Assembly (NCBI GenBank): GCA_001770655.1
Contig: MERQ01000080.1
Location: 15,272-79,271, forward strand
DNA: 64,000 bases
Direction of reading: 5' to 3'
From: Betaproteobacteria bacterium RIFCSPLOWO2_12_FULL_68_20
Lineage (GTDB): Bacteria > Pseudomonadota > Gammaproteobacteria > Burkholderiales > SG8-39
The notes under the pieces are model-generated. The model was not told where the DNA came from. It made no database searches and saw nothing but the letters and a program-made list of their open reading frames with translations. Shown piece by piece: positions 1-64,000 of the stretch; positions within the stretch are counted from its first letter, which is position 1; every line of letters starts with the position of its first letter. A program made the position numbers and the translations under genes.

Positions 1-1312
1 CGAGGTGCTGCTCAACCTCGGCTACCAGGTGAGCGGCTCGGACCTCGCCGAGAATGCCGCGACCAGGCGCCTCGCGAAGCTCGGCGCCCGCGTGTCGGCG
101 GCGCACGCCGCCGCGAACGTGAACGGCGCCGACGCGGTGGTGGTTTCCAGCGCGGTGCACGCCGACAACGCCGAGGTGATCGCCGCGCGCGAGCGGCGCA
201 TCCCGGTGGTGCCGCGCGCGCTGATGCTCGCGGAGCTGATGCGCCTCAAGCAGGGCGTCGCCATCGCGGGCACGCACGGCAAGACGACGACCACCAGCCT
301 GGTGGCGAGCGTGCTCGCCGAGGGCGGGATCGATCCGACCTTCGTGATCGGCGGGCGGCTGAACGCCGCCGGCTCGAACGCGCGGCTCGGCGCGGGCGAT
401 TTCATCGTCGCCGAGGCGGACGAATCGGACCGGTCGTTCCTGCACCTGCAGCCGGTGATCGCGGTGGTCACCAACATCGACGCCGACCACATGGACACCT
501 ACGGGCAGGACTTCGAGCGCCTGAAGCATGCGTTTGTGGAATTTCTGCAGAACCTGCCGTTCTACGGGGCGGCGATCCTGTGCGCCGACGACGCGCACGT
601 GCGCGAGATCCTGCCCTTCGTCTCCAAGCCGGTAGTCACCTACGGCACGGCTTCCGGCGCCGCGGTGCGCGCGAGCGAGCTGGTTCCCGATGCGGGCCGC
701 ATGCGCTTCCGCGTGTGGCGCGAGAAGGCCGGCGCGCTGGACATGACGCTCAACCTGCCCGGCCGGCACAACGTGCTGAATGCGCTGGCGGCGATCGCCG
801 TCGGCATGGAAATCGGCGTGGCCGATGCGGCGATGCAAAAGGCGCTCGCTGACTTCCACGGCGTCGGCCGGCGCTTCCAGAACCACGGCGGCATCGCCGT
901 GGCGGGCGGCGGGCGGGCCACGCTGATCGACGACTACGGCCACCATCCGGCGGAGATGGCCGCGACGCTCGAAGCGGCGCGCGGCGCGTTTCCCGGGCGG
1001 CGCATCGTGCTCGCGTTCCAGCCGCACCGCTATACGCGCACCCGCGACCTGTTCGAGGACTTCGTGCGCTCGCTCTCGGCCGCCGACGCGCTGATCCTCA
1101 CCGAGGTGTACCCGGCGGGCGAGCCTCCGATCGTCGCCGCGGACGGCAGATCGCTCGCGCGCGCGGTGCGCGTCGCGGGCAAGGTCGAGCCGGTGTTCGT
1201 GGACGACATCGCCGAGCTGCCCGGGGCGATCCGGCGGGTGGCGCGCGACGGCGACGTGGTGGTGACGATGGGCGCAGGCTCGATCGGCAACGTTTCCTCG
1301 CAGCTGACATGA
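1..1312 (+). CDS. murC: UDP-N-acetylmuramate--L-alanine ligase MurC, 5'-truncated by window edge
   Basis: ORF 5-1312 is open to the window start. Mur ligase P-loop GTHGKTTTT. Lies upstream of murB-ddl-ftsQAZ. Confidence 0.95.
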
Positions 1313-2223
1313 ACATGGCCGAACCGCTGCAACTCGAAGGGCTGCGCGGCGAGCTGCGGCGCGACGAGCCGATGCGGCGGCACGTCAGCTGGCGGGCGGG
1401 CGGGCGCGCGGCGCGCTTCTACGTCCCCGCCGACCTCGACGACCTTGCGGCGTTCCTGCGCCGGCTGCCGGCGGCGGAGCCGGTGCTGTTCGTCGGCCTG
1501 GGCTCGAATCTGCTGGTGCGCGACGGCGGGTGGCGGGGGACCGTGGTGCTGACGCATGCCGCGTCGAAGCGCCCGGCGCTCGCCGGCGAAGGCCTGGTCT
1601 ACGCGGAGGCGGGCGTGGCCAGCCCGAAGGTGGCGCGCTTGGCGGCGCTGCAAGGCTTGGCGGGCGCGGAGTTCCTCGCCGGCATCCCCGGCACGGTGGG
1701 CGGAGCGCTGGCGATGAACGCCGGCTGCTTCGGCGCGGAGTGCTGGGACATCGTGGAGCGCGCGGTGACCATCGATCGAAGCGGCGATGTGCGGGAGCGA
1801 CCGAAGCAGGACTTCGAGATCGGCTACCGGCACTGCGCGCTCAAGGGCGGCGGCGAGGAATGGTTCGCGGCGGCGTACTTCCGGCTGCAGAGGGGCGACG
1901 GTGCCGCCTCGCGCGCGAGGATCGCCGAGCTGCTGGCGAGGCGCATCGCCACCCAGCCGCTGCAGCTTCCCAACGCCGGAAGCGTGTTCCGCAATCCCGC
2001 CGGCGATCACGCGGCGCGGCTGATCGAGGCCTGCGGCCTCAAGGGCCTCGCGCGCGGCGCGGCGCGCGTCTCGGAGAAGCACGCCAACTTCATCGTCAAC
2101 CCGAAGGGCGCGGCGAGCGCCGCCGACATCGAGTGGCTGATCGACACCGTGCGCTCGACCGTGCGCGAGAAGCTCGGCGTCGCTCTGGTGCCCGAAGTCC
2201 GCATCGTGGGGGATGCGGCGTGA
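1309..2223 (+). CDS. murB: UDP-N-acetylenolpyruvoylglucosamine reductase MurB
   Basis: 304-aa ORF with MurB-like FAD-binding sequence ([19 protein letters not shown]). ATGA overlap with the murC stop. Confidence 0.9.
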
Positions 2224-3134
2224 AGGGCCGCTTCGGCAAGGTCGCCGTCCTGCTCGGGGGGAAATCCGCCGAGCGCGAGGTATCGCTGAAGAGCGGCTCG
2301 ATGGTGCTCGCCGCGCTCAGAAGGCGCGGCGTGGACGCGCATGCGTTCGATCCGGCCGAGTGTGGCCTCGACGCGCTGATCGAGGAGCGCTTCGAGCGCG
2401 CGTTCATCGTGCTGCACGGGCGCTTCGGCGAGGACGGGACGATCCAGGGCATCCTCGACTGGCTCGGCATCCCGTACACCGGGAGCGGCGTGCTCGGCTC
2501 CGCGCTCGCGATGGACAAGGTGCGCGCGAAGCTGCTGTGGCAGGCGAGCGGGCTCCCCACGCCGCCCTACGAGGTGCTCGGGGCGGGGGGCGATTTCGGC
2601 GCCGTCGCCGCGCGCCTCGGTCTGCCGCTCATGGTGAAGCCGGTGAGCGAGGGATCCTCGATCGGCATGAGCAAGGTGCGCGCCGCCGCCGCGCTCGACC
2701 AGGCGTACGCGCTCGCCGTCAATTACGACCGCTCGGTGATCGCCGAGAAGTTCATCGAGGGCGCCGAGCTCACCGCCGGGATTGTCGGCGAGGAACCGCT
2801 GCCGCTCATTCGCCTGGAGACGCCCCGGGACTTCTACGACTACGAAGCGAAGTACGTCGCGGGCGACACGCGCTACCTCATCCCCTGCGGGCTGCAGCCG
2901 GCGAAGGAGCGCGAGCTGCAGGAGCTGTGCGTGCAGGCCTTCCGCGCGCTCGGCTGCCGCGGCTGGGGGCGCGTGGACCTGATGCTCGACCGCGTCGAGG
3001 AGCCGTTCCTGCTCGAGGTGAACACCGCGCCGGGAATGACCGACCACTCGCTGGTGCCGATGGCGGCGCGCGCGGCGGGGCTCGGCTACGAGGACCTGTG
3101 CGTGAGGATCCTGGAGGGCGCCCGTGTGGGATAA
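2220..3134 (+). CDS. ddl: D-alanine--D-alanine ligase
   Basis: Last 304 aa of track ORF 1530-3134 ([23 protein letters not shown]...), ATP-grasp Ddl sequence. GTG at 2220 overlaps the murB stop (GTGA). The upstream part of the ORF is Arg/Gly-rich overprint of murB. Confidence 0.9.
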
Positions 3135-3840
3135 CCCGCGGCTGCTGAACGGCGTGGCGGGATTCCTGACCGGGATCGCGGCGCTCGCGCTTGCGCTCAT
3201 TGCGTTGCAGCTGCTGCTCGGCTCGCCGCTGTTCCCGCTGCGCGAAATCACGGTGAGCGGCGCATTGGAGAGGGTCTCGCGCGCCGATGTCGAAGCCGCG
3301 ACCCGCGAGCGCGTGCGCGGAAACTTCTTCGCGGTGCGGCTCGCCGAGGTGCGCGCCGGGCTGGAGACCCTGCCCTGGGTGCGCAGCGTGGACGTGCGCC
3401 GCGTCTGGCCCGACCGGCTGGACATCGGCCTGGAAGAGCACGTCGCGCTCGCGCGCTGGGGCGATCGGGACCTGGTCAGCATCCACGGCGAGCGCTTCGC
3501 GGCGCAGACCGACAGGAAGCTGCCTCGATTCGCCGGGCCCGAGGGCAGCGAGCGCGAGGTGACGCGGCGCTACCGGCGCTTCGCCGGGATCGTCGCGCCG
3601 CTCGGCGCAGGCATCGAGCGCGTGGTGCTTACGCCGCGGCTCGCCTGGCAGCTCAGGCTGGAGAACGGCCTGTTCCTCGTCCTGGGGCGCGATTCGCCTG
3701 CCGAGCCGGTGGAGGCAAGGCTCGAGCGCTTCGTCGCCGCGTACCCGGCGACGCTGGCGAAGATCGCGCGCCGGCACGAATACGTGGACCTGCGCTACCC
3801 GAACGGCTTCGCGCTGCGCATCCGGGACCTGGAAGGCTGA
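3124..3840 (+). CDS. ftsQ: cell division protein FtsQ
   Basis: 238 aa with one N-terminal TM helix followed by a POTRA-like region. Lies between ddl and ftsA. Confidence 0.85.
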
Positions 3841-5075
3841 TGCGCATGGCCAAGGAGAACAAGAACCTGATCGTGGCGCTCGACATCGGCACCTCGAAAG
3901 TCGCCTGCCTGGTGGCGGAGGTGCGGCCCGACGGCGCGCTCGAGATCCTCGGCATGGGCAACCACGAATCGAAGGGACTGAAAAAGGGCGTGGTGGTGAA
4001 CATCGAAGCGACCGTCAGCGCGGTGCAGCGCGCGCTCGAGGAAGCGGAGCTGATGGCCGATTGCAAGATCGCCTCGGCGTTCGTCGGCATCGCCGGCAGC
4101 CACATCAAGAGCTTCAACTCGACGGGGATGGTGGCGATCAAGGACCGCGAGGTGAGCGGGCCGGACGTGGAGCGCGCGATCGACACCGCTCGCGCGGTCA
4201 GCATTCCCACCGACCAGCAAATTCTCCATGTCCTTCGCCAGGAGTTCATCATCGACGGGCAGGAGGACGTGAGGGAGCCGATCGGCATGTCGGGCGTGCG
4301 CCTGGAAGTGAAGGTGCACATCGTGACGGGTGCCGTGTCCGCCGCGCAGAACATCGTCAAGTGCGTGCGCCGCTGCGGGCTGGAGGTGAACGACCTGATC
4401 CTGCAGCCGCTCGCCTCCTCGCGCGCGGTGCTCTCGGAGGACGAGAAGGACCTCGGCGTGTGCCTGCTGGACATCGGCGGCGGCACCACCGACATCGCGG
4501 TGTTCACGCACGGCGCGATCCGTCACACCGCGGTCATCCCGATCGCCGGCGACCAGGTCACGAATGACATCGCGATGGCGCTCCGGACGCCGACCGCCGA
4601 GGCGGAAAGCATCAAGATCCGGCACGGCGTGGCGCTGCGGCAGCTTGCCGACCCGAACGAGATGATCGAAGTGCCGGGAATCGGCGAGCGCGCACCAAGG
4701 TCGCTGTCGCGCCAGACGCTCGCCGAGGTGATCGAGCCGCGCGTCGAGGAGCTCTACTCGCTCGTGCAGCAGGTGCTGCGCGAGTCCGGGTTCGAGGAGC
4801 TGCTCTCCTCCGGCGTGGTGCTCGCCGGCGGCTCGGCGGTGATGCAGGGCATGGTCGAGCTCGGCGAGGAGATCTTCCACATGCCGGTGCGCGTCGGCCT
4901 GCCGCGCTACGCCGGCGGGCTCTCCGAAGTGGTGCGCACGCCGCGCTGCGCGACGGGCGTGGGGCTGCTGCTCGAGGGCGTCGCGCAGCTGCAGCACGGG
5001 CAGTTGTCGCGCCAGAGCGGCTCGTTCCGGGCCGTGCTGGCGCGGATGCGCGAATGGTTCCAGCGGAATTTCTGA
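3840..5075 (+). CDS. ftsA: cell division protein FtsA
   Basis: 411 aa with actin-fold motifs LDIGTSKV and DIGGGTTD. The start overlaps the ftsQ stop (TGATG). An alternative ATG lies 6 nt downstream. Confidence 0.95.
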   Translation: MRMAKENKNLIVALDIGTSKVACLVAEVRPDGALEILGMGNHESKGLKKGVVVNIEATVSAVQRALEEAELMADCKIASAFVGIAGSHIKSFNSTGMVAIKDREVSGPDVERAIDTARAVSIPTDQQILHVLRQEFIIDGQEDVREPIGMSGVRLEVKVHIVTGAVSAAQNIVKCVRRCGLEVNDLILQPLASSRAVLSEDEKDLGVCLLDIGGGTTDIAVFTHGAIRHTAVIPIAGDQVTNDIAMALRTPTAEAESIKIRHGVALRQLADPNEMIEVPGIGERAPRSLSRQTLAEVIEPRVEELYSLVQQVLRESGFEELLSSGVVLAGGSAVMQGMVELGEEIFHMPVRVGLPRYAGGLSEVVRTPRCATGVGLLLEGVAQLQHGQLSRQSGSFRAVLARMREWFQRNF

Positions 5076-5133
5076 TGCGAAGGGTTGGGTGCGAGGGGAT
5101 TTTTTGGACGTTTGACCTAGGCAAGGAGGAAAC

Positions 5134-6294
5134 ATGTTCGAGATCGTAGACAGTCAGGCAACGGGGCCGGTCATCAAGGTGATCGGGGTGGGCGGCGCGG
5201 GCGGCAACGCCGTCAACCACATGATCGAGCACGACGTGCAGGGCGTCGAGTTCATCGCCGTCAACACCGACGCGCAGGTGCTCTCGCGCAACAACGCGCG
5301 AAATCAGCTGCAGCTCGGCTCGAGCGGCCTGGGCGCGGGCGCCAAGCCCGAGGAGGCGAGGGCGGTGGCGCTCGCCGAGCGCGACCGGATCGAGGAAGCG
5401 GTCGCCGGAGCCCACATGGTGTTCATCACCGCCGGGATGGGCGGCGGCACCGGCACCGGCGCGGGCCCGGTCATCGCCGAGGTGGCGCGCTCGCTCGGCA
5501 TCCTCACCGTGGCGGTGGTCACCAAGCCCTTCACCTTCGAGGGCTCCAAGCGCATGAAGATCGCCGAGCAGGGCCTGGAGGAGATGGCCCCGCACGTGGA
5601 TTCGCTCATCGTCATCCTCAACGACAAGCTCGAGGAGGTGCTGGGAGAGGACGTGACGCAGGAAGACGCGTTCAAGGCGGCCGACGACGTGCTCAACAAC
5701 GCGGTCGCCGGGATCGCCGAGATCATCAACCTGCCCGGGCTGGTGAACGTGGATTTCCAGGACGTGCGCACCGTGATGTCCGAGCAGGGCATGGCGATGA
5801 TGGGATCGGCGACGGCGAACGGCATCGACCGCGCGCGCATCGCCGCCGAGCAGGCGATCGCCTGCCCGCTGCTCGAGGGGGTCAACCTCGCCGGCGCGCG
5901 CGGGGTTCTGGTCAACATCACCGCTTCGCGCCCGAGCCTGAAGCTGCGCGAGACCAAGGAGGTGATGAACATCATCCGCGCCTTCGCGGCGGAGGACGCG
6001 ACCATCATCTACGGCGGCGTCTACGACGACGCCCTCGGCGACGACCTGCGCGTCACGGTGGTCGCCACCGGCCTGGGCATGGCGATGGCGTCGCGCTCGC
6101 CCAAGCCGCAGCTGGTGGTGTCGCAGAAGACCGGCACCGACAATCAGCCGCTCTCCGGATCGGTCGATTATCACCAGCTCGACTCGGTGCCCGCGGTGAT
6201 CCGCCGCAACCGGGCCACGACGGTGGAAGCGCTGCAGCAGTCCGGTGTCGACAAGTACGACATCCCGGCGTTCCTGAGGAAGCAGGCCGACTAG
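5134..6294 (+). CDS. ftsZ: cell division GTPase FtsZ
   Basis: 386 aa with tubulin signature [16 protein letters not shown] Shine-Dalgarno sequence just upstream. Confidence 0.97.
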
Positions 6295-6373
6295 AGCGGC
6301 CGGCGCGAAGCAGGTCACCCCCTTCCTTGCCCGGGGGTGGCCTGCATCGCCTTGCTACAATCCGCCTCTCGCC

Positions 6374-7285
6374 ATGCTGCGCCAGCGCACCCTGAAATCG
6401 CTTGTCCGCGCCACCGGCGTGGGCCTGCACACGGGGCGCAAGGTGTCGATGGCGCTGCGCCCCGCGCCGGCCGACACCGGCGTCGTTTTCCGCCGCGTCG
6501 ATTTCGCCGCGCCGCTCGACATCCCGGCGCGCGCGCACCTCGTCGGCGACACCCGTCTTTCGTCTTGTCTCGTCCTGGGCGAGGCGAAGGTGTACACCGT
6601 CGAGCACCTGATGTCGGCGCTCGGCGGCCTGGGCGTGGACAACCTGTACGTGGATCTCGACGGGCCGGAAGTGCCGATCATGGACGGCAGCGCCGCGCCG
6701 TTCGCGCTGCTGGTGCAGCAGGCGGGCGTCGAGGAGCAGGGCGCGCCGAAGCGCTTCCTGCGCGTCGCCCGGGCGGTCGAGGTGCGCGACGGCGACAAGT
6801 GGGCGCGCCTCGAGCCTTACGCCGGATTCCGGCTTTCGTTCTCGATCGATTTCAATCACCCGGTGATCGACCGCTCCACGCAGGCGGTCACGGTGGACTT
6901 CGCCGAAACCTCGTATCTGAAGGAAATCGCGCGCGCGCGCACCTTCGGCTTCATGCACGAGGTCGAGAATCTGCGCGACGTAGGCCTCGCGCTCGGCGGC
7001 GGCCTCGACAACGCGGTGATGCTGGACGAGAACCGCGTGCTGAACGCCGAGGGCCTGCGCTTCGCCGACGAGTTCATCCGCCACAAGCTGCTCGATGCGA
7101 TCGGCGATCTGTACCTGCTCGGCGGCCCGCTGCTCGGCGCGTTCAGCGCGCACAAATCGGGCCACGCGCTCAACAACCGGCTGCTGCGCGCCGCAATCGC
7201 CGATCAGGCGCTGCAGACGGTGAGCTTCGAGCGCGCCGAGGAAACCCCGGCGGCGGTCGCGCGCCTGGTCGGCCAGCTCGCCTAG
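6374..7285 (+). CDS. lpxC: UDP-3-O-acyl-N-acetylglucosamine deacetylase LpxC
   Basis: 303 aa with LpxC sequence ([22 protein letters not shown]). Conserved position after ftsZ. Confidence 0.95.
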
Positions 7286-7291
7286 CCCGGC

Positions 7292-7477
7292 GTGATCTTC
7301 GTCCGGGTGATCGGACTCGCGGTCGCGATCGCGATCGGCGTGGCGGTGCTGCTATGGCTCACGACCGGCGAGCGCAAATGGCTGCGCATCGCGTGGCAGA
7401 TCTTCAAGGTCGCGCTTTTCGCCGTGCTGCTGATCCTGGTCCTGTTTGCCGCCGAGCAGATCCTGTCGCAGGCGTAG
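7292..7477 (+). CDS. hypothetical small membrane protein (two predicted TM helices)
   Basis: 61-aa ORF, strongly hydrophobic, no family recognised. Overlaps the 3' end of the convergent gene at 7404-7958 by 74 nt, so one of the two may be mis-called. Confidence 0.3.
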   Translation: MIFVRVIGLAVAIAIGVAVLLWLTTGERKWLRIAWQIFKVALFAVLLILVLFAAEQILSQA

Positions 7478-7958
7478 CGGGCGCGGCGTGGCGCTCGAGC
7501 AGGGCGCGCAGCGCCTCCCGGGCGGGCGAATCGCGCATCTTCTGATGCAGGGCATGCAGCTCGGCGAGGGTGCTGGCGGACAGACGGGCTGTTTTGTGCA
7601 TTGCAACATCCGGTGCCCGTGATCGATTGGGTTGCACCCGTATAGAAACTGCACTAACCTGCCAGCGCTGCTTCAATAAAAAGCCGCTCAGGGGTCCGGA
7701 CAGCAACCTCAGCTTGGCCGCAGCAGCAGAGGTCGCGGCCAGGAGAACCAGCTTGCCGTCCCTGAGATTGGCCGCCTTGACCTGACGGGCCAGGTCGGGG
7801 GGGAGAAAACCATCAACCAGCCTGGCGAGCGCGCGGATTTCGCGCGCCTTCGTCACGAGGGGCTGCAGGTCGGCCTCGGCCGCGAGCAAACGGTCGAGTT
7901 TGGGGAGGGACACGGGGGACGCGTACAAGGAGGAGGGGTACGTGCAGATTATCGTCAT
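7404..7958 (-). CDS. DUF721 / DciA-like protein (start uncertain; alternative GTG at 7913)
   Basis: Part of ORF 7404-8045. Core GKLVLLAATSAAAAKLRLL resembles the DUF721 pattern. Sits in the conserved lpxC-secA slot, divergent from the M23 peptidase. The 5' end of the longest ORF overlaps the M23 gene. Confidence 0.5.
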   Translation of the reverse strand: MTIICTYPSSLYASPVSLPKLDRLLAAEADLQPLVTKAREIRALARLVDGFLPPDLARQVKAANLRDGKLVLLAATSAAAAKLRLLSGPLSGFLLKQRWQVSAVSIRVQPNRSRAPDVAMHKTARLSASTLAELHALHQKMRDSPAREALRALLERHAAPATPATGSARRQTGPGSAARRKARP

Positions 7959-8886
7959 CTCCGACCGGCTGGCAAAGGCGCGGACCGTCAGCGTGTCGTT
8001 GCGCCACGTGCTCGCCTCGGCGCTCGCCGGCCTGACATTGCTCACGGCCTCGACGCTGGGGCTTTACTGGCTGACGCTGCGCTTCGCCTCGGACGTGAAG
8101 ATCCCGCTGGTCGAGCAGCTGGTGCTCGCCGCGCAGCAAACCGAGTCGGAGCGCTCGCGCGAGTTCATGCAGCAGAACCTGAACGCGATGGCGGTGAAGC
8201 TGGGCGAGATGCAGGCGCAGCTCACGCGTCTCGACGCGCTCGGCGAGCGGCTGTCCGGGCTCGCCGGCATCCGTCCTCAGGAATTCCGCTTTTCCGAGTC
8301 GCCGGGGCTGGGGGGCGCCGCGCCGACGCTGCTGCCGCCGCAGAACCTGACGTTCGCCGAGTTCAGCGACAAGGTTTTCCAGCTCTCGCGCGTCATGGAG
8401 AGCCGCACCGACATGCTCGGCGTGCTCGAGACGGAGCTGTTCGAGCAGGCAGTGAGAAAGAAGCTGATGCCTACGATGCGGCCGGTGCCGTCGCCGTACA
8501 ACGTCTCCAGCTTCGGGCGCCGCATCGATCCGTTCACCGGCCAGTGGGCGATGCACGAGGGGATCGACTTCGTCGCGGACATCGGCACGCCGGTGGTGGC
8601 GGCCGCCGGCGGCGTGGTGCAGTTCGCGGGCCTTCACCCGCAATACGGCAACATGATCGACATCGACCACGGCAACGATCTCCTCACGCGCTACGCGCAT
8701 CTGTCGAAGCTGCTGGTGAAAGAGGGCGACCTGCTGCAGCGTGGCCGCAACATCGCGCTGTCCGGCAACACCGGGCGCACCACCGGACCGCACATGCATT
8801 TCGAGGTGCGCTACCGCGGCACGGCGCAGAATCCGCTCAAGTTCCTCGCTGCGTCGAACCCGCCGCTGCTGACGCAGTCGAAATAG
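7942..8886 (+). CDS. M23 family metallopeptidase (murein endopeptidase-like)
   Basis: ORF 7900-8886. GTG at 7942 is preceded by AGGAGG. N-terminal TM helix, coiled region, then C-terminal M23 motifs HEGIDF and GPHMHFEV. Confidence 0.85.
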   Translation: MQIIVISDRLAKARTVSVSLRHVLASALAGLTLLTASTLGLYWLTLRFASDVKIPLVEQLVLAAQQTESERSREFMQQNLNAMAVKLGEMQAQLTRLDALGERLSGLAGIRPQEFRFSESPGLGGAAPTLLPPQNLTFAEFSDKVFQLSRVMESRTDMLGVLETELFEQAVRKKLMPTMRPVPSPYNVSSFGRRIDPFTGQWAMHEGIDFVADIGTPVVAAAGGVVQFAGLHPQYGNMIDIDHGNDLLTRYAHLSKLLVKEGDLLQRGRNIALSGNTGRTTGPHMHFEVRYRGTAQNPLKFLAASNPPLLTQSK

Positions 8887-8978
8887 CGCGCCGGCACGGC
8901 CGCTGCGCCGGAACATTCGTTCCGGCGTGATAGCATCGTGAATTTTTCAGGGGTTGCCGCGTCTAAATCCCCGCGCTG

Positions 8979-11812
<2,834 letters not shown>

Positions 11813-11813
<1 letters not shown>

Positions 11814-13024
11814 TGGCGGTGAATCTCGCGCCGCCGGATCCGCACAGCATTCATCCCGTCGCCGGCATCGAGCTGGGCGTGGCGATGGCGGGAATCAAGA
11901 AGCCGGAGCGGAAAGACCTGCTGGTGCTGCGCCTCGCGCCGGGCGCCTCGGTCGCCGGCGTGTTCACGAAAAACCGCTTCTGCGCCGCCCCCGTGAGGGT
12001 CGCGAAAGAGCACCTGCGCAACGAGATCCGGGCCCTGGTGGTGAACACCGGGAACGCCAACGCGGGGACCGGGAAGGAGGGCGTGGAGGCGGCGCTCCGG
12101 GTCTGCGCAGCCCTCGCCAGGGAGCTTGGTTGCGAGCCTCGCCAGATCCTTCCGTTCTCGACCGGCGTGATCATGGAGCCGTTGCCGGTCGAACGGATCG
12201 TTTCTGCCCTGGCGGCGGCGATTCGAGATTTCAGGCCGGAGAACTGGATCTCTGCGGCCGAGGCGATCATGACCACCGACACGGTGCCGAAGGCGAGCTC
12301 GCGCAAAGTCCGCCTATCCGGCGGCGAAGCGGTCGTCACTGGCATCGCCAAGGGAGCGGGAATGATCCGCCCCGACATGGCGACGATGCTGGCGTTCGTG
12401 GCGACGGATGCCAAAGTCGCGCGTCCGGCGCTGCAGCGAATGATGCGCGCGGCCGCGAGCCGCTCGTTCAACGCCATCACGGTGGACGGGGACACTTCGA
12501 CGAACGACGCATTCGCGTGTCTCGCGACCGGCCGGGGGCCGGCCGCGAGATCGGGGAAAGACCTGAAAACCCTCGCGGATGCGATTGTCGAAGTATCCGG
12601 GGAGCTCGCGCAGGCGATCATCCGGGACGGGGAAGGGGCGACCAAGTTCGTGACGGTGCGCATCGAGCGCGGCCGCTCGGAGGCCGAGTGCCGCCGCGTC
12701 GCCTACGCAATCGCGCATTCGCCGCTCGTGAAGACGGCGTTCTTCGCCTCGGACCCGAACCTCGGCCGGATTCTCGCCGCGATCGGCAATTCGGGCATCA
12801 GGGATCTCGACACGGCGAAGGTGGACCTGTACCTGGACGAAGTGCGAGTGGCGAAGGGCGGCGGGAGGGACGCCGGCTACCGGGAAGAGCGGGGCATGGC
12901 CGCGATGAAGAAGCCGGAATTCACGGTGCGCGCGGTGCTCAACCGCGGCCGGGCCTCGGCCACGATCTGGACTTGCGATCTCTCCTTCGATTACGTCAAG
13001 ATCAACGCCGAGTACCGGACATGA
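11813..13024 (+). CDS. argJ: bifunctional ornithine acetyltransferase / N-acetylglutamate synthase ArgJ
   Basis: Last 403 aa of track ORF 10373-13024. Contains the autoprocessing-site context [12 protein letters not shown] overlaps the secA stop (TGATG). Confidence 0.93.
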
Positions 13025-13881
13025 GCAAGGAACTGGAGAAAATCCTGGCGCGGCTCGAGGAGCTGCTGCCGCCGCCGCCCCCGCCGACCGACTGGACGGC
13101 GAGCGTGGCGTTGCGCTGGCGCACCACCGGGCGGGGCGGCGCCACGGGGTGGCTGCAGCCGGTGCGCCACGTGCACCGCATCCGGCTCTCCGATCTGCGC
13201 GGCATCGACCGGCAGATCGCGCGCGTCGAGCAGAACACGCTGCAGTTCCTCGAGGGCAGGCCGGCGAACAACGTGCTGCTGACCGGCGCGCGCGGCACCG
13301 GCAAGTCCTCGATCGTGAAGGGGCTGCTGAACAAGTACTCCAGGCGGGGCCTGCGCCTGATCGAGGTGGAGAAGAGCGACCTGGTGGACCTGCCCTACAT
13401 CGTGGACCGGGTGGCGGAGCGTCGCGAGCGCTTCCTGCTGTTCTGCGACGACCTCAGCTTCCACGGCGCCGAGGAGGGCTACATCGCGCTCAAGGTCGCG
13501 CTCGACGGCTCGATCTCGACCACCTCCGAGAACATGCTCATCTACGCCACCTCGAACCGCCGGCACCTGATGCCCGAGTACATGGCCGAGAACCTGGAGA
13601 CCCGGTACGTCGGCGAGGAGATCCATCCGGGCGAGACGGTCGAGGAGAAGATCTCGCTCTCCGAGCGCTTCGGCCTGTGGGTGACTTTCTATCCGTTCGA
13701 CCAGGACGAGTACCTCGAAATCGTGGCGCACTGGCTCAAGACCTTCGGCTGCGGCGCACGAGAGGCCCAGGCGGCCCGGGAAGAGTCGCTGCAGTGGTCG
13801 CTGCAGCGCGGATCGAGGAGCGGCCGCGTCGCCTACCAGTTCGCCAGGGATTGGGCGGGCCGGCACGCCAAGAAGAAGTGA
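13021..13881 (+). CDS. DUF815-type AAA ATPase
   Basis: Last 286 aa of ORF 12130-13881. Walker [10 protein letters not shown] and Walker B LFCDDL. ATGA overlap with the argJ stop. Confidence 0.8.
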
Positions 13882-14789
13882 TCGGGGTCGCGGCGGCCGT
13901 CATCCAGCGCGCCGACGGCTCGTTCCTGCTGGCGCAGCGCCCCGCGGGCAAGGTCTACGCGGGCTGGTGGGAGTTTCCCGGCGGCAAGATTCACGAGGGC
14001 GAATCGGCCGAAGGCGCGCTCGCGCGCGAGCTGCACGAGGAGCTCGGCATCGACGTGCGCCGCGCCTATCCATGGATCACGCGCGTGTACGCCTACGAGC
14101 ACGCCACCGTGCGGTTGAATTTCTTTCGCGTGGTCGAATGGCTGGGCGAGCCGCACTCGAAGGAGAACCAGGCGATCGCCTGGCAGCGCCTTGGCGCTCC
14201 GATGGCCGAGCCGATGCTGCCCGCCAACGCCCCGGTGCTCGCCTCGCTCGCGCTGCCGTGGGAATACGCGATCACAAACGCTGCAACGGTGGGCGTCCCG
14301 GCGATGCTCGAGCGCCTGGAGCGGCGGCTCGCCGGGGGGCTCAGGCTCGTGCAGGTGCGCGAGCCGGGCATGGCCGACGGCGAGCGCGCGGCGTTCACCG
14401 CGCAGACAATCGATCTTGCGCACCGGCACGGCGCAACAGTCCTGGTGAAGTCGCCGTTTCCCGGCGCCGACGGGCTGCACCTGACGGCCTCGGAGCTGGT
14501 GAAGCTCAGGGCAAGACCCGAGCATGGGCTCGTCGCGGCCTCGTGCCACACGCGCGAGGAGCTCGAACGCGCCACGCGGCTCGAGCTCGACTTCGCCGTG
14601 CTCGGCCCGGTCGGGCCGAGCGATTCGCACGCCGGCGGACCGGTCCTCGGCTGGGAGCGCTTCGCGGCGCTCGCGCGAGGGGCGAGCCTCCCGGTCTACG
14701 CCATCGGCGGTCTCGCCCGCCACGACCTGGAGGACGCCTGGCGCGCCGGGGCGCACGGCCTGGCGATGATCAGGGGGAGCTGGAAGTAG
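13878..14789 (+). CDS. Nudix (MutT-like) hydrolase fused to a ThiE/TenI-like domain
   Basis: Last 303 aa of ORF 13149-14789. Nudix box [24 protein letters not shown], then a C-terminal TMP-synthase-like barrel (PVYAIGGL). GTGA overlap with the upstream stop. Confidence 0.8.
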
Positions 14790-14964
14790 GATCGTCGTCC
14801 GGCGGCGGCTCGCCGGGCACCGGGACCCGGTAGCGCTCCGCGGCCCAGTCGCCGAGGTCGATCATCTTGCAACGCTCGCTGCAGAACGGGCGCCACCGGT
14901 TCTCCGCGCCGAACGGCGCGGGTGCCCCGCAGCGCGGGCAGGGGACGGTTTTTACAGGTTGCAA
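14770..14964 (-). CDS. yacG: DNA gyrase inhibitor YacG (zinc finger)
   Basis: C-terminal 64 aa of ORF 14770-15369: CPRCG...[17 protein letters not shown]. The only nearby start is TTG at 14964, which overlaps the zapD 3' end by 13 nt. Confidence 0.8.
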
Positions 14965-15710
14965 AAGGTGAGCTCGAAGCCGACGTCCCAGTCGGCGGTG
15001 CGCGGCCTGGGATCCTCGCCGTTCTGGGCGAGGAAGCGGATGTTGAGCACGTACTTGTTGGCGCTGATCTCCGGCACGCAGGGCGTGTCCACATCGAGGC
15101 GCACGCGCAGCATCTGCGCGATCTTGCCGCCGAGCATCTGCTGGTAGGTGCCGAGCGGGGCGTGCAGCGTGTGGGGCTTGCCGGACTCGCGCAGGATCCT
15201 GAGGATGATCGCCGAGCCGTCGCGCAGCGGGTACAGCGGCCCGGTCCAGGCGGCGAGCTGCCCGGTGCGCTCCTCGGCCGGGCGGTGCAGCCAGTAGTGG
15301 TAGGAGGGCAGGTCGAACTCGCACGCGCCTCCCGGGATGCCGGTGCGCTGCTTGATCGCCATCAGCCACTCGTTCTCGCGCAGGTACTGGCCGATCTTGC
15401 CGGTCATCGAGAACAGCGCGGCCGAGGCCTGCTCGATGTCGCGCAGCACGCCCGAGAGCGCGTCCTCCGAGATCTCGGGATTGTTGCGGAACGCGAGCAG
15501 CACCTGCCTCTGGCGCTCCAGCTCCTGCAGCAGGTCGGACTTGAGATCGGCGCGGCTCGAGACCTCCAGGATCTCGAACAGCGTCAGCAGCGCCATGTGG
15601 TGGTCGTGCGGGTCGCTGCGCCCGATGAAATGCCGCGAGCGCTCGAACAGGTCCTCCAGGCGCAGCAGCGTCCGGATGCGTTCGTTCAGGGGATACTCGT
15701 AGGTGATCAC
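14952..15710 (-). CDS. zapD: cell division protein ZapD
   Basis: ORF 14952-15776. [19 protein letters not shown] aligns with the ZapD N-terminus, favouring GTG at 15710 (252 aa). GTG at 15776 is also possible. Confidence 0.85.
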
Positions 15711-15779
15711 GGCGTCGCGTTGCGCGGCCAGCGCCACGTCCCTCGGCCGATTGTCGGGGATTTGCGCACGCAGCACAAC

Positions 15780-16391
15780 CTAAGTCCTTTTGCCTGCTGC
15801 GAGTTCCAGGTAGCGCCGGTGCAGCTCGGCGACCCTTTTGCGCAGCGCATCAAGCGATCCGCTGTTGTCGACGACGTCGTCGGCGGCGGCCAGACGCTCG
15901 GCCCGGGTGGCCTGGGTGCGCATGATCGCGCGCACCTCGTCCTCGGTGAGGCCGCGGTGGCGAATGACCCGCTCCACCTGGGTCTGCTCGGGACAGTCCA
16001 CGACGAGCACGCGATCGACGCGCTCCCGGTAGTCGCGCGACTCGACGAGCAGCGGCACGACGTGCACCACGTAAGGCCCTGCGGCGGCGGCGATACGCCG
16101 GCGCGACTCCTCGCGGATCAACGGATGCAGCAATGCCTCGAGCTTCTTCCTCGAGCCGGAGTCGCCGAAGACGCGATCGCGCACCTTGCCGCGATCCATG
16201 GCGCCGCTCGGGTCGAGGAACTCCGCGCCGAACAGCCTGCGCACCTCGGGGATCGCGGCCCCGCCGGGCGCCGTGAGCTCGCGCGCGATGGCGTCGGTAT
16301 CCACGACCGCGGCGCCCAGCCGCGCGAACTCGTCGGCGACGGCGCTCTTTCCGCTGCCGATGCCGCCGGTGAGGCCGACCACGAGCTTCAC
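15780..16391 (-). CDS. coaE: dephospho-CoA kinase
   Basis: Last 203 aa of ORF 15780-17126. P-loop [14 protein letters not shown] overlaps the pilD stop (GTGA). Confidence 0.9.
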
Positions 16392-17251
16392 AGCTTGTTC
16401 AGGTACCAGCGCACCATCGGCTCGCCCCAGTAGAGCGCGATCACCGCGGCGATCGCGAGGTAAGGTCCGAAGTGGAACCGAAAGCCCGCATCCCAGCGGC
16501 GCCTGGCCGCGAACATCTGCAGCACCCCGAACGCGAGCCCGACCAGCGAGGAGATCAGGATGACGAGCGGCAGCATCTTCCAGCCGAGGAAGGCGCCCGC
16601 CGCGGCGTTCATCTTGAAGTCGCCGTAGCCCATGCCCTCCTTGCCGGTGGCGAGCCTGAAGCACCAGTAGACGAGCCACAGCGACAGGTAGCCGGCGGCG
16701 GCGCCGATCACGGCCTCGGCGAGCGGCACGAAGGTGCCCCCGATGTTGAGCAGGATTCCGGCCCACATCAGCGGCAGGGTCAGGTCGTCGGGCAGAAATC
16801 CGGTCTCCTGGTCGATTGCGGCGAGCGCGATCGTCGTCCAGACGAACAGCGCCGCGCCGAGCGCGGCGAGGCTGAAGCCGAAGCGCCACGCCGAGTAGCC
16901 GCCCGCGATCCCGGCGACCAGCTCGACCAGCGGGTATCTCAGCGCGATGCGCGTGCCGCAGGCCGAGCACCTGCCTTTGAGCGCCAGCCAGCTGATCAGC
17001 GGGATGTTTTCCCACGCGCGGATCCAGTGGCCGCACCCCGGGCACTGCGAGCGCGGCACCACCAGGTTGTAGCGCTCGCGCGCAGGTGGCGCCTCGCCGG
17101 CGAGCTCGGCGCACTGCTCGCGCCACTCGCGCTCCATCATCTTCGGCAGACGATGAATGACGACGTTCAGGAAGGAGCCGACGCAGAGCCCGAAGGCCGC
17201 CGCGACCCAGGGAAAGACGGCTGGCTGAACGAGCCAGCCGAGCGAGGTCAT
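16388..17251 (-). CDS. pilD: prepilin peptidase / N-methyltransferase PilD (A24 family)
   Basis: 287 aa, polytopic, with the Cys pairs CPGCGH...CSACG and a GYGDFK-type aspartyl site. Confidence 0.9.
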   Translation of the reverse strand: MTSLGWLVQPAVFPWVAAAFGLCVGSFLNVVIHRLPKMMEREWREQCAELAGEAPPARERYNLVVPRSQCPGCGHWIRAWENIPLISWLALKGRCSACGTRIALRYPLVELVAGIAGGYSAWRFGFSLAALGAALFVWTTIALAAIDQETGFLPDDLTLPLMWAGILLNIGGTFVPLAEAVIGAAAGYLSLWLVYWCFRLATGKEGMGYGDFKMNAAAGAFLGWKMLPLVILISSLVGLAFGVLQMFAARRRWDAGFRFHFGPYLAIAAVIALYWGEPMVRWYLNKL

Positions 17252-17255
17252 CCCC

Positions 17256-18479
17256 TCAGACCGCTCCGCCGAGCTTGAAGATCGGCAGGTACATGGCCAC
17301 CACCATGCCGCCGATCAGAGTGCCGAGAACCACCATGATCATCGGCTCCATCAGCGAGGAGAGCGCCTCCACCGCGTCGTCGACCTCGGCTTCGTAGAAA
17401 TCCGCGATCTTGCCGAGCATGGCGTCGAGCGCGCCCGTCTCCTCGCCGATCGAGGCCATCTGGATCACCATGGCGGGGAAGACGTTGGCGTTCTGCATCG
17501 CCACGGTGAGCGAGGTGCCGGTCGAGACCTCGTTCTGGATCTGCTTGGTGGCGACCAGGTAGACGTAATTGCCCGATGCGCCGCCCACGGAATCGAGCGC
17601 CTCGACCAGCGGCACGCCGGCGGCGAACATGGTGGCGAGCGTGCGCGTCCAGCGCGCGATGGTGGACTTGCGGATCACGTCGCCGAACACCGGCAGCTTC
17701 AGGCTCAGCCGGTCCATGAAGATCTGCACCGCGAGCGAGCGCTTCCACGCCTCGAGGAATCCCCAGATGCCGCCGATCATCGCCGGGAAGATGATGTACC
17801 AGTTGCCGACGAACCAGTCCGAGATCGCCATCACCACCAGCGTCGGCGCGGGCAGGTCGGCGCCGAAGCTCGAGAACACAGACTTGAACGCGGGAATGAC
17901 GAAGATCATGATCACCGCGGTGATGATGATGGCCACCGCGACGATCGACACCGGGTAGAAGAGCGCGCTCTTGATCTTCGACTTGATGGCGAGGATTTTC
18001 TCCTTGTAGGTCGCGAGGCGATCGAGCAGGGTCTCGAGGATCCCTGCCGCCTCGCCCGCCTGCACCAGGTTGCAGAACAGCTGGTCGAAATAAAGCGGGT
18101 ACTTGCGGAACGCCGCGGCGAGCGAGGAGCCGGTCTCGACCTCGGTCTTGAGCTCGAGAACAAGCCTCGCGACCGCCGGGTTGGATGCGCCCTTGCCCAC
18201 GATTTCAAAAGACTGAAGCAGGGGCACGCCCGCTTTCATCATGGTGGCGAGCTGGCGGGTGAAGAGCGAGATGTCCTTATCGGTGACTTTGCCGCCACGG
18301 CCCATCCGCTGCTTCTTGACCTTGGTGACCACGACCCCCTGGCGACGCAGCGTGGCATTGACCAGGGCCTCTCCGTGCGCGCGCATCTCGCCGCGGATGA
18401 CCTTTCCGGCCTTGTCCTTGCCTTCCCAGAGGAAAGTGAATTCCTTGGGACCTTTCGCTGCCGCCGCTGCGGTTGCCAT
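17256..18479 (-). CDS. pilC: type IV pilus platform protein PilC (GspF family)
   Basis: 407 aa with two GspF repeats. Lies directly upstream of pilD. Confidence 0.9.
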   Translation of the reverse strand: MATAAAAAKGPKEFTFLWEGKDKAGKVIRGEMRAHGEALVNATLRRQGVVVTKVKKQRMGRGGKVTDKDISLFTRQLATMMKAGVPLLQSFEIVGKGASNPAVARLVLELKTEVETGSSLAAAFRKYPLYFDQLFCNLVQAGEAAGILETLLDRLATYKEKILAIKSKIKSALFYPVSIVAVAIIITAVIMIFVIPAFKSVFSSFGADLPAPTLVVMAISDWFVGNWYIIFPAMIGGIWGFLEAWKRSLAVQIFMDRLSLKLPVFGDVIRKSTIARWTRTLATMFAAGVPLVEALDSVGGASGNYVYLVATKQIQNEVSTGTSLTVAMQNANVFPAMVIQMASIGEETGALDAMLGKIADFYEAEVDDAVEALSSLMEPMIMVVLGTLIGGMVVAMYLPIFKLGGAV

Positions 18480-18509
18480 GGAGCCGACTCCCTCGTCCCG
18501 TTTGCCGCG

Positions 18510-18539
18510 AGCATAGCGCCACGGGGCGATTTTTGTAAA
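18510..18539 (-). promoter_or_regulatory. putative sigma70 promoter for pilC (TTTACA-18 nt-TATGCT on the minus strand)
   Basis: Hexamers read on the reverse strand about 30-60 nt upstream of the pilC ATG. GGGAG SD follows. Sequence match only. Confidence 0.3.
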
Positions 18540-18555
18540 GCCTGAAGTTCCGGCT

Positions 18556-19857
18556 CTAAGCTTCTGAGGTCGCGACTTTTTCCTCGGGTTCGACCGGCCG
18601 GAAAATGCGCACCGTCTTCACCGCCCGGCCGGCCGCGTGAACTATTTCCATGGGCACTCCGGCGATCTTGATGGAGACGTCGGCCTCGGGGATGTCCTGC
18701 AGGTGCTCGAGGATGAGGCCGTTCAGCGTCTTCGGCCCTTCGGTGGGCAGATCGAGTCCCAGGGCGCGGTTCACCTCGCGCACCGGCATCGCGCCGTCGG
18801 CGTTGGCGGTGCCGTCCTCGTCCCAGGCGAGCGCCGGAGCAGCCGAAGGCAGCGTGGTGGTGAACTTGCCGATGATCTCCTCGACGATGTCCTCGAGCGT
18901 CGCCAGGCCCATCAGCTCGCCGTACTCGTCGACCACCAGCGCCACGCGCTCGCGGTTCTCCTGGAAGTACTGCATCTGCGCCAGCACCGGCGTCGAGGCG
19001 GGAACGAAGTAGGGCTCGGCGACGAGCGACTCGAGCGACGCCTTGTCCAGCGCCCCGGCGTGCAGCGGCGCGAGCACCTTGCGCAAATGCAATACGCCGA
19101 CCACCTCGCCGAGCGCGTCGCGGAACACCGGCAGGCGCATGTGGTAGCTGGTGGCGAGCTGCTGCGCGATCGTCTCCATGTCGTCGTCCAGCTTGACCGA
19201 CTCGATTTTCGCGCGCGGCACCATCACGTCCTGCACCGTGACGTTGGCGAGCTCGAACAGGTTCAGCAGGATCGAGACGTGCTTCTTCGGCATGAAGCTC
19301 GAGGACTCGAGCACCAGCGTGCGGATCTCCTCGGGGGAGAGCTTCTGCACCTCGGTGTTCTGCTCCGGCCGGATGCCGGCCAGCAGCAGCAGCGGCTGCA
19401 CGAACAGGTTCACGAACCACACGCCCGGCTGCAGCAGCCACTGGATCGGGCCGAGCACGTAGGCGAGCGGCGGCGCGATTTTCTCGGGGTAGGTGGCGCC
19501 GATGACCTTCGGCGTGATCTCGGCGAACACGATGATCAGGAAGGCGATCGCGACGGTGCTGATGCCGTAAGCCCACCTACCCTCGCCGACCAGGCGCACG
19601 GCGATCAGGCTCGAAAGCGTCGCCGCGGCCGCATTCACGAGGTTGTTCCCGATCAGCACCGCCCCGAGCAGCCTGTCGGTGCGCTTGAGGAGCAAGTCGA
19701 CGCGCAGCGCGCCGCCGTGGCCCTGCGCCACCAGATGCTTCAACCGGTAGCGGTTGATCGCCATCATGCTGGTCTCGGCGATGGAGAAAAATCCCGAGAC
19801 CACCAGCAGCACGACGAGCGCGCCGAATTCCCAGGAGAGCGGGATGTCGTCGTCCAC
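18556..19857 (-). CDS. HlyC/CorC family transporter (DUF21-CBS pair-CorC_HlyC)
   Basis: 433 aa with an N-terminal 4-TM DUF21-like region, a central CBS region and a C-terminal CorC domain. Confidence 0.85.
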   Translation of the reverse strand: MDDDIPLSWEFGALVVLLVVSGFFSIAETSMMAINRYRLKHLVAQGHGGALRVDLLLKRTDRLLGAVLIGNNLVNAAAATLSSLIAVRLVGEGRWAYGISTVAIAFLIIVFAEITPKVIGATYPEKIAPPLAYVLGPIQWLLQPGVWFVNLFVQPLLLLAGIRPEQNTEVQKLSPEEIRTLVLESSSFMPKKHVSILLNLFELANVTVQDVMVPRAKIESVKLDDDMETIAQQLATSYHMRLPVFRDALGEVVGVLHLRKVLAPLHAGALDKASLESLVAEPYFVPASTPVLAQMQYFQENRERVALVVDEYGELMGLATLEDIVEEIIGKFTTTLPSAAPALAWDEDGTANADGAMPVREVNRALGLDLPTEGPKTLNGLILEHLQDIPEADVSIKIAGVPMEIVHAAGRAVKTVRIFRPVEPEEKVATSEA

Positions 19858-19863
19858 CGCGGC

Positions 19864-20685
19864 TCAGCCCCGGCCCAGGATCACTTCGAGCACGAAGCGG
19901 CTGCCGACGTAGGCGAGCACCAGCAGCACGAAGCCGGTGAGCGTCCAGCGCAGCGCCGTGCGCCCGCGCCAGCCGTACAGCCAGCGCCCGGCAAGGAGCC
20001 CGCCGAAGGCGAGCCAGGACAGCACCGCGAACACCGTCTTGTGGTCGAAGCGCACGGCGCGGCCGAACAGCGTCTCGGAGAACGCCATTCCGGTGACGAG
20101 CGTGAGCGTGAGGAACACGAACGCCGCGCCGATGACGCGAAACAGCAGCCGCTCGAGCGTGAGCAGCGGGGGCAGATTGGTGATCAGCGACGCGCCCTTG
20201 CGGTGCAGCTGCCGCTCGGCGAGCGCCATCAGCGTGGCGTGCAGGATCGCGATCACGAACAGGCTGTAGGCGATCATCGCGAGCGCGAGGTGCAGCTTGA
20301 ATTCGAGCGCGCCCGAGTGCAGCGCGGTCGAGGCGAGGCCGGGAAACAGCAGCGGCAGCGGCACCGCGAGCGCCGCGAGCGGGAGCACCAGCGGCTCCAT
20401 GCCCTCGAGGCTGTAGAACAGGCTCTCGAACCAGTACAGCGCGACCCCGAGCCACAGCATCACCGAGAGCGCCTGCGCGAAGCCGAAGCGCAGCTGCGGC
20501 GCGGCGAAGACGTCGAAGTACAGGAGCCAGCCGTGGATCGCGAAGGGCGCGAGGATGGCGGCGCGCTCCCAGGGCTTCAGGCCTCGCGGCGAGGGCGCCT
20601 TGCGGCGCCAGCGCGTGCTCCAGAAATGCCACGCCAGGCCTGCGTAGCCGGCGGACGCGACGCCGTGAATTACAATGTCCGGCAC
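19864..20685 (-). CDS. cytochrome c assembly family inner-membrane protein (YpjD-like)
   Basis: 273 aa, polytopic. Shows the conserved divergent arrangement with ffh. Confidence 0.75.
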   Translation of the reverse strand: MPDIVIHGVASAGYAGLAWHFWSTRWRRKAPSPRGLKPWERAAILAPFAIHGWLLYFDVFAAPQLRFGFAQALSVMLWLGVALYWFESLFYSLEGMEPLVLPLAALAVPLPLLFPGLASTALHSGALEFKLHLALAMIAYSLFVIAILHATLMALAERQLHRKGASLITNLPPLLTLERLLFRVIGAAFVFLTLTLVTGMAFSETLFGRAVRFDHKTVFAVLSWLAFGGLLAGRWLYGWRGRTALRWTLTGFVLLVLAYVGSRFVLEVILGRG

Positions 20686-20703
20686 GCTTTCAGTTTATCA
20701 CCC

Positions 20704-22053
20704 GTGCTCGACAACCTGACCGCGCGGCTCGCGCAAATCGCCAAGCGCATCCGCGGCGAGGCGCGGCTCACCGAAGCCAACATTTCCGACGCGCTGCGCG
20801 AGGTGCGCGTGGCGCTGCTGGAAGCCGACGTCGCGCTGCCGGTGGCGAAGCATTTCATCGAATCGGTGCGCGCCAAGGCGCTCGGCGAGGAGGTGGTCGG
20901 CAGCCTCACGCCGGGGCAGGCGCTGGTCGGGGTGGTGCACCGCGAGCTCGCCGCGCTGATGGGCGAGGCGAATGTCGGTCTCGATCTCGCCGTGCAGCCG
21001 CCTGCGGTGATTCTCGTCGCCGGTTTGCAGGGCTCCGGGAAAACCACCACCTGCGGGAAGCTTGCGAAGCTGCTGCTCGGCGAGAAGAAAAAAGTGCTGC
21101 TCGTCTCCTGCGACGTGTACCGGCCGGCGGCGATCGAGCAGCTGAAGGTCGTCGCCGCGCAGGCCGGCGCGGACTTCTTCCCCTCGGCGGTCGGCGAAAA
21201 GCCCGTGGACATCTCGCGGCGCGCGCTGGAGCACGCGAGGACGCATTATCACGACGTGCTGATCGCCGACTCGGCCGGAAGGCTCGCGATCGACGAGGAG
21301 ATGATGCGCGAGATCGCGGATCTCCACGGCGTATTGATGCCGATCGAGACGCTGTTCATCGTGGACGCGATGCAGGGGCAGGACGCGGTAAACGTCGCGA
21401 AGGCGTTCAACGAGCGGCTGCCGTTGACCGGGGTCATCCTCACCAAGCTCGACGGCGATGCGCGCGGCGGCGCCGCGCTCTCGGTGCGGCACGTCACCGG
21501 AAAGCCGATCAAGTTCGCGGGCGTGAGCGAGAAGCTCGGCGGCATCGAGCCGTTTCACCCCGAGCGCATGGCCTCGCGCATCCTCGGCATGGGCGACATC
21601 CTGTCGCTGGTCGAGGAGGCGCACGCCAAGGTCGACCTCGAGGAAGCCAAGCGCATCGCCGAGAAGGTGAAGAAGGGCAAGGGCTTCGACCTCGAGGACT
21701 TCAAGCAGCAGATCGCGCAGATGAACAAGATGGGCGGCGTTGCCTCGATGCTCGACAAGCTCCCCGCCCGGCTCGCCGGCCAGATCGACCCGGCGAAGCT
21801 TCAGGACGACAGGCAGTTCCGCCGCATCGTCGGCATCATCAACTCCATGACCCCGCAGGAACGGCGCAAGCCCGAGCTCATCAAGGCCTCACGCAAGCGC
21901 CGCATCGCCGCGGGCGCGGGCGTTCCGGTTCAGGAGGTGAACCGGCTGCTCAACCAGTTCGAGCAGATGCAGAAGATGATGAAGATGATGAAGGGCGGGA
22001 ATCTCCAGCGGATGATGCGCGGGATGAAGGGGATGCTCCCCGGGATGCGCTAG
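20704..22053 (+). CDS. ffh: signal recognition particle protein Ffh
   Basis: Last 449 aa of the artefactual 1138-aa ORF 18637-22053. Starts with GTG (VLDNLTARL). GTPase motifs GLQGSGKTTT and DSAGR, plus a Met-rich M domain. Confidence 0.95.
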   Translation: MLDNLTARLAQIAKRIRGEARLTEANISDALREVRVALLEADVALPVAKHFIESVRAKALGEEVVGSLTPGQALVGVVHRELAALMGEANVGLDLAVQPPAVILVAGLQGSGKTTTCGKLAKLLLGEKKKVLLVSCDVYRPAAIEQLKVVAAQAGADFFPSAVGEKPVDISRRALEHARTHYHDVLIADSAGRLAIDEEMMREIADLHGVLMPIETLFIVDAMQGQDAVNVAKAFNERLPLTGVILTKLDGDARGGAALSVRHVTGKPIKFAGVSEKLGGIEPFHPERMASRILGMGDILSLVEEAHAKVDLEEAKRIAEKVKKGKGFDLEDFKQQIAQMNKMGGVASMLDKLPARLAGQIDPAKLQDDRQFRRIVGIINSMTPQERRKPELIKASRKRRIAAGAGVPVQEVNRLLNQFEQMQKMMKMMKGGNLQRMMRGMKGMLPGMR

Positions 22054-22055
22054 TT

Positions 22056-23024
22056 CTACAGTCCCGCCCCCGCCGCCATCTCCCGCCAGCGCTTCGCCTC
22101 GCCGACCATGTAGCGCCCGAACTCGGCGCCGGTCAGGTCCTCGCTCAGCTCGTAGCCGAGGTCCGCGATGCGCTTCCTGAACTCGGGATGCTTCTTCAGC
22201 GCGACGACCTCCCGCGTCAGCCGCGCGATCGCCTCGGCCGGAGTCCCGACCGGCGCCCAGGTGCCGAGGATCGGCCCGAGCGCGAAGTCCTTCACCCCGG
22301 CCTCCTCCATCGTCGGTACGTCGGGAATCATCGGCACGCGGATCGTGCCGGTGATCCCCAGGCCGCGCGCTTTTCCGGACTTGATGTGCCCCGCCGAGGT
22401 GACCGCCCCGGCGAACATCATCTCGATCTGGCCGGAAATCAAGTCGTTGATCCCCGCGCCGCCGCCCTTGTAGGGCACGTGCACGATGTCGATCTTGAAG
22501 GTCTGCTTCAGCTTCTCGCCGATGATGTGCGGGTTGCTGCCGATCCCCGGCGAGGCGTAGCGGATCTTGCCGGGGTTGGCGCGCGCGAGCTCGATCAGCT
22601 CCTTGACCGTGTTCGCCTTGACCGAGGGATGGACGATGATGACGTTCGGCGCGCGCGCGATGAGCGCGATCGGCGCGAGGTCCTTCTCCGGGTTGTAGTT
22701 GAGTCGCTTCGCGTCGGTGTTGGTCATGCCGTAACCCTCGAGCGAGCCGAGGAGCATGGTGTAGCCGTCGGGCGTCGAGCGCGCGGCGGCCTCGGTGCCT
22801 ACCGTTCCGCCGCCGCCGCCGCGGTTTTCCACCACCACCGGCTGGCCGAGCCGCTCGCCGAGGTACACGGCGACCACGCGCCCGAGGCCGTCGGTGAGCC
22901 CGCCCGCGGCGAAGGGGACGATCATTCGGACGGGTCGCTGCGGATAACCCTGCGCATGCGCAGAGAGCGACGCGAATGTGAACAGGCCCACCACGAGGGC
23001 GCGAAGCGCTAGTGTGGTTTTCAT
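22056..23024 (-). CDS. Bug/TctC family tripartite tricarboxylate transporter substrate-binding protein
   Basis: 322 aa with a signal peptide and the typical Bug N-terminus YPQRPVRMIVPFAAGG. Confidence 0.9.
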   Translation of the reverse strand: MKTTLALRALVVGLFTFASLSAHAQGYPQRPVRMIVPFAAGGLTDGLGRVVAVYLGERLGQPVVVENRGGGGGTVGTEAAARSTPDGYTMLLGSLEGYGMTNTDAKRLNYNPEKDLAPIALIARAPNVIIVHPSVKANTVKELIELARANPGKIRYASPGIGSNPHIIGEKLKQTFKIDIVHVPYKGGGAGINDLISGQIEMMFAGAVTSAGHIKSGKARGLGITGTIRVPMIPDVPTMEEAGVKDFALGPILGTWAPVGTPAEAIARLTREVVALKKHPEFRKRIADLGYELSEDLTGAEFGRYMVGEAKRWREMAAGAGL

Positions 23025-23151
23025 TGGCTCTCCTCCTAATGGTGAGCGAATTGTATCCCGGTCAACGCGACCGCCGCGCGAGCCTGAGGGTCGTTACGCT
23101 TGAGGATAAAGTGATCATCCACAACGCCTTTCCCGACCGGCGGTTCAAGCC

Positions 23152-23385
23152 ATGAAGCTGAACTACTATCCCGAGACCGATTCGCTCTACATCGATCTCT
23201 CCGAGCGGCCGAGCGTGGAGAGCCGGGAGGTTTCCGAGGGCGTGGTGCTGGACTACGACGCGCAGGGAAATCTCGTGGGCATCGACATCGACAACGCGAG
23301 CAAGAAGGTGCAACTGAAGGAGCTCATCCTGAGCAAGCTGCCCGGGAAGGTCCAGACGATCGCCGCCTGGCGCATTGCGACATGA
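23152..23385 (+). CDS. DUF2283 domain protein
   Basis: 77 aa. MKLNYYPETDSLYIDLS...GNLVGIDIDNASK is the typical DUF2283 pattern. Confidence 0.75.
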   Translation: MKLNYYPETDSLYIDLSERPSVESREVSEGVVLDYDAQGNLVGIDIDNASKKVQLKELILSKLPGKVQTIAAWRIAT

Positions 23386-23501
23386 AGCGTAAGGTCGGAT
23401 ACGTCTTCGACGGCATGAGAGCCGAGTACGACTTCGACTACTCGAAGGGTGTGCGCGGCAAGGCCAGCCCGCGCTCCGGCCGTCGTCGTCCCGCCGCCTA
23501 G
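23382..23501 (+). CDS. hypothetical 39-aa ORF translationally coupled to the DUF2283 gene
   Basis: My own translation: MKRKVGYVFDGMRAEYDFDYSKGVRGKASPRSGRRRPAA. ATGA overlap with the upstream stop. Below the track's size cutoff. Confidence 0.25.
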   Translation: MKRKVGYVFDGMRAEYDFDYSKGVRGKASPRSGRRRPAA

Positions 23502-23506
23502 TAGAT

Positions 23507-23845
23507 CTACCGTCCGCCCTGGCGCCCCATCGTGCGTCTGCCGCGCGTGCGTTGCGGATGCCGTTGCGCGTCGCGCTGCGAGGGCCGGGATTGCGCCGGC
23601 CGGCCCGCTTGCAACGTCGGGCGCTGGACCGCGCGGCTGCCCAGCGCCTGAACCCGCTTGATGGCGAGATTCAAGGCGTCGAGGTTCGCCGGGACCTGCT
23701 CGGATTGCGCGGCATCCTGAAGCCGTTTGAGGGCATAGCTGCGCGAGGCCTCTAGCCCCGTATCGCGCTCCATCTCCTGCCGGTGCATCTCGATGCTGCC
23801 GATGAGGTCGATGACGTCGTCCGACGGGGCTTGTGCCAAGACCAT
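23507..23845 (-). CDS. hypothetical protein
   Basis: 112-aa ORF starting 1 nt after the csbD-like stop. The N-terminal ~70 aa have ordinary composition and the tail is Arg/Gln/Pro-rich. No family recognised. Confidence 0.3.
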   Translation of the reverse strand: MVLAQAPSDDVIDLIGSIEMHRQEMERDTGLEASRSYALKRLQDAAQSEQVPANLDALNLAIKRVQALGSRAVQRPTLQAGRPAQSRPSQRDAQRHPQRTRGRRTMGRQGGR

Positions 23846-24067
23846 TCACCTCGGCTCGAGCTGCTCGTTCGAAAGGCGCGCCTGCCAGTCGGCCAGCTGC
23901 CTCTCGGCATCGTCCCCGCTGATGCCGTACGCATCCCGGATCCTGCCCGCGAGCAGCATTCGCCTGCCGGCGACCGCGCTGAGCTGCTCTTCGGTGAGCT
24001 TGGTCCAGCGCAGCTTGGCGTTGACCTTGAATCGCCTCCAGTCGCCCTCGATCCGATCCCAGTTCAT
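23846..24067 (-). CDS. CsbD family stress protein
   Basis: 73 aa. MNWDRIEGDWRRFKVNAKLRWTKLT...RIRDAYGIS is the CsbD pattern. Confidence 0.8.
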   Translation of the reverse strand: MNWDRIEGDWRRFKVNAKLRWTKLTEEQLSAVAGRRMLLAGRIRDAYGISGDDAERQLADWQARLSNEQLEPR

Positions 24068-24091
24068 CCTACTCCTTGAGTCGCTTGACCA

Positions 24092-24703
24092 TCAATTCCG
24101 GTCGAATGCCGGCCATATTCCTGAATGGGTGGACGCCCTGGTACCCGCGACCTCGATGGCGACGCGCCGATCGGGTTGCAGGCAGGCGATGACTTGCGCG
24201 CTCCTGCCGCCGATGCATTCGCCTGGCTTGGTGACGGGCTGCGCGACGCCTCGGCCTTCGGCGCGCACGCGCTCGGGCTCGATGCCCTTGCCGACCAGAT
24301 ACGCTTTGACCGCTTCGGCGCGGTCTTCGGAGAGGATCTGGTTGTAGGCTTCGGATCCCAGGCGATCGGCGTGGCCGACGGCGCGGATCATCCCAAGGGT
24401 CGCGCCCTTGAGCCTGCCTACGAAGTCATCCAGCGCGGCGCGGCCCTCGGGGCGCAGCTCATGGGTGTCGAAAGCGAACAGCGCGCTGGCATCCAAGGTC
24501 ACTTTTTCGATCGCGGTTTCGGGCGCGCGCCGCGGCGACGCCGCTGTGGGCGTAGCGAGCGGCGTTAACGTCGGCGGGAACTGTCGCTTTGACAGCGTTT
24601 CGTCCAGCAGGGTCTGTGCGAGAGGCGACCCGGACACCAAGCCGATCGCCAAGGCGCAGGCGGCGGCACGTCCGATCCGCTTTGCGGTGCAAATCGTCGT
24701 CAC
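24092..24703 (-). CDS. OmpA-family peptidoglycan-binding protein
   Basis: 203 aa with a signal peptide and an OmpA_C motif (FAFDTHELRPEG...GHADRLGSEAYNQILSEDRA). Confidence 0.85.
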   Translation of the reverse strand: MTTICTAKRIGRAAACALAIGLVSGSPLAQTLLDETLSKRQFPPTLTPLATPTAASPRRAPETAIEKVTLDASALFAFDTHELRPEGRAALDDFVGRLKGATLGMIRAVGHADRLGSEAYNQILSEDRAEAVKAYLVGKGIEPERVRAEGRGVAQPVTKPGECIGGRSAQVIACLQPDRRVAIEVAGTRASTHSGIWPAFDRN

Positions 24704-24849
24704 GCATCCCTCCCCGAACGGTGGTTACGCCTGGCCGCTGTTGCGCCATCTTCGACTGCCAGCACGGGCGAGGATACTGACCAGCCACTACCAGAAGACG
24801 TGCTACGATACTGACCGGTAACTCACAAGTCAAGCGGAACAACATTGGA

Positions 24850-25446
24850 ATGGCCAGAAAACGCAACAGCGACCGACCGAGCGCCCGCGAGCGCATCTTC
24901 GACACCGCTTCCGAGCTGTTTTATCGGAAGGGAATTCGCGCGGTGGGCGTCGAGACCATCGCCGCCCGGGCCGACACCACCAAGATGAGCCTGTACCGGA
25001 GCTTTCCTTCCAAGGATGAGCTGGTGGCCGAGTGGCTGCGCGACCACGACGTGAAATTCTGGCTGACGTGGGATTCGATGGCGCGGAAATTTCCCGGCGA
25101 GCCCCGCAAGCAGCTCCAGGCGTCGTTCGCATTGCTTGCCAAGCATGTATCCGATCCGCGTGCTCGAGGCTGCCCGATGGCGAATGCGGCGGTGGAGATC
25201 ACGGAGCGGGATCACCCGGCCAGGAGGGTGATCGAGTCCCACAAGGCGAAGCTGCGCGCGCGTCTTGCCGGGCTGTGCGAACTAGCTGGCGCCCGCGAGC
25301 CGGCGCTGCTGGCCGACGAGCTTTTCCTCCTCATGGAGGGCGCGCAGGTCAGCACCATCCTGGGGGTCCGCATGCCGGCGCGGAACGTCTCTCACGCCGC
25401 CGGAGCGCTGATCGATGCTCAGCTTCAAGGCAGGCGCCGCGCTTAG
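24850..25446 (+). CDS. TetR/AcrR family transcriptional regulator
   Basis: 198 aa with an N-terminal TetR HTH (RERIFDTASELFYRKGIRAVGVETIAARADTTKMSLYRSF). Confidence 0.85.
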   Translation: MARKRNSDRPSARERIFDTASELFYRKGIRAVGVETIAARADTTKMSLYRSFPSKDELVAEWLRDHDVKFWLTWDSMARKFPGEPRKQLQASFALLAKHVSDPRARGCPMANAAVEITERDHPARRVIESHKAKLRARLAGLCELAGAREPALLADELFLLMEGAQVSTILGVRMPARNVSHAAGALIDAQLQGRRRA

Positions 25447-25562
25447 CCGGACAACGCGTCGGACTCCTCCATCGCGCAGAACGCTCCCGATCCATCTTGG
25501 GGCTTCTTCAGTTTGAGGTGGCCACCGAGGGGGCGAGCGATGCGCACACCGGGGAAACGCGG

Positions 25563-26288
25563 ATGACGCAGAACAAGACAGTCACCGTATGTATCACGTC
25601 CTACGAAAGATTCGACTTGCTCAAACAAACCATCGATAGTTTCATGTCACTCAATACCTATGCGATTGAGAGATTCATTGTCGCGGAAGATTCCGCGAGA
25701 CCGGAAATGAGAGACCGGATTTCCGAAGAGTATGGCGACACCATTGACCTGATATACAACGAAGTCAATCTCGGGCAGCCGCGCTCAATAGACAAAGCTT
25801 ACAAAACGATAACCACCGACTACATTTTTCATACCGAGGACGACTATCTGTATTCTGGCAATGCCGACTTCATTCAGGATTCCATTTGCATTCTGGAAGA
25901 AAGAAGCGATGTACATCAAGTCTGGTTGCGGCATTTGGAAGACTATCTGGTCAGTCATGGTCCGGCGGCGCTATATGGTGAAGAGGGGACAAGGTTCTTT
26001 GAGGATGAGGTGCTCTTCACGTCGACACAAGTACCGTACAGAATGCTGAGGTTGCCGCACTGGGGTTCCTGGTGTGGATTCAGCTGGAACCCCGGCCTGC
26101 GCAGAACCAGCGACTACCACAAGTTCTTTCCCGACGGCTATGCAGTTCATGTGCAACCAGGCGACGTTGGATACCAGGCGGAATTCCGCTGCAACGTTCA
26201 TGCAATGGTGAATGGGTATCGAGCCGCATTTCTGGTCAATGGCGCCTGCAACAATATGGGCAATGAAGCTTCAACTTTCACCTATTGA
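25563..26288 (+). CDS. glycosyltransferase-like protein (GT-A fold, family 2-like)
   Basis: Last 241 aa of ORF 25032-26288. VTVCITSYERFDLLKQTIDSF...IVAEDS...HTEDDY resembles a GT2 N-terminus with a DXD-like motif. Lies in the low-GC island. Confidence 0.6.
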   Translation: MTQNKTVTVCITSYERFDLLKQTIDSFMSLNTYAIERFIVAEDSARPEMRDRISEEYGDTIDLIYNEVNLGQPRSIDKAYKTITTDYIFHTEDDYLYSGNADFIQDSICILEERSDVHQVWLRHLEDYLVSHGPAALYGEEGTRFFEDEVLFTSTQVPYRMLRLPHWGSWCGFSWNPGLRRTSDYHKFFPDGYAVHVQPGDVGYQAEFRCNVHAMVNGYRAAFLVNGACNNMGNEASTFTY

Positions 26289-26369
26289 TCGATTGATCGT
26301 GTGCTGCAGAACCGGCCAAGTCCAAAGATCCGCAACAGAACCAACTAACAGTGTCTTACGAGCGTAAGA

Positions 26370-27266
26370 ATGGAGGTGCAATTGTCCATACTCAAATCCT
26401 TCTTGCTCGATTTGATCTCTGGCAGAAAACCCGCTTCTGACATGTCCCAAGCACATCAGACTTTGGCGGCGGTAGACCAACGATTCGACATCTATCACGA
26501 CCTCCACCATCACCAACTTGTCGATCAGGAGGACGCCAATCGCCGTTCCGCGCACATAGTATTGTCCGGATTGTTCGGCCTGTATCGGCCAAAGTCCATA
26601 CTCGATGTGGGCTGCGGGATCGGCACCTGGCTTGCCTGTGCGCGTGACCTCGGAGTCCAGGACGTTTTCGGCATCGACGGGGAGTGGCTGGATATCAAGC
26701 TCGCGAAGGTTCCTGCGAATTTTCTTGCAACCCTCGACCTTGAACAATCATTCGATCTGGGCAGAAGATTCGATCTGGTGATTTGCCTCGAAGTTGCCGA
26801 GCATTTGAGCCGCGATGCGGCGGTCCGGTTTATTGAGTCGTTGACTTCTCATGCCGACGTCATTCTATTTTCCGCGGCGATACCATTCCAGGGCGGGCAT
26901 CATCATGTGAACGAACAGTTTCCAGGCTACTGGAAGAAAATTTTTCAGGCGCGCGGATTTCAACCGGTTGACTGTATTCGCCGCACGATCTGGGACGACG
27001 CTGACGTAATGTGGTGGCTCCGGCAAAACATCATGATTTTCGCTAAACCCGAGTTTGCGACCGGGGGCGGTCCGTTCGCTGGACGCGTCGACTTCGGGCC
27101 ACTGTCTATCGTTCACCCGGACGTGTATATGGCAAGGGTTGGCTTTGCTCAGAAATTGTTAGAGGAACACAATAAGCTCCTCGAGGTGCTGGGATCGGGA
27201 AAACCTGTAACGGTGGAACGCGGAGCAAATGGTGAGCTTCGGGTCTATTGCAAGGATCAGCAATGA
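26370..27266 (+). CDS. class I SAM-dependent methyltransferase
   Basis: 298 aa with motif I ILDVGCGIGTW and post-motif DLVICLEVAEHL. Low-GC. The start may be internal. Confidence 0.75.
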   Translation: MEVQLSILKSFLLDLISGRKPASDMSQAHQTLAAVDQRFDIYHDLHHHQLVDQEDANRRSAHIVLSGLFGLYRPKSILDVGCGIGTWLACARDLGVQDVFGIDGEWLDIKLAKVPANFLATLDLEQSFDLGRRFDLVICLEVAEHLSRDAAVRFIESLTSHADVILFSAAIPFQGGHHHVNEQFPGYWKKIFQARGFQPVDCIRRTIWDDADVMWWLRQNIMIFAKPEFATGGGPFAGRVDFGPLSIVHPDVYMARVGFAQKLLEEHNKLLEVLGSGKPVTVERGANGELRVYCKDQQ

Positions 27267-27327
27267 CTGCGACACGGCATAAGCGCGGATCTGCAGTAAA
27301 GCTACCAGGCGGGCGCCGCGCATAGCT

Positions 27328-27356
27328 TTCCAATTCCCTGATTTCTCCCGTATAAT
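27328..27356 (+). promoter_or_regulatory. putative sigma70 promoter of the rpsP operon (TTCCAA-17 nt-TATAAT)
   Basis: Perfect -10 TATAAT at 27351-27356, 34 nt upstream of the rpsP ATG. Sequence match only. Confidence 0.45.
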
Positions 27357-27389
27357 CCGCGCCTTTTCGCGGTCTGGCGGGGTTCCGAA

Positions 27390-27641
27390 ATGGTGGTGAT
27401 TCGACTGGCGCGCGGCGGCGCGAACAAGCGGCCCTTCTTCAGCCTGGTCGTGGCGGACTCGCGCCGCGCGGCGAAGGGCAAGTTCATCGAGCGCGTCGGC
27501 TTCTACGACCCGAAGGCGCCCGAGGGGCGCGAGTCGCTGCGCGTGAACATGGAACGCCTGAAGCACTGGAAGGCGAAGGGCGCGCAGCTCTCGCCGACCG
27601 CGGCGCGGCTCGTGAAGCAGTTTGCCAAGAAGGCCGCCTGA
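27390..27641 (+). CDS. rpsP: 30S ribosomal protein S16
   Basis: 83 aa. [25 protein letters not shown]. Confidence 0.95.
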
Positions 27642-28122
27642 TCGCCTGGTCGAGGTGGGCCGCGTCGCCGGGTCGTACGGCCTGCGCGGCTGGGTGAAGG
27701 TGGATCCCGAGGGCGCCGAGCGCGACGCGCTCACCGGGGCCAGGGAATGGACCATCGGCGCCAGGGCGTACGGCGTCGAGGAAGCGAAGCTTCACGGCGC
27801 CACGGTGCTGGCGAAGCTCGCCGGGATCGAGTCCCGCGAGCAGGCGCTGAAGCTGAAGGGAAAGAACGTGGCGGTGCCGCGCGCGGCGCTGCCGGAGCCG
27901 GAAGACGGGCATTACTACCTCGGGGACCTGGTGGGCCTCGAGGTGGTGAACGGCCAAGGCGTGAAGCTCGGGATGGTGAAGCGGCTGTTCTGGAGCGGCG
28001 CGCACGACGTGATGGAGGTGGCGGGCGAGCGAAGCCGCCTCATCCCGTGGGTGCCGGCGGTGGTCCTGAACGTCGATCTGGCGAAGCGCCGGATCGAGGT
28101 GGAGTGGGGAGCCGACTGGTGA
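27622..28122 (+). CDS. rimM: ribosome maturation factor RimM
   Basis: 166 aa. [16 protein letters not shown] plus a PRC barrel. TTG start overlaps the rpsP 3' end, so the start is uncertain. Confidence 0.9.
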
Positions 28123-28856
28123 TCCGCTTTCACGTCGTGACGCTGTTCCCCGAGATGTTCGCCGCGGTGACCGAAAGCGGAATCACCAGCCGCGCGCTGC
28201 TCGCGGGGCTGTGGCGCCTCGCGCTGTGGAATCCGCGCGAGTTCACGGCGGACAACTATCGGACGGTGGACGACCGTCCGTACGGCGGCGGACCGGGCAT
28301 GGTGATGCTCGCCGAGCCCTTGGAAAAGGCGCTGGACGCGGCGAAGAATGAAGGCGGAGGACGAGTGATCTACCTCTCGCCGCAGGGTAAACGGCTCGAT
28401 CACCGCAAGGTGCTCGAGCTGGCGAAGGAAAGCGCGCTCACGCTGCTGTGCGGCCGCTACGAGGGCGTGGACGAGCGGCTGCTGCGGCGACGCGTGGACG
28501 AGGAGCTCTCGCTCGGGGATTTCGTGCTCTCGGGCGGGGAGCTCGCGGCGATGGCGCTGATCGACGCCGTGGTGCGGCAGCTCCCCGGCGCGCTCGGCGA
28601 CGAGCTGTCTGCGCTCGAGGAGTCGTTCGCCGACGGGCTGCTCGATTGCCCGCAGTACACTCGGCCCGAGACGTACCGGGGCGAGAAGGTGCCCGAGGTG
28701 CTGCTCTCGGGGCACCACGCGAACATCCGGCGCTGGCGGCTCAAGCAGGCGCTGGGGCGGACCTGGCTGAAGCGGCCCGATCTGCTCGCGGCGAGGAAGC
28801 TGAGCGACGAAGAAAGGAAGCTGCTGGAGGAATTCCAGCGAGACACGAGGAGCTGA
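28119..28856 (+). CDS. trmD: tRNA (guanine37-N1)-methyltransferase TrmD
   Basis: Last 245 aa of ORF 27747-28856 ([22 protein letters not shown]). GTGA overlap with the rimM stop. Confidence 0.95.
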
Positions 28857-28858
28857 AC

Positions 28859-29245
28859 ATGGACCTGATCCGGCAAATCGAGCAGGAAGAGATCAAGAGG
28901 CTCGGCAAGACCATCCCCGATTTCTCTCCGGGCGACACGGTGGTGGTGAACGTGAACGTGGTCGAGGGCGAGAGAAAGCGCGTGCAGGCGTTCGAGGGCA
29001 TGGTGGTCGGCAAGAAGAACCGCGGCCTCAACTCCTCCTTCATCGTGCGCAAGATTTCCTCGGGCGAGGGCGTCGAGCGCACCTTCCAGACCTACTCCCC
29101 GCTCGTCGCCTCGATCGAGGTGAAGAGAAAAGGCGACGTGCGCCGCGCCAAGCTCTATTACCTGCGCGCGCGCTCGGGCAAGTCGGCGCGCATCCGCGAG
29201 AAGACCGGCGGGGGCGAGGCCGAGGTGCCGGGAGAAGGCGAATAG
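28859..29245 (+). CDS. rplS: 50S ribosomal protein L19
   Basis: Last 128 aa of ORF 28448-29245 ([26 protein letters not shown]). Confidence 0.95.
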
Positions 29246-29265
29246 GCGATCGCGAATCCGGCCGC

Positions 29266-29295
29266 AAACGGGGCGCAGGACGCCCCGTTTTTGTC
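29266..29295 (+). terminator. rho-independent terminator after rplS
   Basis: Stem AAACGGGGCG / CGCCCCGTTT with loop CAGGA, followed by TTTTTG. Confidence 0.7.
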
Positions 29296-29308
29296 TCATA
29301 ATCCCGCC

Positions 29309-30421
29309 ATGCGCAGAGAGAACGCCGCCATCTCGCCGATCACGGAGATCATTTCCGCGATCCGCGCCGGCGACATCGTGATCCTGGTGGACGACGAGGA
29401 CCGCGAGAACGAAGGCGACCTGGTGTTCGCTGCGGACTTCGTCACGCCGGAGAAGGTGAATTTCCTGGCGCGCCACGGACGCGGCCTGGTCTGCATGCCG
29501 ATCGTCGAGGAGCACGCGCAGCGCCTGGGCCTGCGGCCGATGGTGGAGCAGAACCGCTCGCGCCACGGCACCAACTTCACGGTGTCGATCGAGGCCGCCG
29601 AAGGCATCGCGACCGGCATCTCGGCGCACGACCGCGCGCTCACCATCAAGGTCGCCGCCGCGCGCGACGCGAAGCCCGAGGAGATCGTGCAGCCGGGACA
29701 CGTGTTTCCGCTCATCGCGCAGCCCGGCGGCGTGCTGGTGCGCGCGGGGCACACCGAGGCCTGCTGCGATCTTGCGCGTCTCGCCGGGCTGACGCCCGCC
29801 GCGGTGCTGTGCGAGATCATGCGCGACGACGGCACCATGGCGCGGCTCGACGACCTGGTGAACCTCGCCGCCGCGCACGGCCTGAAAATCGGCACCATCG
29901 CCGGCCTGATCGAGCACCGCAGCCGCACCGAGTCGCTGGTGCGAAGGGCCTCGGAGCGCGAAATCGACACCGCGTGGGGGCGCTTCCGGCTGGTCGCCTA
30001 CCGCGACCTGCCGACGCATTCGTTTCATCTCGCGCTCGTGCAAGGCAAGCCCGCGCCCGACCGGGAGACGCTGGTGCGCGTGCACGAGCCGCTCTCGGTG
30101 CTGGACGTGCTCGACTCGGCCCGCGGCACGCACTCCTGGGGCGTGGGCGAGGCGCTCACCGCGATCGCAGGATCGGAGGCCGGTGTGATGGTGCTCCTGC
30201 ACTGCACGCAGTCCGAGGAGGCGCTGGAGGCGCGCCTCGCGGAGACGCGGCCGCAGCGCGCCGCGCGCGGAATGGATCTGCGCACCTACGGCATCGGCGC
30301 GCAGATCCTGCGCGATCTCGGCGTCGGCCGCATGCGGCTGATGGCTGCGCCGCGCAAGATGCCGAGCATGGCGGGCTTCGGGCTCGAGATCTCCGCCTAC
30401 GCCGAGCTGCCCGGGCGCTGA
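29309..30421 (+). CDS. ribB: 3,4-dihydroxy-2-butanone-4-phosphate synthase fused to a degenerate GTP cyclohydrolase II-like domain (RibBX type)
   Basis: ORF 29291-30421. The TTG at 29291 lies inside the terminator, so ATG 29309 is preferred. RibB motifs DDEDRENEGDLV. The C-terminal domain lacks the three zinc Cys of RibA. Confidence 0.9.
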   Translation: MRRENAAISPITEIISAIRAGDIVILVDDEDRENEGDLVFAADFVTPEKVNFLARHGRGLVCMPIVEEHAQRLGLRPMVEQNRSRHGTNFTVSIEAAEGIATGISAHDRALTIKVAAARDAKPEEIVQPGHVFPLIAQPGGVLVRAGHTEACCDLARLAGLTPAAVLCEIMRDDGTMARLDDLVNLAAAHGLKIGTIAGLIEHRSRTESLVRRASEREIDTAWGRFRLVAYRDLPTHSFHLALVQGKPAPDRETLVRVHEPLSVLDVLDSARGTHSWGVGEALTAIAGSEAGVMVLLHCTQSEEALEARLAETRPQRAARGMDLRTYGIGAQILRDLGVGRMRLMAAPRKMPSMAGFGLEISAYAELPGR

Positions 30422-30433
30422 GCGGGGTGCGCC

Positions 30434-30850
30434 GTGCGCCTCGGCATCGTCGCGAGCCGCTTCAACGAGGACATAGCCGCGAAGCTGCTCGAGCGCGCGA
30501 AGGCCGAGGCGGCCAAGCTCGGCGCGCTCGAGGTCACGGTGGAAAGCGTGCCTGGCGCGCTCGAGATCCCGCTCGCGCTGCAATGGCTCGCGCAGTCCGG
30601 GCGCTTCGACGCCCTGGTCGCGATCGGCGCGGTGATCCGCGGCGAGACGCTTCATTTCGAGTTGGTAGCGAACGAGTCGGCGCGAGGCGTCATGGACGTG
30701 GCGCTCGACTTCGGCATTCCCGTCGCGAACGGCATCCTCACGACCGAGGACGAGAAGCAGGCGCTGGCGCGGCTCGACAAGGGCGCCGAGGCGGTGCGCG
30801 TAGCGGTGGAGATGGCGCGGCTGAAGGCGAGGCTGCATGAAAACCGCTAG
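30434..30850 (+). CDS. ribH: 6,7-dimethyl-8-ribityllumazine synthase
   Basis: 138 aa. GIVASRFN...VPGALEIP...[13 protein letters not shown]. Confidence 0.9.
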
Positions 30851-31265
30851 GCGCCGGGCGCGGGAAGAGGCGCTCCAGGCGCTATACGCCTGGCAGCTTT
30901 CGGGAAGCGATCCGAAGGAGCAGGCGCGCACGCTGGAAGATGTCACCAAGGGCGACGCGCCCTTCGCCGAGGCGATCCTGCGGGGCGTCACGAGCCGCGC
31001 GGCCGAGCTCGAGGCGCTCATCACTCCTCATCTGGAGCGTGAATTCAGCAGGCTCTCGCCGGTCGAGCGCGCGATCCTCTACATCGGAACCTTCGAGCTC
31101 CAGGCGCACCGCGAGACGCCGTTCAAGGTGGTGATCAACGAGGCCGTCGAGCTCGGCAAGAGCTACGGCGGTGCCGAGGGCCACCGCCTGGTGAACGGCG
31201 TGCTCGAGAAGGTGGCCGCCGCGCTGCGACCCGAGGAGGTCGCGCGCGAGAGAAAGATCGCCTGA
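30837..31265 (+). CDS. nusB: transcription antitermination factor NusB
   Basis: 142 aa. [20 protein letters not shown]. Conserved ribH-nusB order. Confidence 0.9.
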
Positions 31266-32194
31266 ACGAGTTCGAGATCATCCGCCGCTATTTCACCCGG
31301 GCACCGAGGCGCTCGCTCACCGGGGTGGGCGACGACTGCGCGCTGGTGCAGCCCGACGCCGGCATGGAGCTCGCGATCTCGACCGACATGCTGATCGAGA
31401 GCCGCCATTTCCTTCCCGGCGCCGAGCCGCGCTCGCTCGGTCACAAGGCGCTCGCGGTGAACCTCTCCGACATGGCCGCATGCGGCGCCACTCCGCGCTG
31501 GGCCACGCTCGCGATCGCCCTCAAGGAGGCGGACGAACGCTGGCTCGGGGCGTTCGCGGAGGGCCTGTTCGCCCTCGCCGACCGTTACCGGGTGGACCTG
31601 GTCGGCGGCGACACCACGCGCGGCCCGCTCGTCACCATCAACATGACGATCTTCGGCGAGGTGCCGGCGGGGCTCGCGCACCACCGCGCCGGCGCGCGGC
31701 CCGGCGACGACATCTGGGTCTCCGGCGAGCTGGGCGCGGCGGCGCTCGCCCTGAAACGTCCCGACATCGCCGCGGCGGCGAAGCGCCTGCACGAGCCCGA
31801 GCCGCGCGTCGAGCTCGGCGAGCGGCTGCGGGGCGTCGCGACGAGCGCGATCGACGTTTCCGACGGGCTTGCCGGGGATCTCGGCCACATCCTCGAGCGC
31901 TCGGAGGCGGGCGCGCTGGTCTACTACGAGAGGCTGCCGAAGCACGGCGCGTTCTCCGGATTGAACGATCCCGCGCTGGAGCGCGATTGCGTACTCTCGG
32001 GCGGCGACGATTACGAGCTGCTCTTCACCGCCCCGCAGAGCGCGCGCCCCGAAATCGAGGCACTGGCGCGCGAGCTCGCGCTGCCGCTCGCGCGGGTCGG
32101 CTCGATCCAGGCCGGCGAGGCGAAGCTCACCGTCCTCGACGCGTCGGGAAAGCCGGTGCCGACCCGCGGCGGCTTCGATCATTTCGTGCCGTGA
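31262..32194 (+). CDS. thiL: thiamine-monophosphate kinase ThiL (probable non-canonical CTG start)
   Basis: Track ORF starts at GTG 31325. The in-frame upstream codons encode the conserved ThiL N-terminus ([10 protein letters not shown]...GVGDDCA) with no ATG/GTG/TTG available. CTG at 31262 overlaps the nusB stop. Confidence 0.8.
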   Translation: MNEFEIIRRYFTRAPRRSLTGVGDDCALVQPDAGMELAISTDMLIESRHFLPGAEPRSLGHKALAVNLSDMAACGATPRWATLAIALKEADERWLGAFAEGLFALADRYRVDLVGGDTTRGPLVTINMTIFGEVPAGLAHHRAGARPGDDIWVSGELGAAALALKRPDIAAAAKRLHEPEPRVELGERLRGVATSAIDVSDGLAGDLGHILERSEAGALVYYERLPKHGAFSGLNDPALERDCVLSGGDDYELLFTAPQSARPEIEALARELALPLARVGSIQAGEAKLTVLDASGKPVPTRGGFDHFVP

Positions 32195-32679
32195 TCGTCT
32201 TTCGCCCCGGCGCCGCGTTCGCGTTCTCCCACCCGGCGCACTTCATCGCCTTCGGCTTCGGCGCGGGACTCGTCCCGCGGGCGCCGGGCACCGCCGGCGC
32301 CCTGCTCGCGATCCCGATCTGGTGGCTGATCGGCCCGGCCTATGCGCCGCTGGTGCTGCTCGCACTCATCGGGCTGCTGTTCGCGCTGGGCGTCTGGGCG
32401 TGCGAGGTGACCGGCCGCCACCTCGGCATCCCCGATCACGGCGCGATGGTGTGGGACGAGACCGTGGCGTTCCTGCTCGTGCTCGCGATCGTTCCGCGCG
32501 AATTTCCGTGGCAGGCGGCCGGTTTCCTGCTGTTCCGCTTGTTGGACGTGGTGAAACCCGCACCGATCCGGAGCATCGAACGGCGCTTCAAGGGCGGTTT
32601 CGGCGTGATGTTCGACGACCTGGTTGCCGCCGGCCTCGCGCTGGTCGTGCTGGCGACTGTCAAGAGGCTGTTTTTTTGA
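32191..32679 (+). CDS. pgpA: phosphatidylglycerophosphatase A
   Basis: Last 162 aa of ORF 31480-32679 (GFGAGL...PGTAG, VWDE, KPAPIR). GTGA overlap with the thiL stop. Confidence 0.9.
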   Translation: MIVFRPGAAFAFSHPAHFIAFGFGAGLVPRAPGTAGALLAIPIWWLIGPAYAPLVLLALIGLLFALGVWACEVTGRHLGIPDHGAMVWDETVAFLLVLAIVPREFPWQAAGFLLFRLLDVVKPAPIRSIERRFKGGFGVMFDDLVAAGLALVVLATVKRLFF

Positions 32680-33164
32680 GCGAAGTCGACGCGCTCGCGG
32701 CGCAAGTGGGCGCCCGCCTCAAGGCGGCCGGCGCGATGCTCGTCACCGCCGAATCGTGCACCGGCGGCGGGGTAGCGCAGGCGATCACGTCGGTGCCGGG
32801 CTCCTCCGACTGGTTCGAGCGCGGCTTCGTCGCCTACTCGAACGACTCCAAGCGCGAGCTGCTCGGCGTGAGGCCAGAGACGCTGCTGCGCCACGGCGCG
32901 GTCAGCCAGGAAACCGCGCGCGAGATGGCGCTCGGCGCGCTCGAGCGCGGCAAGGGCACGATTGCGCTGGCGGTCACGGGCGTCGCGGGACCCTCGGGGG
33001 GCACCGCGGCGAAGCCAGTCGGAACGGTGTGCCTTGCCTGGGCAGCCGACGGCCGTTCCGTGCGCAGCGAGACGCGCCATTTTTCCGGGGACCGCGAAGC
33101 CGTGCGCCGCCAGGCGGTCGTCCGGGCGCTCGAGGGAGCCATCGAAGGCCTTGACGCCGCCTGA
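32676..33164 (+). CDS. pncC: CinA C-terminal domain protein / nicotinamide-nucleotide amidase PncC
   Basis: Last 162 aa of ORF 32322-33164 (TAESCTGG...VAYSN..K...LGV). TTG overlaps the pgpA stop (TTGA). Confidence 0.85.
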   Translation: MSEVDALAAQVGARLKAAGAMLVTAESCTGGGVAQAITSVPGSSDWFERGFVAYSNDSKRELLGVRPETLLRHGAVSQETAREMALGALERGKGTIALAVTGVAGPSGGTAAKPVGTVCLAWAADGRSVRSETRHFSGDREAVRRQAVVRALEGAIEGLDAA

Positions 33165-33184
33165 CGGCGGACATACATAGGAGC

Positions 33185-34521
33185 ATGGCCGCAATCCGAC
33201 CCGCCGCAGTCGCCGGGATGTTCTATCCGGGCGAGGCGCGCGCGCTCGCCGCCGAGGTGCAGGAGCTTCTCGGCGGGGTGGAGCACCTCGCGCCGCGGCT
33301 CGGCTTTCCCAAGGTCCTGATCGTCCCGCACGCCGGCTACATCTACTCCGGCCCGGTGGCGGCGCGCGCCTACGACGAGCTTGGGCCGGCGCGCGGCATC
33401 GTCAAGCGCGTGGTCCTGCTCGGACCGGTGCACCGCGTACCGGTACGCGGCCTCGCGTTTCCCGGCTGGGACGGCTTCGCCACGCCGCTCGGTGTGGTGC
33501 CACTCGATCGGGCGGCGCTCGCCGCCGTGCAGGGCCTGCCGCAGGTGGTGAAAAGCGACCCGGCGCACGCGCTCGAGCACTCGCTCGAGGTGCAGTTGCC
33601 GTTCCTGCAGAAGGTTCTCGGCGACTTCTCGCTTGCGCCGTTCGCGGTCGGCTCGGCGAGCGTGGACGAGGTCGCCGAGGTGATCGAGCGGCTGTGGGGC
33701 GGACCCGAGACGCTGATCGTGATCTCGACCGACTTGTCGCACTATCACGCGTACGACGACGCCAGGCGCATCGACGGCTCGACCGTCTCGCGCATCTCGG
33801 GCCTCGTCACCGACCTCGACCACGAGGAGGCATGCGGCGCGACGCCGCTCAACGGCCTGCTCGCGGCGGCGAAACGCCGCGAGCTCTCGATCCGGCTGCT
33901 CGCCGCGTGCAACTCCGGTGATACCGCGGGCGGCAAGGACCGGGTGGTCGGCTACTCCTCGTTCGCGCTCGACGAAGGCGGCGCTGTGTCGCACGATGAG
34001 GCGGGCGGCACGCTCGTATCGATCGCGCGCGGCTCGATCGCCCACGCGCTGGGGCTGGGCGAGGCGCCCGGGCGCGGCGGCGCGCCGTGGCTCGCGCAGG
34101 CGGGCGCGACCTTCGTCACGCTCACGCGGGAGGGGCGTCTGCGCGGCTGCATCGGCAGCCTCGAGCCGGCGCGCGCGCTCGGCACGGACGTCGCCGAGAA
34201 CGCGCTCGGCGCGGCGTTCCGCGACCCGCGTTTCCCGGCGCTCGCGCGCGACGAATGGCCCCTCTGCCGGGTCGAGGTGTCGCTGCTCTCGGCGCCGAAG
34301 CCCATCCGCTTCGCCGACGAGGGCGATCTTCTCGAGCAGATCCGCGCCGGCGAGGACGGCATCATTCTCGAGCACGAGGGAAGGCGCGCGACGTACCTGC
34401 CGCAGGTGTGGGAAAGCCTGCCCGACAAGCGCCGCTTCCTCGAGGAGCTGAAACGCAAGGCCGGCATCGCGTCGGAGGCGCGCCTTGCGCGCTGCCGGCT
34501 GTCGCGCTACCGGGTGGTGAA

Positions 34522-34546
<25 letters not shown>
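33185..34546 (+). CDS. AmmeMemoRadiSam system protein B (Memo-like) fused to protein A (AMMECR1 domain)
   Basis: 453 aa. The N-terminal half is Memo-like (AVAGMFYPG, VPHAGYIYSG). The C-terminal half is AMMECR1-like (FVTL...GRLRGCIGS, YLPQVWE). Confidence 0.85.
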
Positions 34547-35621
<1,075 letters not shown>

Positions 35622-35625
<4 letters not shown>

Positions 35626-36869
35626 GCTCGCCCGGCTCGGGCGGCTGGCTCGCGTGGCTGTGCGCGAGCCGCGTGCTGTCGGCGGCCTGGTTCGTGGCGT
35701 ACTCGGCGGTGCTGCCGCTGGTGCGCGAGGCCTGGGGACTGTCGGCGCGCGAGGCCGGCATGATCCAGGGCTCGTTCCATCTCGGCTACCTGGTGTCGCT
35801 GTTCGTGGTCGGCTTCCTGGCCGATCACTTCGGTGCCAAGCGCGCGTTCCTCGTCACCGGCGTGGCGGGGTTCCTCACTCCGATCCTGTTCGTCGTGTTC
35901 GTCGAAGACTTCTGGTCGGCGCTGTGGCTGCATGCGCTCACGGGGCTTACGCAGGGCGGCTACTACACGCCGGTGCTGGCGATGGTGAACGACAACGTCG
36001 AGCGCCAGCGGCGCGGGCGCGCGATGGGCTTCCTGATCGCGGCTTCGAGCGCGGGTTACGCGCTCGCGCTCGGCACGGCGGGCCTCGTGCTGACCTTCGC
36101 CGGATGGCGCAGCGCGCTCTGGGTGCTCGCGGTGATGCCCGCGCTCGCCTGGGCGATCGCCGTGGTGGCGCTGCGTGGCACGCCGAACACCGTGCATCCG
36201 CGGCCGGCGGGGCACACCGTTCTCGCCTCGATCCCAGCGGTGCTGAAAAACAGAAACGGCATGCTCTCAGTGTGGGGTTACACCTTCCACAGCTGGGAGC
36301 TGCTCGGGCTTTGGGCGTGGCTGCCAGCGTTCCTCACCGCCTCGTTCGTCGCCGGCGGCATGAGCCCGGCCCAGGCCGCGGCGGCCGGAATCTCGCTCGG
36401 CGCGCTCACCTACGTCGCCAACATCGGCGGCAGCATTCTGGGGGGCGTCATGGCCGACCGCTGGGGGCGCACCCAGACCATCCTGCTGTGGTCCTCGGCG
36501 AGCCTCGCGCTTTCGTTCTCGATCGGCTGGCTGATCGCGCTCCCGGCCGGGCTGCTGGTCGCGCTGGCGTGCCTGTACAACCTCGCCGGGATCGCCGACT
36601 CCTCGGTGCACTCGACCGTGATCGCGGAGAGCGTGCCGCCGCACATATTGGGCGCGGCCTACGCGGTGCGCTCGGTGCTCGGCTTCGGCACCGGCGTGGT
36701 GAGCCCGGTGGTGTTCGGCTGGGCGCTCGACCTCGCGGGCGCGGGCGAGGCCCCGGCCGATGCCTTTGCTTGGGGCGTCGCCTGGTCGACGCTCGGGCTG
36801 GGCGGGCTGCTGGGGCCGCTCGCCACCTGGCGGCTGCAGCGCGCATCGGCGCCGCGTCCGTCGGGCTGA
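35622..36869 (+). CDS. MFS transporter
   Basis: C-terminal ~415 aa of ORF 35454-36869, about 12 hydrophobic helices. TTG at 35622 overlaps the rSAM stop (TTGA). The start is uncertain. Confidence 0.8.
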
Positions 36870-36953
36870 GGCTACGCGCCGGATCGTGCCGGGCAGATTA
36901 ATCGAGCACTTGCGACGGGTACGGGAATTGCATCGGTCGCGCCGAGCGTCGCG

Positions 36954-37421
36954 ATGCGATCACGAGCCTGCGTTGCCGTATTTCTCGCCGCCCTGTCCGC
37001 AGGCTGCGCGCAGGCCCCGAAGCCGCCGCCGGCGGCGCCCGCGCCTGCCGTTGCAGCTCCGCCTCCTTCTGAATCGCCGCTGCCGGTGCTGACGCTCGAC
37101 GGCTACAAGAAGCTGTTCGCGACCCGCGTCGCGCAGTCCAATCCGGAGCTGCTGGCCGATTCGCTTCCGCAAATGCTCAAGTCGGTGGTGGTGCTCGACA
37201 TCAGCATCGACCGCGACGGCGGACTCGCTCGCGTGTCGGTGCGCCGCTCGAACGGCTTCACTGCGCTCGAGAAACGCGCGATGGACAGCGTGCGCCGCGC
37301 CGCGCCGTTCGCCGCGCCCAACCTTCTCGTGCGCCGCGGCGAGAGCTCGCTCAGGTTTCTCGAGACGTTCCTGTTCCGCGACGACGGCCGATTCCAGGTG
37401 CGCAGCCTGGTCGAGAACTAA
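36954..37421 (+). CDS. lipoprotein with TonB C-terminal-like domain
   Basis: 155 aa with lipobox LSAGC, a Pro/Ala-rich linker and a C-terminal TonB_C-like pattern (VVVLDISIDRDGGLARVSVRRS...). Confidence 0.6.
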   Translation: MRSRACVAVFLAALSAGCAQAPKPPPAAPAPAVAAPPPSESPLPVLTLDGYKKLFATRVAQSNPELLADSLPQMLKSVVVLDISIDRDGGLARVSVRRSNGFTALEKRAMDSVRRAAPFAAPNLLVRRGESSLRFLETFLFRDDGRFQVRSLVEN

Positions 37422-37423
37422 GA

Positions 37424-37438
37424 AATGGGGTCAGATCA
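37424..37438. repeat. left inverted repeat TGGGGTCAGATCAAC
   Basis: Read directly from the sequence. Partner lies at 38223-38237. Confidence 0.85.
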
Positions 37439-38168
37439 ACATTTCGGACGCGGTTCGTTCCCCGGTGTCCTCGGCGGTCTTCCCCGATTTCAGCGGTCGA
37501 CCGCGTCTTGGTGGCCTGACCGAGCGGCCGAGGATCCGCTCAATTTCGTTCACGAAGCGCTCGCTGCCGAGCGCCCATCCCGTTTTTGTGAAGGCTCGTA
37601 TCTTCGCGAGCTCCTCTTGCGCCAAGCTGTCTTGGAACATCGCTCTGAACTGGGCGCGACGCTCAGGGGCGTCCGGAGCGAGTGCAATGAACCGGCCATG
37701 CTCCGTGACCAGCGGATCGGGAACGCCATGAGCGTAGTGTCGGTGGCTCGACCATGGGTAGGCGCCTGGATCGTCGACCATGCCTGCGCGTACCGGATTG
37801 AGTTCGATATAGCGGTGGCAGGTGAAGAGATATGAATCGCTATCGATCAGCGACGCTTTGAATCGTCCTTCCCAGAGAGTGCCCGTTCGCTGGTGGATCT
37901 CATTGAATATCCGCACATAGCGTCTTCCGACTTCCTGCATCATGTGCGATACCGCCCCGGAAGCGAGCGGGGTCACGAGAAGGTGCACATGATTGGTCAT
38001 CAGAACGTACGCGTGGACCTGGCATAGGCACCGCCGAGATGCCTTGCGCAGGCATGACAGATACAGGCGATAGTCGCCATGCGCCCCGAAACAGGCGCAC
38101 CGATTGTTGCCGCGCTGCACTACGTGCCGAGCTACGCCCGGCAAATCTAGCCGCGGTCGCCGGGCCAT
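37431..38168 (-). CDS. REP-associated / IS200-like Y1 (HUH) tyrosine transposase
   Basis: ORF 37431-38252. ATG at 38168 (MARRPRLDLPG...) is preferred because the upstream codons run through the right repeat. HUH motif NHVHLLV and a catalytic-Tyr region CHRYIELNPVRAG. Confidence 0.8.
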   Translation of the reverse strand: MARRPRLDLPGVARHVVQRGNNRCACFGAHGDYRLYLSCLRKASRRCLCQVHAYVLMTNHVHLLVTPLASGAVSHMMQEVGRRYVRIFNEIHQRTGTLWEGRFKASLIDSDSYLFTCHRYIELNPVRAGMVDDPGAYPWSSHRHYAHGVPDPLVTEHGRFIALAPDAPERRAQFRAMFQDSLAQEELAKIRAFTKTGWALGSERFVNEIERILGRSVRPPRRGRPLKSGKTAEDTGERTASEMLI

Positions 38169-38222
38169 TGGGGCATGACTTTCCACGCCGTCATGCCACC
38201 AAAACGCACAACTCGGGAAAAA

Positions 38223-38237
38223 GTTGATCTGACCCCA
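38223..38237. repeat. right inverted repeat GTTGATCTGACCCCA
   Basis: Exact reverse complement of 37424-37438. Ends 1 nt from the stop codon of the 38239-39114 gene. Confidence 0.85.
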
Positions 38238-38238
38238 A

Positions 38239-39114
38239 TTAATCCTTCGCAAGAAGGTGCATGAGGCTGGAGGTGTCCCAGCGGCTGCCGCCGCGCGCCT
38301 GGATCTGCGCGTAGAACTGGTCCACCAGCGCCGTCACCGGCAGCCGCGCGCCGTTCTTCTTCGCCTCCTCCAGGCAGATGCCGAGATCCTTCCTCATCCA
38401 GTCCACGGCGAAGCCGAAGCCGTCGAACTTGACCTCGTTCATCTGCTTCCAGCGGTTCTCCATCTGCCAGGACTGCGCCGCGCCCTTGGAGATCACCGAG
38501 AACACCCTGTCCATGTCGAGGCCGGCGCGCTTGCCGAAGTTGATGCCTTCGGCAAGCCCCTGCACCAGCCCGGCGATCACGATCTGGTTCACCATCTTGG
38601 TAAGCTGCCCCGCCCCGGGACCGCCGATCAGCGCGCAGCTCTTGGCATACAGATCGAGGGCCGGCTTGACCTTGTCGAAATCGGGCTGCTCGCCGCCGCA
38701 CATGATGCCGAGCTGCCCGTTCTGCGCGCCCGCCTGCCCGCCCGAGACAGGTGCGTCCACGAAGCCGATGCCCTTTTCCTTCGCCTTGGCGTGGACTTCG
38801 CGCGCCACGATCGCCGAGGCGGTGGTGTGGTCCACCAGGATCGCGCCCTTCTTCATCCCCGCCAAGGCTCCGTTGTCGCCGTAGACCACCGAGCGCACGT
38901 CGCTGTCGTTGCCGACGCACATCATGACGAAATCGCAGTCCTTCGCCGCCTCGCGCGGGGTGGGGGCGGAATTGCCGTCGTGCTCCTTCGCCCACTGCTG
39001 GACCTTGGCCGCGGTGCGGTTGTATACGGTGACGTCGTGCCCCCCCTTTTTCAGCAGGTGGCCCGCCATCGGGTAGCCCATCACGCCCAGACCGAGAAAT
39101 GCGAGCTTTGCCAT
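38239..39114 (-). CDS. NAD(P)-dependent 3-hydroxyisobutyrate dehydrogenase-family oxidoreductase
   Basis: ORF 38239-39126. ATG at 39114 ([13 protein letters not shown]) is preceded by GGAGA. Rossmann motif GLGVMG. Confidence 0.85.
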
Positions 39115-39170
39115 GTGCGTCTCCAAGGGTTTGTTCTGATTCGGGAAAACCGGAATTTACCACCGTCGGG

Positions 39171-39198
39171 TTGACAGCCAGCCGTCAACCCTTACAAT
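39171..39198 (+). promoter_or_regulatory. putative recA promoter (TTGACA-16 nt-TACAAT)
   Basis: Consensus -35 and a near-consensus -10 about 80 nt upstream of the recA ATG. Confidence 0.5.
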
Positions 39199-39200
39199 AC

Positions 39201-39216
39201 CTGGACGTTTATACAG
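39201..39216 (+). promoter_or_regulatory. putative LexA (SOS) box CTGG-N8-ACAG
   Basis: CTGGACGTTTATACAG lies immediately after the -10 hexamer. One mismatch to CTGT-N8-ACAG. Confidence 0.5.
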
Positions 39217-39278
39217 TATCCGGTGCCGGCCCGGGCCCCGCCCGCCGCAGATGCCGACGTCAAAAGAAGAGGTACAGC

Positions 39279-40342
<1,064 letters not shown>

Positions 40343-40346
<4 letters not shown>

Positions 40347-40801
40347 AACCGAAGGCTCCTTATTCGCCTGCGGAGCTCAAGGCGCGGGCGCTCAGGCACC
40401 TGGTGCGGCGCGAGCATTCGCGGGCGGAGCTCGCCCGCAAGCTCGCACCGCACGCGGAGTCACCCGAGGCGCTCGAGGCCTTGCTCGATCAGCTTCTTTC
40501 CAGGAAGCACTTGTCGGATGAGCGTTACGCGGAAGAGCGCGCACGCACACTGTCGCGCAAGTACGGCGCGGCGAAGATCCGCCGGGATCTGAAGGCCAAA
40601 GGCGTGCCCGACGAGCTTGTCGATCGCGTTTCCTCGGAAGGCGAGCTCGAGCGGGCGCGTGCCATCCTGAGCCGCAAGTACCGCGGCCCCGCCACAGCGC
40701 GCGAGGAGCGCGCCAGGCGCGCGCGCTTCCTGCAGGGCCGCGGTTTTTCGTACGACACCATCCGGCGCGCGCTTGGCGCGTCATCCGAAGACACTGTATA
40801 G
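40343..40801 (+). CDS. recX: recombination regulator RecX
   Basis: Last 152 aa of ORF 39458-40801. GTGA overlap with the recA stop. RecX repeat pattern ([11 protein letters not shown]-type). Confidence 0.9.
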
Positions 40802-40848
40802 ACGTTCATCTTCGTACGCCGCGTCATTCGCCGCGGCGTGGAAAGGGG

Positions 40849-41196
40849 GTGATCGGCATGAATCCAGCACAGGCACTCGAGCTGGTGCGCGCGCTCGCCA
40901 ACGGGGTCGACCCGGACTCGGGCGAAGTGTTCCCGCCGGGGTCGCCGTACCAGCGGCCCCAGGTGGTGCGCGCGCTCTACGAGGCGGCCTCCGCCCTGGA
41001 GCGCAGCGCGCGCTTCGAGACCCGCAAGGCGCAGCTGCCGCCGAAGACCGGCGAGCCGTGGACGGAGGACGAGGACCGCAAGCTCCTCGCCTCGTTCGAC
41101 GCCGGCCGCGCGCTGCAGGAGCTCGCAGCCGCGCATGAGCGCACCATGAACGGCGTGCGCGCGCGGCTCGTGAAATACGGGCGGCTCGCCGCGTGA
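40849..41196 (+). CDS. hypothetical protein with Myb/SANT-like segment
   Basis: 115-aa [43 protein letters not shown] resembles a Myb-type HTH repeat. No firm family assignment. Confidence 0.5.
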
Positions 41197-41202
41197 GCCT
41201 CG

Positions 41203-41240
41203 AGGATGGCTGCGGGGCGGCGTCGTTCCGCAGCCATCCT
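41203..41240 (+). other. perfect 13-bp stem-loop directly upstream of alaS
   Basis: AGGATGGCTGCGG - 12-nt loop - CCGCAGCCATCCT. Followed by TT then TACAAT (41242-41247), then the alaS ATG at 41255. Confidence 0.6.
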
Positions 41241-41254
41241 TTACAATTGGCTCG

Positions 41255-43870
41255 ATGAAGAGCGCCGAGATCCGCTCGAGCTTCCTCGAGTATTTCCGCT
41301 CCCAGGGTCACACCCTCGTGCCCTCGAGCTCGCTCGTGCCGGCGGCCGATCCGACGCTGCTGTTCGTCAACTCGGGCATGGTGCAGTTCAAGGACGTGTT
41401 CCTCGGCAGGGAGAAACGCCCCTACACGCGCGCCGTCACGTCACAGCGCTCGCTGCGCGCCGGAGGCAAGCACAACGACCTCGAGAACGTCGGCTACACC
41501 GCGCGCCACCACACGTTTTTCGAGATGCTCGGCAATTTCTCCTTCGGCGACTACTTCAAGAAGGATGCGATCCGTTTCGCCTGGGAGCTGCTCACGAAGA
41601 TCTACGGGCTGCCGGCCGAGCGGCTCTGGATCACGGTGTACCAGACCGACGACGAGGCCTACGACGTCTGGACCAAGGGCATCCGCGTTCCCGGGGAGCG
41701 CTGCATCCGCGTCGGCGACAAGCCGGGCGGGCACAAGTACCAGTCGGACAATTTCTGGCAGATGGCCGACACCGGGCCGTGCGGGCCGTGCAGCGAGATC
41801 TTCTACGACCACGGCCCGGGCATCGAGGGCGGCCCGCCCGGATCCCCGGAAGCCGAGGGCGACCGTTACGTCGAGATCTGGAACCTCGTGTTCATGCAGT
41901 TCAACCGCGACGACAAGGGCGTGCTGCACCCGCTGCCCAAGCCCTCGGTCGACACGGGGATGGGCCTGGAGCGAATCGCCACGGTGCTGCAGGGCAAGCA
42001 CTCCAACTACGACATCGATCTGTTCCAGGATCTCATCCGGGCTGCGGCGCGCGAAACCGGGCAGAAGCAGCTGAAAAATCCCTCGCTCAACGTGATCGCC
42101 GACCACGTCCGCGCCTGCAGCTTCCTCATCGTGGACGGCGTGATTCCGGGAAACGAGGGCCGGGGGTACGTGCTGCGCCGGATCATCCGGCGCGCGATCC
42201 GCCACGGCTACAAGCTGGGGCAGAAGCGGCCGTTCTTTCATCGCATCGTCGAGGACCTGGACAAGGCGATGGGCGACGCTTACCCGGAGCTGCGCAACGA
42301 CAGGCAGCGCGTCGCGGGGGTGCTCAGGCAGGAAGAGGAGCGCTTCGCGGAAACGCTGGAAAACGGGATGAGCGTGCTCGAATCGGCGCTCGCCTCGGGC
42401 GAGAAGCTGCTCGACGGCGACACCGTGTTCCGCCTCTACGACACCTTCGGCTTTCCGGTCGACCTCACCGCCGACATCTGCCGCGAGCGGGGGGTGAGAA
42501 TCGACATGGCGGGATTCGAAGCGGCGATGGACGGCCAGCGCGAGCGGGGGCGCGCCGCCTCGAGGTTCTCGATGGCCGCCGGGCTCGAGTACTCGGGCGG
42601 CAAGACGGAGTTCCGCGGCTACGAGACGCTCGCCGCGCGCGGCAAGGTGCTCGCCCTGTACCGGGAAGGCACGCCGGTCGCGGAGCTGGGCACGGGCGAG
42701 ACCGGAGTGGTGGTGCTCGATCGAACGCCCTTTTACGCCGAATCGGGCGGCCAGGTCGGCGATCGCGGCGAGCTCGCGGGGCCCGCAGGATCGTTCGCAG
42801 TCGAGGACACGCAGAAGATCCAGGCCGAGGTGTTCGGCCACCGCGGCACGCAGAAGACCGGCGTACTGCGCGCGGGCGAGGAGGCCGGCGCCCAGGTGGA
42901 CGCAGTGTCGCGCCGCCGCACCATGTGGAATCACTCGGCGACGCACCTCATGCACTCGGCGCTGCGCCGGGTGCTCGGCAAGCACGTGCAGCAAAGGGGC
43001 TCGCTGGTGGACGCGGAGCGCACGCGCTTCGATTTTTCGCATACGCAGCCGATGACCGAAGACGAGATCCGCAAGGTCGAGGCGCTGGTGAACGGCGCAA
43101 TCCAGCGCAACTACGAGGTGACGGCGCGCATCATGAAGTACGAGGAGGCGATCCGCGCCGGCGCGCTTGCGTTCTTCGGCGACAAGTACGGCGACGAGGT
43201 GCGCGTGCTGTCGATGGGGGACTTTTCCACCGAGCTGTGCGGCGGCACGCATGTCGCGCGCACCGGCGACATCGGCTTCTTCAAGATCGTGTCGGAGTCG
43301 GGCGTGGCGGCGGGAGTGCGCCGCGTCGAGGCGCTGACCGGCGAAGGCGCGCTCGCCTGGGTGCAGCAGCAGGAGGCGAAGCTCGCCGAGGCCGCCGCGG
43401 TGCTCAAGGCACCGGTCGGGGAGGTGAGCGCGAAGATCGCCCAGGTTCTCGACAACGCCAGGTCGCTCGAGCGCGAGCTCGCGCGGCTCAAGTCCAGGCT
43501 CGCCTCCTCGCAGGGCGAGGACCTCGCCGCGCAGGCGGTCGAGGTGAAGGGGACGAAGGTGCTCGCGGCGGCGCTGGAGGGGGCGGACGCGCGGACGCTG
43601 CGCGAGACGATGGACCAGCTCAAGGAGCGCCTCAAATCGGCGGCGATCGTGCTCGGCGCGGTGAGCGACGGGAAGGTGGCGCTCGTCGCAGGCGTGACCC
43701 CCGACCTTACCGCCAGGGTGAAGGCCGGCGAGCTCGTCAACTATGTCGCGCAGCAGGTCGGCGGCAGGGGCGGCGGGCGGCCCGACATGGCGCAGGCCGG
43801 CGGCACCGACGCGGCGAAGCTGCCCGCCGCGCTGCGCTCGGTGAGCTCGTGGGTCTCGGAACGGCTCTGA
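41255..43870 (+). CDS. alaS: alanine--tRNA ligase
   Basis: 871 aa, full-length AlaRS ([29 protein letters not shown], the editing-domain HxxxH motif HSATHLMH and the C-terminal DHHA1 domain). Confidence 0.97.
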
Positions 43871-43874
43871 GCGG

Positions 43875-44840
43875 CTAGAAGCCGATCCTCTGCCTCTTGC
43901 CGCGCGGGTCCTGAATGTCCGCGGGCTCGATCTGGTCGCGCCCGGCGAGCTTGGCGTTGCCGAAAGCCGATTGAATCGCCCGCCGCATCTCGCGCAGCGA
44001 AAGCGCCGCGAGCTTCTCGAGCGCCGCTTGCGAAGGGGCATGCGGAAGTCGCCTGCCCCAGTCGTGGGCGTTGCGGATCTCGCGGTAGATCGCGCTAGCG
44101 ATGCGCGCCGAACCTTCCTCGCCTGGCGGCTCGATCTCGTAGACGTTCAGCCGGTCGAGCAGCGGCTCGGGGATGCGCGATGCGTCGTTCGCGGTCGCGA
44201 TCCACACCGCGCCCGAGGTGTCGATCGGCACCTCGGCGAATTCGTCGACGAAGCGCGTCGCCGTGTCGGCCTCGAGCAGCTCATAGAGCGCGCCGAGCGG
44301 ATCGTACTGGCTCTCTGCGCTCGCCTTGTCGAGCTCGTCCACGGCGATGACCGGGTTGGCGTACTCGCCGTTCAGGAACGTGTCGAATACCTTGCCGGGC
44401 TTGGCGTTCCTCCATTGCGAGGAGGCCCCGGAAAGGATCCAGCCCGCGGTCAGCGAGCTCATCGGCACGAAGCCGAAGCCGGTGCCGAGGAGCCGGGAGA
44501 CCCTGCGCGCGAAAAAGGTCTTGCCGATGCCCGGCTCGCCGAGCAGCAGCATCGGCGGCAGCTCGACCGAGTCGGCGGAGTCGACGCACAGCGCGAGCTG
44601 CTTGCGGATGTCCTCGAGGACTTCGGTGAAGTTGGGCAGATCCTCGAACAGGTCCTGCATCGGAGGCAGCGCCGAGGGCTTGACGGTGAAACGCTGCCCG
44701 CCGAGCCGCACCATCTTCTCGTACAGCGCGCGCAGCGCCTCGTTGGCTGCGGGAGAAAGCTCCTGCAGGGCTTTCTCGACGCCCGAGACGTCGTAGACGT
44801 CCTTGAAGCCCGCGACCGGAATAGCGACGTTCGACGACAT
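43875..44840 (-). CDS. stand-alone AAA+ ATPase with Lon-type ATPase module
   Basis: 321 aa. Walker A GEPGIGKTF, Walker B IAVDELDK, and Lon-like stretches DPLGALYELLE...IATAN...IPEPLLDRL. Strong AGGAGG SD. Confidence 0.8.
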   Translation of the reverse strand: MSSNVAIPVAGFKDVYDVSGVEKALQELSPAANEALRALYEKMVRLGGQRFTVKPSALPPMQDLFEDLPNFTEVLEDIRKQLALCVDSADSVELPPMLLLGEPGIGKTFFARRVSRLLGTGFGFVPMSSLTAGWILSGASSQWRNAKPGKVFDTFLNGEYANPVIAVDELDKASAESQYDPLGALYELLEADTATRFVDEFAEVPIDTSGAVWIATANDASRIPEPLLDRLNVYEIEPPGEEGSARIASAIYREIRNAHDWGRRLPHAPSQAALEKLAALSLREMRRAIQSAFGNAKLAGRDQIEPADIQDPRGKRQRIGF

Positions 44841-44973
44841 TGTTACCTCCTGGCTGCTTTTTTTCGCCGGAACTGCTTTCCCAACGAAAACCTAGCATGC
44901 CCCCTGTGCCGGAGCAAATTGCGCGCCCGGCAGCGGACCCGCGCGAGTGCTGACCGGTAGAATCCGGCCCGCC

Positions 44974-45414
44974 ATGAACGAGAAAACGTCCGGCATTCGT
45001 CCGGGGATGACAACTGAGCAGTTCAGGGCGTTCGGCGCGCGCCACCTGCCGGGGCTGCTCGGGGTCGAGATCGTGTCGGTCTCGGAAGGGAGCGTCGAGA
45101 GCCGGCTCGAGGTGCGCCAGGACGTGATGGCGCCGAACGGCTACCTGCATGCGGCGACGGTGATCGCGCTCGCCGACACGAGCTGCGGCTACGGCTGCGT
45201 GCGCCGGCTGCCTCAGGGCGCGAGCGGCTTCACGACCATCGAGCTGAAGGCGAGCTTCCTCGGCACAGTGCGCGAGGGCGCGATCCGGTGCCGCGCGACG
45301 CCGCTGCATCTGGGGCGCACCACCCAGGTGTGGGACGCGGTGGTGAGCGTCGAGGCGACTGCGGCGAAGATCGCGCAGTTCCGCTGCACCCAGATGGTCC
45401 TCTGGCCCAAGTAG
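44974..45414 (+). CDS. PaaI-family hotdog-fold thioesterase
   Basis: ORF 44947-45414, ATG at 44974. NGYLHAATVIALADTSCG and GRTTQVW are the typical pattern. Confidence 0.85.
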   Translation: MNEKTSGIRPGMTTEQFRAFGARHLPGLLGVEIVSVSEGSVESRLEVRQDVMAPNGYLHAATVIALADTSCGYGCVRRLPQGASGFTTIELKASFLGTVREGAIRCRATPLHLGRTTQVWDAVVSVEATAAKIAQFRCTQMVLWPK

Positions 45415-45431
45415 ACAAGGCGCGGGAAATC

Positions 45432-45515
45432 ATGCTTGAATCCGGACCCATGAGCCGCCGGTTCTTCGGCTTTTACTTTTTCTTCCCGCGCCTGCTGGCG
45501 GAAGGGACCGGCTAA
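45432..45515 (+). CDS. putative Phe/Tyr-rich leader peptide (MLESGPMSRRFFGFYFFFPRLLAEGTG)
   Basis: C-terminal part of track ORF 45288-45515. Six Phe and one Tyr in eight consecutive codons. ATG at 45432 (AAGG/GGGA upstream) or 45450. Followed by the attenuator hairpin and aroG. Confidence 0.55.
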   Translation: MLESGPMSRRFFGFYFFFPRLLAEGTG

Positions 45516-45538
45516 GCTCACCCCGACGAGTCCAAGAG

Positions 45539-45573
45539 AACCGCCAGCGCCGCAAGCCTGGCGGTTTTTTTTT
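45539..45573 (+). terminator. rho-independent terminator / attenuator upstream of aroG
   Basis: Stem CCGCCAG (45541-45547) / CTGGCGG (45558-45564) followed by nine T (45565-45573). It ends 15 nt before the aroG ATG. Confidence 0.7.
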
Positions 45574-45588
45574 GCACAGGGAGCAACC

Positions 45589-46698
45589 ATGACGACACCC
45601 ACCGACGGCTACCTGGGCCTGGTCCCCGACGACAGGACCTCGCTCACCGACGACGAGCGCATCGAGAACATCGTTCCGCTGCCGCCGCCCGAGCACCTGA
45701 TACGCTTCTTCCCGATCCAGGGCACGCCGGTCGAGACCCTGATCGCCGAAACGCGGCGCAAGGTGCGACAGATCCTGCACGGGCGCTCCGACCGGCTGCT
45801 GGTGGTGATGGGGCCCTGCTCGATCCACGACCCGCAGGCGGCCCTCGCCTATGCCGAAAAGCTCGCCGCCGAGCGGCAGCGGCACGGGGCGGAACTCGAG
45901 CTCCTGATGCGGATGTATTTCGAGAAGCCGCGCACCACGGTGGGATGGAAGGGACTGATCAACGATCCGTATCTCAACGGCAGCTTCCGCATCAACGAGG
46001 GGCTGAGGATCGCGCGCGACCTGCTGGTGCGCATCAACCGCGCCGGCGTTCCGGCCGGCTGCGAGTTCCTCGACGTGATCTCGCCGCAGTACATCGGCGA
46101 CCTCGTCTCCTGGGGCGCCATCGGGGCGCGCACCACCGAGAGCCAGGTGCACCGCGAGCTCGCCTCCGGGCTCTCGGCGCCGGTCGGGTTCAAGAACGGC
46201 ACCGACGGCAACGTGAGGATCGCCGTGGACGCCATCCTGGCGGCGCGCCAGAAGCACCACTTCCTCTCGGTGCACAAGAGCGGGCAGGTGGCGATCGTCG
46301 AGACCCGCGGCAACGACGACTGCCACATCATCCTGCGCGGCGGCAGGACCCCGAACTACGACGCGGCGAGCGTGAGGGAGGCCTGCGCCGAGCTCGAGCG
46401 CGCCAAGCTCCCCGAGCGGCTGATGATCGACTGCTCGCACGCCAACGCGTCCAAGCAGTACCGGCGCCAGGTCGAAGTCGCGCGCGAGGTCGCGGCGCAG
46501 GTCTCCGGCGGCGATCGCCGCATCGTCGGGGTGATGGTCGAGTCGCACTTGCTCGAAGGGCGCCAGGACCTGCACCCCGGCAAGCCACTGAAATTCGGCC
46601 AGAGCATCACCGATCCCTGCCTGGGCTGGGAGGACTCGGCCGAGGTGATCGAAACCCTCGCCGACGCGGTGAAAAAGCGCCGCAAGCAGCGCAAGTAG
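45589..46698 (+). CDS. aroG: class I 3-deoxy-7-phosphoheptulonate (DAHP) synthase
   Basis: 369 aa. GPCSIHD, KPRTTVGWKGL and IGARTTESQ motifs. Which aromatic amino acid feedback-inhibits the enzyme cannot be told from the sequence. Confidence 0.93.
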   Translation: MTTPTDGYLGLVPDDRTSLTDDERIENIVPLPPPEHLIRFFPIQGTPVETLIAETRRKVRQILHGRSDRLLVVMGPCSIHDPQAALAYAEKLAAERQRHGAELELLMRMYFEKPRTTVGWKGLINDPYLNGSFRINEGLRIARDLLVRINRAGVPAGCEFLDVISPQYIGDLVSWGAIGARTTESQVHRELASGLSAPVGFKNGTDGNVRIAVDAILAARQKHHFLSVHKSGQVAIVETRGNDDCHIILRGGRTPNYDAASVREACAELERAKLPERLMIDCSHANASKQYRRQVEVAREVAAQVSGGDRRIVGVMVESHLLEGRQDLHPGKPLKFGQSITDPCLGWEDSAEVIETLADAVKKRRKQRK

Positions 46699-46746
46699 GC
46701 GATGAAGCACCGCGCGCGCGGCAGGTAAGCGATAATCGCGGGCGCC

Positions 46747-47289
46747 ATGGCAGATCGCCCGCAATCTCTCGCGCACCTGGAGTTCCTCGGCGACGCGACG
46801 GGATTCGCCGCGCAGATGCACGCGCTCATCCCGAAGTGCGCGCTGCTGGAGAACTTCTCGCCGGCCGAGGTGCGGCTGCTCGCGCATTTCATGGACGTGT
46901 ACCGTGCCGAGCCGGGTGCCGAGATCATCCACGAGGGCGAGGGCGGCGACTTCATGCTGATGATCGTCGAAGGCAGGGTCGAAGTGCGCAAGCGCGATCG
47001 CTGGAACACCCCCCAGGTCATCGCGACGGTCGAGGCCGGGCGCACGCTGGGCGAGATGTCGATGATCGATGGCGAGCCGCGTTTCGCCACCTGCGTGGCG
47101 ATCGAGCCGACGCTCGCCGCGGTGCTCGACCGGGAGGCCCTGGCGCGAATCATCGTCGAGCAGCCGATGCTCGGCGCCAAGATCCTGATGGAGCTGGTGC
47201 TGATGCTGTCGCAGCGCCTGCGCGCGACCAGCCTGCGGCTGATGGGATTTCTCGACGAGCAGGCGCAGCGCGCGACCGGTACGCTTTGA
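46747..47289 (+). CDS. stand-alone cyclic-nucleotide-binding (CAP effector) domain protein
   Basis: 180 aa. cNMP-binding pattern GE.GD.M..IVEG.V.V...... GE.S.IDG.PR.A. No DNA-binding HTH after it. Confidence 0.8.
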   Translation: MADRPQSLAHLEFLGDATGFAAQMHALIPKCALLENFSPAEVRLLAHFMDVYRAEPGAEIIHEGEGGDFMLMIVEGRVEVRKRDRWNTPQVIATVEAGRTLGEMSMIDGEPRFATCVAIEPTLAAVLDREALARIIVEQPMLGAKILMELVLMLSQRLRATSLRLMGFLDEQAQRATGTL

Positions 47290-47369
47290 GCGCGCCGCAT
47301 CCGGAATAGCGCGCCCGCCGTAGCTGTTTTAACGCTGTAAGCCCCGGGCGCCGGCCCCGACTGACGACC

Positions 47370-48335
47370 ATGCACGCGACGCTTCCCCTGATGCGGCAGT
47401 ACGGTTTTCCGGACCTGCGGCGCTCGCGCCTGGAGACCCTGCAGGTGAACCTGGGCTACAAGTGCAACCAGGCCTGCCTGCACTGCCACGTCAACGCGAG
47501 CCCCGAGCGCAAGGAGATGATGTCGCGCGAGACGATCTCGGACGTGCTCGCGTTCCTCGGCTGCAGCGCGGTGCGCAGGCTGGACATCACCGGCGGCGCC
47601 CCCGAGCTCAACCCGCACTTTCGCCGGCTGGTCGCGCGCGCACGCGAGCTCGGCGTGCATGTCCTGGACCGCTGCAACCTGACCATCCTGGAGGAGCCCG
47701 GGCAGGAGGATCTGGCTGAGTTCCTCGCCGCCGAGCGCGTCGAGGTGATCGCATCGCTGCCGTGCTACCTGGAGGAAAACGTGGCGCGCCAGCGCGGCAA
47801 GGGCGTGTTCGAGAAAAGCATTCGCGCGCTGAGGAGGCTCAACGCCCTCGGCTACGGCCGCCCGTCGAGCGGCCTGGAGCTGCACCTCGTCTACAACCCG
47901 CAGGGGCCTACGCTGCCCCCGCCGCAGGCGGGTCTGGAGGCGGACTACCGGCGCGTGCTCGGCGAGCACCACGGCGTCGCCTTCAACCGGCTCTACACCA
48001 TGGCCAACATGCCGATCCAGCGCTTCGGCTCGACGCTCGTCTCGCGCGGCCAGTTCAACGAGTACATGGCGCTGCTGCGCGGCGCGCACCGCGACGAGAA
48101 TCTGCAAGCGGTGATGTGCAAGACGCTGCTCTCGGTCGACTGGCAGGGCTACGTGTACGACTGCGACTTCAACCAGATGCTCGGCCTGCCGCTCGTCGTC
48201 CATGGCCGAAAGCGTACGCATCTTTCGCAGCTGATCGGCAGCGACCTCTCGGGCAACCCGGTCGCCGTGCGCGATCACTGCTACGGCTGCACCGCCGGGC
48301 AGGGCTCGTCGTGCGGGGGCGCGCTCGATGGCTGA
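47370..48335 (+). CDS. arsS: radical SAM/Cys-rich domain protein (ArsS / 'selenodomain' family), Cys form
   Basis: 321 aa. CX3CX2C in LGYKCNQACLHC and a C-terminal HCYGCTAGQGSSCGG tail. The family is recognised from memory and needs HMM confirmation. Confidence 0.85.
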   Translation: MHATLPLMRQYGFPDLRRSRLETLQVNLGYKCNQACLHCHVNASPERKEMMSRETISDVLAFLGCSAVRRLDITGGAPELNPHFRRLVARARELGVHVLDRCNLTILEEPGQEDLAEFLAAERVEVIASLPCYLEENVARQRGKGVFEKSIRALRRLNALGYGRPSSGLELHLVYNPQGPTLPPPQAGLEADYRRVLGEHHGVAFNRLYTMANMPIQRFGSTLVSRGQFNEYMALLRGAHRDENLQAVMCKTLLSVDWQGYVYDCDFNQMLGLPLVVHGRKRTHLSQLIGSDLSGNPVAVRDHCYGCTAGQGSSCGGALDG

Positions 48336-49296
48336 CGCGGTTCCCGGCCGCTTCTGCCCGGTCTCCTACCGCTACCGGGCGGAGGCGCTGCGCGGACCCG
48401 CGCAGCTCAGCGTCGAGACGCTCTGGGTCGCAGGCGGCCTGTATGGCAACCCGTTCGCGCTGCAGCGCCTCGCCGAGCTCTACGACCGCGAGCCCGGCGC
48501 GAAAGCGCTGATCTTCAACGGCGATTTTCACTGGTTCGACGTCGACGCGGAGGATTTTCGACTGATCGATGAGTCGGTGCTGCGCTACCGCGCGACGCGC
48601 GGCAATGTTGAAACCGAGCTCGCGCGGCCGGACGCCGCCGCGGGCTGCGGGTGCGCCTATCCGGAATGGGTGGGCGGGACCACGGTCGAGCACTCCAACC
48701 GCATCATCGAGCGGCTGCGATCGACGGCGCGCTCGTTTCCGCGGCTGCTCGAGCGGCTCGCGGCGCTGCCGATGCACCTCGTCGCCGAGGTCGGCGGCGA
48801 GCGCGTCGCCGTGGTGCACGGCGACGCCGACTCGCTTGCCGGCTGGGGATTCTCGCAGGAGCGGCTCGCGACCGCGGACGGCGCCGCGGCAGGGGCGGCG
48901 GCGCTCGCCGCCGCGAATGCGCGAATCTTCGCTTGCAGCCACACCTGCCTGCCGGTGCTGCAGCGCTTCGCGGGCGGCCGCGCGGTGGCGAACAACGGCG
49001 CCGCGGGCATGCCGAATTTCCGCGGCACCTCGTTCGGCCTCGCCACGCGCATCTCGATCGAGCCGAGCCGGCTCGCGCTCTACGCAGTGCGCGCCGGGGA
49101 CCTGTTCGTCGAGGCCGTGCCGATCGACTACGACGCCGCCGCCTGGAATCGCCGCTTTCTCGCGCAATGGCCGGCCGGCTCCGACGCGCACCGCTCGTAT
49201 TTCGAGCGCATCGCGGGCGGGCCGTCCTACGCGATGAGCCAGGCGCTGCGTCCCGAAGCCCCGCATACAATCGCCTCTGCGCGCCGCGCCGCGTAG
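48328..49296 (+). CDS. calcineurin-like metallophosphoesterase-like protein (rSAM-cluster partner)
   Basis: 322 aa. NGDFHWFD, RGNVE, VVHGDAD and CSHTC resemble phosphoesterase motifs II-V. Motif I looks degenerate. 8-nt overlap with the upstream gene. Confidence 0.65.
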   Translation: MADAVPGRFCPVSYRYRAEALRGPAQLSVETLWVAGGLYGNPFALQRLAELYDREPGAKALIFNGDFHWFDVDAEDFRLIDESVLRYRATRGNVETELARPDAAAGCGCAYPEWVGGTTVEHSNRIIERLRSTARSFPRLLERLAALPMHLVAEVGGERVAVVHGDADSLAGWGFSQERLATADGAAAGAAALAAANARIFACSHTCLPVLQRFAGGRAVANNGAAGMPNFRGTSFGLATRISIEPSRLALYAVRAGDLFVEAVPIDYDAAAWNRRFLAQWPAGSDAHRSYFERIAGGPSYAMSQALRPEAPHTIASARRAA

Positions 49297-49319
49297 CGCC
49301 GGCGGGCAGGGAGGATTCG

Positions 49320-51470
49320 GTGAACAGATCCCGGTTGCTGGTTCTCGCCGTCGTCGCGGTGCTGGTTGCGGCGTTCTTCGCGGCGGGCGGACATCGCTAC
49401 CTGACGTTCGAGAACGCGAAGGCGCAGCAGGCCGCGATCCAGTCCTTCTACCGGTCGCATCCGTGGCAGGCCGCGCTCGGCTATTTCGCGGCCTACGTCG
49501 CCGTGACCGGGCTCTCGCTGCCCGGCGCGGCGCTGATGACGCTCGTCGGGGGCGGCATCTTCGGGCTCGCCTGGGGAACGCTGATCATCTCCTTCGCCTC
49601 CACCATCGGAGCGACGCTCGCGTTTCTCGCCAGCCGCTTCGTGCTGCGCGACTGGGTGCAGCAGCGCTTCGCGCGGCATCTGCGCGCGATCAACCAGGGC
49701 TTCGAGAGGGAGGGCGGCTTCTACCTTTTCACGCTGCGCCTGATCCCGGCGGTGCCGTTCTTCGTCATCAACCTGGCGATGGGGCTGACGCCGATGCGCA
49801 CCTGGACCTTCTACTGGGTGAGCCAGCTCGGGATGCTCGCCGGGACCGTCGTGTACGTGAACGCCGGCACGCAGCTCGCGGCGATCGACTCGCCGGCCGG
49901 GATCCTGTCTCCGGGACTGATCGGCGCGTTCGCGCTGCTCGGCGTCTTCCCGCTCGCCGCCAAGAAGGTCGTGGACGCCGCGAAGGCGCGCAAGGTGTAC
50001 GCGCGCTGGCGGCGGCCGGCGCGGTTCGACCGCAACCTGATCGTGATCGGCGCGGGCTCGGCGGGGCTGGTGTCGGCGTACATCGGCGCCGCGGTGCGCG
50101 CCAAGGTGACGCTCGTGGAAAAGCACCGCATGGGCGGGGACTGCCTCAATACCGGCTGCGTGCCCTCGAAAGCGCTCATCAGGTCGGCGCGGCTGCTGGC
50201 GCAGATCCGGCGCGCGCGGGACTTCGGTCTGAAGGGCGCGAGCGCCGAATTCGACTTCGCCGAGGTGATGGAGCGCGTGCAGCGCGTGGTGAAGGCGGTC
50301 GAGCCGCACGATTCCATCGAGCGCTACACGGCGCTGGGCGTCGAATGCCTCGAGGGCGAAGCGAGGATCGTATCGCCCTGGGAAGTCGAAGTGAAACTGA
50401 GGAGCGGGGGCACGCGTCGTCTGGCGACGCGCGCGATCGTGATCGCCGCCGGGGCGCGCCCGTTCGTGCCGCCGATTCCCGGCATCGAGTCGATCGAGGT
50501 TCTCACCTCCGACAACGTCTGGGGGCTGCGCCGGCTGCCGGGCCGGCTCGCGGTGCTGGGCGGCGGGCCGATCGGCTCGGAGCTGGCCCAGGCGTTCGCG
50601 CGCTTCGGCTCGAAGGTGACGCAGATCGAGATGCTGCCGCGGATCCTCGCGCGCGAGGACCCGGAGGTGTCCGAGATGGTGCGCCGGCGCTTCGAGGAGG
50701 AGGGCGTCGACGTGCGGGTCGGTCACCGGGCCCGGCAGGTCCTCGCCGGGAACGGGAGGAAGATTCTCGTCTGCGAGCACGCAGGCGGAGAAGCGAGAAT
50801 CGAATTCGACGAGCTGTTGTGCGCCGTGGGACGCGTGGCGAACACCTCGGGCTACGGCCTGGAGGAGCTCGGCATCCCGACGACGAAGGCGCGCACCGTG
50901 GAGACGAACGAGTACCTGCAGACGATCTATCCCAACATCTACGCCTGCGGCGACGTGGCGGGTCCGTACCAGTTCACGCACACCGCCTCGCACCAGGCCT
51001 GGTACGCCTCGGTGAACGCCCTGTTCGCGCCGCTGAGGAGATTCCGCGCCGACTATTCCGCGATCCCCTGGGCGACCTTCACCGAGCCCGAGGTGGCCCG
51101 GGTCGGGCTGAACGAGATCGAGGCGAAGGAACGCGACATCCCTTACGAGGTCTCCGTGTACGGGATCGACGACCTCGATCGCGCGATCGCGGACGGCGAA
51201 GCGCACGGCATGGTGAAAGTGCTCTCGGTGCCCGGCAAGGACCGCATCCTGGGCGCGACCATCGTCGGCGAGCACGCGGCGGACCTGATCGTGGAGTTCA
51301 TTTCGGCGATGCGAAACGGCATCGGGTTGAACCGGATCCTGGGCACCATCCACATCTACCCGACGTTCGCCGAAGCGAACAAGTACGCCGCCGGGGCGTG
51401 GAAGAGGGCCCACGTGCCGGATTGGCAGCTGCGCACGGCCGAGAGGATCCTGGCCTGGATGCGCGGATGA
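49320..51470 (+). CDS. DedA/TVP38-TMEM64 membrane domain fused to FAD-dependent pyridine nucleotide-disulfide oxidoreductase
   Basis: Last 716 aa of ORF 48651-51470. GTG at 49320 follows GGAGG. N-terminal polytopic region (LRLIPAVPFFVINLAMG), then GAGSAGL, the redox pair CLNTGC and a dimerisation domain. Confidence 0.85.
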   Translation: MNRSRLLVLAVVAVLVAAFFAAGGHRYLTFENAKAQQAAIQSFYRSHPWQAALGYFAAYVAVTGLSLPGAALMTLVGGGIFGLAWGTLIISFASTIGATLAFLASRFVLRDWVQQRFARHLRAINQGFEREGGFYLFTLRLIPAVPFFVINLAMGLTPMRTWTFYWVSQLGMLAGTVVYVNAGTQLAAIDSPAGILSPGLIGAFALLGVFPLAAKKVVDAAKARKVYARWRRPARFDRNLIVIGAGSAGLVSAYIGAAVRAKVTLVEKHRMGGDCLNTGCVPSKALIRSARLLAQIRRARDFGLKGASAEFDFAEVMERVQRVVKAVEPHDSIERYTALGVECLEGEARIVSPWEVEVKLRSGGTRRLATRAIVIAAGARPFVPPIPGIESIEVLTSDNVWGLRRLPGRLAVLGGGPIGSELAQAFARFGSKVTQIEMLPRILAREDPEVSEMVRRRFEEEGVDVRVGHRARQVLAGNGRKILVCEHAGGEARIEFDELLCAVGRVANTSGYGLEELGIPTTKARTVETNEYLQTIYPNIYACGDVAGPYQFTHTASHQAWYASVNALFAPLRRFRADYSAIPWATFTEPEVARVGLNEIEAKERDIPYEVSVYGIDDLDRAIADGEAHGMVKVLSVPGKDRILGATIVGEHAADLIVEFISAMRNGIGLNRILGTIHIYPTFAEANKYAAGAWKRAHVPDWQLRTAERILAWMRG

Positions 51471-52126
51471 GGCTCTCGATCGTCGTCCCGACGCTGAACG
51501 AAGCGCCGATCATCCGCGCGGCGCTCGAGGCGCTCGCGCCGCTGCGCGCGCGCGGCCACGAGCTGATCGTCGCCGACGGCGCGAGCGACGACGGCACGCC
51601 CGAGCTGGCGCAGCCGCTGTGCGATCGGCTGATCCTCGCCGCGCGAGGGCGCGCGACGCAGATGAATGCCGGCGCTCGCGAGGCGAGGGGAGAGGCGCTG
51701 CTGTTCCTTCACGCGGACACGCGCCTGCCGCCGGACGCGGACAGGCCGGTCCTCGACGCGCTCGCGAGCCGCGTGTGGGGCCGCTTCGATGTCGCGATCG
51801 AAGGCAGACATGCGCTGCTGAAGTGGGTCGGCTGCGCGATGAACCTGCGCTCGCGGCTCAGCGGCATCGCCACCGGCGACCAGGCGATCTTCGTGCGGCG
51901 CGAGGCGTTCGCCGGGTTCCCCGAGATCGCGCTCATGGAGGACGTCGCGTTCAGCCGGGCGATGAGGCGCCGCGGTGCGCCCGCCTGCCTGCGCGAGCGC
52001 GTCGCGACCTCGGGGCGCCGCTGGGAGTCGCGCGGCGTGCTGCGCACCGTCTGGCTGATGTGGCGGCTGCGGCTCGAATTCGCGCTCGGCGCCGATCCGG
52101 CGCGCCTGGCCGAGCGGTACCGGTGA
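51467..52126 (+). CDS. GT-A glycosyltransferase-like protein (rSAM/selenodomain-associated transferase 2-like)
   Basis: Last 219 aa of ORF 49463-52126. LSIVVPTLNE...ADGASDD...LHADT. ATGA overlap with the upstream stop. Confidence 0.8.
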   Translation: MRLSIVVPTLNEAPIIRAALEALAPLRARGHELIVADGASDDGTPELAQPLCDRLILAARGRATQMNAGAREARGEALLFLHADTRLPPDADRPVLDALASRVWGRFDVAIEGRHALLKWVGCAMNLRSRLSGIATGDQAIFVRREAFAGFPEIALMEDVAFSRAMRRRGAPACLRERVATSGRRWESRGVLRTVWLMWRLRLEFALGADPARLAERYR

Positions 52127-52752
52127 GGCGCGGCGGGATCGCGGTGCTCGTATTCGCGCGCGCTCCGCTTCCCGGCCGCGCCAAGTCGCGCCTCGCGCAG
52201 CGGCTGGGCGGCTGGGGCGCGGCGCGGCTGCAAGCCCGGCTCACGCTGCGCGCGCTTCGCACCGCGCTCTCGGCGGGCTGCGGTCCGGTCGAGCTGCACT
52301 GCACGCCGCGTTGCCGGCACGCGTTTTTTCGGTACTGCGCGCAGCTCCTTGCGGTGAAGCTCCGCGGCCAGCACGGCGCCGATCTGGGCGAGCGCATGCT
52401 GCGCGCGCTCTCGCGCGGCCTGCGCACGCATCGCGCGGCGATCCTGATCGGTGCCGACTGCCCCGAGCTGCGCGCGCGGGACCTGCGGCGGGCGGCGCAG
52501 CTGCTCAGGGGAGGGTGCGACGCGGTGCTCGCGCCGGCCGAGGACGGCGGCTATGCGCTGATCGGGCTGCGCCGCGTTTCGCCGCGGCTGTTCGCGGGCC
52601 TGGAGTGGGGCGGCCCGCAGGTCTATTCGCGCACCGCGCTCGAGCTGGCGAAGCTCGGCTGGCGCTGGCGCGCGCTGCGCACCGTCTGGGACGTGGACCG
52701 GCCGCAGGACCTCGAGCGCCTGCGCGCGAGCCGGCTGCTGGAGCGGCGGTGA
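52123..52752 (+). CDS. DUF2064-type transferase-like protein (rSAM/selenodomain-associated transferase 1-like)
   Basis: Last 209 aa of ORF 51619-52752. AVLVFARAPLPGRAKSRL...IGADCP...DGGYALIG. GTGA overlap. Confidence 0.75.
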   Translation: MRRGGIAVLVFARAPLPGRAKSRLAQRLGGWGAARLQARLTLRALRTALSAGCGPVELHCTPRCRHAFFRYCAQLLAVKLRGQHGADLGERMLRALSRGLRTHRAAILIGADCPELRARDLRRAAQLLRGGCDAVLAPAEDGGYALIGLRRVSPRLFAGLEWGGPQVYSRTALELAKLGWRWRALRTVWDVDRPQDLERLRASRLLERR

Positions 52753-53495
52753 GGCGGCGCCGCTTTCTCGGCGCGCTCGCGGCGCTGGGCGCCGCGCCCG
52801 GCTTCGCCTCGGAACACACGGTGGAAGCGATGCGGTTCTCGTCGCTCGCTCCTGGGGCGGCGCTGCCGGAGTGGCTGCGCCCCTACGCCTTCGCCAACCG
52901 GCCGCGGCTCACCGAGTACTCGCTCGTCGAGGACGATCGCCGCACGGTGCTGCGCGCCCGCGCCGACGCCGCCACGGCCGGATTGATCCGCAGGCTCCGG
53001 GTGGATGCGGGCCGCTACCCGATCGTTGGCTGGCGCTGGAAGGTGACGAACCTGCTCGCGAAGAGCGACCTCGCCACGAAGGAGGGCGACGATTACCCGG
53101 TGCGGCTCTACGTCGGCTTCGACGTCGATCCGGCCACGCTCCCGGCCGCAGAGCGCTTCAAGCTCGACCTCGCGCGCCTGTTCTGGGGCGAGGATCTGCC
53201 GCTCGCCGCGCTGTGCTACGTGTGGGACGCGCGCGCTCCCGCCGGCACCTTCGCCCCGAACGCCTACACCGACCGGGTGCGCATGGTGGTGGTGGAGAGC
53301 GGCGCGGCGCGGCTGGGGCGCTGGGTGGCGTACGAGCGCGACGTGGCCGTGGACTACCGCCGCGCATTCGGACCGTCGCGCCCGCCGGTGCCGGCGGTGA
53401 ACGCGGTCATCGTCTCGACCGACACCGACAACACCGGCGAGCGGGCCGAAGCGTTCTACGGGGACGTCGAATTCAGATCGCGCCGCTCTTCCTGA
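52749..53495 (+). CDS. DUF3047-like exported protein with twin-arginine-type signal
   Basis: Last 248 aa of ORF 52311-53495. N-terminus VRRRRFLGALAALGAAPGFA. GTGA overlap. Family recognised from memory. Confidence 0.7.
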   Translation: MRRRRFLGALAALGAAPGFASEHTVEAMRFSSLAPGAALPEWLRPYAFANRPRLTEYSLVEDDRRTVLRARADAATAGLIRRLRVDAGRYPIVGWRWKVTNLLAKSDLATKEGDDYPVRLYVGFDVDPATLPAAERFKLDLARLFWGEDLPLAALCYVWDARAPAGTFAPNAYTDRVRMVVVESGAARLGRWVAYERDVAVDYRRAFGPSRPPVPAVNAVIVSTDTDNTGERAEAFYGDVEFRSRRSS

Positions 53496-54081
53496 GCAGC
53501 TCGGCCACGCGCTCGGCGACCAGGCGGTAGCCGCTGGCGTTGGGATGGATCTGGTCGGACTTGAGGCTCGAATCCTTGAGCACCGCGCCGATCACATCCT
53601 CCTCGTAGGGAATACGGAACTCGCTTGCGATGTTGGCGTAGAACCCGGGCGGGCTGACGGTGAAGCCGGGCTCGGGCGTTCCGATGAGCACCACGTCCAC
53701 GCCCCGGTCCTTCGCAAGCTTGACCATGGCGCGCACGTTCGCCTCGGCCTGCTCCTTGCCCAGGCGCCTGAGAAAGTCGTTGCCGCCGATCATGAGCAGC
53801 AGCAGCCTCGGCGAGTGCTCCTCGAGCGCGGCGGGCAGCCGCGCGAGCGCCTGGGTGGTGACTTCTCCCGGTACGCCCGCGCGCTCGACGCGTCTGCCGA
53901 TGATGTTCGCCAGCTGCGCCGGGTAGCTTTCCTCTTCGTTCGCGCCGGTACCGTAAGTGAGGCTGTCGCCGAAGGCGAGCACCACGGCGTCGGGAGCAAG
54001 CGGCGCGAGCTGCGGCGGCTTGCCGCAGCCCGAGGCGAGGACGGCCAGCAGTGCGAGGAGGAGGATGCGCGGGACTGACAT
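53473..54081 (-). CDS. SGNH/GDSL arylesterase-type hydrolase lipoprotein (TesA-like)
   Basis: ORF 53473-54129. ATG at 54081 gives the lipobox LASGC. Motifs FGDSLTYG, GGNDF and DQIHP. Confidence 0.85.
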   Translation of the reverse strand: MSVPRILLLALLAVLASGCGKPPQLAPLAPDAVVLAFGDSLTYGTGANEEESYPAQLANIIGRRVERAGVPGEVTTQALARLPAALEEHSPRLLLLMIGGNDFLRRLGKEQAEANVRAMVKLAKDRGVDVVLIGTPEPGFTVSPPGFYANIASEFRIPYEEDVIGAVLKDSSLKSDQIHPNASGYRLVAERVAELLRKSGAI

Positions 54082-54161
54082 CTGGCGCGGGCCGGCTGCG
54101 ACGGGCCGCATGTTACACTTTTTGCGCACAAGACCGCGGCACAGCGGCGTGGAGGAGACCG

Positions 54162-54953
54162 ATGGAAATCAGGAATTCGAAGGACTTCTGGGCGGGCCTG
54201 ATGTTTGTCGTGGTCGGCCTGTTCTTCATGCTGTGGGCGGTCGCGCAATACCAGATGGGAACGGCGGTGCGCATGGGTCCCGCCTACTTCCCCGCGGTTC
54301 TCGGCGGAATGCTGGCGAGCCTCGGCGCGGTGATTTTCCTGCGCGCGTTCTTTTCCAGGCTTACCGACAGCGCGGCAGGACGCATCCCGTTCAGTGCGAA
54401 GGACCTGGCAATCGGCGTCGCTTCGCTTGCGCTCGCGGCATGGGCAAGCCGCTCGTTCTCCGGCAGCGCCGAATCCGGAATTCTCGCCGCCGCATTCATA
54501 CTCTCTGTTCTCGCGAACCGTTACCGGTTGAAGGGCGCAAGCGCATCCCTTCGGCTTTCCTTCAATGCGGCGGACTTCGTCATCGGGGTTGTGATCTTCT
54601 ACGTCGCCGCCCAGCTCAGCTTCCGCTACGCGAGGAATTCCGACTATGGAATGCTCGCGGCGGCGGCGCTGCTGTCGGTCCTCGCCGTGCTGTTCCGGCC
54701 CGGCGCGAGGCCGCTGGTGCTGGTCGTTGCCTCCGGCATCGCCTACGGCTACCTGATGAAGCCGCTCGGGCTGATCCTCGCCACCGCGGTGCTGGTGTTC
54801 ATCAGCGCATTCGGCGGCCATGAGTTCAAGTGGAAGGAGGTGACGATCCTGTACGTGGTGCTGATCGTGTTCTCGATCCTGGTGTTCGTGAAGGCGCTGT
54901 CGCTGCCTTTCCCGATCTGCCCCGATTTTATGGACTCCTGCCCGATCCGCTGA
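54162..54953 (+). CDS. TctB-like small-subunit membrane protein, enlarged (263 aa)
   Basis: ORF 54051-54953, ATG at 54162. About 9 hydrophobic segments. Lies immediately upstream of tctA. The TctB assignment comes mainly from position and the N-terminal pattern. Confidence 0.6.
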   Translation: MEIRNSKDFWAGLMFVVVGLFFMLWAVAQYQMGTAVRMGPAYFPAVLGGMLASLGAVIFLRAFFSRLTDSAAGRIPFSAKDLAIGVASLALAAWASRSFSGSAESGILAAAFILSVLANRYRLKGASASLRLSFNAADFVIGVVIFYVAAQLSFRYARNSDYGMLAAAALLSVLAVLFRPGARPLVLVVASGIAYGYLMKPLGLILATAVLVFISAFGGHEFKWKEVTILYVVLIVFSILVFVKALSLPFPICPDFMDSCPIR

Positions 54954-54963
54954 GGGGAGTGCG

Positions 54964-56472
54964 ATGGACGTTTTCGGCAACCTCTGGATGGGATTCGGGG
55001 TCGCGGTCTCGTGGCTCAACCTCCTGTACGCGTTCATCGGTGTGCTGCTCGGCACGCTGATCGGCGTGCTGCCCGGGGTCGGGCCGGTGGCGACGATCGC
55101 CGTGCTGCTGCCGATCACCTTCAACCTGCCCCCGGTGCCGGCGCTCATCATGCTGGCCGGCATCTACTACGGCTCGCAATACGGCGGCTCGACCACATCG
55201 ATCCTGGTCAACATCCCGGGCGAGGCCGCATCGGTGGTCACCTGCCTCGACGGCTATCAGATGGCGCGCCAGGGGCGCGCCGGGCCGGCGCTCGCGGTTT
55301 CGGCGCTCGGCTCGTTCTTCGCCGGCTGCGTCGCGACGCTGGTCATCGCCGTGGCGGCGCCGCCGCTTGCCGAGGTGGCGCTCAAGTTCGGGCCTTCCGA
55401 GTATTTCTCGCTGATGGTGTTCGGGCTGATCGGGGCGACCGTGCTCGCCTCCGGCTCGCTCATCAAGGCGATCGCGATGGTGCTGCTCGGGCTGCTGCTC
55501 GGCCTGATCGGCACCGACGTCAACTCGGGCGTGCTGCGCTTCACCTTCGATATCCCGGAGCTTTCCGACGGCATCGGCTTCGTGGTGGTGGCGATGGGCA
55601 TGTTCGGCATCGCCGAGATCGTCGCCAACCTCGAGCACAAGGGCGCGCGCGAGGTGTTCACCGGCAAGGTGACGAACCTCTTTCCCACCAAGGAGGACTT
55701 CAAGCGCGCCTGGGCGCCGGTGCTGCGCGGCACCGCGCTCGGATCGTGCCTGGGCATCCTGCCGGGGGGCGGAGCGCTGCTGTCCTCGTTCGCCGCCTAC
55801 TCGGTGGAGAAAAAGGTCTCCAAGCACCCCGAGCAGTTCGGCAAGGGCGCGATCGAGGGCGTCGCCGGCCCCGAGTCGGCCAACAACGCAGGAGCGCAGA
55901 CCTCCTTCATCCCGATGCTCACGCTCGGCATCCCGAGCAACCCGGTGATGGCGCTCATGATCGGAGCGCTCATGATCCAGGGCATCGCGCCGGGACCGCA
56001 GGTGATGACCGAGAAGCCGGAACTGTTCTGGGGCCTGATTGCCTCGATGTGGGTGGGGAACCTGATGCTGGTGGTCCTCAACCTGCCGCTCATCGGCATG
56101 TGGGTGAAGCTGCTGTCGGTGCCCTACCGCTACCTGTATCCGTCGATCCTGGTGTTCATGGCGATCGGCGTGTTCAGCCTGTCGAACAACCCCTTCGACG
56201 TGCTGATCATGGCGATCTTCGGCGTGTTCGGCTACATCTGCGTCAAGCTCGAGTGCGAGCCCGCGCCGATGATCCTCGGCTTCATCCTCGGGCCGCTGAT
56301 GGAGGAGAACCTCAGGCGCGCGATGCTGCTGTCGCGCGGCGACCCGCTGGTGTTCTTCCAGAAGCCGATTTCGGCCGCGTTCCTGGCCGCCTCGCTCTTC
56401 CTGCTGGTGATCATCGCCCTTCCCGCGATCCGCAAGAAGCGCGAGGCGGCGTTCGTCGAGCAGCAGGCCTAG
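54964..56472 (+). CDS. tctA: tripartite tricarboxylate transporter permease TctA
   Basis: 502 aa, polytopic, TctA pattern (GVLPGVGP..., GILPGGGA). Confidence 0.93.
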   Translation: MDVFGNLWMGFGVAVSWLNLLYAFIGVLLGTLIGVLPGVGPVATIAVLLPITFNLPPVPALIMLAGIYYGSQYGGSTTSILVNIPGEAASVVTCLDGYQMARQGRAGPALAVSALGSFFAGCVATLVIAVAAPPLAEVALKFGPSEYFSLMVFGLIGATVLASGSLIKAIAMVLLGLLLGLIGTDVNSGVLRFTFDIPELSDGIGFVVVAMGMFGIAEIVANLEHKGAREVFTGKVTNLFPTKEDFKRAWAPVLRGTALGSCLGILPGGGALLSSFAAYSVEKKVSKHPEQFGKGAIEGVAGPESANNAGAQTSFIPMLTLGIPSNPVMALMIGALMIQGIAPGPQVMTEKPELFWGLIASMWVGNLMLVVLNLPLIGMWVKLLSVPYRYLYPSILVFMAIGVFSLSNNPFDVLIMAIFGVFGYICVKLECEPAPMILGFILGPLMEENLRRAMLLSRGDPLVFFQKPISAAFLAASLFLLVIIALPAIRKKREAAFVEQQA

Positions 56473-56885
56473 GACGCGCGCGCGCGCCGGGTGCGCGCCG
56501 CGAGCTGCGCCTTGACGGTCGAGACCAGCTCGGTGCGCTTCACCGGCTTGACCAGGTAGGCGTTCGCTCCGAGCTCGCGCGCGCGGTCCATGCTCGCCTT
56601 GTCGGAGAGCACCGAAACCACCACCACCGGGGTCGCCGCATTCGGCGTGCGCTCGCGGATGCGCTCCAGCACCTCGAAGCCGTCGAGCCCGGGCATCAGC
56701 AGGTCGAGCAGGATCGCGTCGTAGGCGTAGGTCCCGGCGAGCTTGAGCGCCTGCACGCTGGTGCCGGCGAGCTGCACCTCGGCCTTGAGGTCGCGCGACA
56801 CCAGGCGCGCGAGCAGCAGCCGCATCGATTCCTCGTCGTCGACGATGAGGACGCGGTAGCGCGTGGTGAGCTCGCTGCGGGGCAT
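56469..56885 (-). CDS. single-domain response regulator (CheY-like receiver)
   Basis: 138 aa. VLIVDDE...ILLDLLMPGLDG...KP. No output domain and no kinase nearby. Confidence 0.85.
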   Translation of the reverse strand: MPRSELTTRYRVLIVDDEESMRLLLARLVSRDLKAEVQLAGTSVQALKLAGTYAYDAILLDLLMPGLDGFEVLERIRERTPNAATPVVVVSVLSDKASMDRARELGANAYLVKPVKRTELVSTVKAQLAARTRRARAS

Positions 56886-56947
56886 CAGCCATTCTAGCGG
56901 CTGCGCAGGCGGCGAGCAGGCCGGCGAGGGGGTCGGAGCTCAACGCT

Positions 56948-57499
56948 TCACGGTTTCTTGCGCTCGTGGCGCCACTGCACATCGCCGCGGCCGGCACGAT
57001 TGAGCGCGCGCCCGAGGACGAACAGGAGGTCCGAGAGCCGGTTCAGGTACTGGCGCGCCCGCTCGCCGACCGCCTCGCGGCGTCCGAGGGCGACGAGGCT
57101 TCTCTCGGCGCGCCGGCAGACCGCGCGCGCGAGGTGGGCGGCGGCCGCCGCGCGTGTGCCGCCCGGCAGAATGAATTCCTTGAGCGCCGGCAAGTTCTTG
57201 TTATACGCGTCGAGCAGCGCTTCCAGACGCATCACGTGCGCTTGCGTCATCATCGAATGGCCGGGGATGCACACCTCGCCGCCGAGGTCGAAAAGGTCGT
57301 GCTGCACCTGCGAGAGCTCGGCGCGCAGCTTCGCGGGCACCTTCTCGGCGAGCACCACCCCGATCGCGGAATTCAGCTCGTCGATGTCCCCCAGGGCCTG
57401 GATGCGGGCGGCGTCCTTCGCCACGCGCGTGCCGTCGCCGAGGCCGGTCTCGCCCGCGTCGCCGGTGCGCGTCGCGATCTTGGTTAGCCGGTGGCCCAT
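56948..57499 (-). CDS. ATP:cob(I)alamin adenosyltransferase, PduO type
   Basis: 183 aa. TRTGDAGETGL...ALGDIDELNS. Confidence 0.9.
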   Translation of the reverse strand: MGHRLTKIATRTGDAGETGLGDGTRVAKDAARIQALGDIDELNSAIGVVLAEKVPAKLRAELSQVQHDLFDLGGEVCIPGHSMMTQAHVMRLEALLDAYNKNLPALKEFILPGGTRAAAAAHLARAVCRRAERSLVALGRREAVGERARQYLNRLSDLLFVLGRALNRAGRGDVQWRHERKKP

Positions 57500-57548
57500 G
57501 GAGAGCGCAGAATTATAGGCCCCCTCACCAGACGCTCAAGGAGGAACC

Positions 57549-57959
57549 ATGGCCTCGATACGCAAGGCGGACTACTACTCGATGAAAGTGCCGAATCGCG
57601 CGGGTGCGGGAGCGAAGCTGCTCGAGGCGCTGAAGGCGGCGAACGTCGACTTGCTCGCGTTCACTGGCTTCCCGGCGGGCGGTGGCGCGCAGGTGGATTT
57701 CATCCCGAAGAAACGGGCCGCGTTCCTGAGCGCGGCGCGCAAGGCGGGACTGAGAATCTCGGCGCGCAAGACCGTGTTCCTGGTGCAGGGGGCCGACCGC
57801 GTCGGCGCGCTCGCCGGCATCCTCGGCAAGCTCGCCAAGGCGCACATCGGCCTCACTGCGCTCGACGCCGTCACCGCCGGCAGCGGCCGCTTCGGCGCGA
57901 TCTTCTGGGTCAAGAAAAAGGATGTGGGACGCGCCGCGCGGCTGATCGGCGCGCGCTAG
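57549..57959 (+). CDS. hypothetical protein, tandem ACT-like halves
   Basis: 136 aa. Two similar segments (NRAGAGAKLLEALKAANVDL / DRVGALAGILGKLAKAHIGL). No firm family. Confidence 0.5.
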   Translation: MASIRKADYYSMKVPNRAGAGAKLLEALKAANVDLLAFTGFPAGGGAQVDFIPKKRAAFLSAARKAGLRISARKTVFLVQGADRVGALAGILGKLAKAHIGLTALDAVTAGSGRFGAIFWVKKKDVGRAARLIGAR

Positions 57960-59164
57960 CTGCCCGCTTTCTTCACCTCGCTCTCGAGCCAGCCCTTGGC
58001 GAGCGTGGTGCGCAGGCGTTCGCCCTCGCGCACGCGCGCGGCGTCGCGAATGACGTTGCCCACCTGGTCGCGCGTGATGCTGTAGCCGCGCTCCAGCACC
58101 GCGCCCGGGTCGAGCCCCGAGAGGCTGGCGCGCAGCCGCCCGATTTCCGCTGCCGCCGCTTCAAGCCGCCTTGCGGCGGCGGTGGAAAGGCGTGCGAGCA
58201 GATGCGCCACGCTCTGGCGCGACGCCTGCAGGCGCGCCGCCGGGTGCACCAGCCTCCTCGCGAAGCCGTCCACCGCCTGCATGGCGTACTCGATGCGGCG
58301 GCGCGCTTCGCGCGAGAGGCGGCGCGATGCCTCGGCGAGGCGCACGAGCAGCTCGGCGCGCGAGGGCGCGGCCATTTCGGCCGCTGCGGTCGGCGTCGGA
58401 GCGCGGCGGTCGGCGGCGAAATCGGCGATCGTGAAGTCGGTCTCGTGCCCGACGCCGACCACCACCGGGATGGCCGAGGCGCGGATCGCGCGCGCCACGC
58501 TCTCCTCGTTGAACTGCCACAGGTCCTCGATCGAGCCGCCTCCGCGCACCAGCAGCAGCACGTCGCATTCGGCGCGCGCGCTTGCCGCGGCGAGCATCGC
58601 GGCGATGCGCTCGGCGGCGCCTTCGCCCTGCACCGGCACCGGATAGACGATCACCGGGATCGCCGGATTGCGCCGCGCCAGCGTGGTCAGCACGTCGCGC
58701 AGAGCCGCCGCGGCGAGCGAGGTGACCACCCCGATGCGGCGCGGCAGCCGGGGCGGCTCGCGCTTGGCTGCGGGATCGAACAGGCCCTCGCGCTCGAGCT
58801 TGTCCCTGAGCCGCAGGAAGCGCTCGTAGAGCGGCCCGAGGCCGGCGCGGCGCATCGCTTCGACGTTGAGCTGGAAGCGGCCGCGCGGCTCGTAGAGCGT
58901 CGCAAGCGCGCGCACCTCGGCCTGCAGGCCGTTCGCCGGCTCCCAGTCGAGCGCCGCGGCGCGGCCGCGGAACATCACGCAGTCCACCTGCGCCGCGTCG
59001 TCCTTGAGCGTGAAATAGCAGTGGCCGGAAGGCGCCCGGCTGAAGTTGGAAAGCTCCCCGCGCACCCACGCGAGGGGGAAGCGCCTCTCCAGCGTGTCGC
59101 GCACGCTCCTCAGCAGCTCCGAGACGCTCAGGACGGCCGCCGCGGGGGGCGTAAAGGGGGGCAA
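57956..59164 (-). CDS. xseA: exodeoxyribonuclease VII large subunit
   Basis: 402 aa. WVRGELSNFSRAPSGHCYFTLKD OB-fold N-terminus and the GRGGGS-type motif VRGGGS. Confidence 0.93.
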   Translation of the reverse strand: MPPFTPPAAAVLSVSELLRSVRDTLERRFPLAWVRGELSNFSRAPSGHCYFTLKDDAAQVDCVMFRGRAAALDWEPANGLQAEVRALATLYEPRGRFQLNVEAMRRAGLGPLYERFLRLRDKLEREGLFDPAAKREPPRLPRRIGVVTSLAAAALRDVLTTLARRNPAIPVIVYPVPVQGEGAAERIAAMLAAASARAECDVLLLVRGGGSIEDLWQFNEESVARAIRASAIPVVVGVGHETDFTIADFAADRRAPTPTAAAEMAAPSRAELLVRLAEASRRLSREARRRIEYAMQAVDGFARRLVHPAARLQASRQSVAHLLARLSTAAARRLEAAAAEIGRLRASLSGLDPGAVLERGYSITRDQVGNVIRDAARVREGERLRTTLAKGWLESEVKKAGS

Positions 59165-59374
59165 TTGCTCGTCCGGCTTGGGGTTTGGCGGGTCGCAGCG
59201 CGCCTACACTAATCCACATTCGCACCGCTGCGCGTGCGGCGCCGCGCCAACCGCCTCGCGGAACCCGATTCTTTTGCGTAACGTGCTGTTCGGCCGGGGA
59301 AAAAGGCTGCTCAAATTTTGATCGCCACCGACTTACCCGGATTCCCGCGTCTATCGAATGCAACTGTTCAGCGA

Positions 59375-59410
59375 TTATCCACAAACTTATCCACAGATTT
59401 TTGTGGATAT
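59375..59410. promoter_or_regulatory. cluster of three DnaA boxes (TTATCCACA, TTATCCACA, inverted ATATCCACA)
   Basis: Boxes at 59375-59383, 59387-59395 and 59402-59410 (reverse strand). A fourth one-mismatch box TAATCCACA lies at 59210-59218. Confidence 0.6.
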
Positions 59411-59556
59411 CCGCGGGTCCGTTTGCCGCGCAAGTTTCGCGCACCGCCGATGTTGCCGCTGTGGCGCCTGCAAACGTGGTTTTGATGCGGCGCAGAAACT
59501 TGCGGCAGGGCAAGGGTTTGGCTAAAGTCGGCGGCCACAAGAACTAGGGGAAACCG

Positions 59557-60189
59557 TTGTTCGCCATCATCCAGGCCGCGGGCTGGCCGATCTGGTTCCT
59601 GCTGCTCACGTCCGTCATCGCCGTCGCACTGATCATCGAGCGCTCGATCACGCTGCGCGAGGCGAAGATCGTCCCGCCCCGGCTGCTCGAGCAGGTGATG
59701 GCCGTCTACCAGCGCCAGGGCGTCTCGGACGATGTCCTCGGCAAGCTGGCGAAGGACTCGCCGCTCGGCGCGGTGCTCGCCGCGGGGATGCGCAACCAGA
59801 AGAGCTCGCGCTACGTCATGAAGGAGGCGATCGACGAGACCGGCCGCGGGGTGGCGCGCGAGCTGGAGCGCTTCCTGACCACGCTCGGCACCATCGCCGT
59901 GGCCTCGCCGCTGCTGGGCCTGTTCGGCACGGTGATCGGCATGATCGAGATCTTCGGCTCGCAGTCGCCCACCGGCACCAACCCGCAGCAGCTCGCGCAC
60001 GGCATCTCCGTGGCGCTGTACAACACCGCGTTCGGCATCGCGATCGCCATCCCCTCGCTCATCTTCTATCGGCACTTCAAGAACAAGGTGGACGGCTTCG
60101 TGGTGGAGATGGAGCAGCTCGCCTCGAAGCTGGTGGACATCGTGCACGGCGAGCGCCTGGACTTCCAGCCGCCGCCGCACAGAGGCTAG
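59557..60189 (+). CDS. exbB: MotA/TolQ/ExbB family proton-channel protein
   Basis: 210 aa, TTG start, with the conserved LGLFGTVIGMI segment. Confidence 0.85.
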   Translation: MFAIIQAAGWPIWFLLLTSVIAVALIIERSITLREAKIVPPRLLEQVMAVYQRQGVSDDVLGKLAKDSPLGAVLAAGMRNQKSSRYVMKEAIDETGRGVARELERFLTTLGTIAVASPLLGLFGTVIGMIEIFGSQSPTGTNPQQLAHGISVALYNTAFGIAIAIPSLIFYRHFKNKVDGFVVEMEQLASKLVDIVHGERLDFQPPPHRG

Positions 60190-60606
60190 GTGAACTTCCA
60201 GCGCGGCAAGGAAAAAGAGCCGCTCGAGATCAACCTCGTGCCGCTCATCGACGTGATGATGGTGATCCTGATCTTCCTCATGATCACCACCACCTACTCC
60301 AAGTACACCGAGCTGCAGATCAACCTGCCGACCGCCGACGCCGAGCGGCAGCTCGAGCGGCCGAACGAGATCACGGTGCTGGTGAACGCCCAGGGGCAGT
60401 ACGTGGTGAACAGGAGCCCGATGACGTTCCGCTCGATCGAGCAGTTCGCCGACGAGCTGAGGCGCGCGGGCGCCGCGCTCAGGGAGCCGATCGTCGTCAT
60501 CAGCGCCGACGCCGCATCGCCGCACCAGGCCGTGATTCGCGTGATGGAGGCCTCGCGGCTCGCCGGGCTGACGCAGATCACGTTCACCACGCAATCGGCC
60601 AAGTAG
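60190..60606 (+). CDS. exbD: ExbD/TolR family protein
   Basis: 138 aa. INLVPLIDVMMVILIF. Confidence 0.85.
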   Translation: MNFQRGKEKEPLEINLVPLIDVMMVILIFLMITTTYSKYTELQINLPTADAERQLERPNEITVLVNAQGQYVVNRSPMTFRSIEQFADELRRAGAALREPIVVISADAASPHQAVIRVMEASRLAGLTQITFTTQSAK

Positions 60607-60610
60607 CGCG

Positions 60611-61591
60611 GTGAAGCACTGGTATCGCCGCGCGGCGCTCGCCAGGCTGCTGTGGCCGGCAAGCCTCGCGTTCGGGTTCGTCGTCTCGATCCGCAGGCTG
60701 CTCTATCGGGCGCGCCTGCTCAAGAGCGCTCACCCGGGGATCCCCGTGATCGTGGTTGGAAATCTCGTCGCCGGCGGCAGCGGCAAGACTCCGCTCGCGC
60801 TGTGGATCGCCGAGCTCCTGAGGTCGAAGGGCTGGTCGCCCGCGATCGTCTCGCGCGGCCACGGCGCAAGCGTCGGGGCGCCGCGCGCCGCCACCATCGC
60901 CTCGGAGGCCTCCGAGGTGGGCGACGAGCCGATCGTGCTCGCGCGGCGCAGCGGCTGCCCGGTCTGGGTCGGGCCCGAGCGCGTGCGCGTGATCGAGGCG
61001 CTGCGCGCCCAGCACCCGGAGGTGAACGTGCTCGTGCTCGACGACGGCCTGCAGCACTACCGCCTGCGCCGCGACCTCGAGATCGCGGTGGTGGACGCGC
61101 GCGGCTTCGGCAACGGATTCCTGCTCCCCGCGGGGCCGTTGCGCGAGCCGGTGTCCCGGCTGAAGACGGTCGACGCGGTGGTGGCGCACGGCACCGGCGC
61201 GGTGAAGGGATTCTCGATGGTCCTGGAAGGGGAGACGCTTCACCGCATGACCGACTCCCGGGACCGCTGGCCGCTGAAATCGCTCGCCGGCCAGAGCGTG
61301 CACGCGGTCGCCGGAATCGGCGACCCGAACCGTTTCTTCATCCAGCTCGGCCGCGCTGGCCTGAAAGTGGTGCCGCACCCGTTTCCCGACCATCACCGGT
61401 TCGAGCCGCGCGAGCTCGAGTTCGGCGACGGCGCACCGGTGGTGATGACCGAGAAGGACGCGGTAAAATTGCGCGGCGCCGCCCGGCCCCAGTGGTGGGT
61501 GTTTCCCGTGACGGCGAAGCTCGACCCCGCGTTTGGCGATTGGTTGCTGAGGAAGCTCGATGAGCGCCGCCGTCGACCCGAAGCTGCTTGA
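60611..61591 (+). CDS. lpxK: tetraacyldisaccharide 4'-kinase
   Basis: 326 aa, P-loop [12 protein letters not shown]. Confidence 0.9.
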
Positions 61592-61750
61592 GATCCTGGT
61601 GTGCCCGCTGTGCAAGGGGCCGCTCGCGTACCGCAAGGAGGCGGCCGAGCTGGTGTGCAGGCCCGACCGGCTTGCCTACCCGGTGAAGGACGGCATCCCG
61701 GTGATGCTCGAGGAGGAGGCGCGAAAGCTGCCGCCCGAAGAAGAAGTGGC

Positions 61751-61754
<4 letters not shown>
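61560..61754 (+). CDS. Trm112/YcaR family protein
   Basis: 64 aa. [14 protein letters not shown]...[11 protein letters not shown]. Confidence 0.85.
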
Positions 61755-63197
<1,443 letters not shown>

Positions 63198-63228
63198 TAA
63201 GATTTCGCCCTTTCCAGGGAGACCCAGC

Positions 63229-64000
<772 letters not shown>

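What the first reader, a model, noticed from the sequence alone, without database searches (positions are those of the whole stretch)
45432..45588. Phe/Tyr-rich leader peptide with terminator and alternative pairing upstream of the DAHP synthase gene
Seen: a short ORF ends at 45515 and encodes ...MSRRFFGFYFFFPRLLAEGTG, with six Phe and one Tyr in eight codons. Downstream, CCGCCAG (45541-45547) pairs with CTGGCGG (45558-45564), followed by nine T, ending 15 nt before the aroG ATG. An identical CTGGCGG copy sits inside the leader ORF (45495-45501). It could pair with 45541-45547 instead and so act as an antiterminator. Established: this layout is the classic ribosome-mediated attenuation design, as in the E. 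coli pheA leader. Inference: the first committed step of aromatic amino acid synthesis would be controlled by charged tRNA-Phe/Tyr levels. I do not know whether this has been described for this lineage.
Basis: partly seen in the sequence, partly recalled or inferred. Interest (0 to 1): 0.6.

Follow-up and report, generated by a model that had tools for sequence, protein, structure and literature searches.

The report
Aromatic leader-peptide attenuator before aroG
A 21-codon mini-gene packed with phenylalanine and tyrosine codons, followed by a switchable transcription stop signal, sits directly before the first gene of aromatic amino-acid synthesis; the mechanism is textbook, but this widespread Burkholderiales family is not in Rfam and I found no paper that interprets it.

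Summary
The leader ORF (ATG 45450 to TAA 45513-15) encodes MSRRFFGFYFFFPRLLAEGTG. Its FFGFYFFF run is the only 8-codon window with at least 7 aromatic residues in all six frames of the 3.48-Mb genome. A strong terminator (45538-45567, then T9) ends 15 nt before aroG.

The CUGGCGG copy in the ORF is part of a 9-bp antiterminator (45493-45501 with 45541-45549). Covariation supports this helix in 19 and in 100 homologues, including a base that is bulged out in the terminator. Folding with ribosome masks fits classical attenuation: a stall at Phe/Tyr codons keeps the antiterminator, and a ribosome at the stop codon destroys it.

The element was found in about 30 of 151 sampled genomes of the order, and a DAHP synthase gene followed in all 100 aligned matches. 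It has no Rfam match. In Burkholderia cenocepacia, a supplementary table (Sass 2017) lists the homologous 159-nt terminated RNA without interpreting it.

New here: a conserved promoter lies 8 nt before the ATG, so the leader peptide is probably translated from a leaderless mRNA.

This scan has already noted the same kind of element in at least 80 other genomes. Verdict: real, well supported, classical mechanism, new member of a known kind.

The parts
45412..45417 (+). Predicted -35 box TAGACA; it overlaps the TAG stop of the upstream hotdog-thioesterase gene.
   Evidence: Relatives carry TTGCCA, TAGACA or TGGACA at the same place, 17-18 nt before the -10 box. In the Burkholderia homologue, TTGCCA-N17-TATAAA lies before the experimentally mapped TSS. 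Inferred for this window.
45433..45441 (+). Predicted extended -10 box TGcTTGAAT (hexamer 45436-41), 8 nt before the leader ATG.
   Evidence: TGnTT(G/C)AAT is conserved in the window's clade. Other clades carry TANNNT at the same position. 44 of 110 distinct loci have such a box 6-9 nt before the ATG. The hexamer lacks the canonical A at position 2. Inferred.
45450..45515 (+). Leader-peptide ORF, 21 codons plus TAA: MSRRFFGFYFFFPRLLAEGTG. No Shine-Dalgarno sequence; probably leaderless.
   Evidence: Homologous aromatic-rich ORFs are present in all 100 aligned relatives.
45462..45485 (+). Regulatory codons F5 F6 G7 F8 Y9 F10 F11 F12 (TTC TTC GGC TTT TAC TTT TTC TTC).
   Evidence: Unique in the genome. 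Family average per peptide is 4.8 F, 1.7 Y and 0.7 W.
45493..45501 (+). Region 2: the 5' strand of the antiterminator, UGCUGGCGG, inside codons L15-E18.
   Evidence: Nascent-RNA folds; covariation with 45541-45549.
45538..45550 (+). Region 3: the 5' arm of the terminator, GAACCGCCAGCGC. Bases 45541-45549 pair alternatively with region 2.
45556..45567 (+). Region 4: the 3' arm of the terminator, GCCUGGCGGUUU.
   Evidence: 96% of cells are paired across 19 orthologues.
45565..45573 (+). Run of nine T bases of the intrinsic terminator.
45580..45583 (+). Shine-Dalgarno sequence GGAG of aroG.
   Evidence: Read from the sequence; 5 nt before ATG 45589.
45589..46698 (+). aroG, class I (AroF/G/H-type) DAHP synthase, 369 aa: the regulated gene.
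   Evidence: NCBIfam TIGR00034 aroFGH scores 527 bits (cut-off 173). The AroG equivalog model scores 537 bits, below its cut-off of 568.

Best explanation
This is a classical ribosome-mediated transcription attenuator that sets aroG (DAHP synthase) transcription according to the supply of charged tRNA-Phe and, to a lesser degree, tRNA-Tyr.

Proposed sequence of events:
1. Transcription starts from a promoter (-35 45412-17, extended -10 45433-41) at or within about 2 nt of the leader AUG (45450). The 21-codon leader ORF is therefore probably translated as a leaderless mRNA.
2. When Phe-tRNA and Tyr-tRNA are plentiful, the ribosome runs through codons 5-12 onto region 2 (45493-45501) and the stop codon (45513). 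Region 2 cannot then pair with region 3. The terminator (45538-47 with 45558-67, then U9) forms, and RNA polymerase stops 15 nt before aroG.
3. When they are scarce, the ribosome stalls on the F/Y run (45462-45485). Region 2 stays free and pairs with 45541-45549 in a 9-bp antiterminator. The terminator cannot form, and aroG is transcribed.

Shown: the sequence elements, their conservation, covariation in the antiterminator, and a terminated short RNA in a homologue. Inferred: the promoter and leaderless start, the ribosome positions, and the physiological response.
For: - Elements present and unique in the genome.
- No room for a promoter between the T-run and the aroG ATG (15 nt), so aroG transcripts must pass through the terminator.
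- Nascent RNA ending at 45549-45557 folds as the 45493-45501:45541-45549 helix. Ribosome masks at F5-F11 keep this helix, and a mask at the stop codon abolishes it. The 2:3 duplex is -19.8 kcal/mol and the 3:4 duplex is -21.0 kcal/mol.
- The 2:3 duplex is stronger than shuffles at z <= -2 in 16 of 19 orthologues.
- Covariation in the antiterminator, 19 sequences: score 0.162 against 0.071 for shuffles, reached by 0 of 500 shuffles. Pair G45494:C45548 reads GC 9, AU 4, UA 3, CG 1. C45548 is unpaired in the terminator, so this signal belongs to the antiterminator alone.
- Covariation in the antiterminator, 100 sequences: 0.096 against 0.057, 0 of 500 shuffles. Pair U45496:A45546 reads UA 62, CG 8, UG 2.
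- CTG and GCG inside region 2 are nearly invariant, although local codon usage is CTG 0.50 / CTC 0.47 and GCG 0.55 / GCC 0.39. The constraint is therefore on the RNA.
- Gene association: all 100 covariance-model matches have a DAHP synthase gene downstream and an F/Y/W-rich ORF. About 95 pattern hits in named Burkholderiales do too.
- Experimental support from a homologue: B. cenocepacia J2315 aroG (BCAL3282) gives a 159-nt short 5'UTR RNA ending at the terminator (PMC5688073 Table S3). It is 155/159 identical to locus L168, which matches the model at E = 1e-13.
- Promoter: the mapped TSS in that homologue lies 7 nt after TATAAA. The same -35/-10 architecture in the window puts the TSS at about 45448-45450. 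44 of 110 loci have the -10 box 6-9 nt before the ATG. Most clade members with 16-23 nt spacing carry a GGAG-like Shine-Dalgarno sequence instead.
Against:
- The full-length RNA always folds as the terminator at equilibrium. This is expected for a kinetic switch but gives no proof.
- A classical 1:2 'anti-antiterminator' helix is not supported by covariation (65.8% paired against 64.5% for shuffles).
- With a -15/+12 footprint, a stall at the last Phe codon (F12) would already cover region 2. Only stalls at F5-F11 would give read-through.
- The -10 hexamer TTGAAT lacks the usual A at position 2.
- About one third of the closest aroG orthologues (10 of 30) lack the element.
Confidence: 0.85

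Rival explanations
1. The hairpin is simply the intrinsic terminator of the upstream hotdog-thioesterase gene (44947-45414). The aromatic-rich ORF is a chance reading frame, and aroG has its own unregulated promoter.
For: The terminator lies downstream of a same-strand gene. Weak covariance-model matches elsewhere are ordinary gene-end terminators with similar stems.
Against: - Only 15 nt separate the T-run from the aroG ATG, so there is no room for a promoter.
- The aromatic ORF is unique in the genome and conserved with aroG in 100 of 100 matches, whatever the upstream gene.
- Covariation links the ORF to the terminator arm.
- A conserved promoter lies between the thioesterase gene and the ORF.
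- In B. cenocepacia the short RNA starts at its own TSS.
Confidence: 0.03
2. The small ORF acts through its peptide. It could be a functional hydrophobic micro-protein, or a nascent arrest peptide of the TnaC/SecM type that senses a free aromatic amino acid in the ribosome tunnel rather than charged tRNA.
For: The C-terminal half (P-R-x-L-A-E-G-x-G) and a basic residue at position 3 are conserved within the window's clade.
Against: - The conserved L-A-E-G is encoded by the invariant CUGGCGG(A/G)G, with no synonymous variation. It disappears as a peptide motif in other clades (LADREG, AVERx, AGGxx), while GGCGG stays.
- The order of residues in the aromatic run varies freely, while its composition is kept.
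- The peptide is too short and too variable for a folded product.
Confidence: 0.05
3. The terminator/antiterminator switch is set by a trans-acting factor or a ligand, without translation. Candidates are a riboswitch, a T-box-like tRNA contact, or a TRAP/PyrR-like RNA-binding protein.
For: The 2:3 and 3:4 alternative would work with any agent that sequesters region 2. No 1:2 helix is supported.
Against: - No Rfam family matches, even at E <= 10.
- The region between the ATG and region 2 is conserved as aromatic codons in one frame, not as sequence or structure.
- The start codon, the frame and a stop 12 nt after region 2 are conserved.
- The leader is too short for a T-box.
Confidence: 0.04

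Closest known systems
E. coli / gamma-proteobacterial pheL-pheA attenuator (Rfam RF01859 Phe_leader) and pheM-pheST
   Same: A short leader peptide with a run of Phe codons; an intrinsic terminator with a mutually exclusive antiterminator; sensing of charged tRNA-Phe by ribosome position.
   Different: - The regulated gene differs: DAHP synthase, the pathway entry, rather than the Phe branch or the synthetase.
- There is no sequence or structure match to RF01859, even at E <= 10.
- Tyr, and in relatives Trp, codons are mixed in.
- Region 2 lies inside the ORF, upstream of the stop codon.
- The start is probably leaderless.
- No covariation supports a 1:2 helix.
Corynebacterium glutamicum aroR leader peptide upstream of aroF (DAHP synthase), Mentz 2013 (PMC4046766) and Neshat 2014 as summarised in PMC11802643
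   Same: A ribosome-mediated attenuator placed before a DAHP synthase gene. The leader holds Phe-Tyr-Phe, and read-through rises under Phe limitation.
   Different: It is in Actinobacteria and has only three regulatory codons. Homology was not tested here and is unlikely: the resemblance is one of design, not of family. The window's leader has 7 aromatic codons and a terminator sequence that is conserved across the order.
B. cenocepacia J2315 'short 5'UTR' RNA of aroG BCAL3282 (Sass et al. 2017, PMC5688073, Table S3)
   Same: Same RNA family: MSAKFYFYFFWYLRPLADREG leader, CUGGCGG, and AACCGCCGG...CCGGCGGU8 terminator. It is 155/159 identical to L168, which matches model R1. It shows that a terminated 159-nt RNA exists.
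   Different: It is listed only as an unnamed short 5'UTR with a terminator. The main text mentions no leader peptide and no phenylalanine. It has a 31-nt 5'UTR before the AUG, whereas the window's promoter lies 8 nt before the AUG.
C. glutamicum ilvBNC leader peptide made without a ribosome-binding site (Morbach 2000, cited in PMC4046766)
   Same: A precedent for an attenuator leader peptide that is translated without a Shine-Dalgarno sequence.
   Different: Actinobacteria, where leaderless mRNAs are common; a different amino acid. I know it only through the citation.

Membership tests
Ribosome-mediated (leader-peptide) transcription attenuators | A short ORF with clustered codons for the amino acid(s) made by the regulated pathway | tested here: met
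   Six Phe and one Tyr in 8 codons; unique in the genome; conserved in 100 of 100 homologues.
Ribosome-mediated (leader-peptide) transcription attenuators | An intrinsic terminator between the leader ORF and the structural gene, with no promoter in between | tested here: met
   12-bp stem plus U9, dG about -19 kcal/mol, 15 nt before the aroG ATG; 96% of cells paired in orthologues.
Ribosome-mediated (leader-peptide) transcription attenuators | A mutually exclusive antiterminator that uses the 5' arm of the terminator and a segment whose availability depends on ribosome position | tested here: met
   45493-45501 pairs with 45541-45549; shown by nascent folds with ribosome masks; covariation reached by 0 of 500 shuffles in A1 and in A2.
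Ribosome-mediated (leader-peptide) transcription attenuators | A 1:2 helix (anti-antiterminator) that forms when the leader is not translated | tested here: inconclusive
   A stable 1:2 fold exists in this sequence (-28 kcal/mol). Across orthologues it is no better than shuffles (65.8% against 64.5% paired). Only a small local CGCC/GGCG hairpin is kept (82.9% paired).
Ribosome-mediated (leader-peptide) transcription attenuators | A prematurely terminated leader transcript is detectable | tested here: inconclusive
Met in the homologous B. cenocepacia element: a 159-nt RNA with a terminator.
Ribosome-mediated (leader-peptide) transcription attenuators | Read-through increases when the cognate charged tRNA is limiting | not testable with these tools
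   Needs reporter or Northern assays under Phe/Tyr limitation.
Rfam Phe_leader (RF01859) | A match to the family covariance model | tested here: not met
   cmscan of 45000-46000 at E <= 10 lists no Phe_leader or any other leader family; the best hits are unrelated and far below gathering scores.
Burkholderiales aroG aromatic-leader family (model R1, built here) | Aromatic-rich ORF, CUGGCGG inside the ORF, AACCGCCNG...CNGGCGGUU terminator, and a DAHP synthase gene directly downstream | tested here: met
   The window scores 121 bits. About 30 of 151 sampled genomes of the order have a full-length match at E < 1e-5. All 100 matches examined have DAHP synthase downstream. The model was built partly from the window, so the window's own score is circular.

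The most novel reading that the evidence does not exclude
The leader peptide of this attenuator is translated from a leaderless, or at most 2-nt-leadered, mRNA. The conserved promoter (-35 TAGACA, extended -10 TGcTTGAAT) ends 8 nt before the AUG. About 40% of family members share this 6-9 nt spacing, while others have a 17-35 nt leader with or without a Shine-Dalgarno sequence. If so, ribosome loading at the 5'-terminal AUG is tied directly to transcription initiation. I found no description of this variant of the attenuation design for Proteobacteria. In addition, the whole order-wide aroG leader family is so far uninterpreted in the papers I could search and is absent from Rfam.
Probability: 0.45. 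Interest if true: 0.45.

Novelty: new member of a known kind. Interest (0 to 1): 0.38.

Why it matters
DAHP synthase is the committed entry step of the shikimate pathway. In E. coli its genes are controlled by the TyrR and TrpR repressors. For Betaproteobacteria/Burkholderiales, the comparative-regulon papers I could read name no regulator for them.

This element would fill that gap. It suggests a protein-free, tRNA-charging-based control of pathway entry across many Burkholderiales, including Burkholderia, Paraburkholderia, Cupriavidus, Ralstonia, Limnobacter and many uncultured lineages.

Practical uses:
- It gives annotators a small ORF and an RNA family to add.
- It explains a published but uninterpreted short RNA in B. 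cenocepacia.
- It marks a feature to remove or tune when engineering aromatic-compound production in Cupriavidus or Paraburkholderia.
- The probable leaderless start offers a compact natural system for studying the coupling of transcription initiation, 70S loading and attenuation.

The mechanism itself is textbook, so the surprise for a specialist is modest.

Tried and rejected
- Rfam scan at a permissive E-value: no leader family, only noise.
- 1:2 anti-antiterminator taken from the minimum-free-energy fold: not supported by covariation. I do not claim it.
- Other attenuators in the same genome: a crude scan for His, Trp, Leu, Thr, Ile/Val and Phe leader ORFs followed by terminators found nothing convincing. 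The 'APWWT' hit on contig C23 is just a gene end plus its terminator.
- Second DAHP synthase paralogue (G000:C108:8015-9034, 51% identity): no leader; it directly follows another gene.
- pheA lies inside a long open frame or operon with no leader nearby.
- Weaker 'full-length' covariance-model matches (E about 1e-5 to 1e-4, in G059 and G158): ordinary gene-end terminators with similar stems and no aromatic ORF. They are false positives, so only matches with E < 1e-5 were counted.
- About 20 of 120 pattern hits were the opposite strand of the palindromic terminator or came from unrelated phyla.
- Upstream ATG 45432 as the start codon: rejected. It lies in the -10 box and is not conserved in frame.
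- Literature: 9 full-text searches found no paper describing an aroG leader peptide in Beta- or Gammaproteobacteria. Only the uninterpreted entry in a B. cenocepacia supplementary table turned up. Subscription-journal papers such as Vitreschak 2004 and Panina 2001 could not be read, so an earlier in-silico mention cannot be excluded.

Full report
**1. The observation**

- An ORF in the frame of 45288..45515 ends at TAA 45513-15. From ATG 45450 it encodes MSRRFFGFYFFFPRLLAEGTG.
- Codons 5-12 (45462-45485: TTC TTC GGC TTT TAC TTT TTC TTC) give six Phe and one Tyr in eight codons.
- CCGCCAG (45541-47) pairs with CTGGCGG (45558-64). The full stem is 45538-47 with 45558-67, plus 45549-50 with 45556-57, with C45548 bulged; dG is about -19 kcal/mol.
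- Nine T follow (45565-73). After a further 15 nt that hold a GGAG Shine-Dalgarno sequence (45580-83) comes the ATG of a 369-aa class I DAHP synthase (45589-46698). It scores 527 bits on TIGR00034 aroFGH, and 537 bits on the AroG equivalog model, just under that model's cut-off of 568.
- The second CTGGCGG is at 45495-45501.

The finding's start coordinate, 45432, is an upstream in-frame ATG. It lies in what I take to be the -10 region and is not conserved in frame in relatives.

**2. More than chance**

- FFGFYFFF is the only 8-codon window with at least 7 aromatic residues in all six frames of the whole 3.48-Mb assembly, which holds 6.96 million codon positions.
- It is the only aromatic-rich short ORF followed by a terminator in the genome.
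- The CCGCCNG...CNGGCGG-T motif occurs once in the genome.

**3. Structure and mechanism**

At equilibrium the full leader folds as the terminator, as all attenuators do. The informative folds are the nascent ones.

- RNA ending at 45538 forms a 1:2-type structure (-28 kcal/mol).
- Once region 3 is out (RNA ending at 45549-45557), the minimum-free-energy structure is a 9-bp helix, 45493-45501 (UGCUGGCGG) with 45541-45549 (CCGCCAGCG).
- With a ribosome footprint of -15/+12 around the A site, stalls at F5 to F11 leave this helix as the minimum-free-energy structure. A ribosome at F12 or at the stop codon covers region 2 and abolishes it.
- The duplex energies are similar: 2:3 is -19.8 kcal/mol and 3:4 is -21.0 kcal/mol. 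Timing would therefore decide the outcome.
- There are only 15 nt between the U-run and the aroG ATG, so aroG cannot have a promoter of its own downstream of the terminator.

**4. Conservation**

- Among the best DAHP synthase orthologues in 40 related genomes, 19 of 30 upstream regions carry an aromatic-rich ORF ending in ...LAEG.., the CUGGCGG, a spacer of 21-27 nt and the AACCGCCAG...CCUGGCGGU(n) terminator. A twentieth (L021) was picked up later by the covariance model.
- A pattern scan of one genome per species hit its 120-locus limit. About 95 hits were this element directly upstream of a DAHP synthase gene. The named hosts were Paraburkholderia, Burkholderia, Caballeronia, Trinickia, Cupriavidus, Ralstonia, Pandoraea, Pararobbsia, Limnobacter, Extensimonas and Usitatibacter. 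MAGs labelled Thiobacillaceae, Hydrogenophilales and Lysobacterales also carried it. The remaining hits were the other strand of the palindromic stem or unrelated phyla.
- A covariance model (R1) found full-length matches at E < 1e-5 in about 30 of 151 genomes drawn evenly from the order, spread over at least 15 GTDB families. It found only one further genome among about 149 families of the rest of the class.
- All 100 aligned matches have a DAHP synthase gene downstream and an F/Y/W-rich ORF. The peptides average 23 aa with 4.8 F, 1.7 Y and 0.7 W; 88% contain Tyr and 61% contain Trp.
- Weaker matches (E about 1e-5 to 1e-4) are ordinary terminators.

**5. Covariation**

- The terminator is almost invariant: 96% of cells are paired and 7 of 12 pairs never vary. 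That says little either way.
- The antiterminator carries real signal. In the 19 gene-centred sequences its covariation score is 0.162 against 0.071 for shuffles (0 of 500 shuffles reach it), and all slid controls are lower.
- The key pair is G45494:C45548, which reads GC 9, AU 4, UA 3, CG 1. C45548 is the bulged, unpaired base of the terminator, so its covariation with the base 5' of CUGGCGG can only reflect the 2:3 helix.
- In the 100-sequence alignment, which was fitted to the terminator and not to this helix, the score is 0.096 against 0.057 (0 of 500). Pair U45496:A45546 reads UA 62, CG 8, UG 2: where the arm is CCGCCGG, region 2 is mostly (C/U)CGGCGG.
- The codons inside region 2 (CTG GCG) are nearly invariant, although neighbouring genes use CTG/CTC at 0.50/0.47 and GCG/GCC at 0.55/0.39. 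The 'LAEG' conservation is therefore an RNA constraint, not a peptide one.
- The 1:2 fold is not supported across orthologues (65.8% against 64.5% paired). Only a small CGCC/GGCG hairpin next to region 2 is kept. I therefore claim a two-helix switch in which the ribosome itself masks region 2, and I leave a 1:2 element open.

**6. Promoter and probable leaderless start** (inference, new relative to the finding)

- Relatives in the window's clade share TTGCCA/TAGACA, then 17-18 nt, then TGnTT(G/C)AAT. Other clades have TANNNT at the same place.
- In the window these are TAGACA 45412-17, which overlaps the stop codon of the upstream hotdog-thioesterase gene, and TGcTTGAAT 45433-41. The ATG follows 8 nt later.
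- 44 of 110 distinct loci have the -10 box 6-9 nt before the leader ATG, against 3-10 loci in equally wide control windows further upstream.
- Clade members with 16-23 nt spacing mostly carry a GGAG, GAGG or AGGA motif before the ATG (sequences). This fits the promoter assignment.
- In the Burkholderia group, TTGCCA-N17-TATAAA lies such that the experimentally mapped 5' end (see section 7) is the 7th nt after the box. Applied to the window, this puts the start at about 45448-45450, giving a 0-2 nt leader with no Shine-Dalgarno sequence.
- Weak point: TTGAAT lacks the canonical A at position 2.

**7. Literature**

- Nine full-text searches found no description of an aroG leader peptide in Proteobacteria.
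- A regulon survey of Proteobacteria mentions attenuation only for trp and pheA in gammaproteobacteria (PMC5343134).
- A survey of RNA regulons notes that Phe attenuators were not in Rfam at that time (PMC3766115).
- The design has a precedent in Corynebacterium glutamicum. There, aroR (Phe-Tyr-Phe) precedes aroF and responds to Phe limitation (PMC11802643, PMC4046766). The ilvB leader peptide in that species is made without a ribosome-binding site (Morbach 2000, cited).
- Most relevant is Table S3 of Sass et al. 2017 (PMC5688073). It lists, for B. cenocepacia J2315 aroG (BCAL3282), a 159-nt 'short 5'UTR' RNA with a terminator (z-score -4.07), with 288 nt from the TSS to the annotated CDS.
- That RNA's sequence encodes MSAKFYFYFFWYLRPLADREG, holds CUGGCGG and ends in AACCGCCGGCGAACCCGGCGGU8. 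It is 155/159 identical to locus L168, a bona fide R1 match.
- The paper's main text never mentions a leader peptide or phenylalanine. The terminated transcript has therefore been seen in a homologue, but the element has not been interpreted.

**8. Earlier notes of this scan**

The index holds 81 notes in at least 80 genomes on aromatic leader peptides before DAHP synthase genes. Several concern Burkholiales homologues, more precisely Burkholderiales homologues, and they reach the same reading. I treated them as leads only. The conservation, the absence from Rfam and the C. glutamicum precedent were re-tested here.

**9. Rivals**

- A plain terminator of the upstream gene is excluded for three reasons: there is no room for an aroG promoter, the ORF is linked to aroG regardless of the upstream gene, and covariation ties the ORF to the terminator arm.
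- A peptide-specific role (micro-protein or arrest peptide) is unlikely. The conserved residues are explained by RNA, and the order of residues in the aromatic run varies freely.
- A translation-independent riboswitch or protein switch is unlikely. What is conserved between the ATG and region 2 is the codon composition in one frame, with a conserved start and a conserved stop.

**10. Verdict**

It is a classical Phe/Tyr-sensing leader-peptide attenuator of aroG. It belongs to a large Burkholiales-wide, that is Burkholderiales-wide, family that is uncatalogued in Rfam and uninterpreted in the papers I could read. The mechanism is textbook, hence moderate interest. The probable leaderless start is the least ordinary feature and is untested.

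Noticed in passing
window 45453-45461 and 45486-45491; alignment A1: A basic residue at leader position 3 (M-x-R, or K at position 4 in the Burkholderia group) and a Pro-Arg pair just after the aromatic run are widely conserved. The antiterminator and terminator pairings do not explain them. CCGCGCC may form a small hairpin with GGCGG (82.9% of cells paired). A role in leaderless initiation or in ribosome pausing is possible.
   Followed up: partly
G000:C108:8015-9034 (minus strand), outside the window: A second class I DAHP synthase paralogue (51% identical) has no leader peptide or terminator and directly follows a CbiX-like gene. Only one of the two isoenzymes is under the attenuator.
   Followed up: partly
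L021 / L164 (G033:C3:65870-66002): In a low-GC relative (the leader is 39% GC), the leader and terminator lie about 140 nt upstream of aroG rather than 15-30 nt. In Burkholderia and Paraburkholderia the gap is also about 70-150 nt. That leaves room for a second control element or a second promoter in those lineages.
   Followed up: no
window 46699-46746: No plus-strand terminator follows aroG, and the stand-alone cNMP-binding-domain gene (46747-47289) starts 48 nt later. It could be co-transcribed with aroG and so fall under the attenuator too.
   Followed up: no
window 44947-45414: The upstream hotdog-fold thioesterase (PaaI/MenI-like) ends with ...LWPK* in several relatives too (L003, L009, L045, L120). 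The attenuator's -35 box overlaps its stop codon, so the thioesterase-leader-aroG order is conserved within the clade.
   Followed up: partly

What the first reader, a model, noticed from the sequence alone, without database searches (positions are those of the whole stretch)
47370..53495. Six-gene stop/start-coupled operon around a radical SAM/Cys-rich (ArsS, 'selenodomain'-type) enzyme, with no arsenic or selenium genes beside it
Seen: 47370-48335 encodes a radical SAM protein (CX3CX2C in LGYKCNQACLHC) with a Cys-rich tail HCYGCTAGQGSSCGG. Five same-strand genes follow, joined by an 8-nt overlap, a 23-nt gap, then ATGA (51467), GTGA (52123) and GTGA (52749). They encode a phosphoesterase-like protein, a DedA/TVP38 domain fused to an FAD disulfide reductase (CLNTGC), a GT-A transferase-like protein, a DUF2064-like protein, and a DUF3047-like protein with an RRRRFLGALAALGAAPGFA Tat-type signal. 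Established: this rSAM family is annotated ArsS (arsenosugar synthesis together with ArsM in cyanobacteria). Some members carry selenocysteine in the C-terminal motif. The two transferase families were defined only by co-occurrence with it. No biochemical role is established for the whole set. Inference: with no arsM/ars or sel genes in this window, the default arsenosugar label is doubtful. The ensemble looks like a membrane/periplasm-directed pathway making a ribosyl/5'-deoxyadenosyl- or chalcogen-modified glycoconjugate. This is the best candidate here for an uncharacterised system.
Basis: partly seen in the sequence, partly recalled or inferred. Interest (0 to 1): 0.75.

Follow-up and report, generated by a model that had tools for sequence, protein, structure and literature searches.

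The report
ArsS-centred organoarsenic sugar operon
This is a real six-gene operon, conserved across many Proteobacteria, built around the enzyme that attaches the adenosine sugar unit to methylated arsenic; relatives tie it to arsenic and point to candidate enzymes for the still-unknown later steps of arsenosugar synthesis.

Summary
Six translationally coupled + strand genes lie at 47370-53495: ArsS (TIGR04167), a Cys-rich phosphoesterase-fold protein with no family model, a DedA domain fused to a flavoprotein disulfide reductase, TIGR04283 (GT2), TIGR04282 (DUF2064), and a Tat-signal DUF3047. The 64-kb window holds no arsM.

In relatives the same genes sit beside arsM. This holds for 13 of 80 loci, a Cupriavidus megaplasmid and a Pseudanabaena plasmid. 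Some clusters also carry MTA phosphorylase. The phosphoesterase-like protein occurs fused to ArsS and to DUF2064. DedA and the reductase occur fused or as adjacent genes next to ArsS in four lineages. One promoter-like motif, GTAAG-N16/17-CGAC, precedes ArsS, the DedA/reductase genes and, in one locus, MTAP.

Most likely pathway (steps after ArsS are inferred):
- DMAs(III) is converted by ArsS to 5'-dimethylarsinoyl-adenosine.
- Phosphorolysis removes adenine.
- TIGR04282 activates the sugar-1-phosphate with a nucleotide.
- TIGR04283 transfers the sugar to an acceptor.
- The Cys-rich protein and the DedA-reductase supply or reduce the arsenical.

Only ArsS has biochemistry behind it. I class this as a new variant of a known kind, of moderate to good interest.

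The parts
47336..47361 (+). Promoter-like motif TGTAAG-N16-CGAC, ending 8 nt before the ArsS ATG. This implies a very short or absent leader. It is probably recognised by an ECF-type sigma factor (inferred).
   Evidence: This is the only match in the 64-kb window (expected 0.08). GTAAG-N15-18-CGAC lies within 200 nt upstream of ArsS in 23 of 80 loci, against a background of 0.005 per 200 nt. Of 73 instances in all loci examined, 30 precede ArsS, 12 precede DedA/reductase genes and 1 precedes MTAP. The spacer is 16 nt in 29 cases and 17 nt in 13. No sigma-70-type promoter was found.
47370..48335 (+). g1: ArsS, a radical SAM enzyme (321 aa). It has CX3CX2C at C32/C36/C39, a DUF3641 domain, and the C-terminal motif HCYGCTAGQGSSCGG.
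   Evidence: TIGR04167 scores 457 bits (cutoff 300); DUF3641 and Radical_SAM match. Ten Cys are invariant or near-invariant in 81 sequences. The family's biochemistry, DMAs(III) to DDMAA, is reported in PMC13598754.
48328..49296 (+). g2: ArsS-partner protein (322 aa) with a metallophosphoesterase fold. Metal motif I is degenerate (GGLYGN). Conserved Cys are C10, C107-G-C109 and C207. No Pfam or NCBIfam family describes it.
   Evidence: Foldseek top hits are SapH (3qfm), 1nnw and 2gju, E = 6e-9. The model has pLDDT 72. Conservation was assessed. The family has 1041 representative clusters. Fusions g2-ArsS (P0332, P0334) and DUF2064-g2 (P0247) exist. In relatives it lies directly after ArsS or one gene downstream.
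49320..51470 (+). g3: a DedA/VTT membrane domain (about residues 1-232, five TM-like segments) fused to a class I flavoprotein disulfide reductase. The redox pair is C275/C280, and an H-x-Y-P-T motif is conserved.
   Evidence: Domains were assigned. Only C275 and C280 are invariant among the Cys in 48 homologues, and there is no MerA-type C-terminal Cys pair. The two domains are fused in betaproteobacteria. They are separate adjacent genes in gammaproteobacterial loci, in Cupriavidus and in Pseudanabaena.
51467..52126 (+). g4: TIGR04283-family GT-A (GT2) glycosyltransferase, 219 aa, soluble.
   Evidence: TIGR04283 scores 249 bits (cutoff 182); Glycos_transf_2 matches. The nearest solved relatives by sequence are polyprenyl-phosphate mannose synthases 6yv7 and 5mlz, over the N-terminal part only.
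52123..52752 (+). g5: TIGR04282/DUF2064 protein with a CofC/MobA-like nucleotidyltransferase fold and the motif PGRAKSRL. Predicted (inferred) to activate a sugar-1-phosphate or other phospho-substrate with an NTP.
   Evidence: TIGR04282 scores 181 bits (cutoff 134); CofC (TIGR03552) gives E = 5e-6. DUF2064 and NTP_transf_3 match. PDB 3cgx gives E = 9e-17.
52749..53495 (+). g6: DUF3047 protein with a twin-arginine signal and a beta jelly-roll fold like carbohydrate-binding modules. Its 3' end overlaps the convergent GDSL-lipase gene by 23 nt.
   Evidence: DUF3047 scores 240 bits. The RR pair is invariant in 29 homologues. The model has pLDDT 87. Foldseek hits include the beta-sandwich domain of D-glucuronyl C5-epimerase, CBM11, CBM30 and GH12, with E from about 4e-6 to 1e-3.

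Best explanation
The operon processes methylated arsenic into ribose-linked organoarsenicals of the arsenosugar type. It lies in an uncultured Burkholderiales-like betaproteobacterium and is driven by its own non-sigma-70 promoter, probably an ECF-type one.

Shown for the family: ArsS reductively cleaves SAM and adds the 5'-deoxyadenosyl radical to dimethylarsenite, DMAs(III). The product is 5'-deoxy-5'-dimethylarsinoyl-adenosine (DDMAA).

Inferred from gene context:
1. DDMAA is an analogue of methylthioadenosine. An MTA phosphorylase removes adenine from it. That gene is inside the cluster in some relatives and must be elsewhere in this genome. The product would be 5-dimethylarsinoyl-ribose-1-phosphate.
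2. g5 (CofC/MobA-like) converts this to an NDP-sugar.
3. g4 (GT2) transfers the arsenoribosyl unit to an acceptor, either glycerol-type or lipid-linked.
4. g2 works physically with ArsS. Together with g3, it delivers or keeps reduced the thiol-reactive trivalent arsenical. NAD(P)H would feed the FAD and then the C275/C280 dithiol. The DedA domain would move an arsenical or a lipid-linked product across the membrane.
5. g6 binds or trims the glycoside in the periplasm.

No arsM is nearby. The arsenic input is therefore either made by an arsM elsewhere in the genome or is environmental DMAs. Detoxification of neighbours' methylarsenicals is a plausible role.
For: - ArsS equivalog score and motifs.
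- ArsS biochemistry: adenosylation of DMAs(III) (Cheng et al. 2021, cited); arsM-arsS co-transcription in Synechocystis.
- Co-occurrence in 40 well-flanked loci: g4 33, g5 33, DedA 31, reductase 30, g2 18, g6 11.
- ArsM in the cluster: L012 and L013 (NF038099, 554 bits); 13 of 80 loci overall.
- Cupriavidus KK10 p1 has ArsM-ArsS-FAD reductase-DedA-TIGR04283-TIGR04282-MTAP. Identities to the window proteins are 66, 59, 62, 58 and 44%.
- The B. glumae plasmid cluster has ArsS plus a g2 homologue, and MTAP (NF005657, 455 bits) beside TIGR04283 and TIGR04282.
- MTAP-like genes lie near the cluster in L048, L056 and L060.
- The Pseudanabaena plasmid has DedA-reductase-ArsM-DedA-ArsS.
- g2-ArsS and DUF2064-g2 fusion proteins exist.
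- DedA and the reductase occur both fused and split.
- A shared promoter motif lies upstream of ArsS, g3 homologues and one MTAP.
- An ECF sigma factor lies near ArsS in 16 of 80 loci, and an ECF plus zf-HC2 anti-sigma pair lies inside the B. glumae cluster.
- g5 resembles CofC/MobA and PDB 3cgx.
- PhnD-type ABC transporters or SSS-like transporters lie directly after ArsS in 13 loci.
Against: - No arsM, ars, MTAP or arsenic regulator is in the 64-kb window, and the rest of the genome could not be searched.
- Only 13 of 80 loci have ArsM within 10 kb, and only about 5 clusters carry MTAP.
- No protein other than ArsS has been tested biochemically, in the literature I could search.
- The step assignments for g2, g3, g4, g5 and g6 rest on fold, fusion and neighbourhood only.
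- g2 lacks two canonical metallophosphoesterase metal ligands, so it may not be a hydrolase.
- g6 is absent from the closest relatives (L001, L004, L022, L035, L089), so it is dispensable.
- Arsenosugar production has not, to my knowledge, been reported from such heterotrophs.
Confidence: 0.6

Rival explanations
1. The same enzymes act on a non-arsenic nucleophile, for example a selenium, sulfur or tellurium species. They would make a 5'-chalcogen-modified ribosyl glycoconjugate. On this reading 'ArsS' is a misnomer for these proteobacterial members.
For: No arsM is in the window and 67 of 80 loci lack it within 10 kb. TIGR03169, a family found fused to SelD elsewhere, lies downstream in 13 loci and in B. 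glumae. Some TIGR04167 members are selenoproteins. A DedA protein has been linked to selenite uptake in Ralstonia (my own recollection, not checked).
Against: ArsS proteins with and without adjacent ArsM are 61-80% identical to the window's, and share all conserved Cys and the same C-terminal motif. ArsM-family genes are the only substrate-specifying neighbours that recur across three proteobacterial classes and a cyanobacterium. No selD, selA or selB was seen in any locus examined. The only demonstrated substrate is DMAs(III).
Confidence: 0.12
2. There are two unrelated modules that merely share a chromosomal site. One is an ArsS/TIGR04283/TIGR04282 arsenical module. The other is an envelope redox or lipid module (DedA-reductase, g2, DUF547, DUF3047) with no role in arsenic chemistry.
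For: g2, g6 and DUF547 are variably present. DedA proteins and disulfide reductases are common families found in many contexts. The alphaproteobacterial loci have only ArsS-g4-g5.
Against: The genes have stop/start overlaps. g2 is found fused to ArsS and to DUF2064. DedA and the reductase flank ArsM/ArsS in a cyanobacterial plasmid locus where no TIGR04282 or TIGR04283 gene is annotated within 9 kb. The same promoter motif precedes ArsS and g3 homologues. The DedA/reductase pair is kept next to ArsS whether fused or split, and in either order.
Confidence: 0.1
3. This is a variant of the main explanation that differs in destination. g4 would make a polyprenyl-phosphate-linked arsenoribose, the DedA domain would flip it, and the product would decorate an envelope glycan or lipid in the periplasm with help from g6. 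The logic resembles ArnC/GtrB systems.
For: g4's nearest solved relatives by sequence are polyprenyl-phosphate mannose synthases. DedA proteins are reported as lipid or undecaprenyl-phosphate flippases (my own knowledge). g6 is Tat-exported and resembles a carbohydrate-binding module. Patatin-like phospholipases are inserted in 5 loci.
Against: The match to those synthases covers only the generic N-terminal GT2 region at E = 1e-5. g4 has no TM segment. No periplasmic GT-C transferase is in the cluster. g6 is dispensable in close relatives. DedA also accompanies ArsM/ArsS where g4 is absent.
Confidence: 0.15

Closest known systems
Synechocystis sp. PCC 6803 arsM-arsS arsenosugar pathway (Xue et al. 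2019; Cheng et al. 2021, as cited)
   Same: ArsS is of the same equivalog family, with all Cys motifs. ArsM is the in-cluster partner in several relatives. The expected product is DDMAA.
   Different: No arsM is within 64 kb here. Five extra coupled genes are present. The host is a heterotrophic betaproteobacterium rather than a cyanobacterium or alga. The steps after ArsS are unknown in both systems.
NCBIfam 'arsenosugar biosynthesis' trio TIGR04167 / TIGR04282 / TIGR04283
   Same: All three models are matched above their curated cutoffs, and the genes lie in one operon.
   Different: The two transferase names rest on co-occurrence only. This operon adds the g2 family (no model exists), a DedA-reductase fusion and DUF3047. 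None of these three is named in that scheme.
Sugar-1-phosphate to NDP-sugar to glycoside routes, and MTA phosphorylase salvage (for example GgpS/GgpP-type synthesis of glycosyl-glycerol)
   Same: The clusters contain an MTAP (in relatives), a MobA/CofC-like nucleotidyltransferase and a GT-A transferase. These are the three activities needed to turn a 5'-substituted adenosine into a glycoside.
   Different: No activity has been shown. MTAP is not in this window. DUF2064 is not a classical sugar-1-phosphate nucleotidyltransferase family.
Class I flavoprotein disulfide reductases (MerA, dihydrolipoamide dehydrogenase, glutathione reductase)
   Same: The FAD and NAD(P)H domains, the CxxxxC redox pair and the His-containing C-terminal active-site motif are present. 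Best PDB hits are MerA and LipDH, at E = 5.5e-72 to 4e-65 for the top four entries.
   Different: It scores below every curated equivalog cutoff. It has no MerA C-terminal Cys pair and no NmerA domain. It is fused to a DedA membrane domain.
Arsenate reductases built on phosphatase scaffolds (ArsC of the LMW-PTPase type, Acr2 of the Cdc25 type); my own knowledge, used as an analogy for g2
   Same: g2 is a phosphoesterase fold that has lost part of its catalytic metal site, has gained conserved cysteines, and lives in an arsenic gene cluster next to a disulfide reductase.
   Different: The fold is different (metallophosphoesterase). No reductase activity has been shown. The proposed substrate, dimethylarsinate, is a hypothesis.

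Membership tests
ArsS (TIGR04167) | HMM score above the curated equivalog cutoff | tested here: met
   457.2 bits against a cutoff of 300, covering profile positions 2-303 of 303.
ArsS (TIGR04167) | Radical SAM CX3CX2C motif, DUF3641 C-terminal domain, and the C-terminal Cys (or Sec) motif C-x-x-C...SS(C/U)GG | tested here: met
   C32/C36/C39 are present; DUF3641 gives E = 2e-53; HCYGCTAGQGSSCGG is identical in 81 sequences.
ArsS (TIGR04167) | Adenosylation of DMAs(III) to DDMAA | not testable with these tools
   This is known for the characterised ArsS and needs an enzyme assay for this protein.
arsM-arsS arsenosugar locus as characterised in cyanobacteria | arsM adjacent to or co-transcribed with arsS | tested here: not met
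   There is no ArsM homologue in the window even at E <= 10. The feature is met in relatives: L012, L013, L073, L015, L028, L047 and others, Cupriavidus KK10 and Pseudanabaena.
TIGR04283 family glycosyltransferase | HMM above cutoff and a GT2 fold signature | tested here: met
   249.5 bits against 182; Glycos_transf_2 gives E = 3e-17.
TIGR04282 / DUF2064 | HMM above cutoff and a nucleotide-diphospho-sugar-transferase-like fold | tested here: met
   180.8 bits against 134; DUF2064 gives E = 7e-29; PDB 3cgx gives E = 9e-17.
   g2 matched no NCBIfam model at E <= 1e-3. I could not verify that this model is in release 20.
Calcineurin-like metallophosphoesterases (g2) | Metallophosphoesterase fold | tested here: met
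   Foldseek hits are 3qfm, 1nnw and 2gju at E = 6e-9 to 3e-8, with target-normalised TM-scores (TMt) of 0.60-0.66. The Pfam Metallophos_2 hit is only 21 bits, below the cutoff of 27.
Calcineurin-like metallophosphoesterases (g2) | Full set of dinuclear metal ligands (DxH ... GD ... GNH[DE] ... H ... GHxH) | tested here: not met
   Motif I is GGLYGN (Asp and His lost). Motif III is GNVE (His lost). Motif V is SHTC (second His replaced by Cys). D66, N93, H164 and H205 are kept.
DedA / VTT (g3 N-terminus) | VTT domain HMM and multiple TM segments | tested here: met
   PF09335 scores 83.6 bits against a cutoff of 33.9. Five TM-like segments lie in residues 6-213.
Mercuric reductase MerA (g3 C-terminus) | Score above the equivalog cutoff and a C-terminal Cys pair | tested here: not met
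   TIGR02053 scores 369 bits against a cutoff of 454. There is no C-terminal Cys, and only C275 and C280 are conserved.
Class I flavoprotein disulfide reductase (g3 C-terminus) | Pyr_redox_2 plus the dimerisation domain, a CxxxxC redox pair, and a C-terminal His motif | tested here: met
   PF07992 scores 203 bits and PF02852 scores 95 bits. CLNTGC is invariant, and H-x-Y-P-T is conserved in 48 sequences.
DUF3047 (g6) | Pfam HMM above the gathering score | tested here: met
   239.6 bits against 27.
Tat-exported proteins (g6) | Twin-arginine motif followed by a hydrophobic stretch and an A-x-A-type cleavage site | tested here: met
   The sequence is RRRRFLGALAALGAAPGFA/SE, and the RR pair is invariant in 29 homologues. 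Export itself was not tested.

The most novel reading that the evidence does not exclude
g2 and g3 form an arsM-independent entry route for methylated arsenic.

Dimethylarsinate (cacodylate) mimics a phosphodiester. It would be taken up with the help of the DedA domain. It would then bind in the residual phosphoesterase pocket of g2. The conserved cysteines of g2 (C10, C107-G-C109, C207) would reduce it to DMAs(III). The product would pass directly to ArsS. The NAD(P)H-dependent disulfide reductase of g3 would re-reduce g2.

On this reading g2 would be a dedicated reductase or chaperone for pentavalent methylarsenicals. To my knowledge no such enzyme has been defined. MTAP, TIGR04282 and TIGR04283 would be the missing downstream enzymes of arsenosugar synthesis. 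The whole regulon would be switched on by an ECF/zinc-anti-sigma pair that senses thiol-reactive arsenicals.
Probability: 0.15. Interest if true: 0.8.

Novelty: new variant of a known kind. Interest (0 to 1): 0.58.

Why it matters
Arsenosugars are the main organic arsenic species in algae and seafood. ArsM and ArsS are the only enzymes with experimental support in the literature I could search, and the steps after ArsS remain a proposal.

This operon and its relatives offer a concrete, testable candidate list for those steps:
- an MTA phosphorylase;
- the DUF2064 nucleotidyltransferase-like protein;
- the TIGR04283 glycosyltransferase.

They also add three unannotated partners tied to ArsS by gene fusion, synteny and a shared promoter motif:
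- a family of about 1000 representative clusters of Cys-rich phosphoesterase-fold proteins;
- DedA plus a disulfide reductase;
- DUF3047.

The cluster is widespread in soil, groundwater and wastewater Proteobacteria and sits on plasmids of the rice pathogen Burkholderia glumae. Ribose-linked arsenic chemistry may therefore extend well beyond phototrophs. That is relevant to arsenic cycling in paddy soils and aquifers. Cultured hosts are available for genetics: Cupriavidus sp. KK10, B. glumae, Aquariibacter albus and Roseateles puraquae.

Tried and rejected
- Two home-made gene callers mis-called the loci. I replaced them with tblastn family mapping and a GC-frame caller that recovers the six genes.
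- TIGR04168 for g2: no hit.
- Sequence search of the PDB for ArsS, g2 and g6 gave nothing useful.
- There are no Rfam families and no tRNAs in the window.
- No sigma-70 promoter was found, and no terminator count clearly above chance: 7 found against 3.3 +/- 2.0 expected, several of them inside genes.
- The methyltransferase upstream of the cluster in L087 is not ArsM-like. The low-GC methyltransferase at 26370-27266 also has no ArsM similarity.
- B. glumae plasmids carry the cluster but no ArsM homologue.
- The paper by Xue et al. 2019 is not held, so its content is cited only through other papers.
I did not try to link an ArsM to the same organism through shared metagenome samples, because that test would be too indirect.
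- The structure models could not be inspected at atom level, so the spatial clustering of the g2 cysteines is untested. The CGC loop has pLDDT below 50.

Full report
**1. The observation**

The six + strand ORFs, their quoted motifs and all five junctions are exactly as described. The junctions are an 8-nt overlap, a 23-nt gap with a GGGAGG ribosome-binding site, then ATGA, GTGA and GTGA.

An ArsS protein identical to the window's is carried on at least 23 metagenome contigs. On the six contigs shown, independent gene callers give the same six genes in the same neighbourhood. That neighbourhood is recA-recX-alaS-AAA-4HBT-DAHP synthase-cNMP-binding protein, then the six genes, then a convergent GDSL lipase and TctB-TctA.

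Profile searches confirm most assignments:
- g1 is ArsS (TIGR04167, 457 bits against a cutoff of 300).
- g3 is a VTT/DedA domain plus Pyr_redox_2 and a dimerisation domain.
- g4 is TIGR04283 (249 bits against 182).
- g5 is TIGR04282/DUF2064 (181 bits against 134).
- g6 is DUF3047 (240 bits).
- g2 has no family. It gives only a sub-threshold Metallophos_2 hit and no NCBIfam hit, so TIGR04168 is not met.

The window has no homologue of ArsM, MTAP, DUF547 or the SSS-like transporter. Its other genes are housekeeping. This rests on the Pfam labels and on my own reading of the translations.

**2. Conservation**

The best 80 are 64-80% identical. They come from beta-, gamma-, alpha- and zetaproteobacterial MAGs and a few isolates.

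I mapped the window proteins, and the genes inserted in relatives, onto these loci. In the 40 loci with at least 7 kb upstream and 8 kb downstream of ArsS, the counts are:

| Gene family | Loci (of 40) |
|---|---|
| TIGR04283 | 33 |
| TIGR04282 | 33 |
| DedA | 31 |
| Disulfide reductase | 30 |
| g2 | 18 |
| DUF547 (signal peptide, CxxxxCP motif) | 15 |
| DUF3047 | 11 |
| SSS-like transporter | 8 |
| TIGR03169 oxidoreductase | 8 |
| ArsM | 6 |

All lie on the ArsS strand except one reductase copy (L073). The core is therefore ArsS, the two transferase-like proteins and DedA/reductase. g2, DUF547 and DUF3047 form a variable shell. The closest syntenic relatives differ from the window only by the presence or absence of DUF547 and DUF3047.

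**3. The link to arsenic**

- The gene between ArsS and the g3 homologue in L012 and L013 matches NF038099 at 554 bits (cutoff 400). That model is 'arsenosugar biosynthesis arsenite methyltransferase ArsM'.
- ArsM-family genes flank ArsS in 13 of 80 loci, spread over three proteobacterial classes.
- On Cupriavidus sp. KK10 plasmid p1 the order is ArsM-family methyltransferase, ArsS, FAD reductase, DedA, TIGR04283, TIGR04282, MTA phosphorylase, a second radical SAM enzyme, DUF547.
- On a Pseudanabaena galeata plasmid the order is ArsR ... DedA, 'mercuric reductase', arsenosugar ArsM, DedA, ArsS. The reductase is 42% identical to the g3 reductase part.
- ArsS proteins with and without an ArsM neighbour share all ten conserved cysteines and an identical C-terminal HC[YF]GCTAGQGSSCGGAL motif.
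- In three loci a PhnD-type (phosphonate-like) ABC transporter follows ArsS.

Absence of arsM from this window is therefore weak evidence against arsenic. The gene may lie elsewhere in the genome, or the substrate may be environmental dimethylarsenic.

**4. Evidence bearing on mechanism**

(a) Burkholderia glumae plasmids (49 records) carry ArsS followed directly by a g2 homologue that is 49% identical. Divergently transcribed from these are thioredoxin, CcdA, an ECF sigma factor with a zf-HC2 anti-sigma factor, an MFS transporter, MTA phosphorylase (NF005657, 455 bits), TIGR04283, TIGR04282 and a TIGR03169-like oxidoreductase. MTAP-like genes also lie by the cluster in L048, L056, L060 and Cupriavidus.

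DDMAA, the ArsS product, is a 5'-substituted adenosine like methylthioadenosine. Phosphorolysis of DDMAA would give a ribose-1-phosphate. That is the natural substrate for a nucleotidyltransferase. g5 has the CofC/MobA-like fold and a KSRL motif. A GT-A transferase (g4) would then complete the route. This is inference, but it uses every conserved soluble enzyme in a standard order.

(b) g2 has a predicted metallophosphoesterase fold (model pLDDT 72). Its top Foldseek hits are the Ap4A hydrolase/phosphodiesterase SapH and two archaeal homologues, at E = 6e-9.
- Across 97 representatives down to 36% identity it keeps D66, N93, E95, H164, D166 and H205.
- It has lost the motif-I Asp and His.
- It has strictly conserved G-C107-G-C109, with C10 and C207 conserved at about 91%.
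- The family has 1041 representative clusters at E <= 1e-3.
- It includes proteins in which the g2 domain is fused to ArsS (P0332, P0334), to DUF2064 (P0247) and to an ABC ATPase (P0248).

g2 is thus an integral ArsS partner. Its chemistry is unknown. A thiol-based arsenical chaperone or reductase, or a phosphatase acting on a phosphorylated glycoside, are the two readings I consider.

(c) g3 is a DedA domain joined to a classical disulfide reductase. The redox pair C275/C280 and the H-x-Y-P-T motif are invariant. There are no MerA-type extra cysteines. The two halves are fused in betaproteobacteria. They are separate neighbouring genes, in either order, in gammaproteobacterial loci, in Cupriavidus and in the cyanobacterium. 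This argues that they work together and with ArsM/ArsS.

(d) g6 has an invariant twin-arginine signal and a confident jelly-roll model (pLDDT 87). The model resembles carbohydrate-binding modules, the beta-sandwich domain of glucuronyl C5-epimerase and GH12 enzymes, at fold level only.

**5. Regulation**

I aligned the short region upstream of ArsS in nine close relatives. This exposed a conserved T-GTAAG-G-A-A ... CGAC-(C/T)-A-A motif.
- In the window it lies at 47336-47361 and ends 8 nt before the ATG. It is the only such match in 64 kb, where 0.08 is expected.
- GTAAG-N15-18-CGAC occurs within 200 nt upstream of ArsS in 23 of 80 loci, 17 of which were not used to derive the motif. The background is 0.005 per 200 nt.
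- Of 73 instances overall, 30 precede ArsS, 12 precede DedA/reductase genes and one precedes MTAP.
- The spacer is 16 or 17 nt.

ECF sigma genes (TIGR02943) lie near ArsS in 16 loci, and one lies inside the B. glumae cluster with a zinc-finger anti-sigma factor. I infer an ECF-type regulon. I also infer that the operon starts at ArsS rather than at the upstream cNMP-binding gene. No sigma-70 promoter or convincing terminator was found.

**6. Comparison with what is known, and novelty**

- ArsS is a member of the characterised family. The arsM-arsS locus definition is not met here, though it is met in relatives.
- TIGR04282 and TIGR04283 are already named 'arsenosugar biosynthesis glycosyltransferase' by NCBI on co-occurrence grounds. 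I found no experimental work on them, nor on DUF3047, the g2 family or the DedA-reductase pairing with ArsS.
- The later steps of arsenosugar synthesis are still written as a hypothetical nucleosidase plus glycosidation.

The finding is therefore not a new kind of system. It is a richer, proteobacterial variant of the ArsS system, and it makes those open steps directly testable.

**7. Verdict**

| Question | Result |
|---|---|
| Observation | Confirmed |
| Confidence that this is an ArsS-centred organoarsenical operon | About 0.6-0.7 |
| Confidence in the individual step assignments | About 0.3-0.4 |
| Interest | 0.58 |

Noticed in passing
window 33185-35625 (+), with an MFS transporter gene at 35622-36869: A second uncharacterised radical SAM system is present. 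One ORF looks like a MEMO1-like domain fused to an AMMECR1-like domain, followed by a radical SAM enzyme (an AmmeMemoRadiSam-type trio). The last gene overlaps an MFS transporter gene by its stop/start codons. I identified these by eye from the translations, not by HMM.
   Followed up: no
window about 24000-27300: This is a low-GC island (GC 0.59-0.61, against about 0.69 elsewhere). It holds an OmpA-like ORF, a TetR-like regulator (24850-25446), a GT2-like ORF (about 25560-26288) and a class I methyltransferase (26370-27266) that has no ArsM similarity. It is probably horizontally acquired.
   Followed up: partly
window about 37431-38252 (-): An IS200/IS605-type Y1 transposase (PF01797) lies about 9 kb upstream of the operon. 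Its called length varies between otherwise identical metagenome contigs, 189 aa against 251 aa.
   Followed up: no
L091 12117-14314; L093 17503-19699; L044; L049: A second radical SAM protein of about 465 aa is paired with DUF547 in ArsS clusters of B. glumae, Cupriavidus KK10 and two MAGs. Its best matches are weak ones to the (seleno)protein TrsS and to the tetraether lipid synthase Tes. It is not present in the window.
   Followed up: partly
L029, L042, L049, L068, L072 (between the g2 and g3 homologues): Patatin-like phospholipase genes are inserted inside the cluster in five loci. This hints at a lipid connection, for example arsenosugar phospholipids.
   Followed up: no
L009, L016, L021, L027, L038, L040, L048, L054, L057, L079 (most directly after ArsS): A 462-aa membrane protein with only a weak sodium/solute-symporter match (TIGR00813, E = 2e-6) and no Pfam family follows ArsS in most of ten loci. 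None of these loci has ArsM. It may import the arsenical.
   Followed up: partly
window 46747-47289 (+): A stand-alone cNMP-binding-domain protein of 180 aa lies 80 nt upstream of ArsS. It keeps that position in the closest syntenic relatives. The conserved promoter-like motif lies between it and ArsS, so it is probably not part of the operon.
   Followed up: partly
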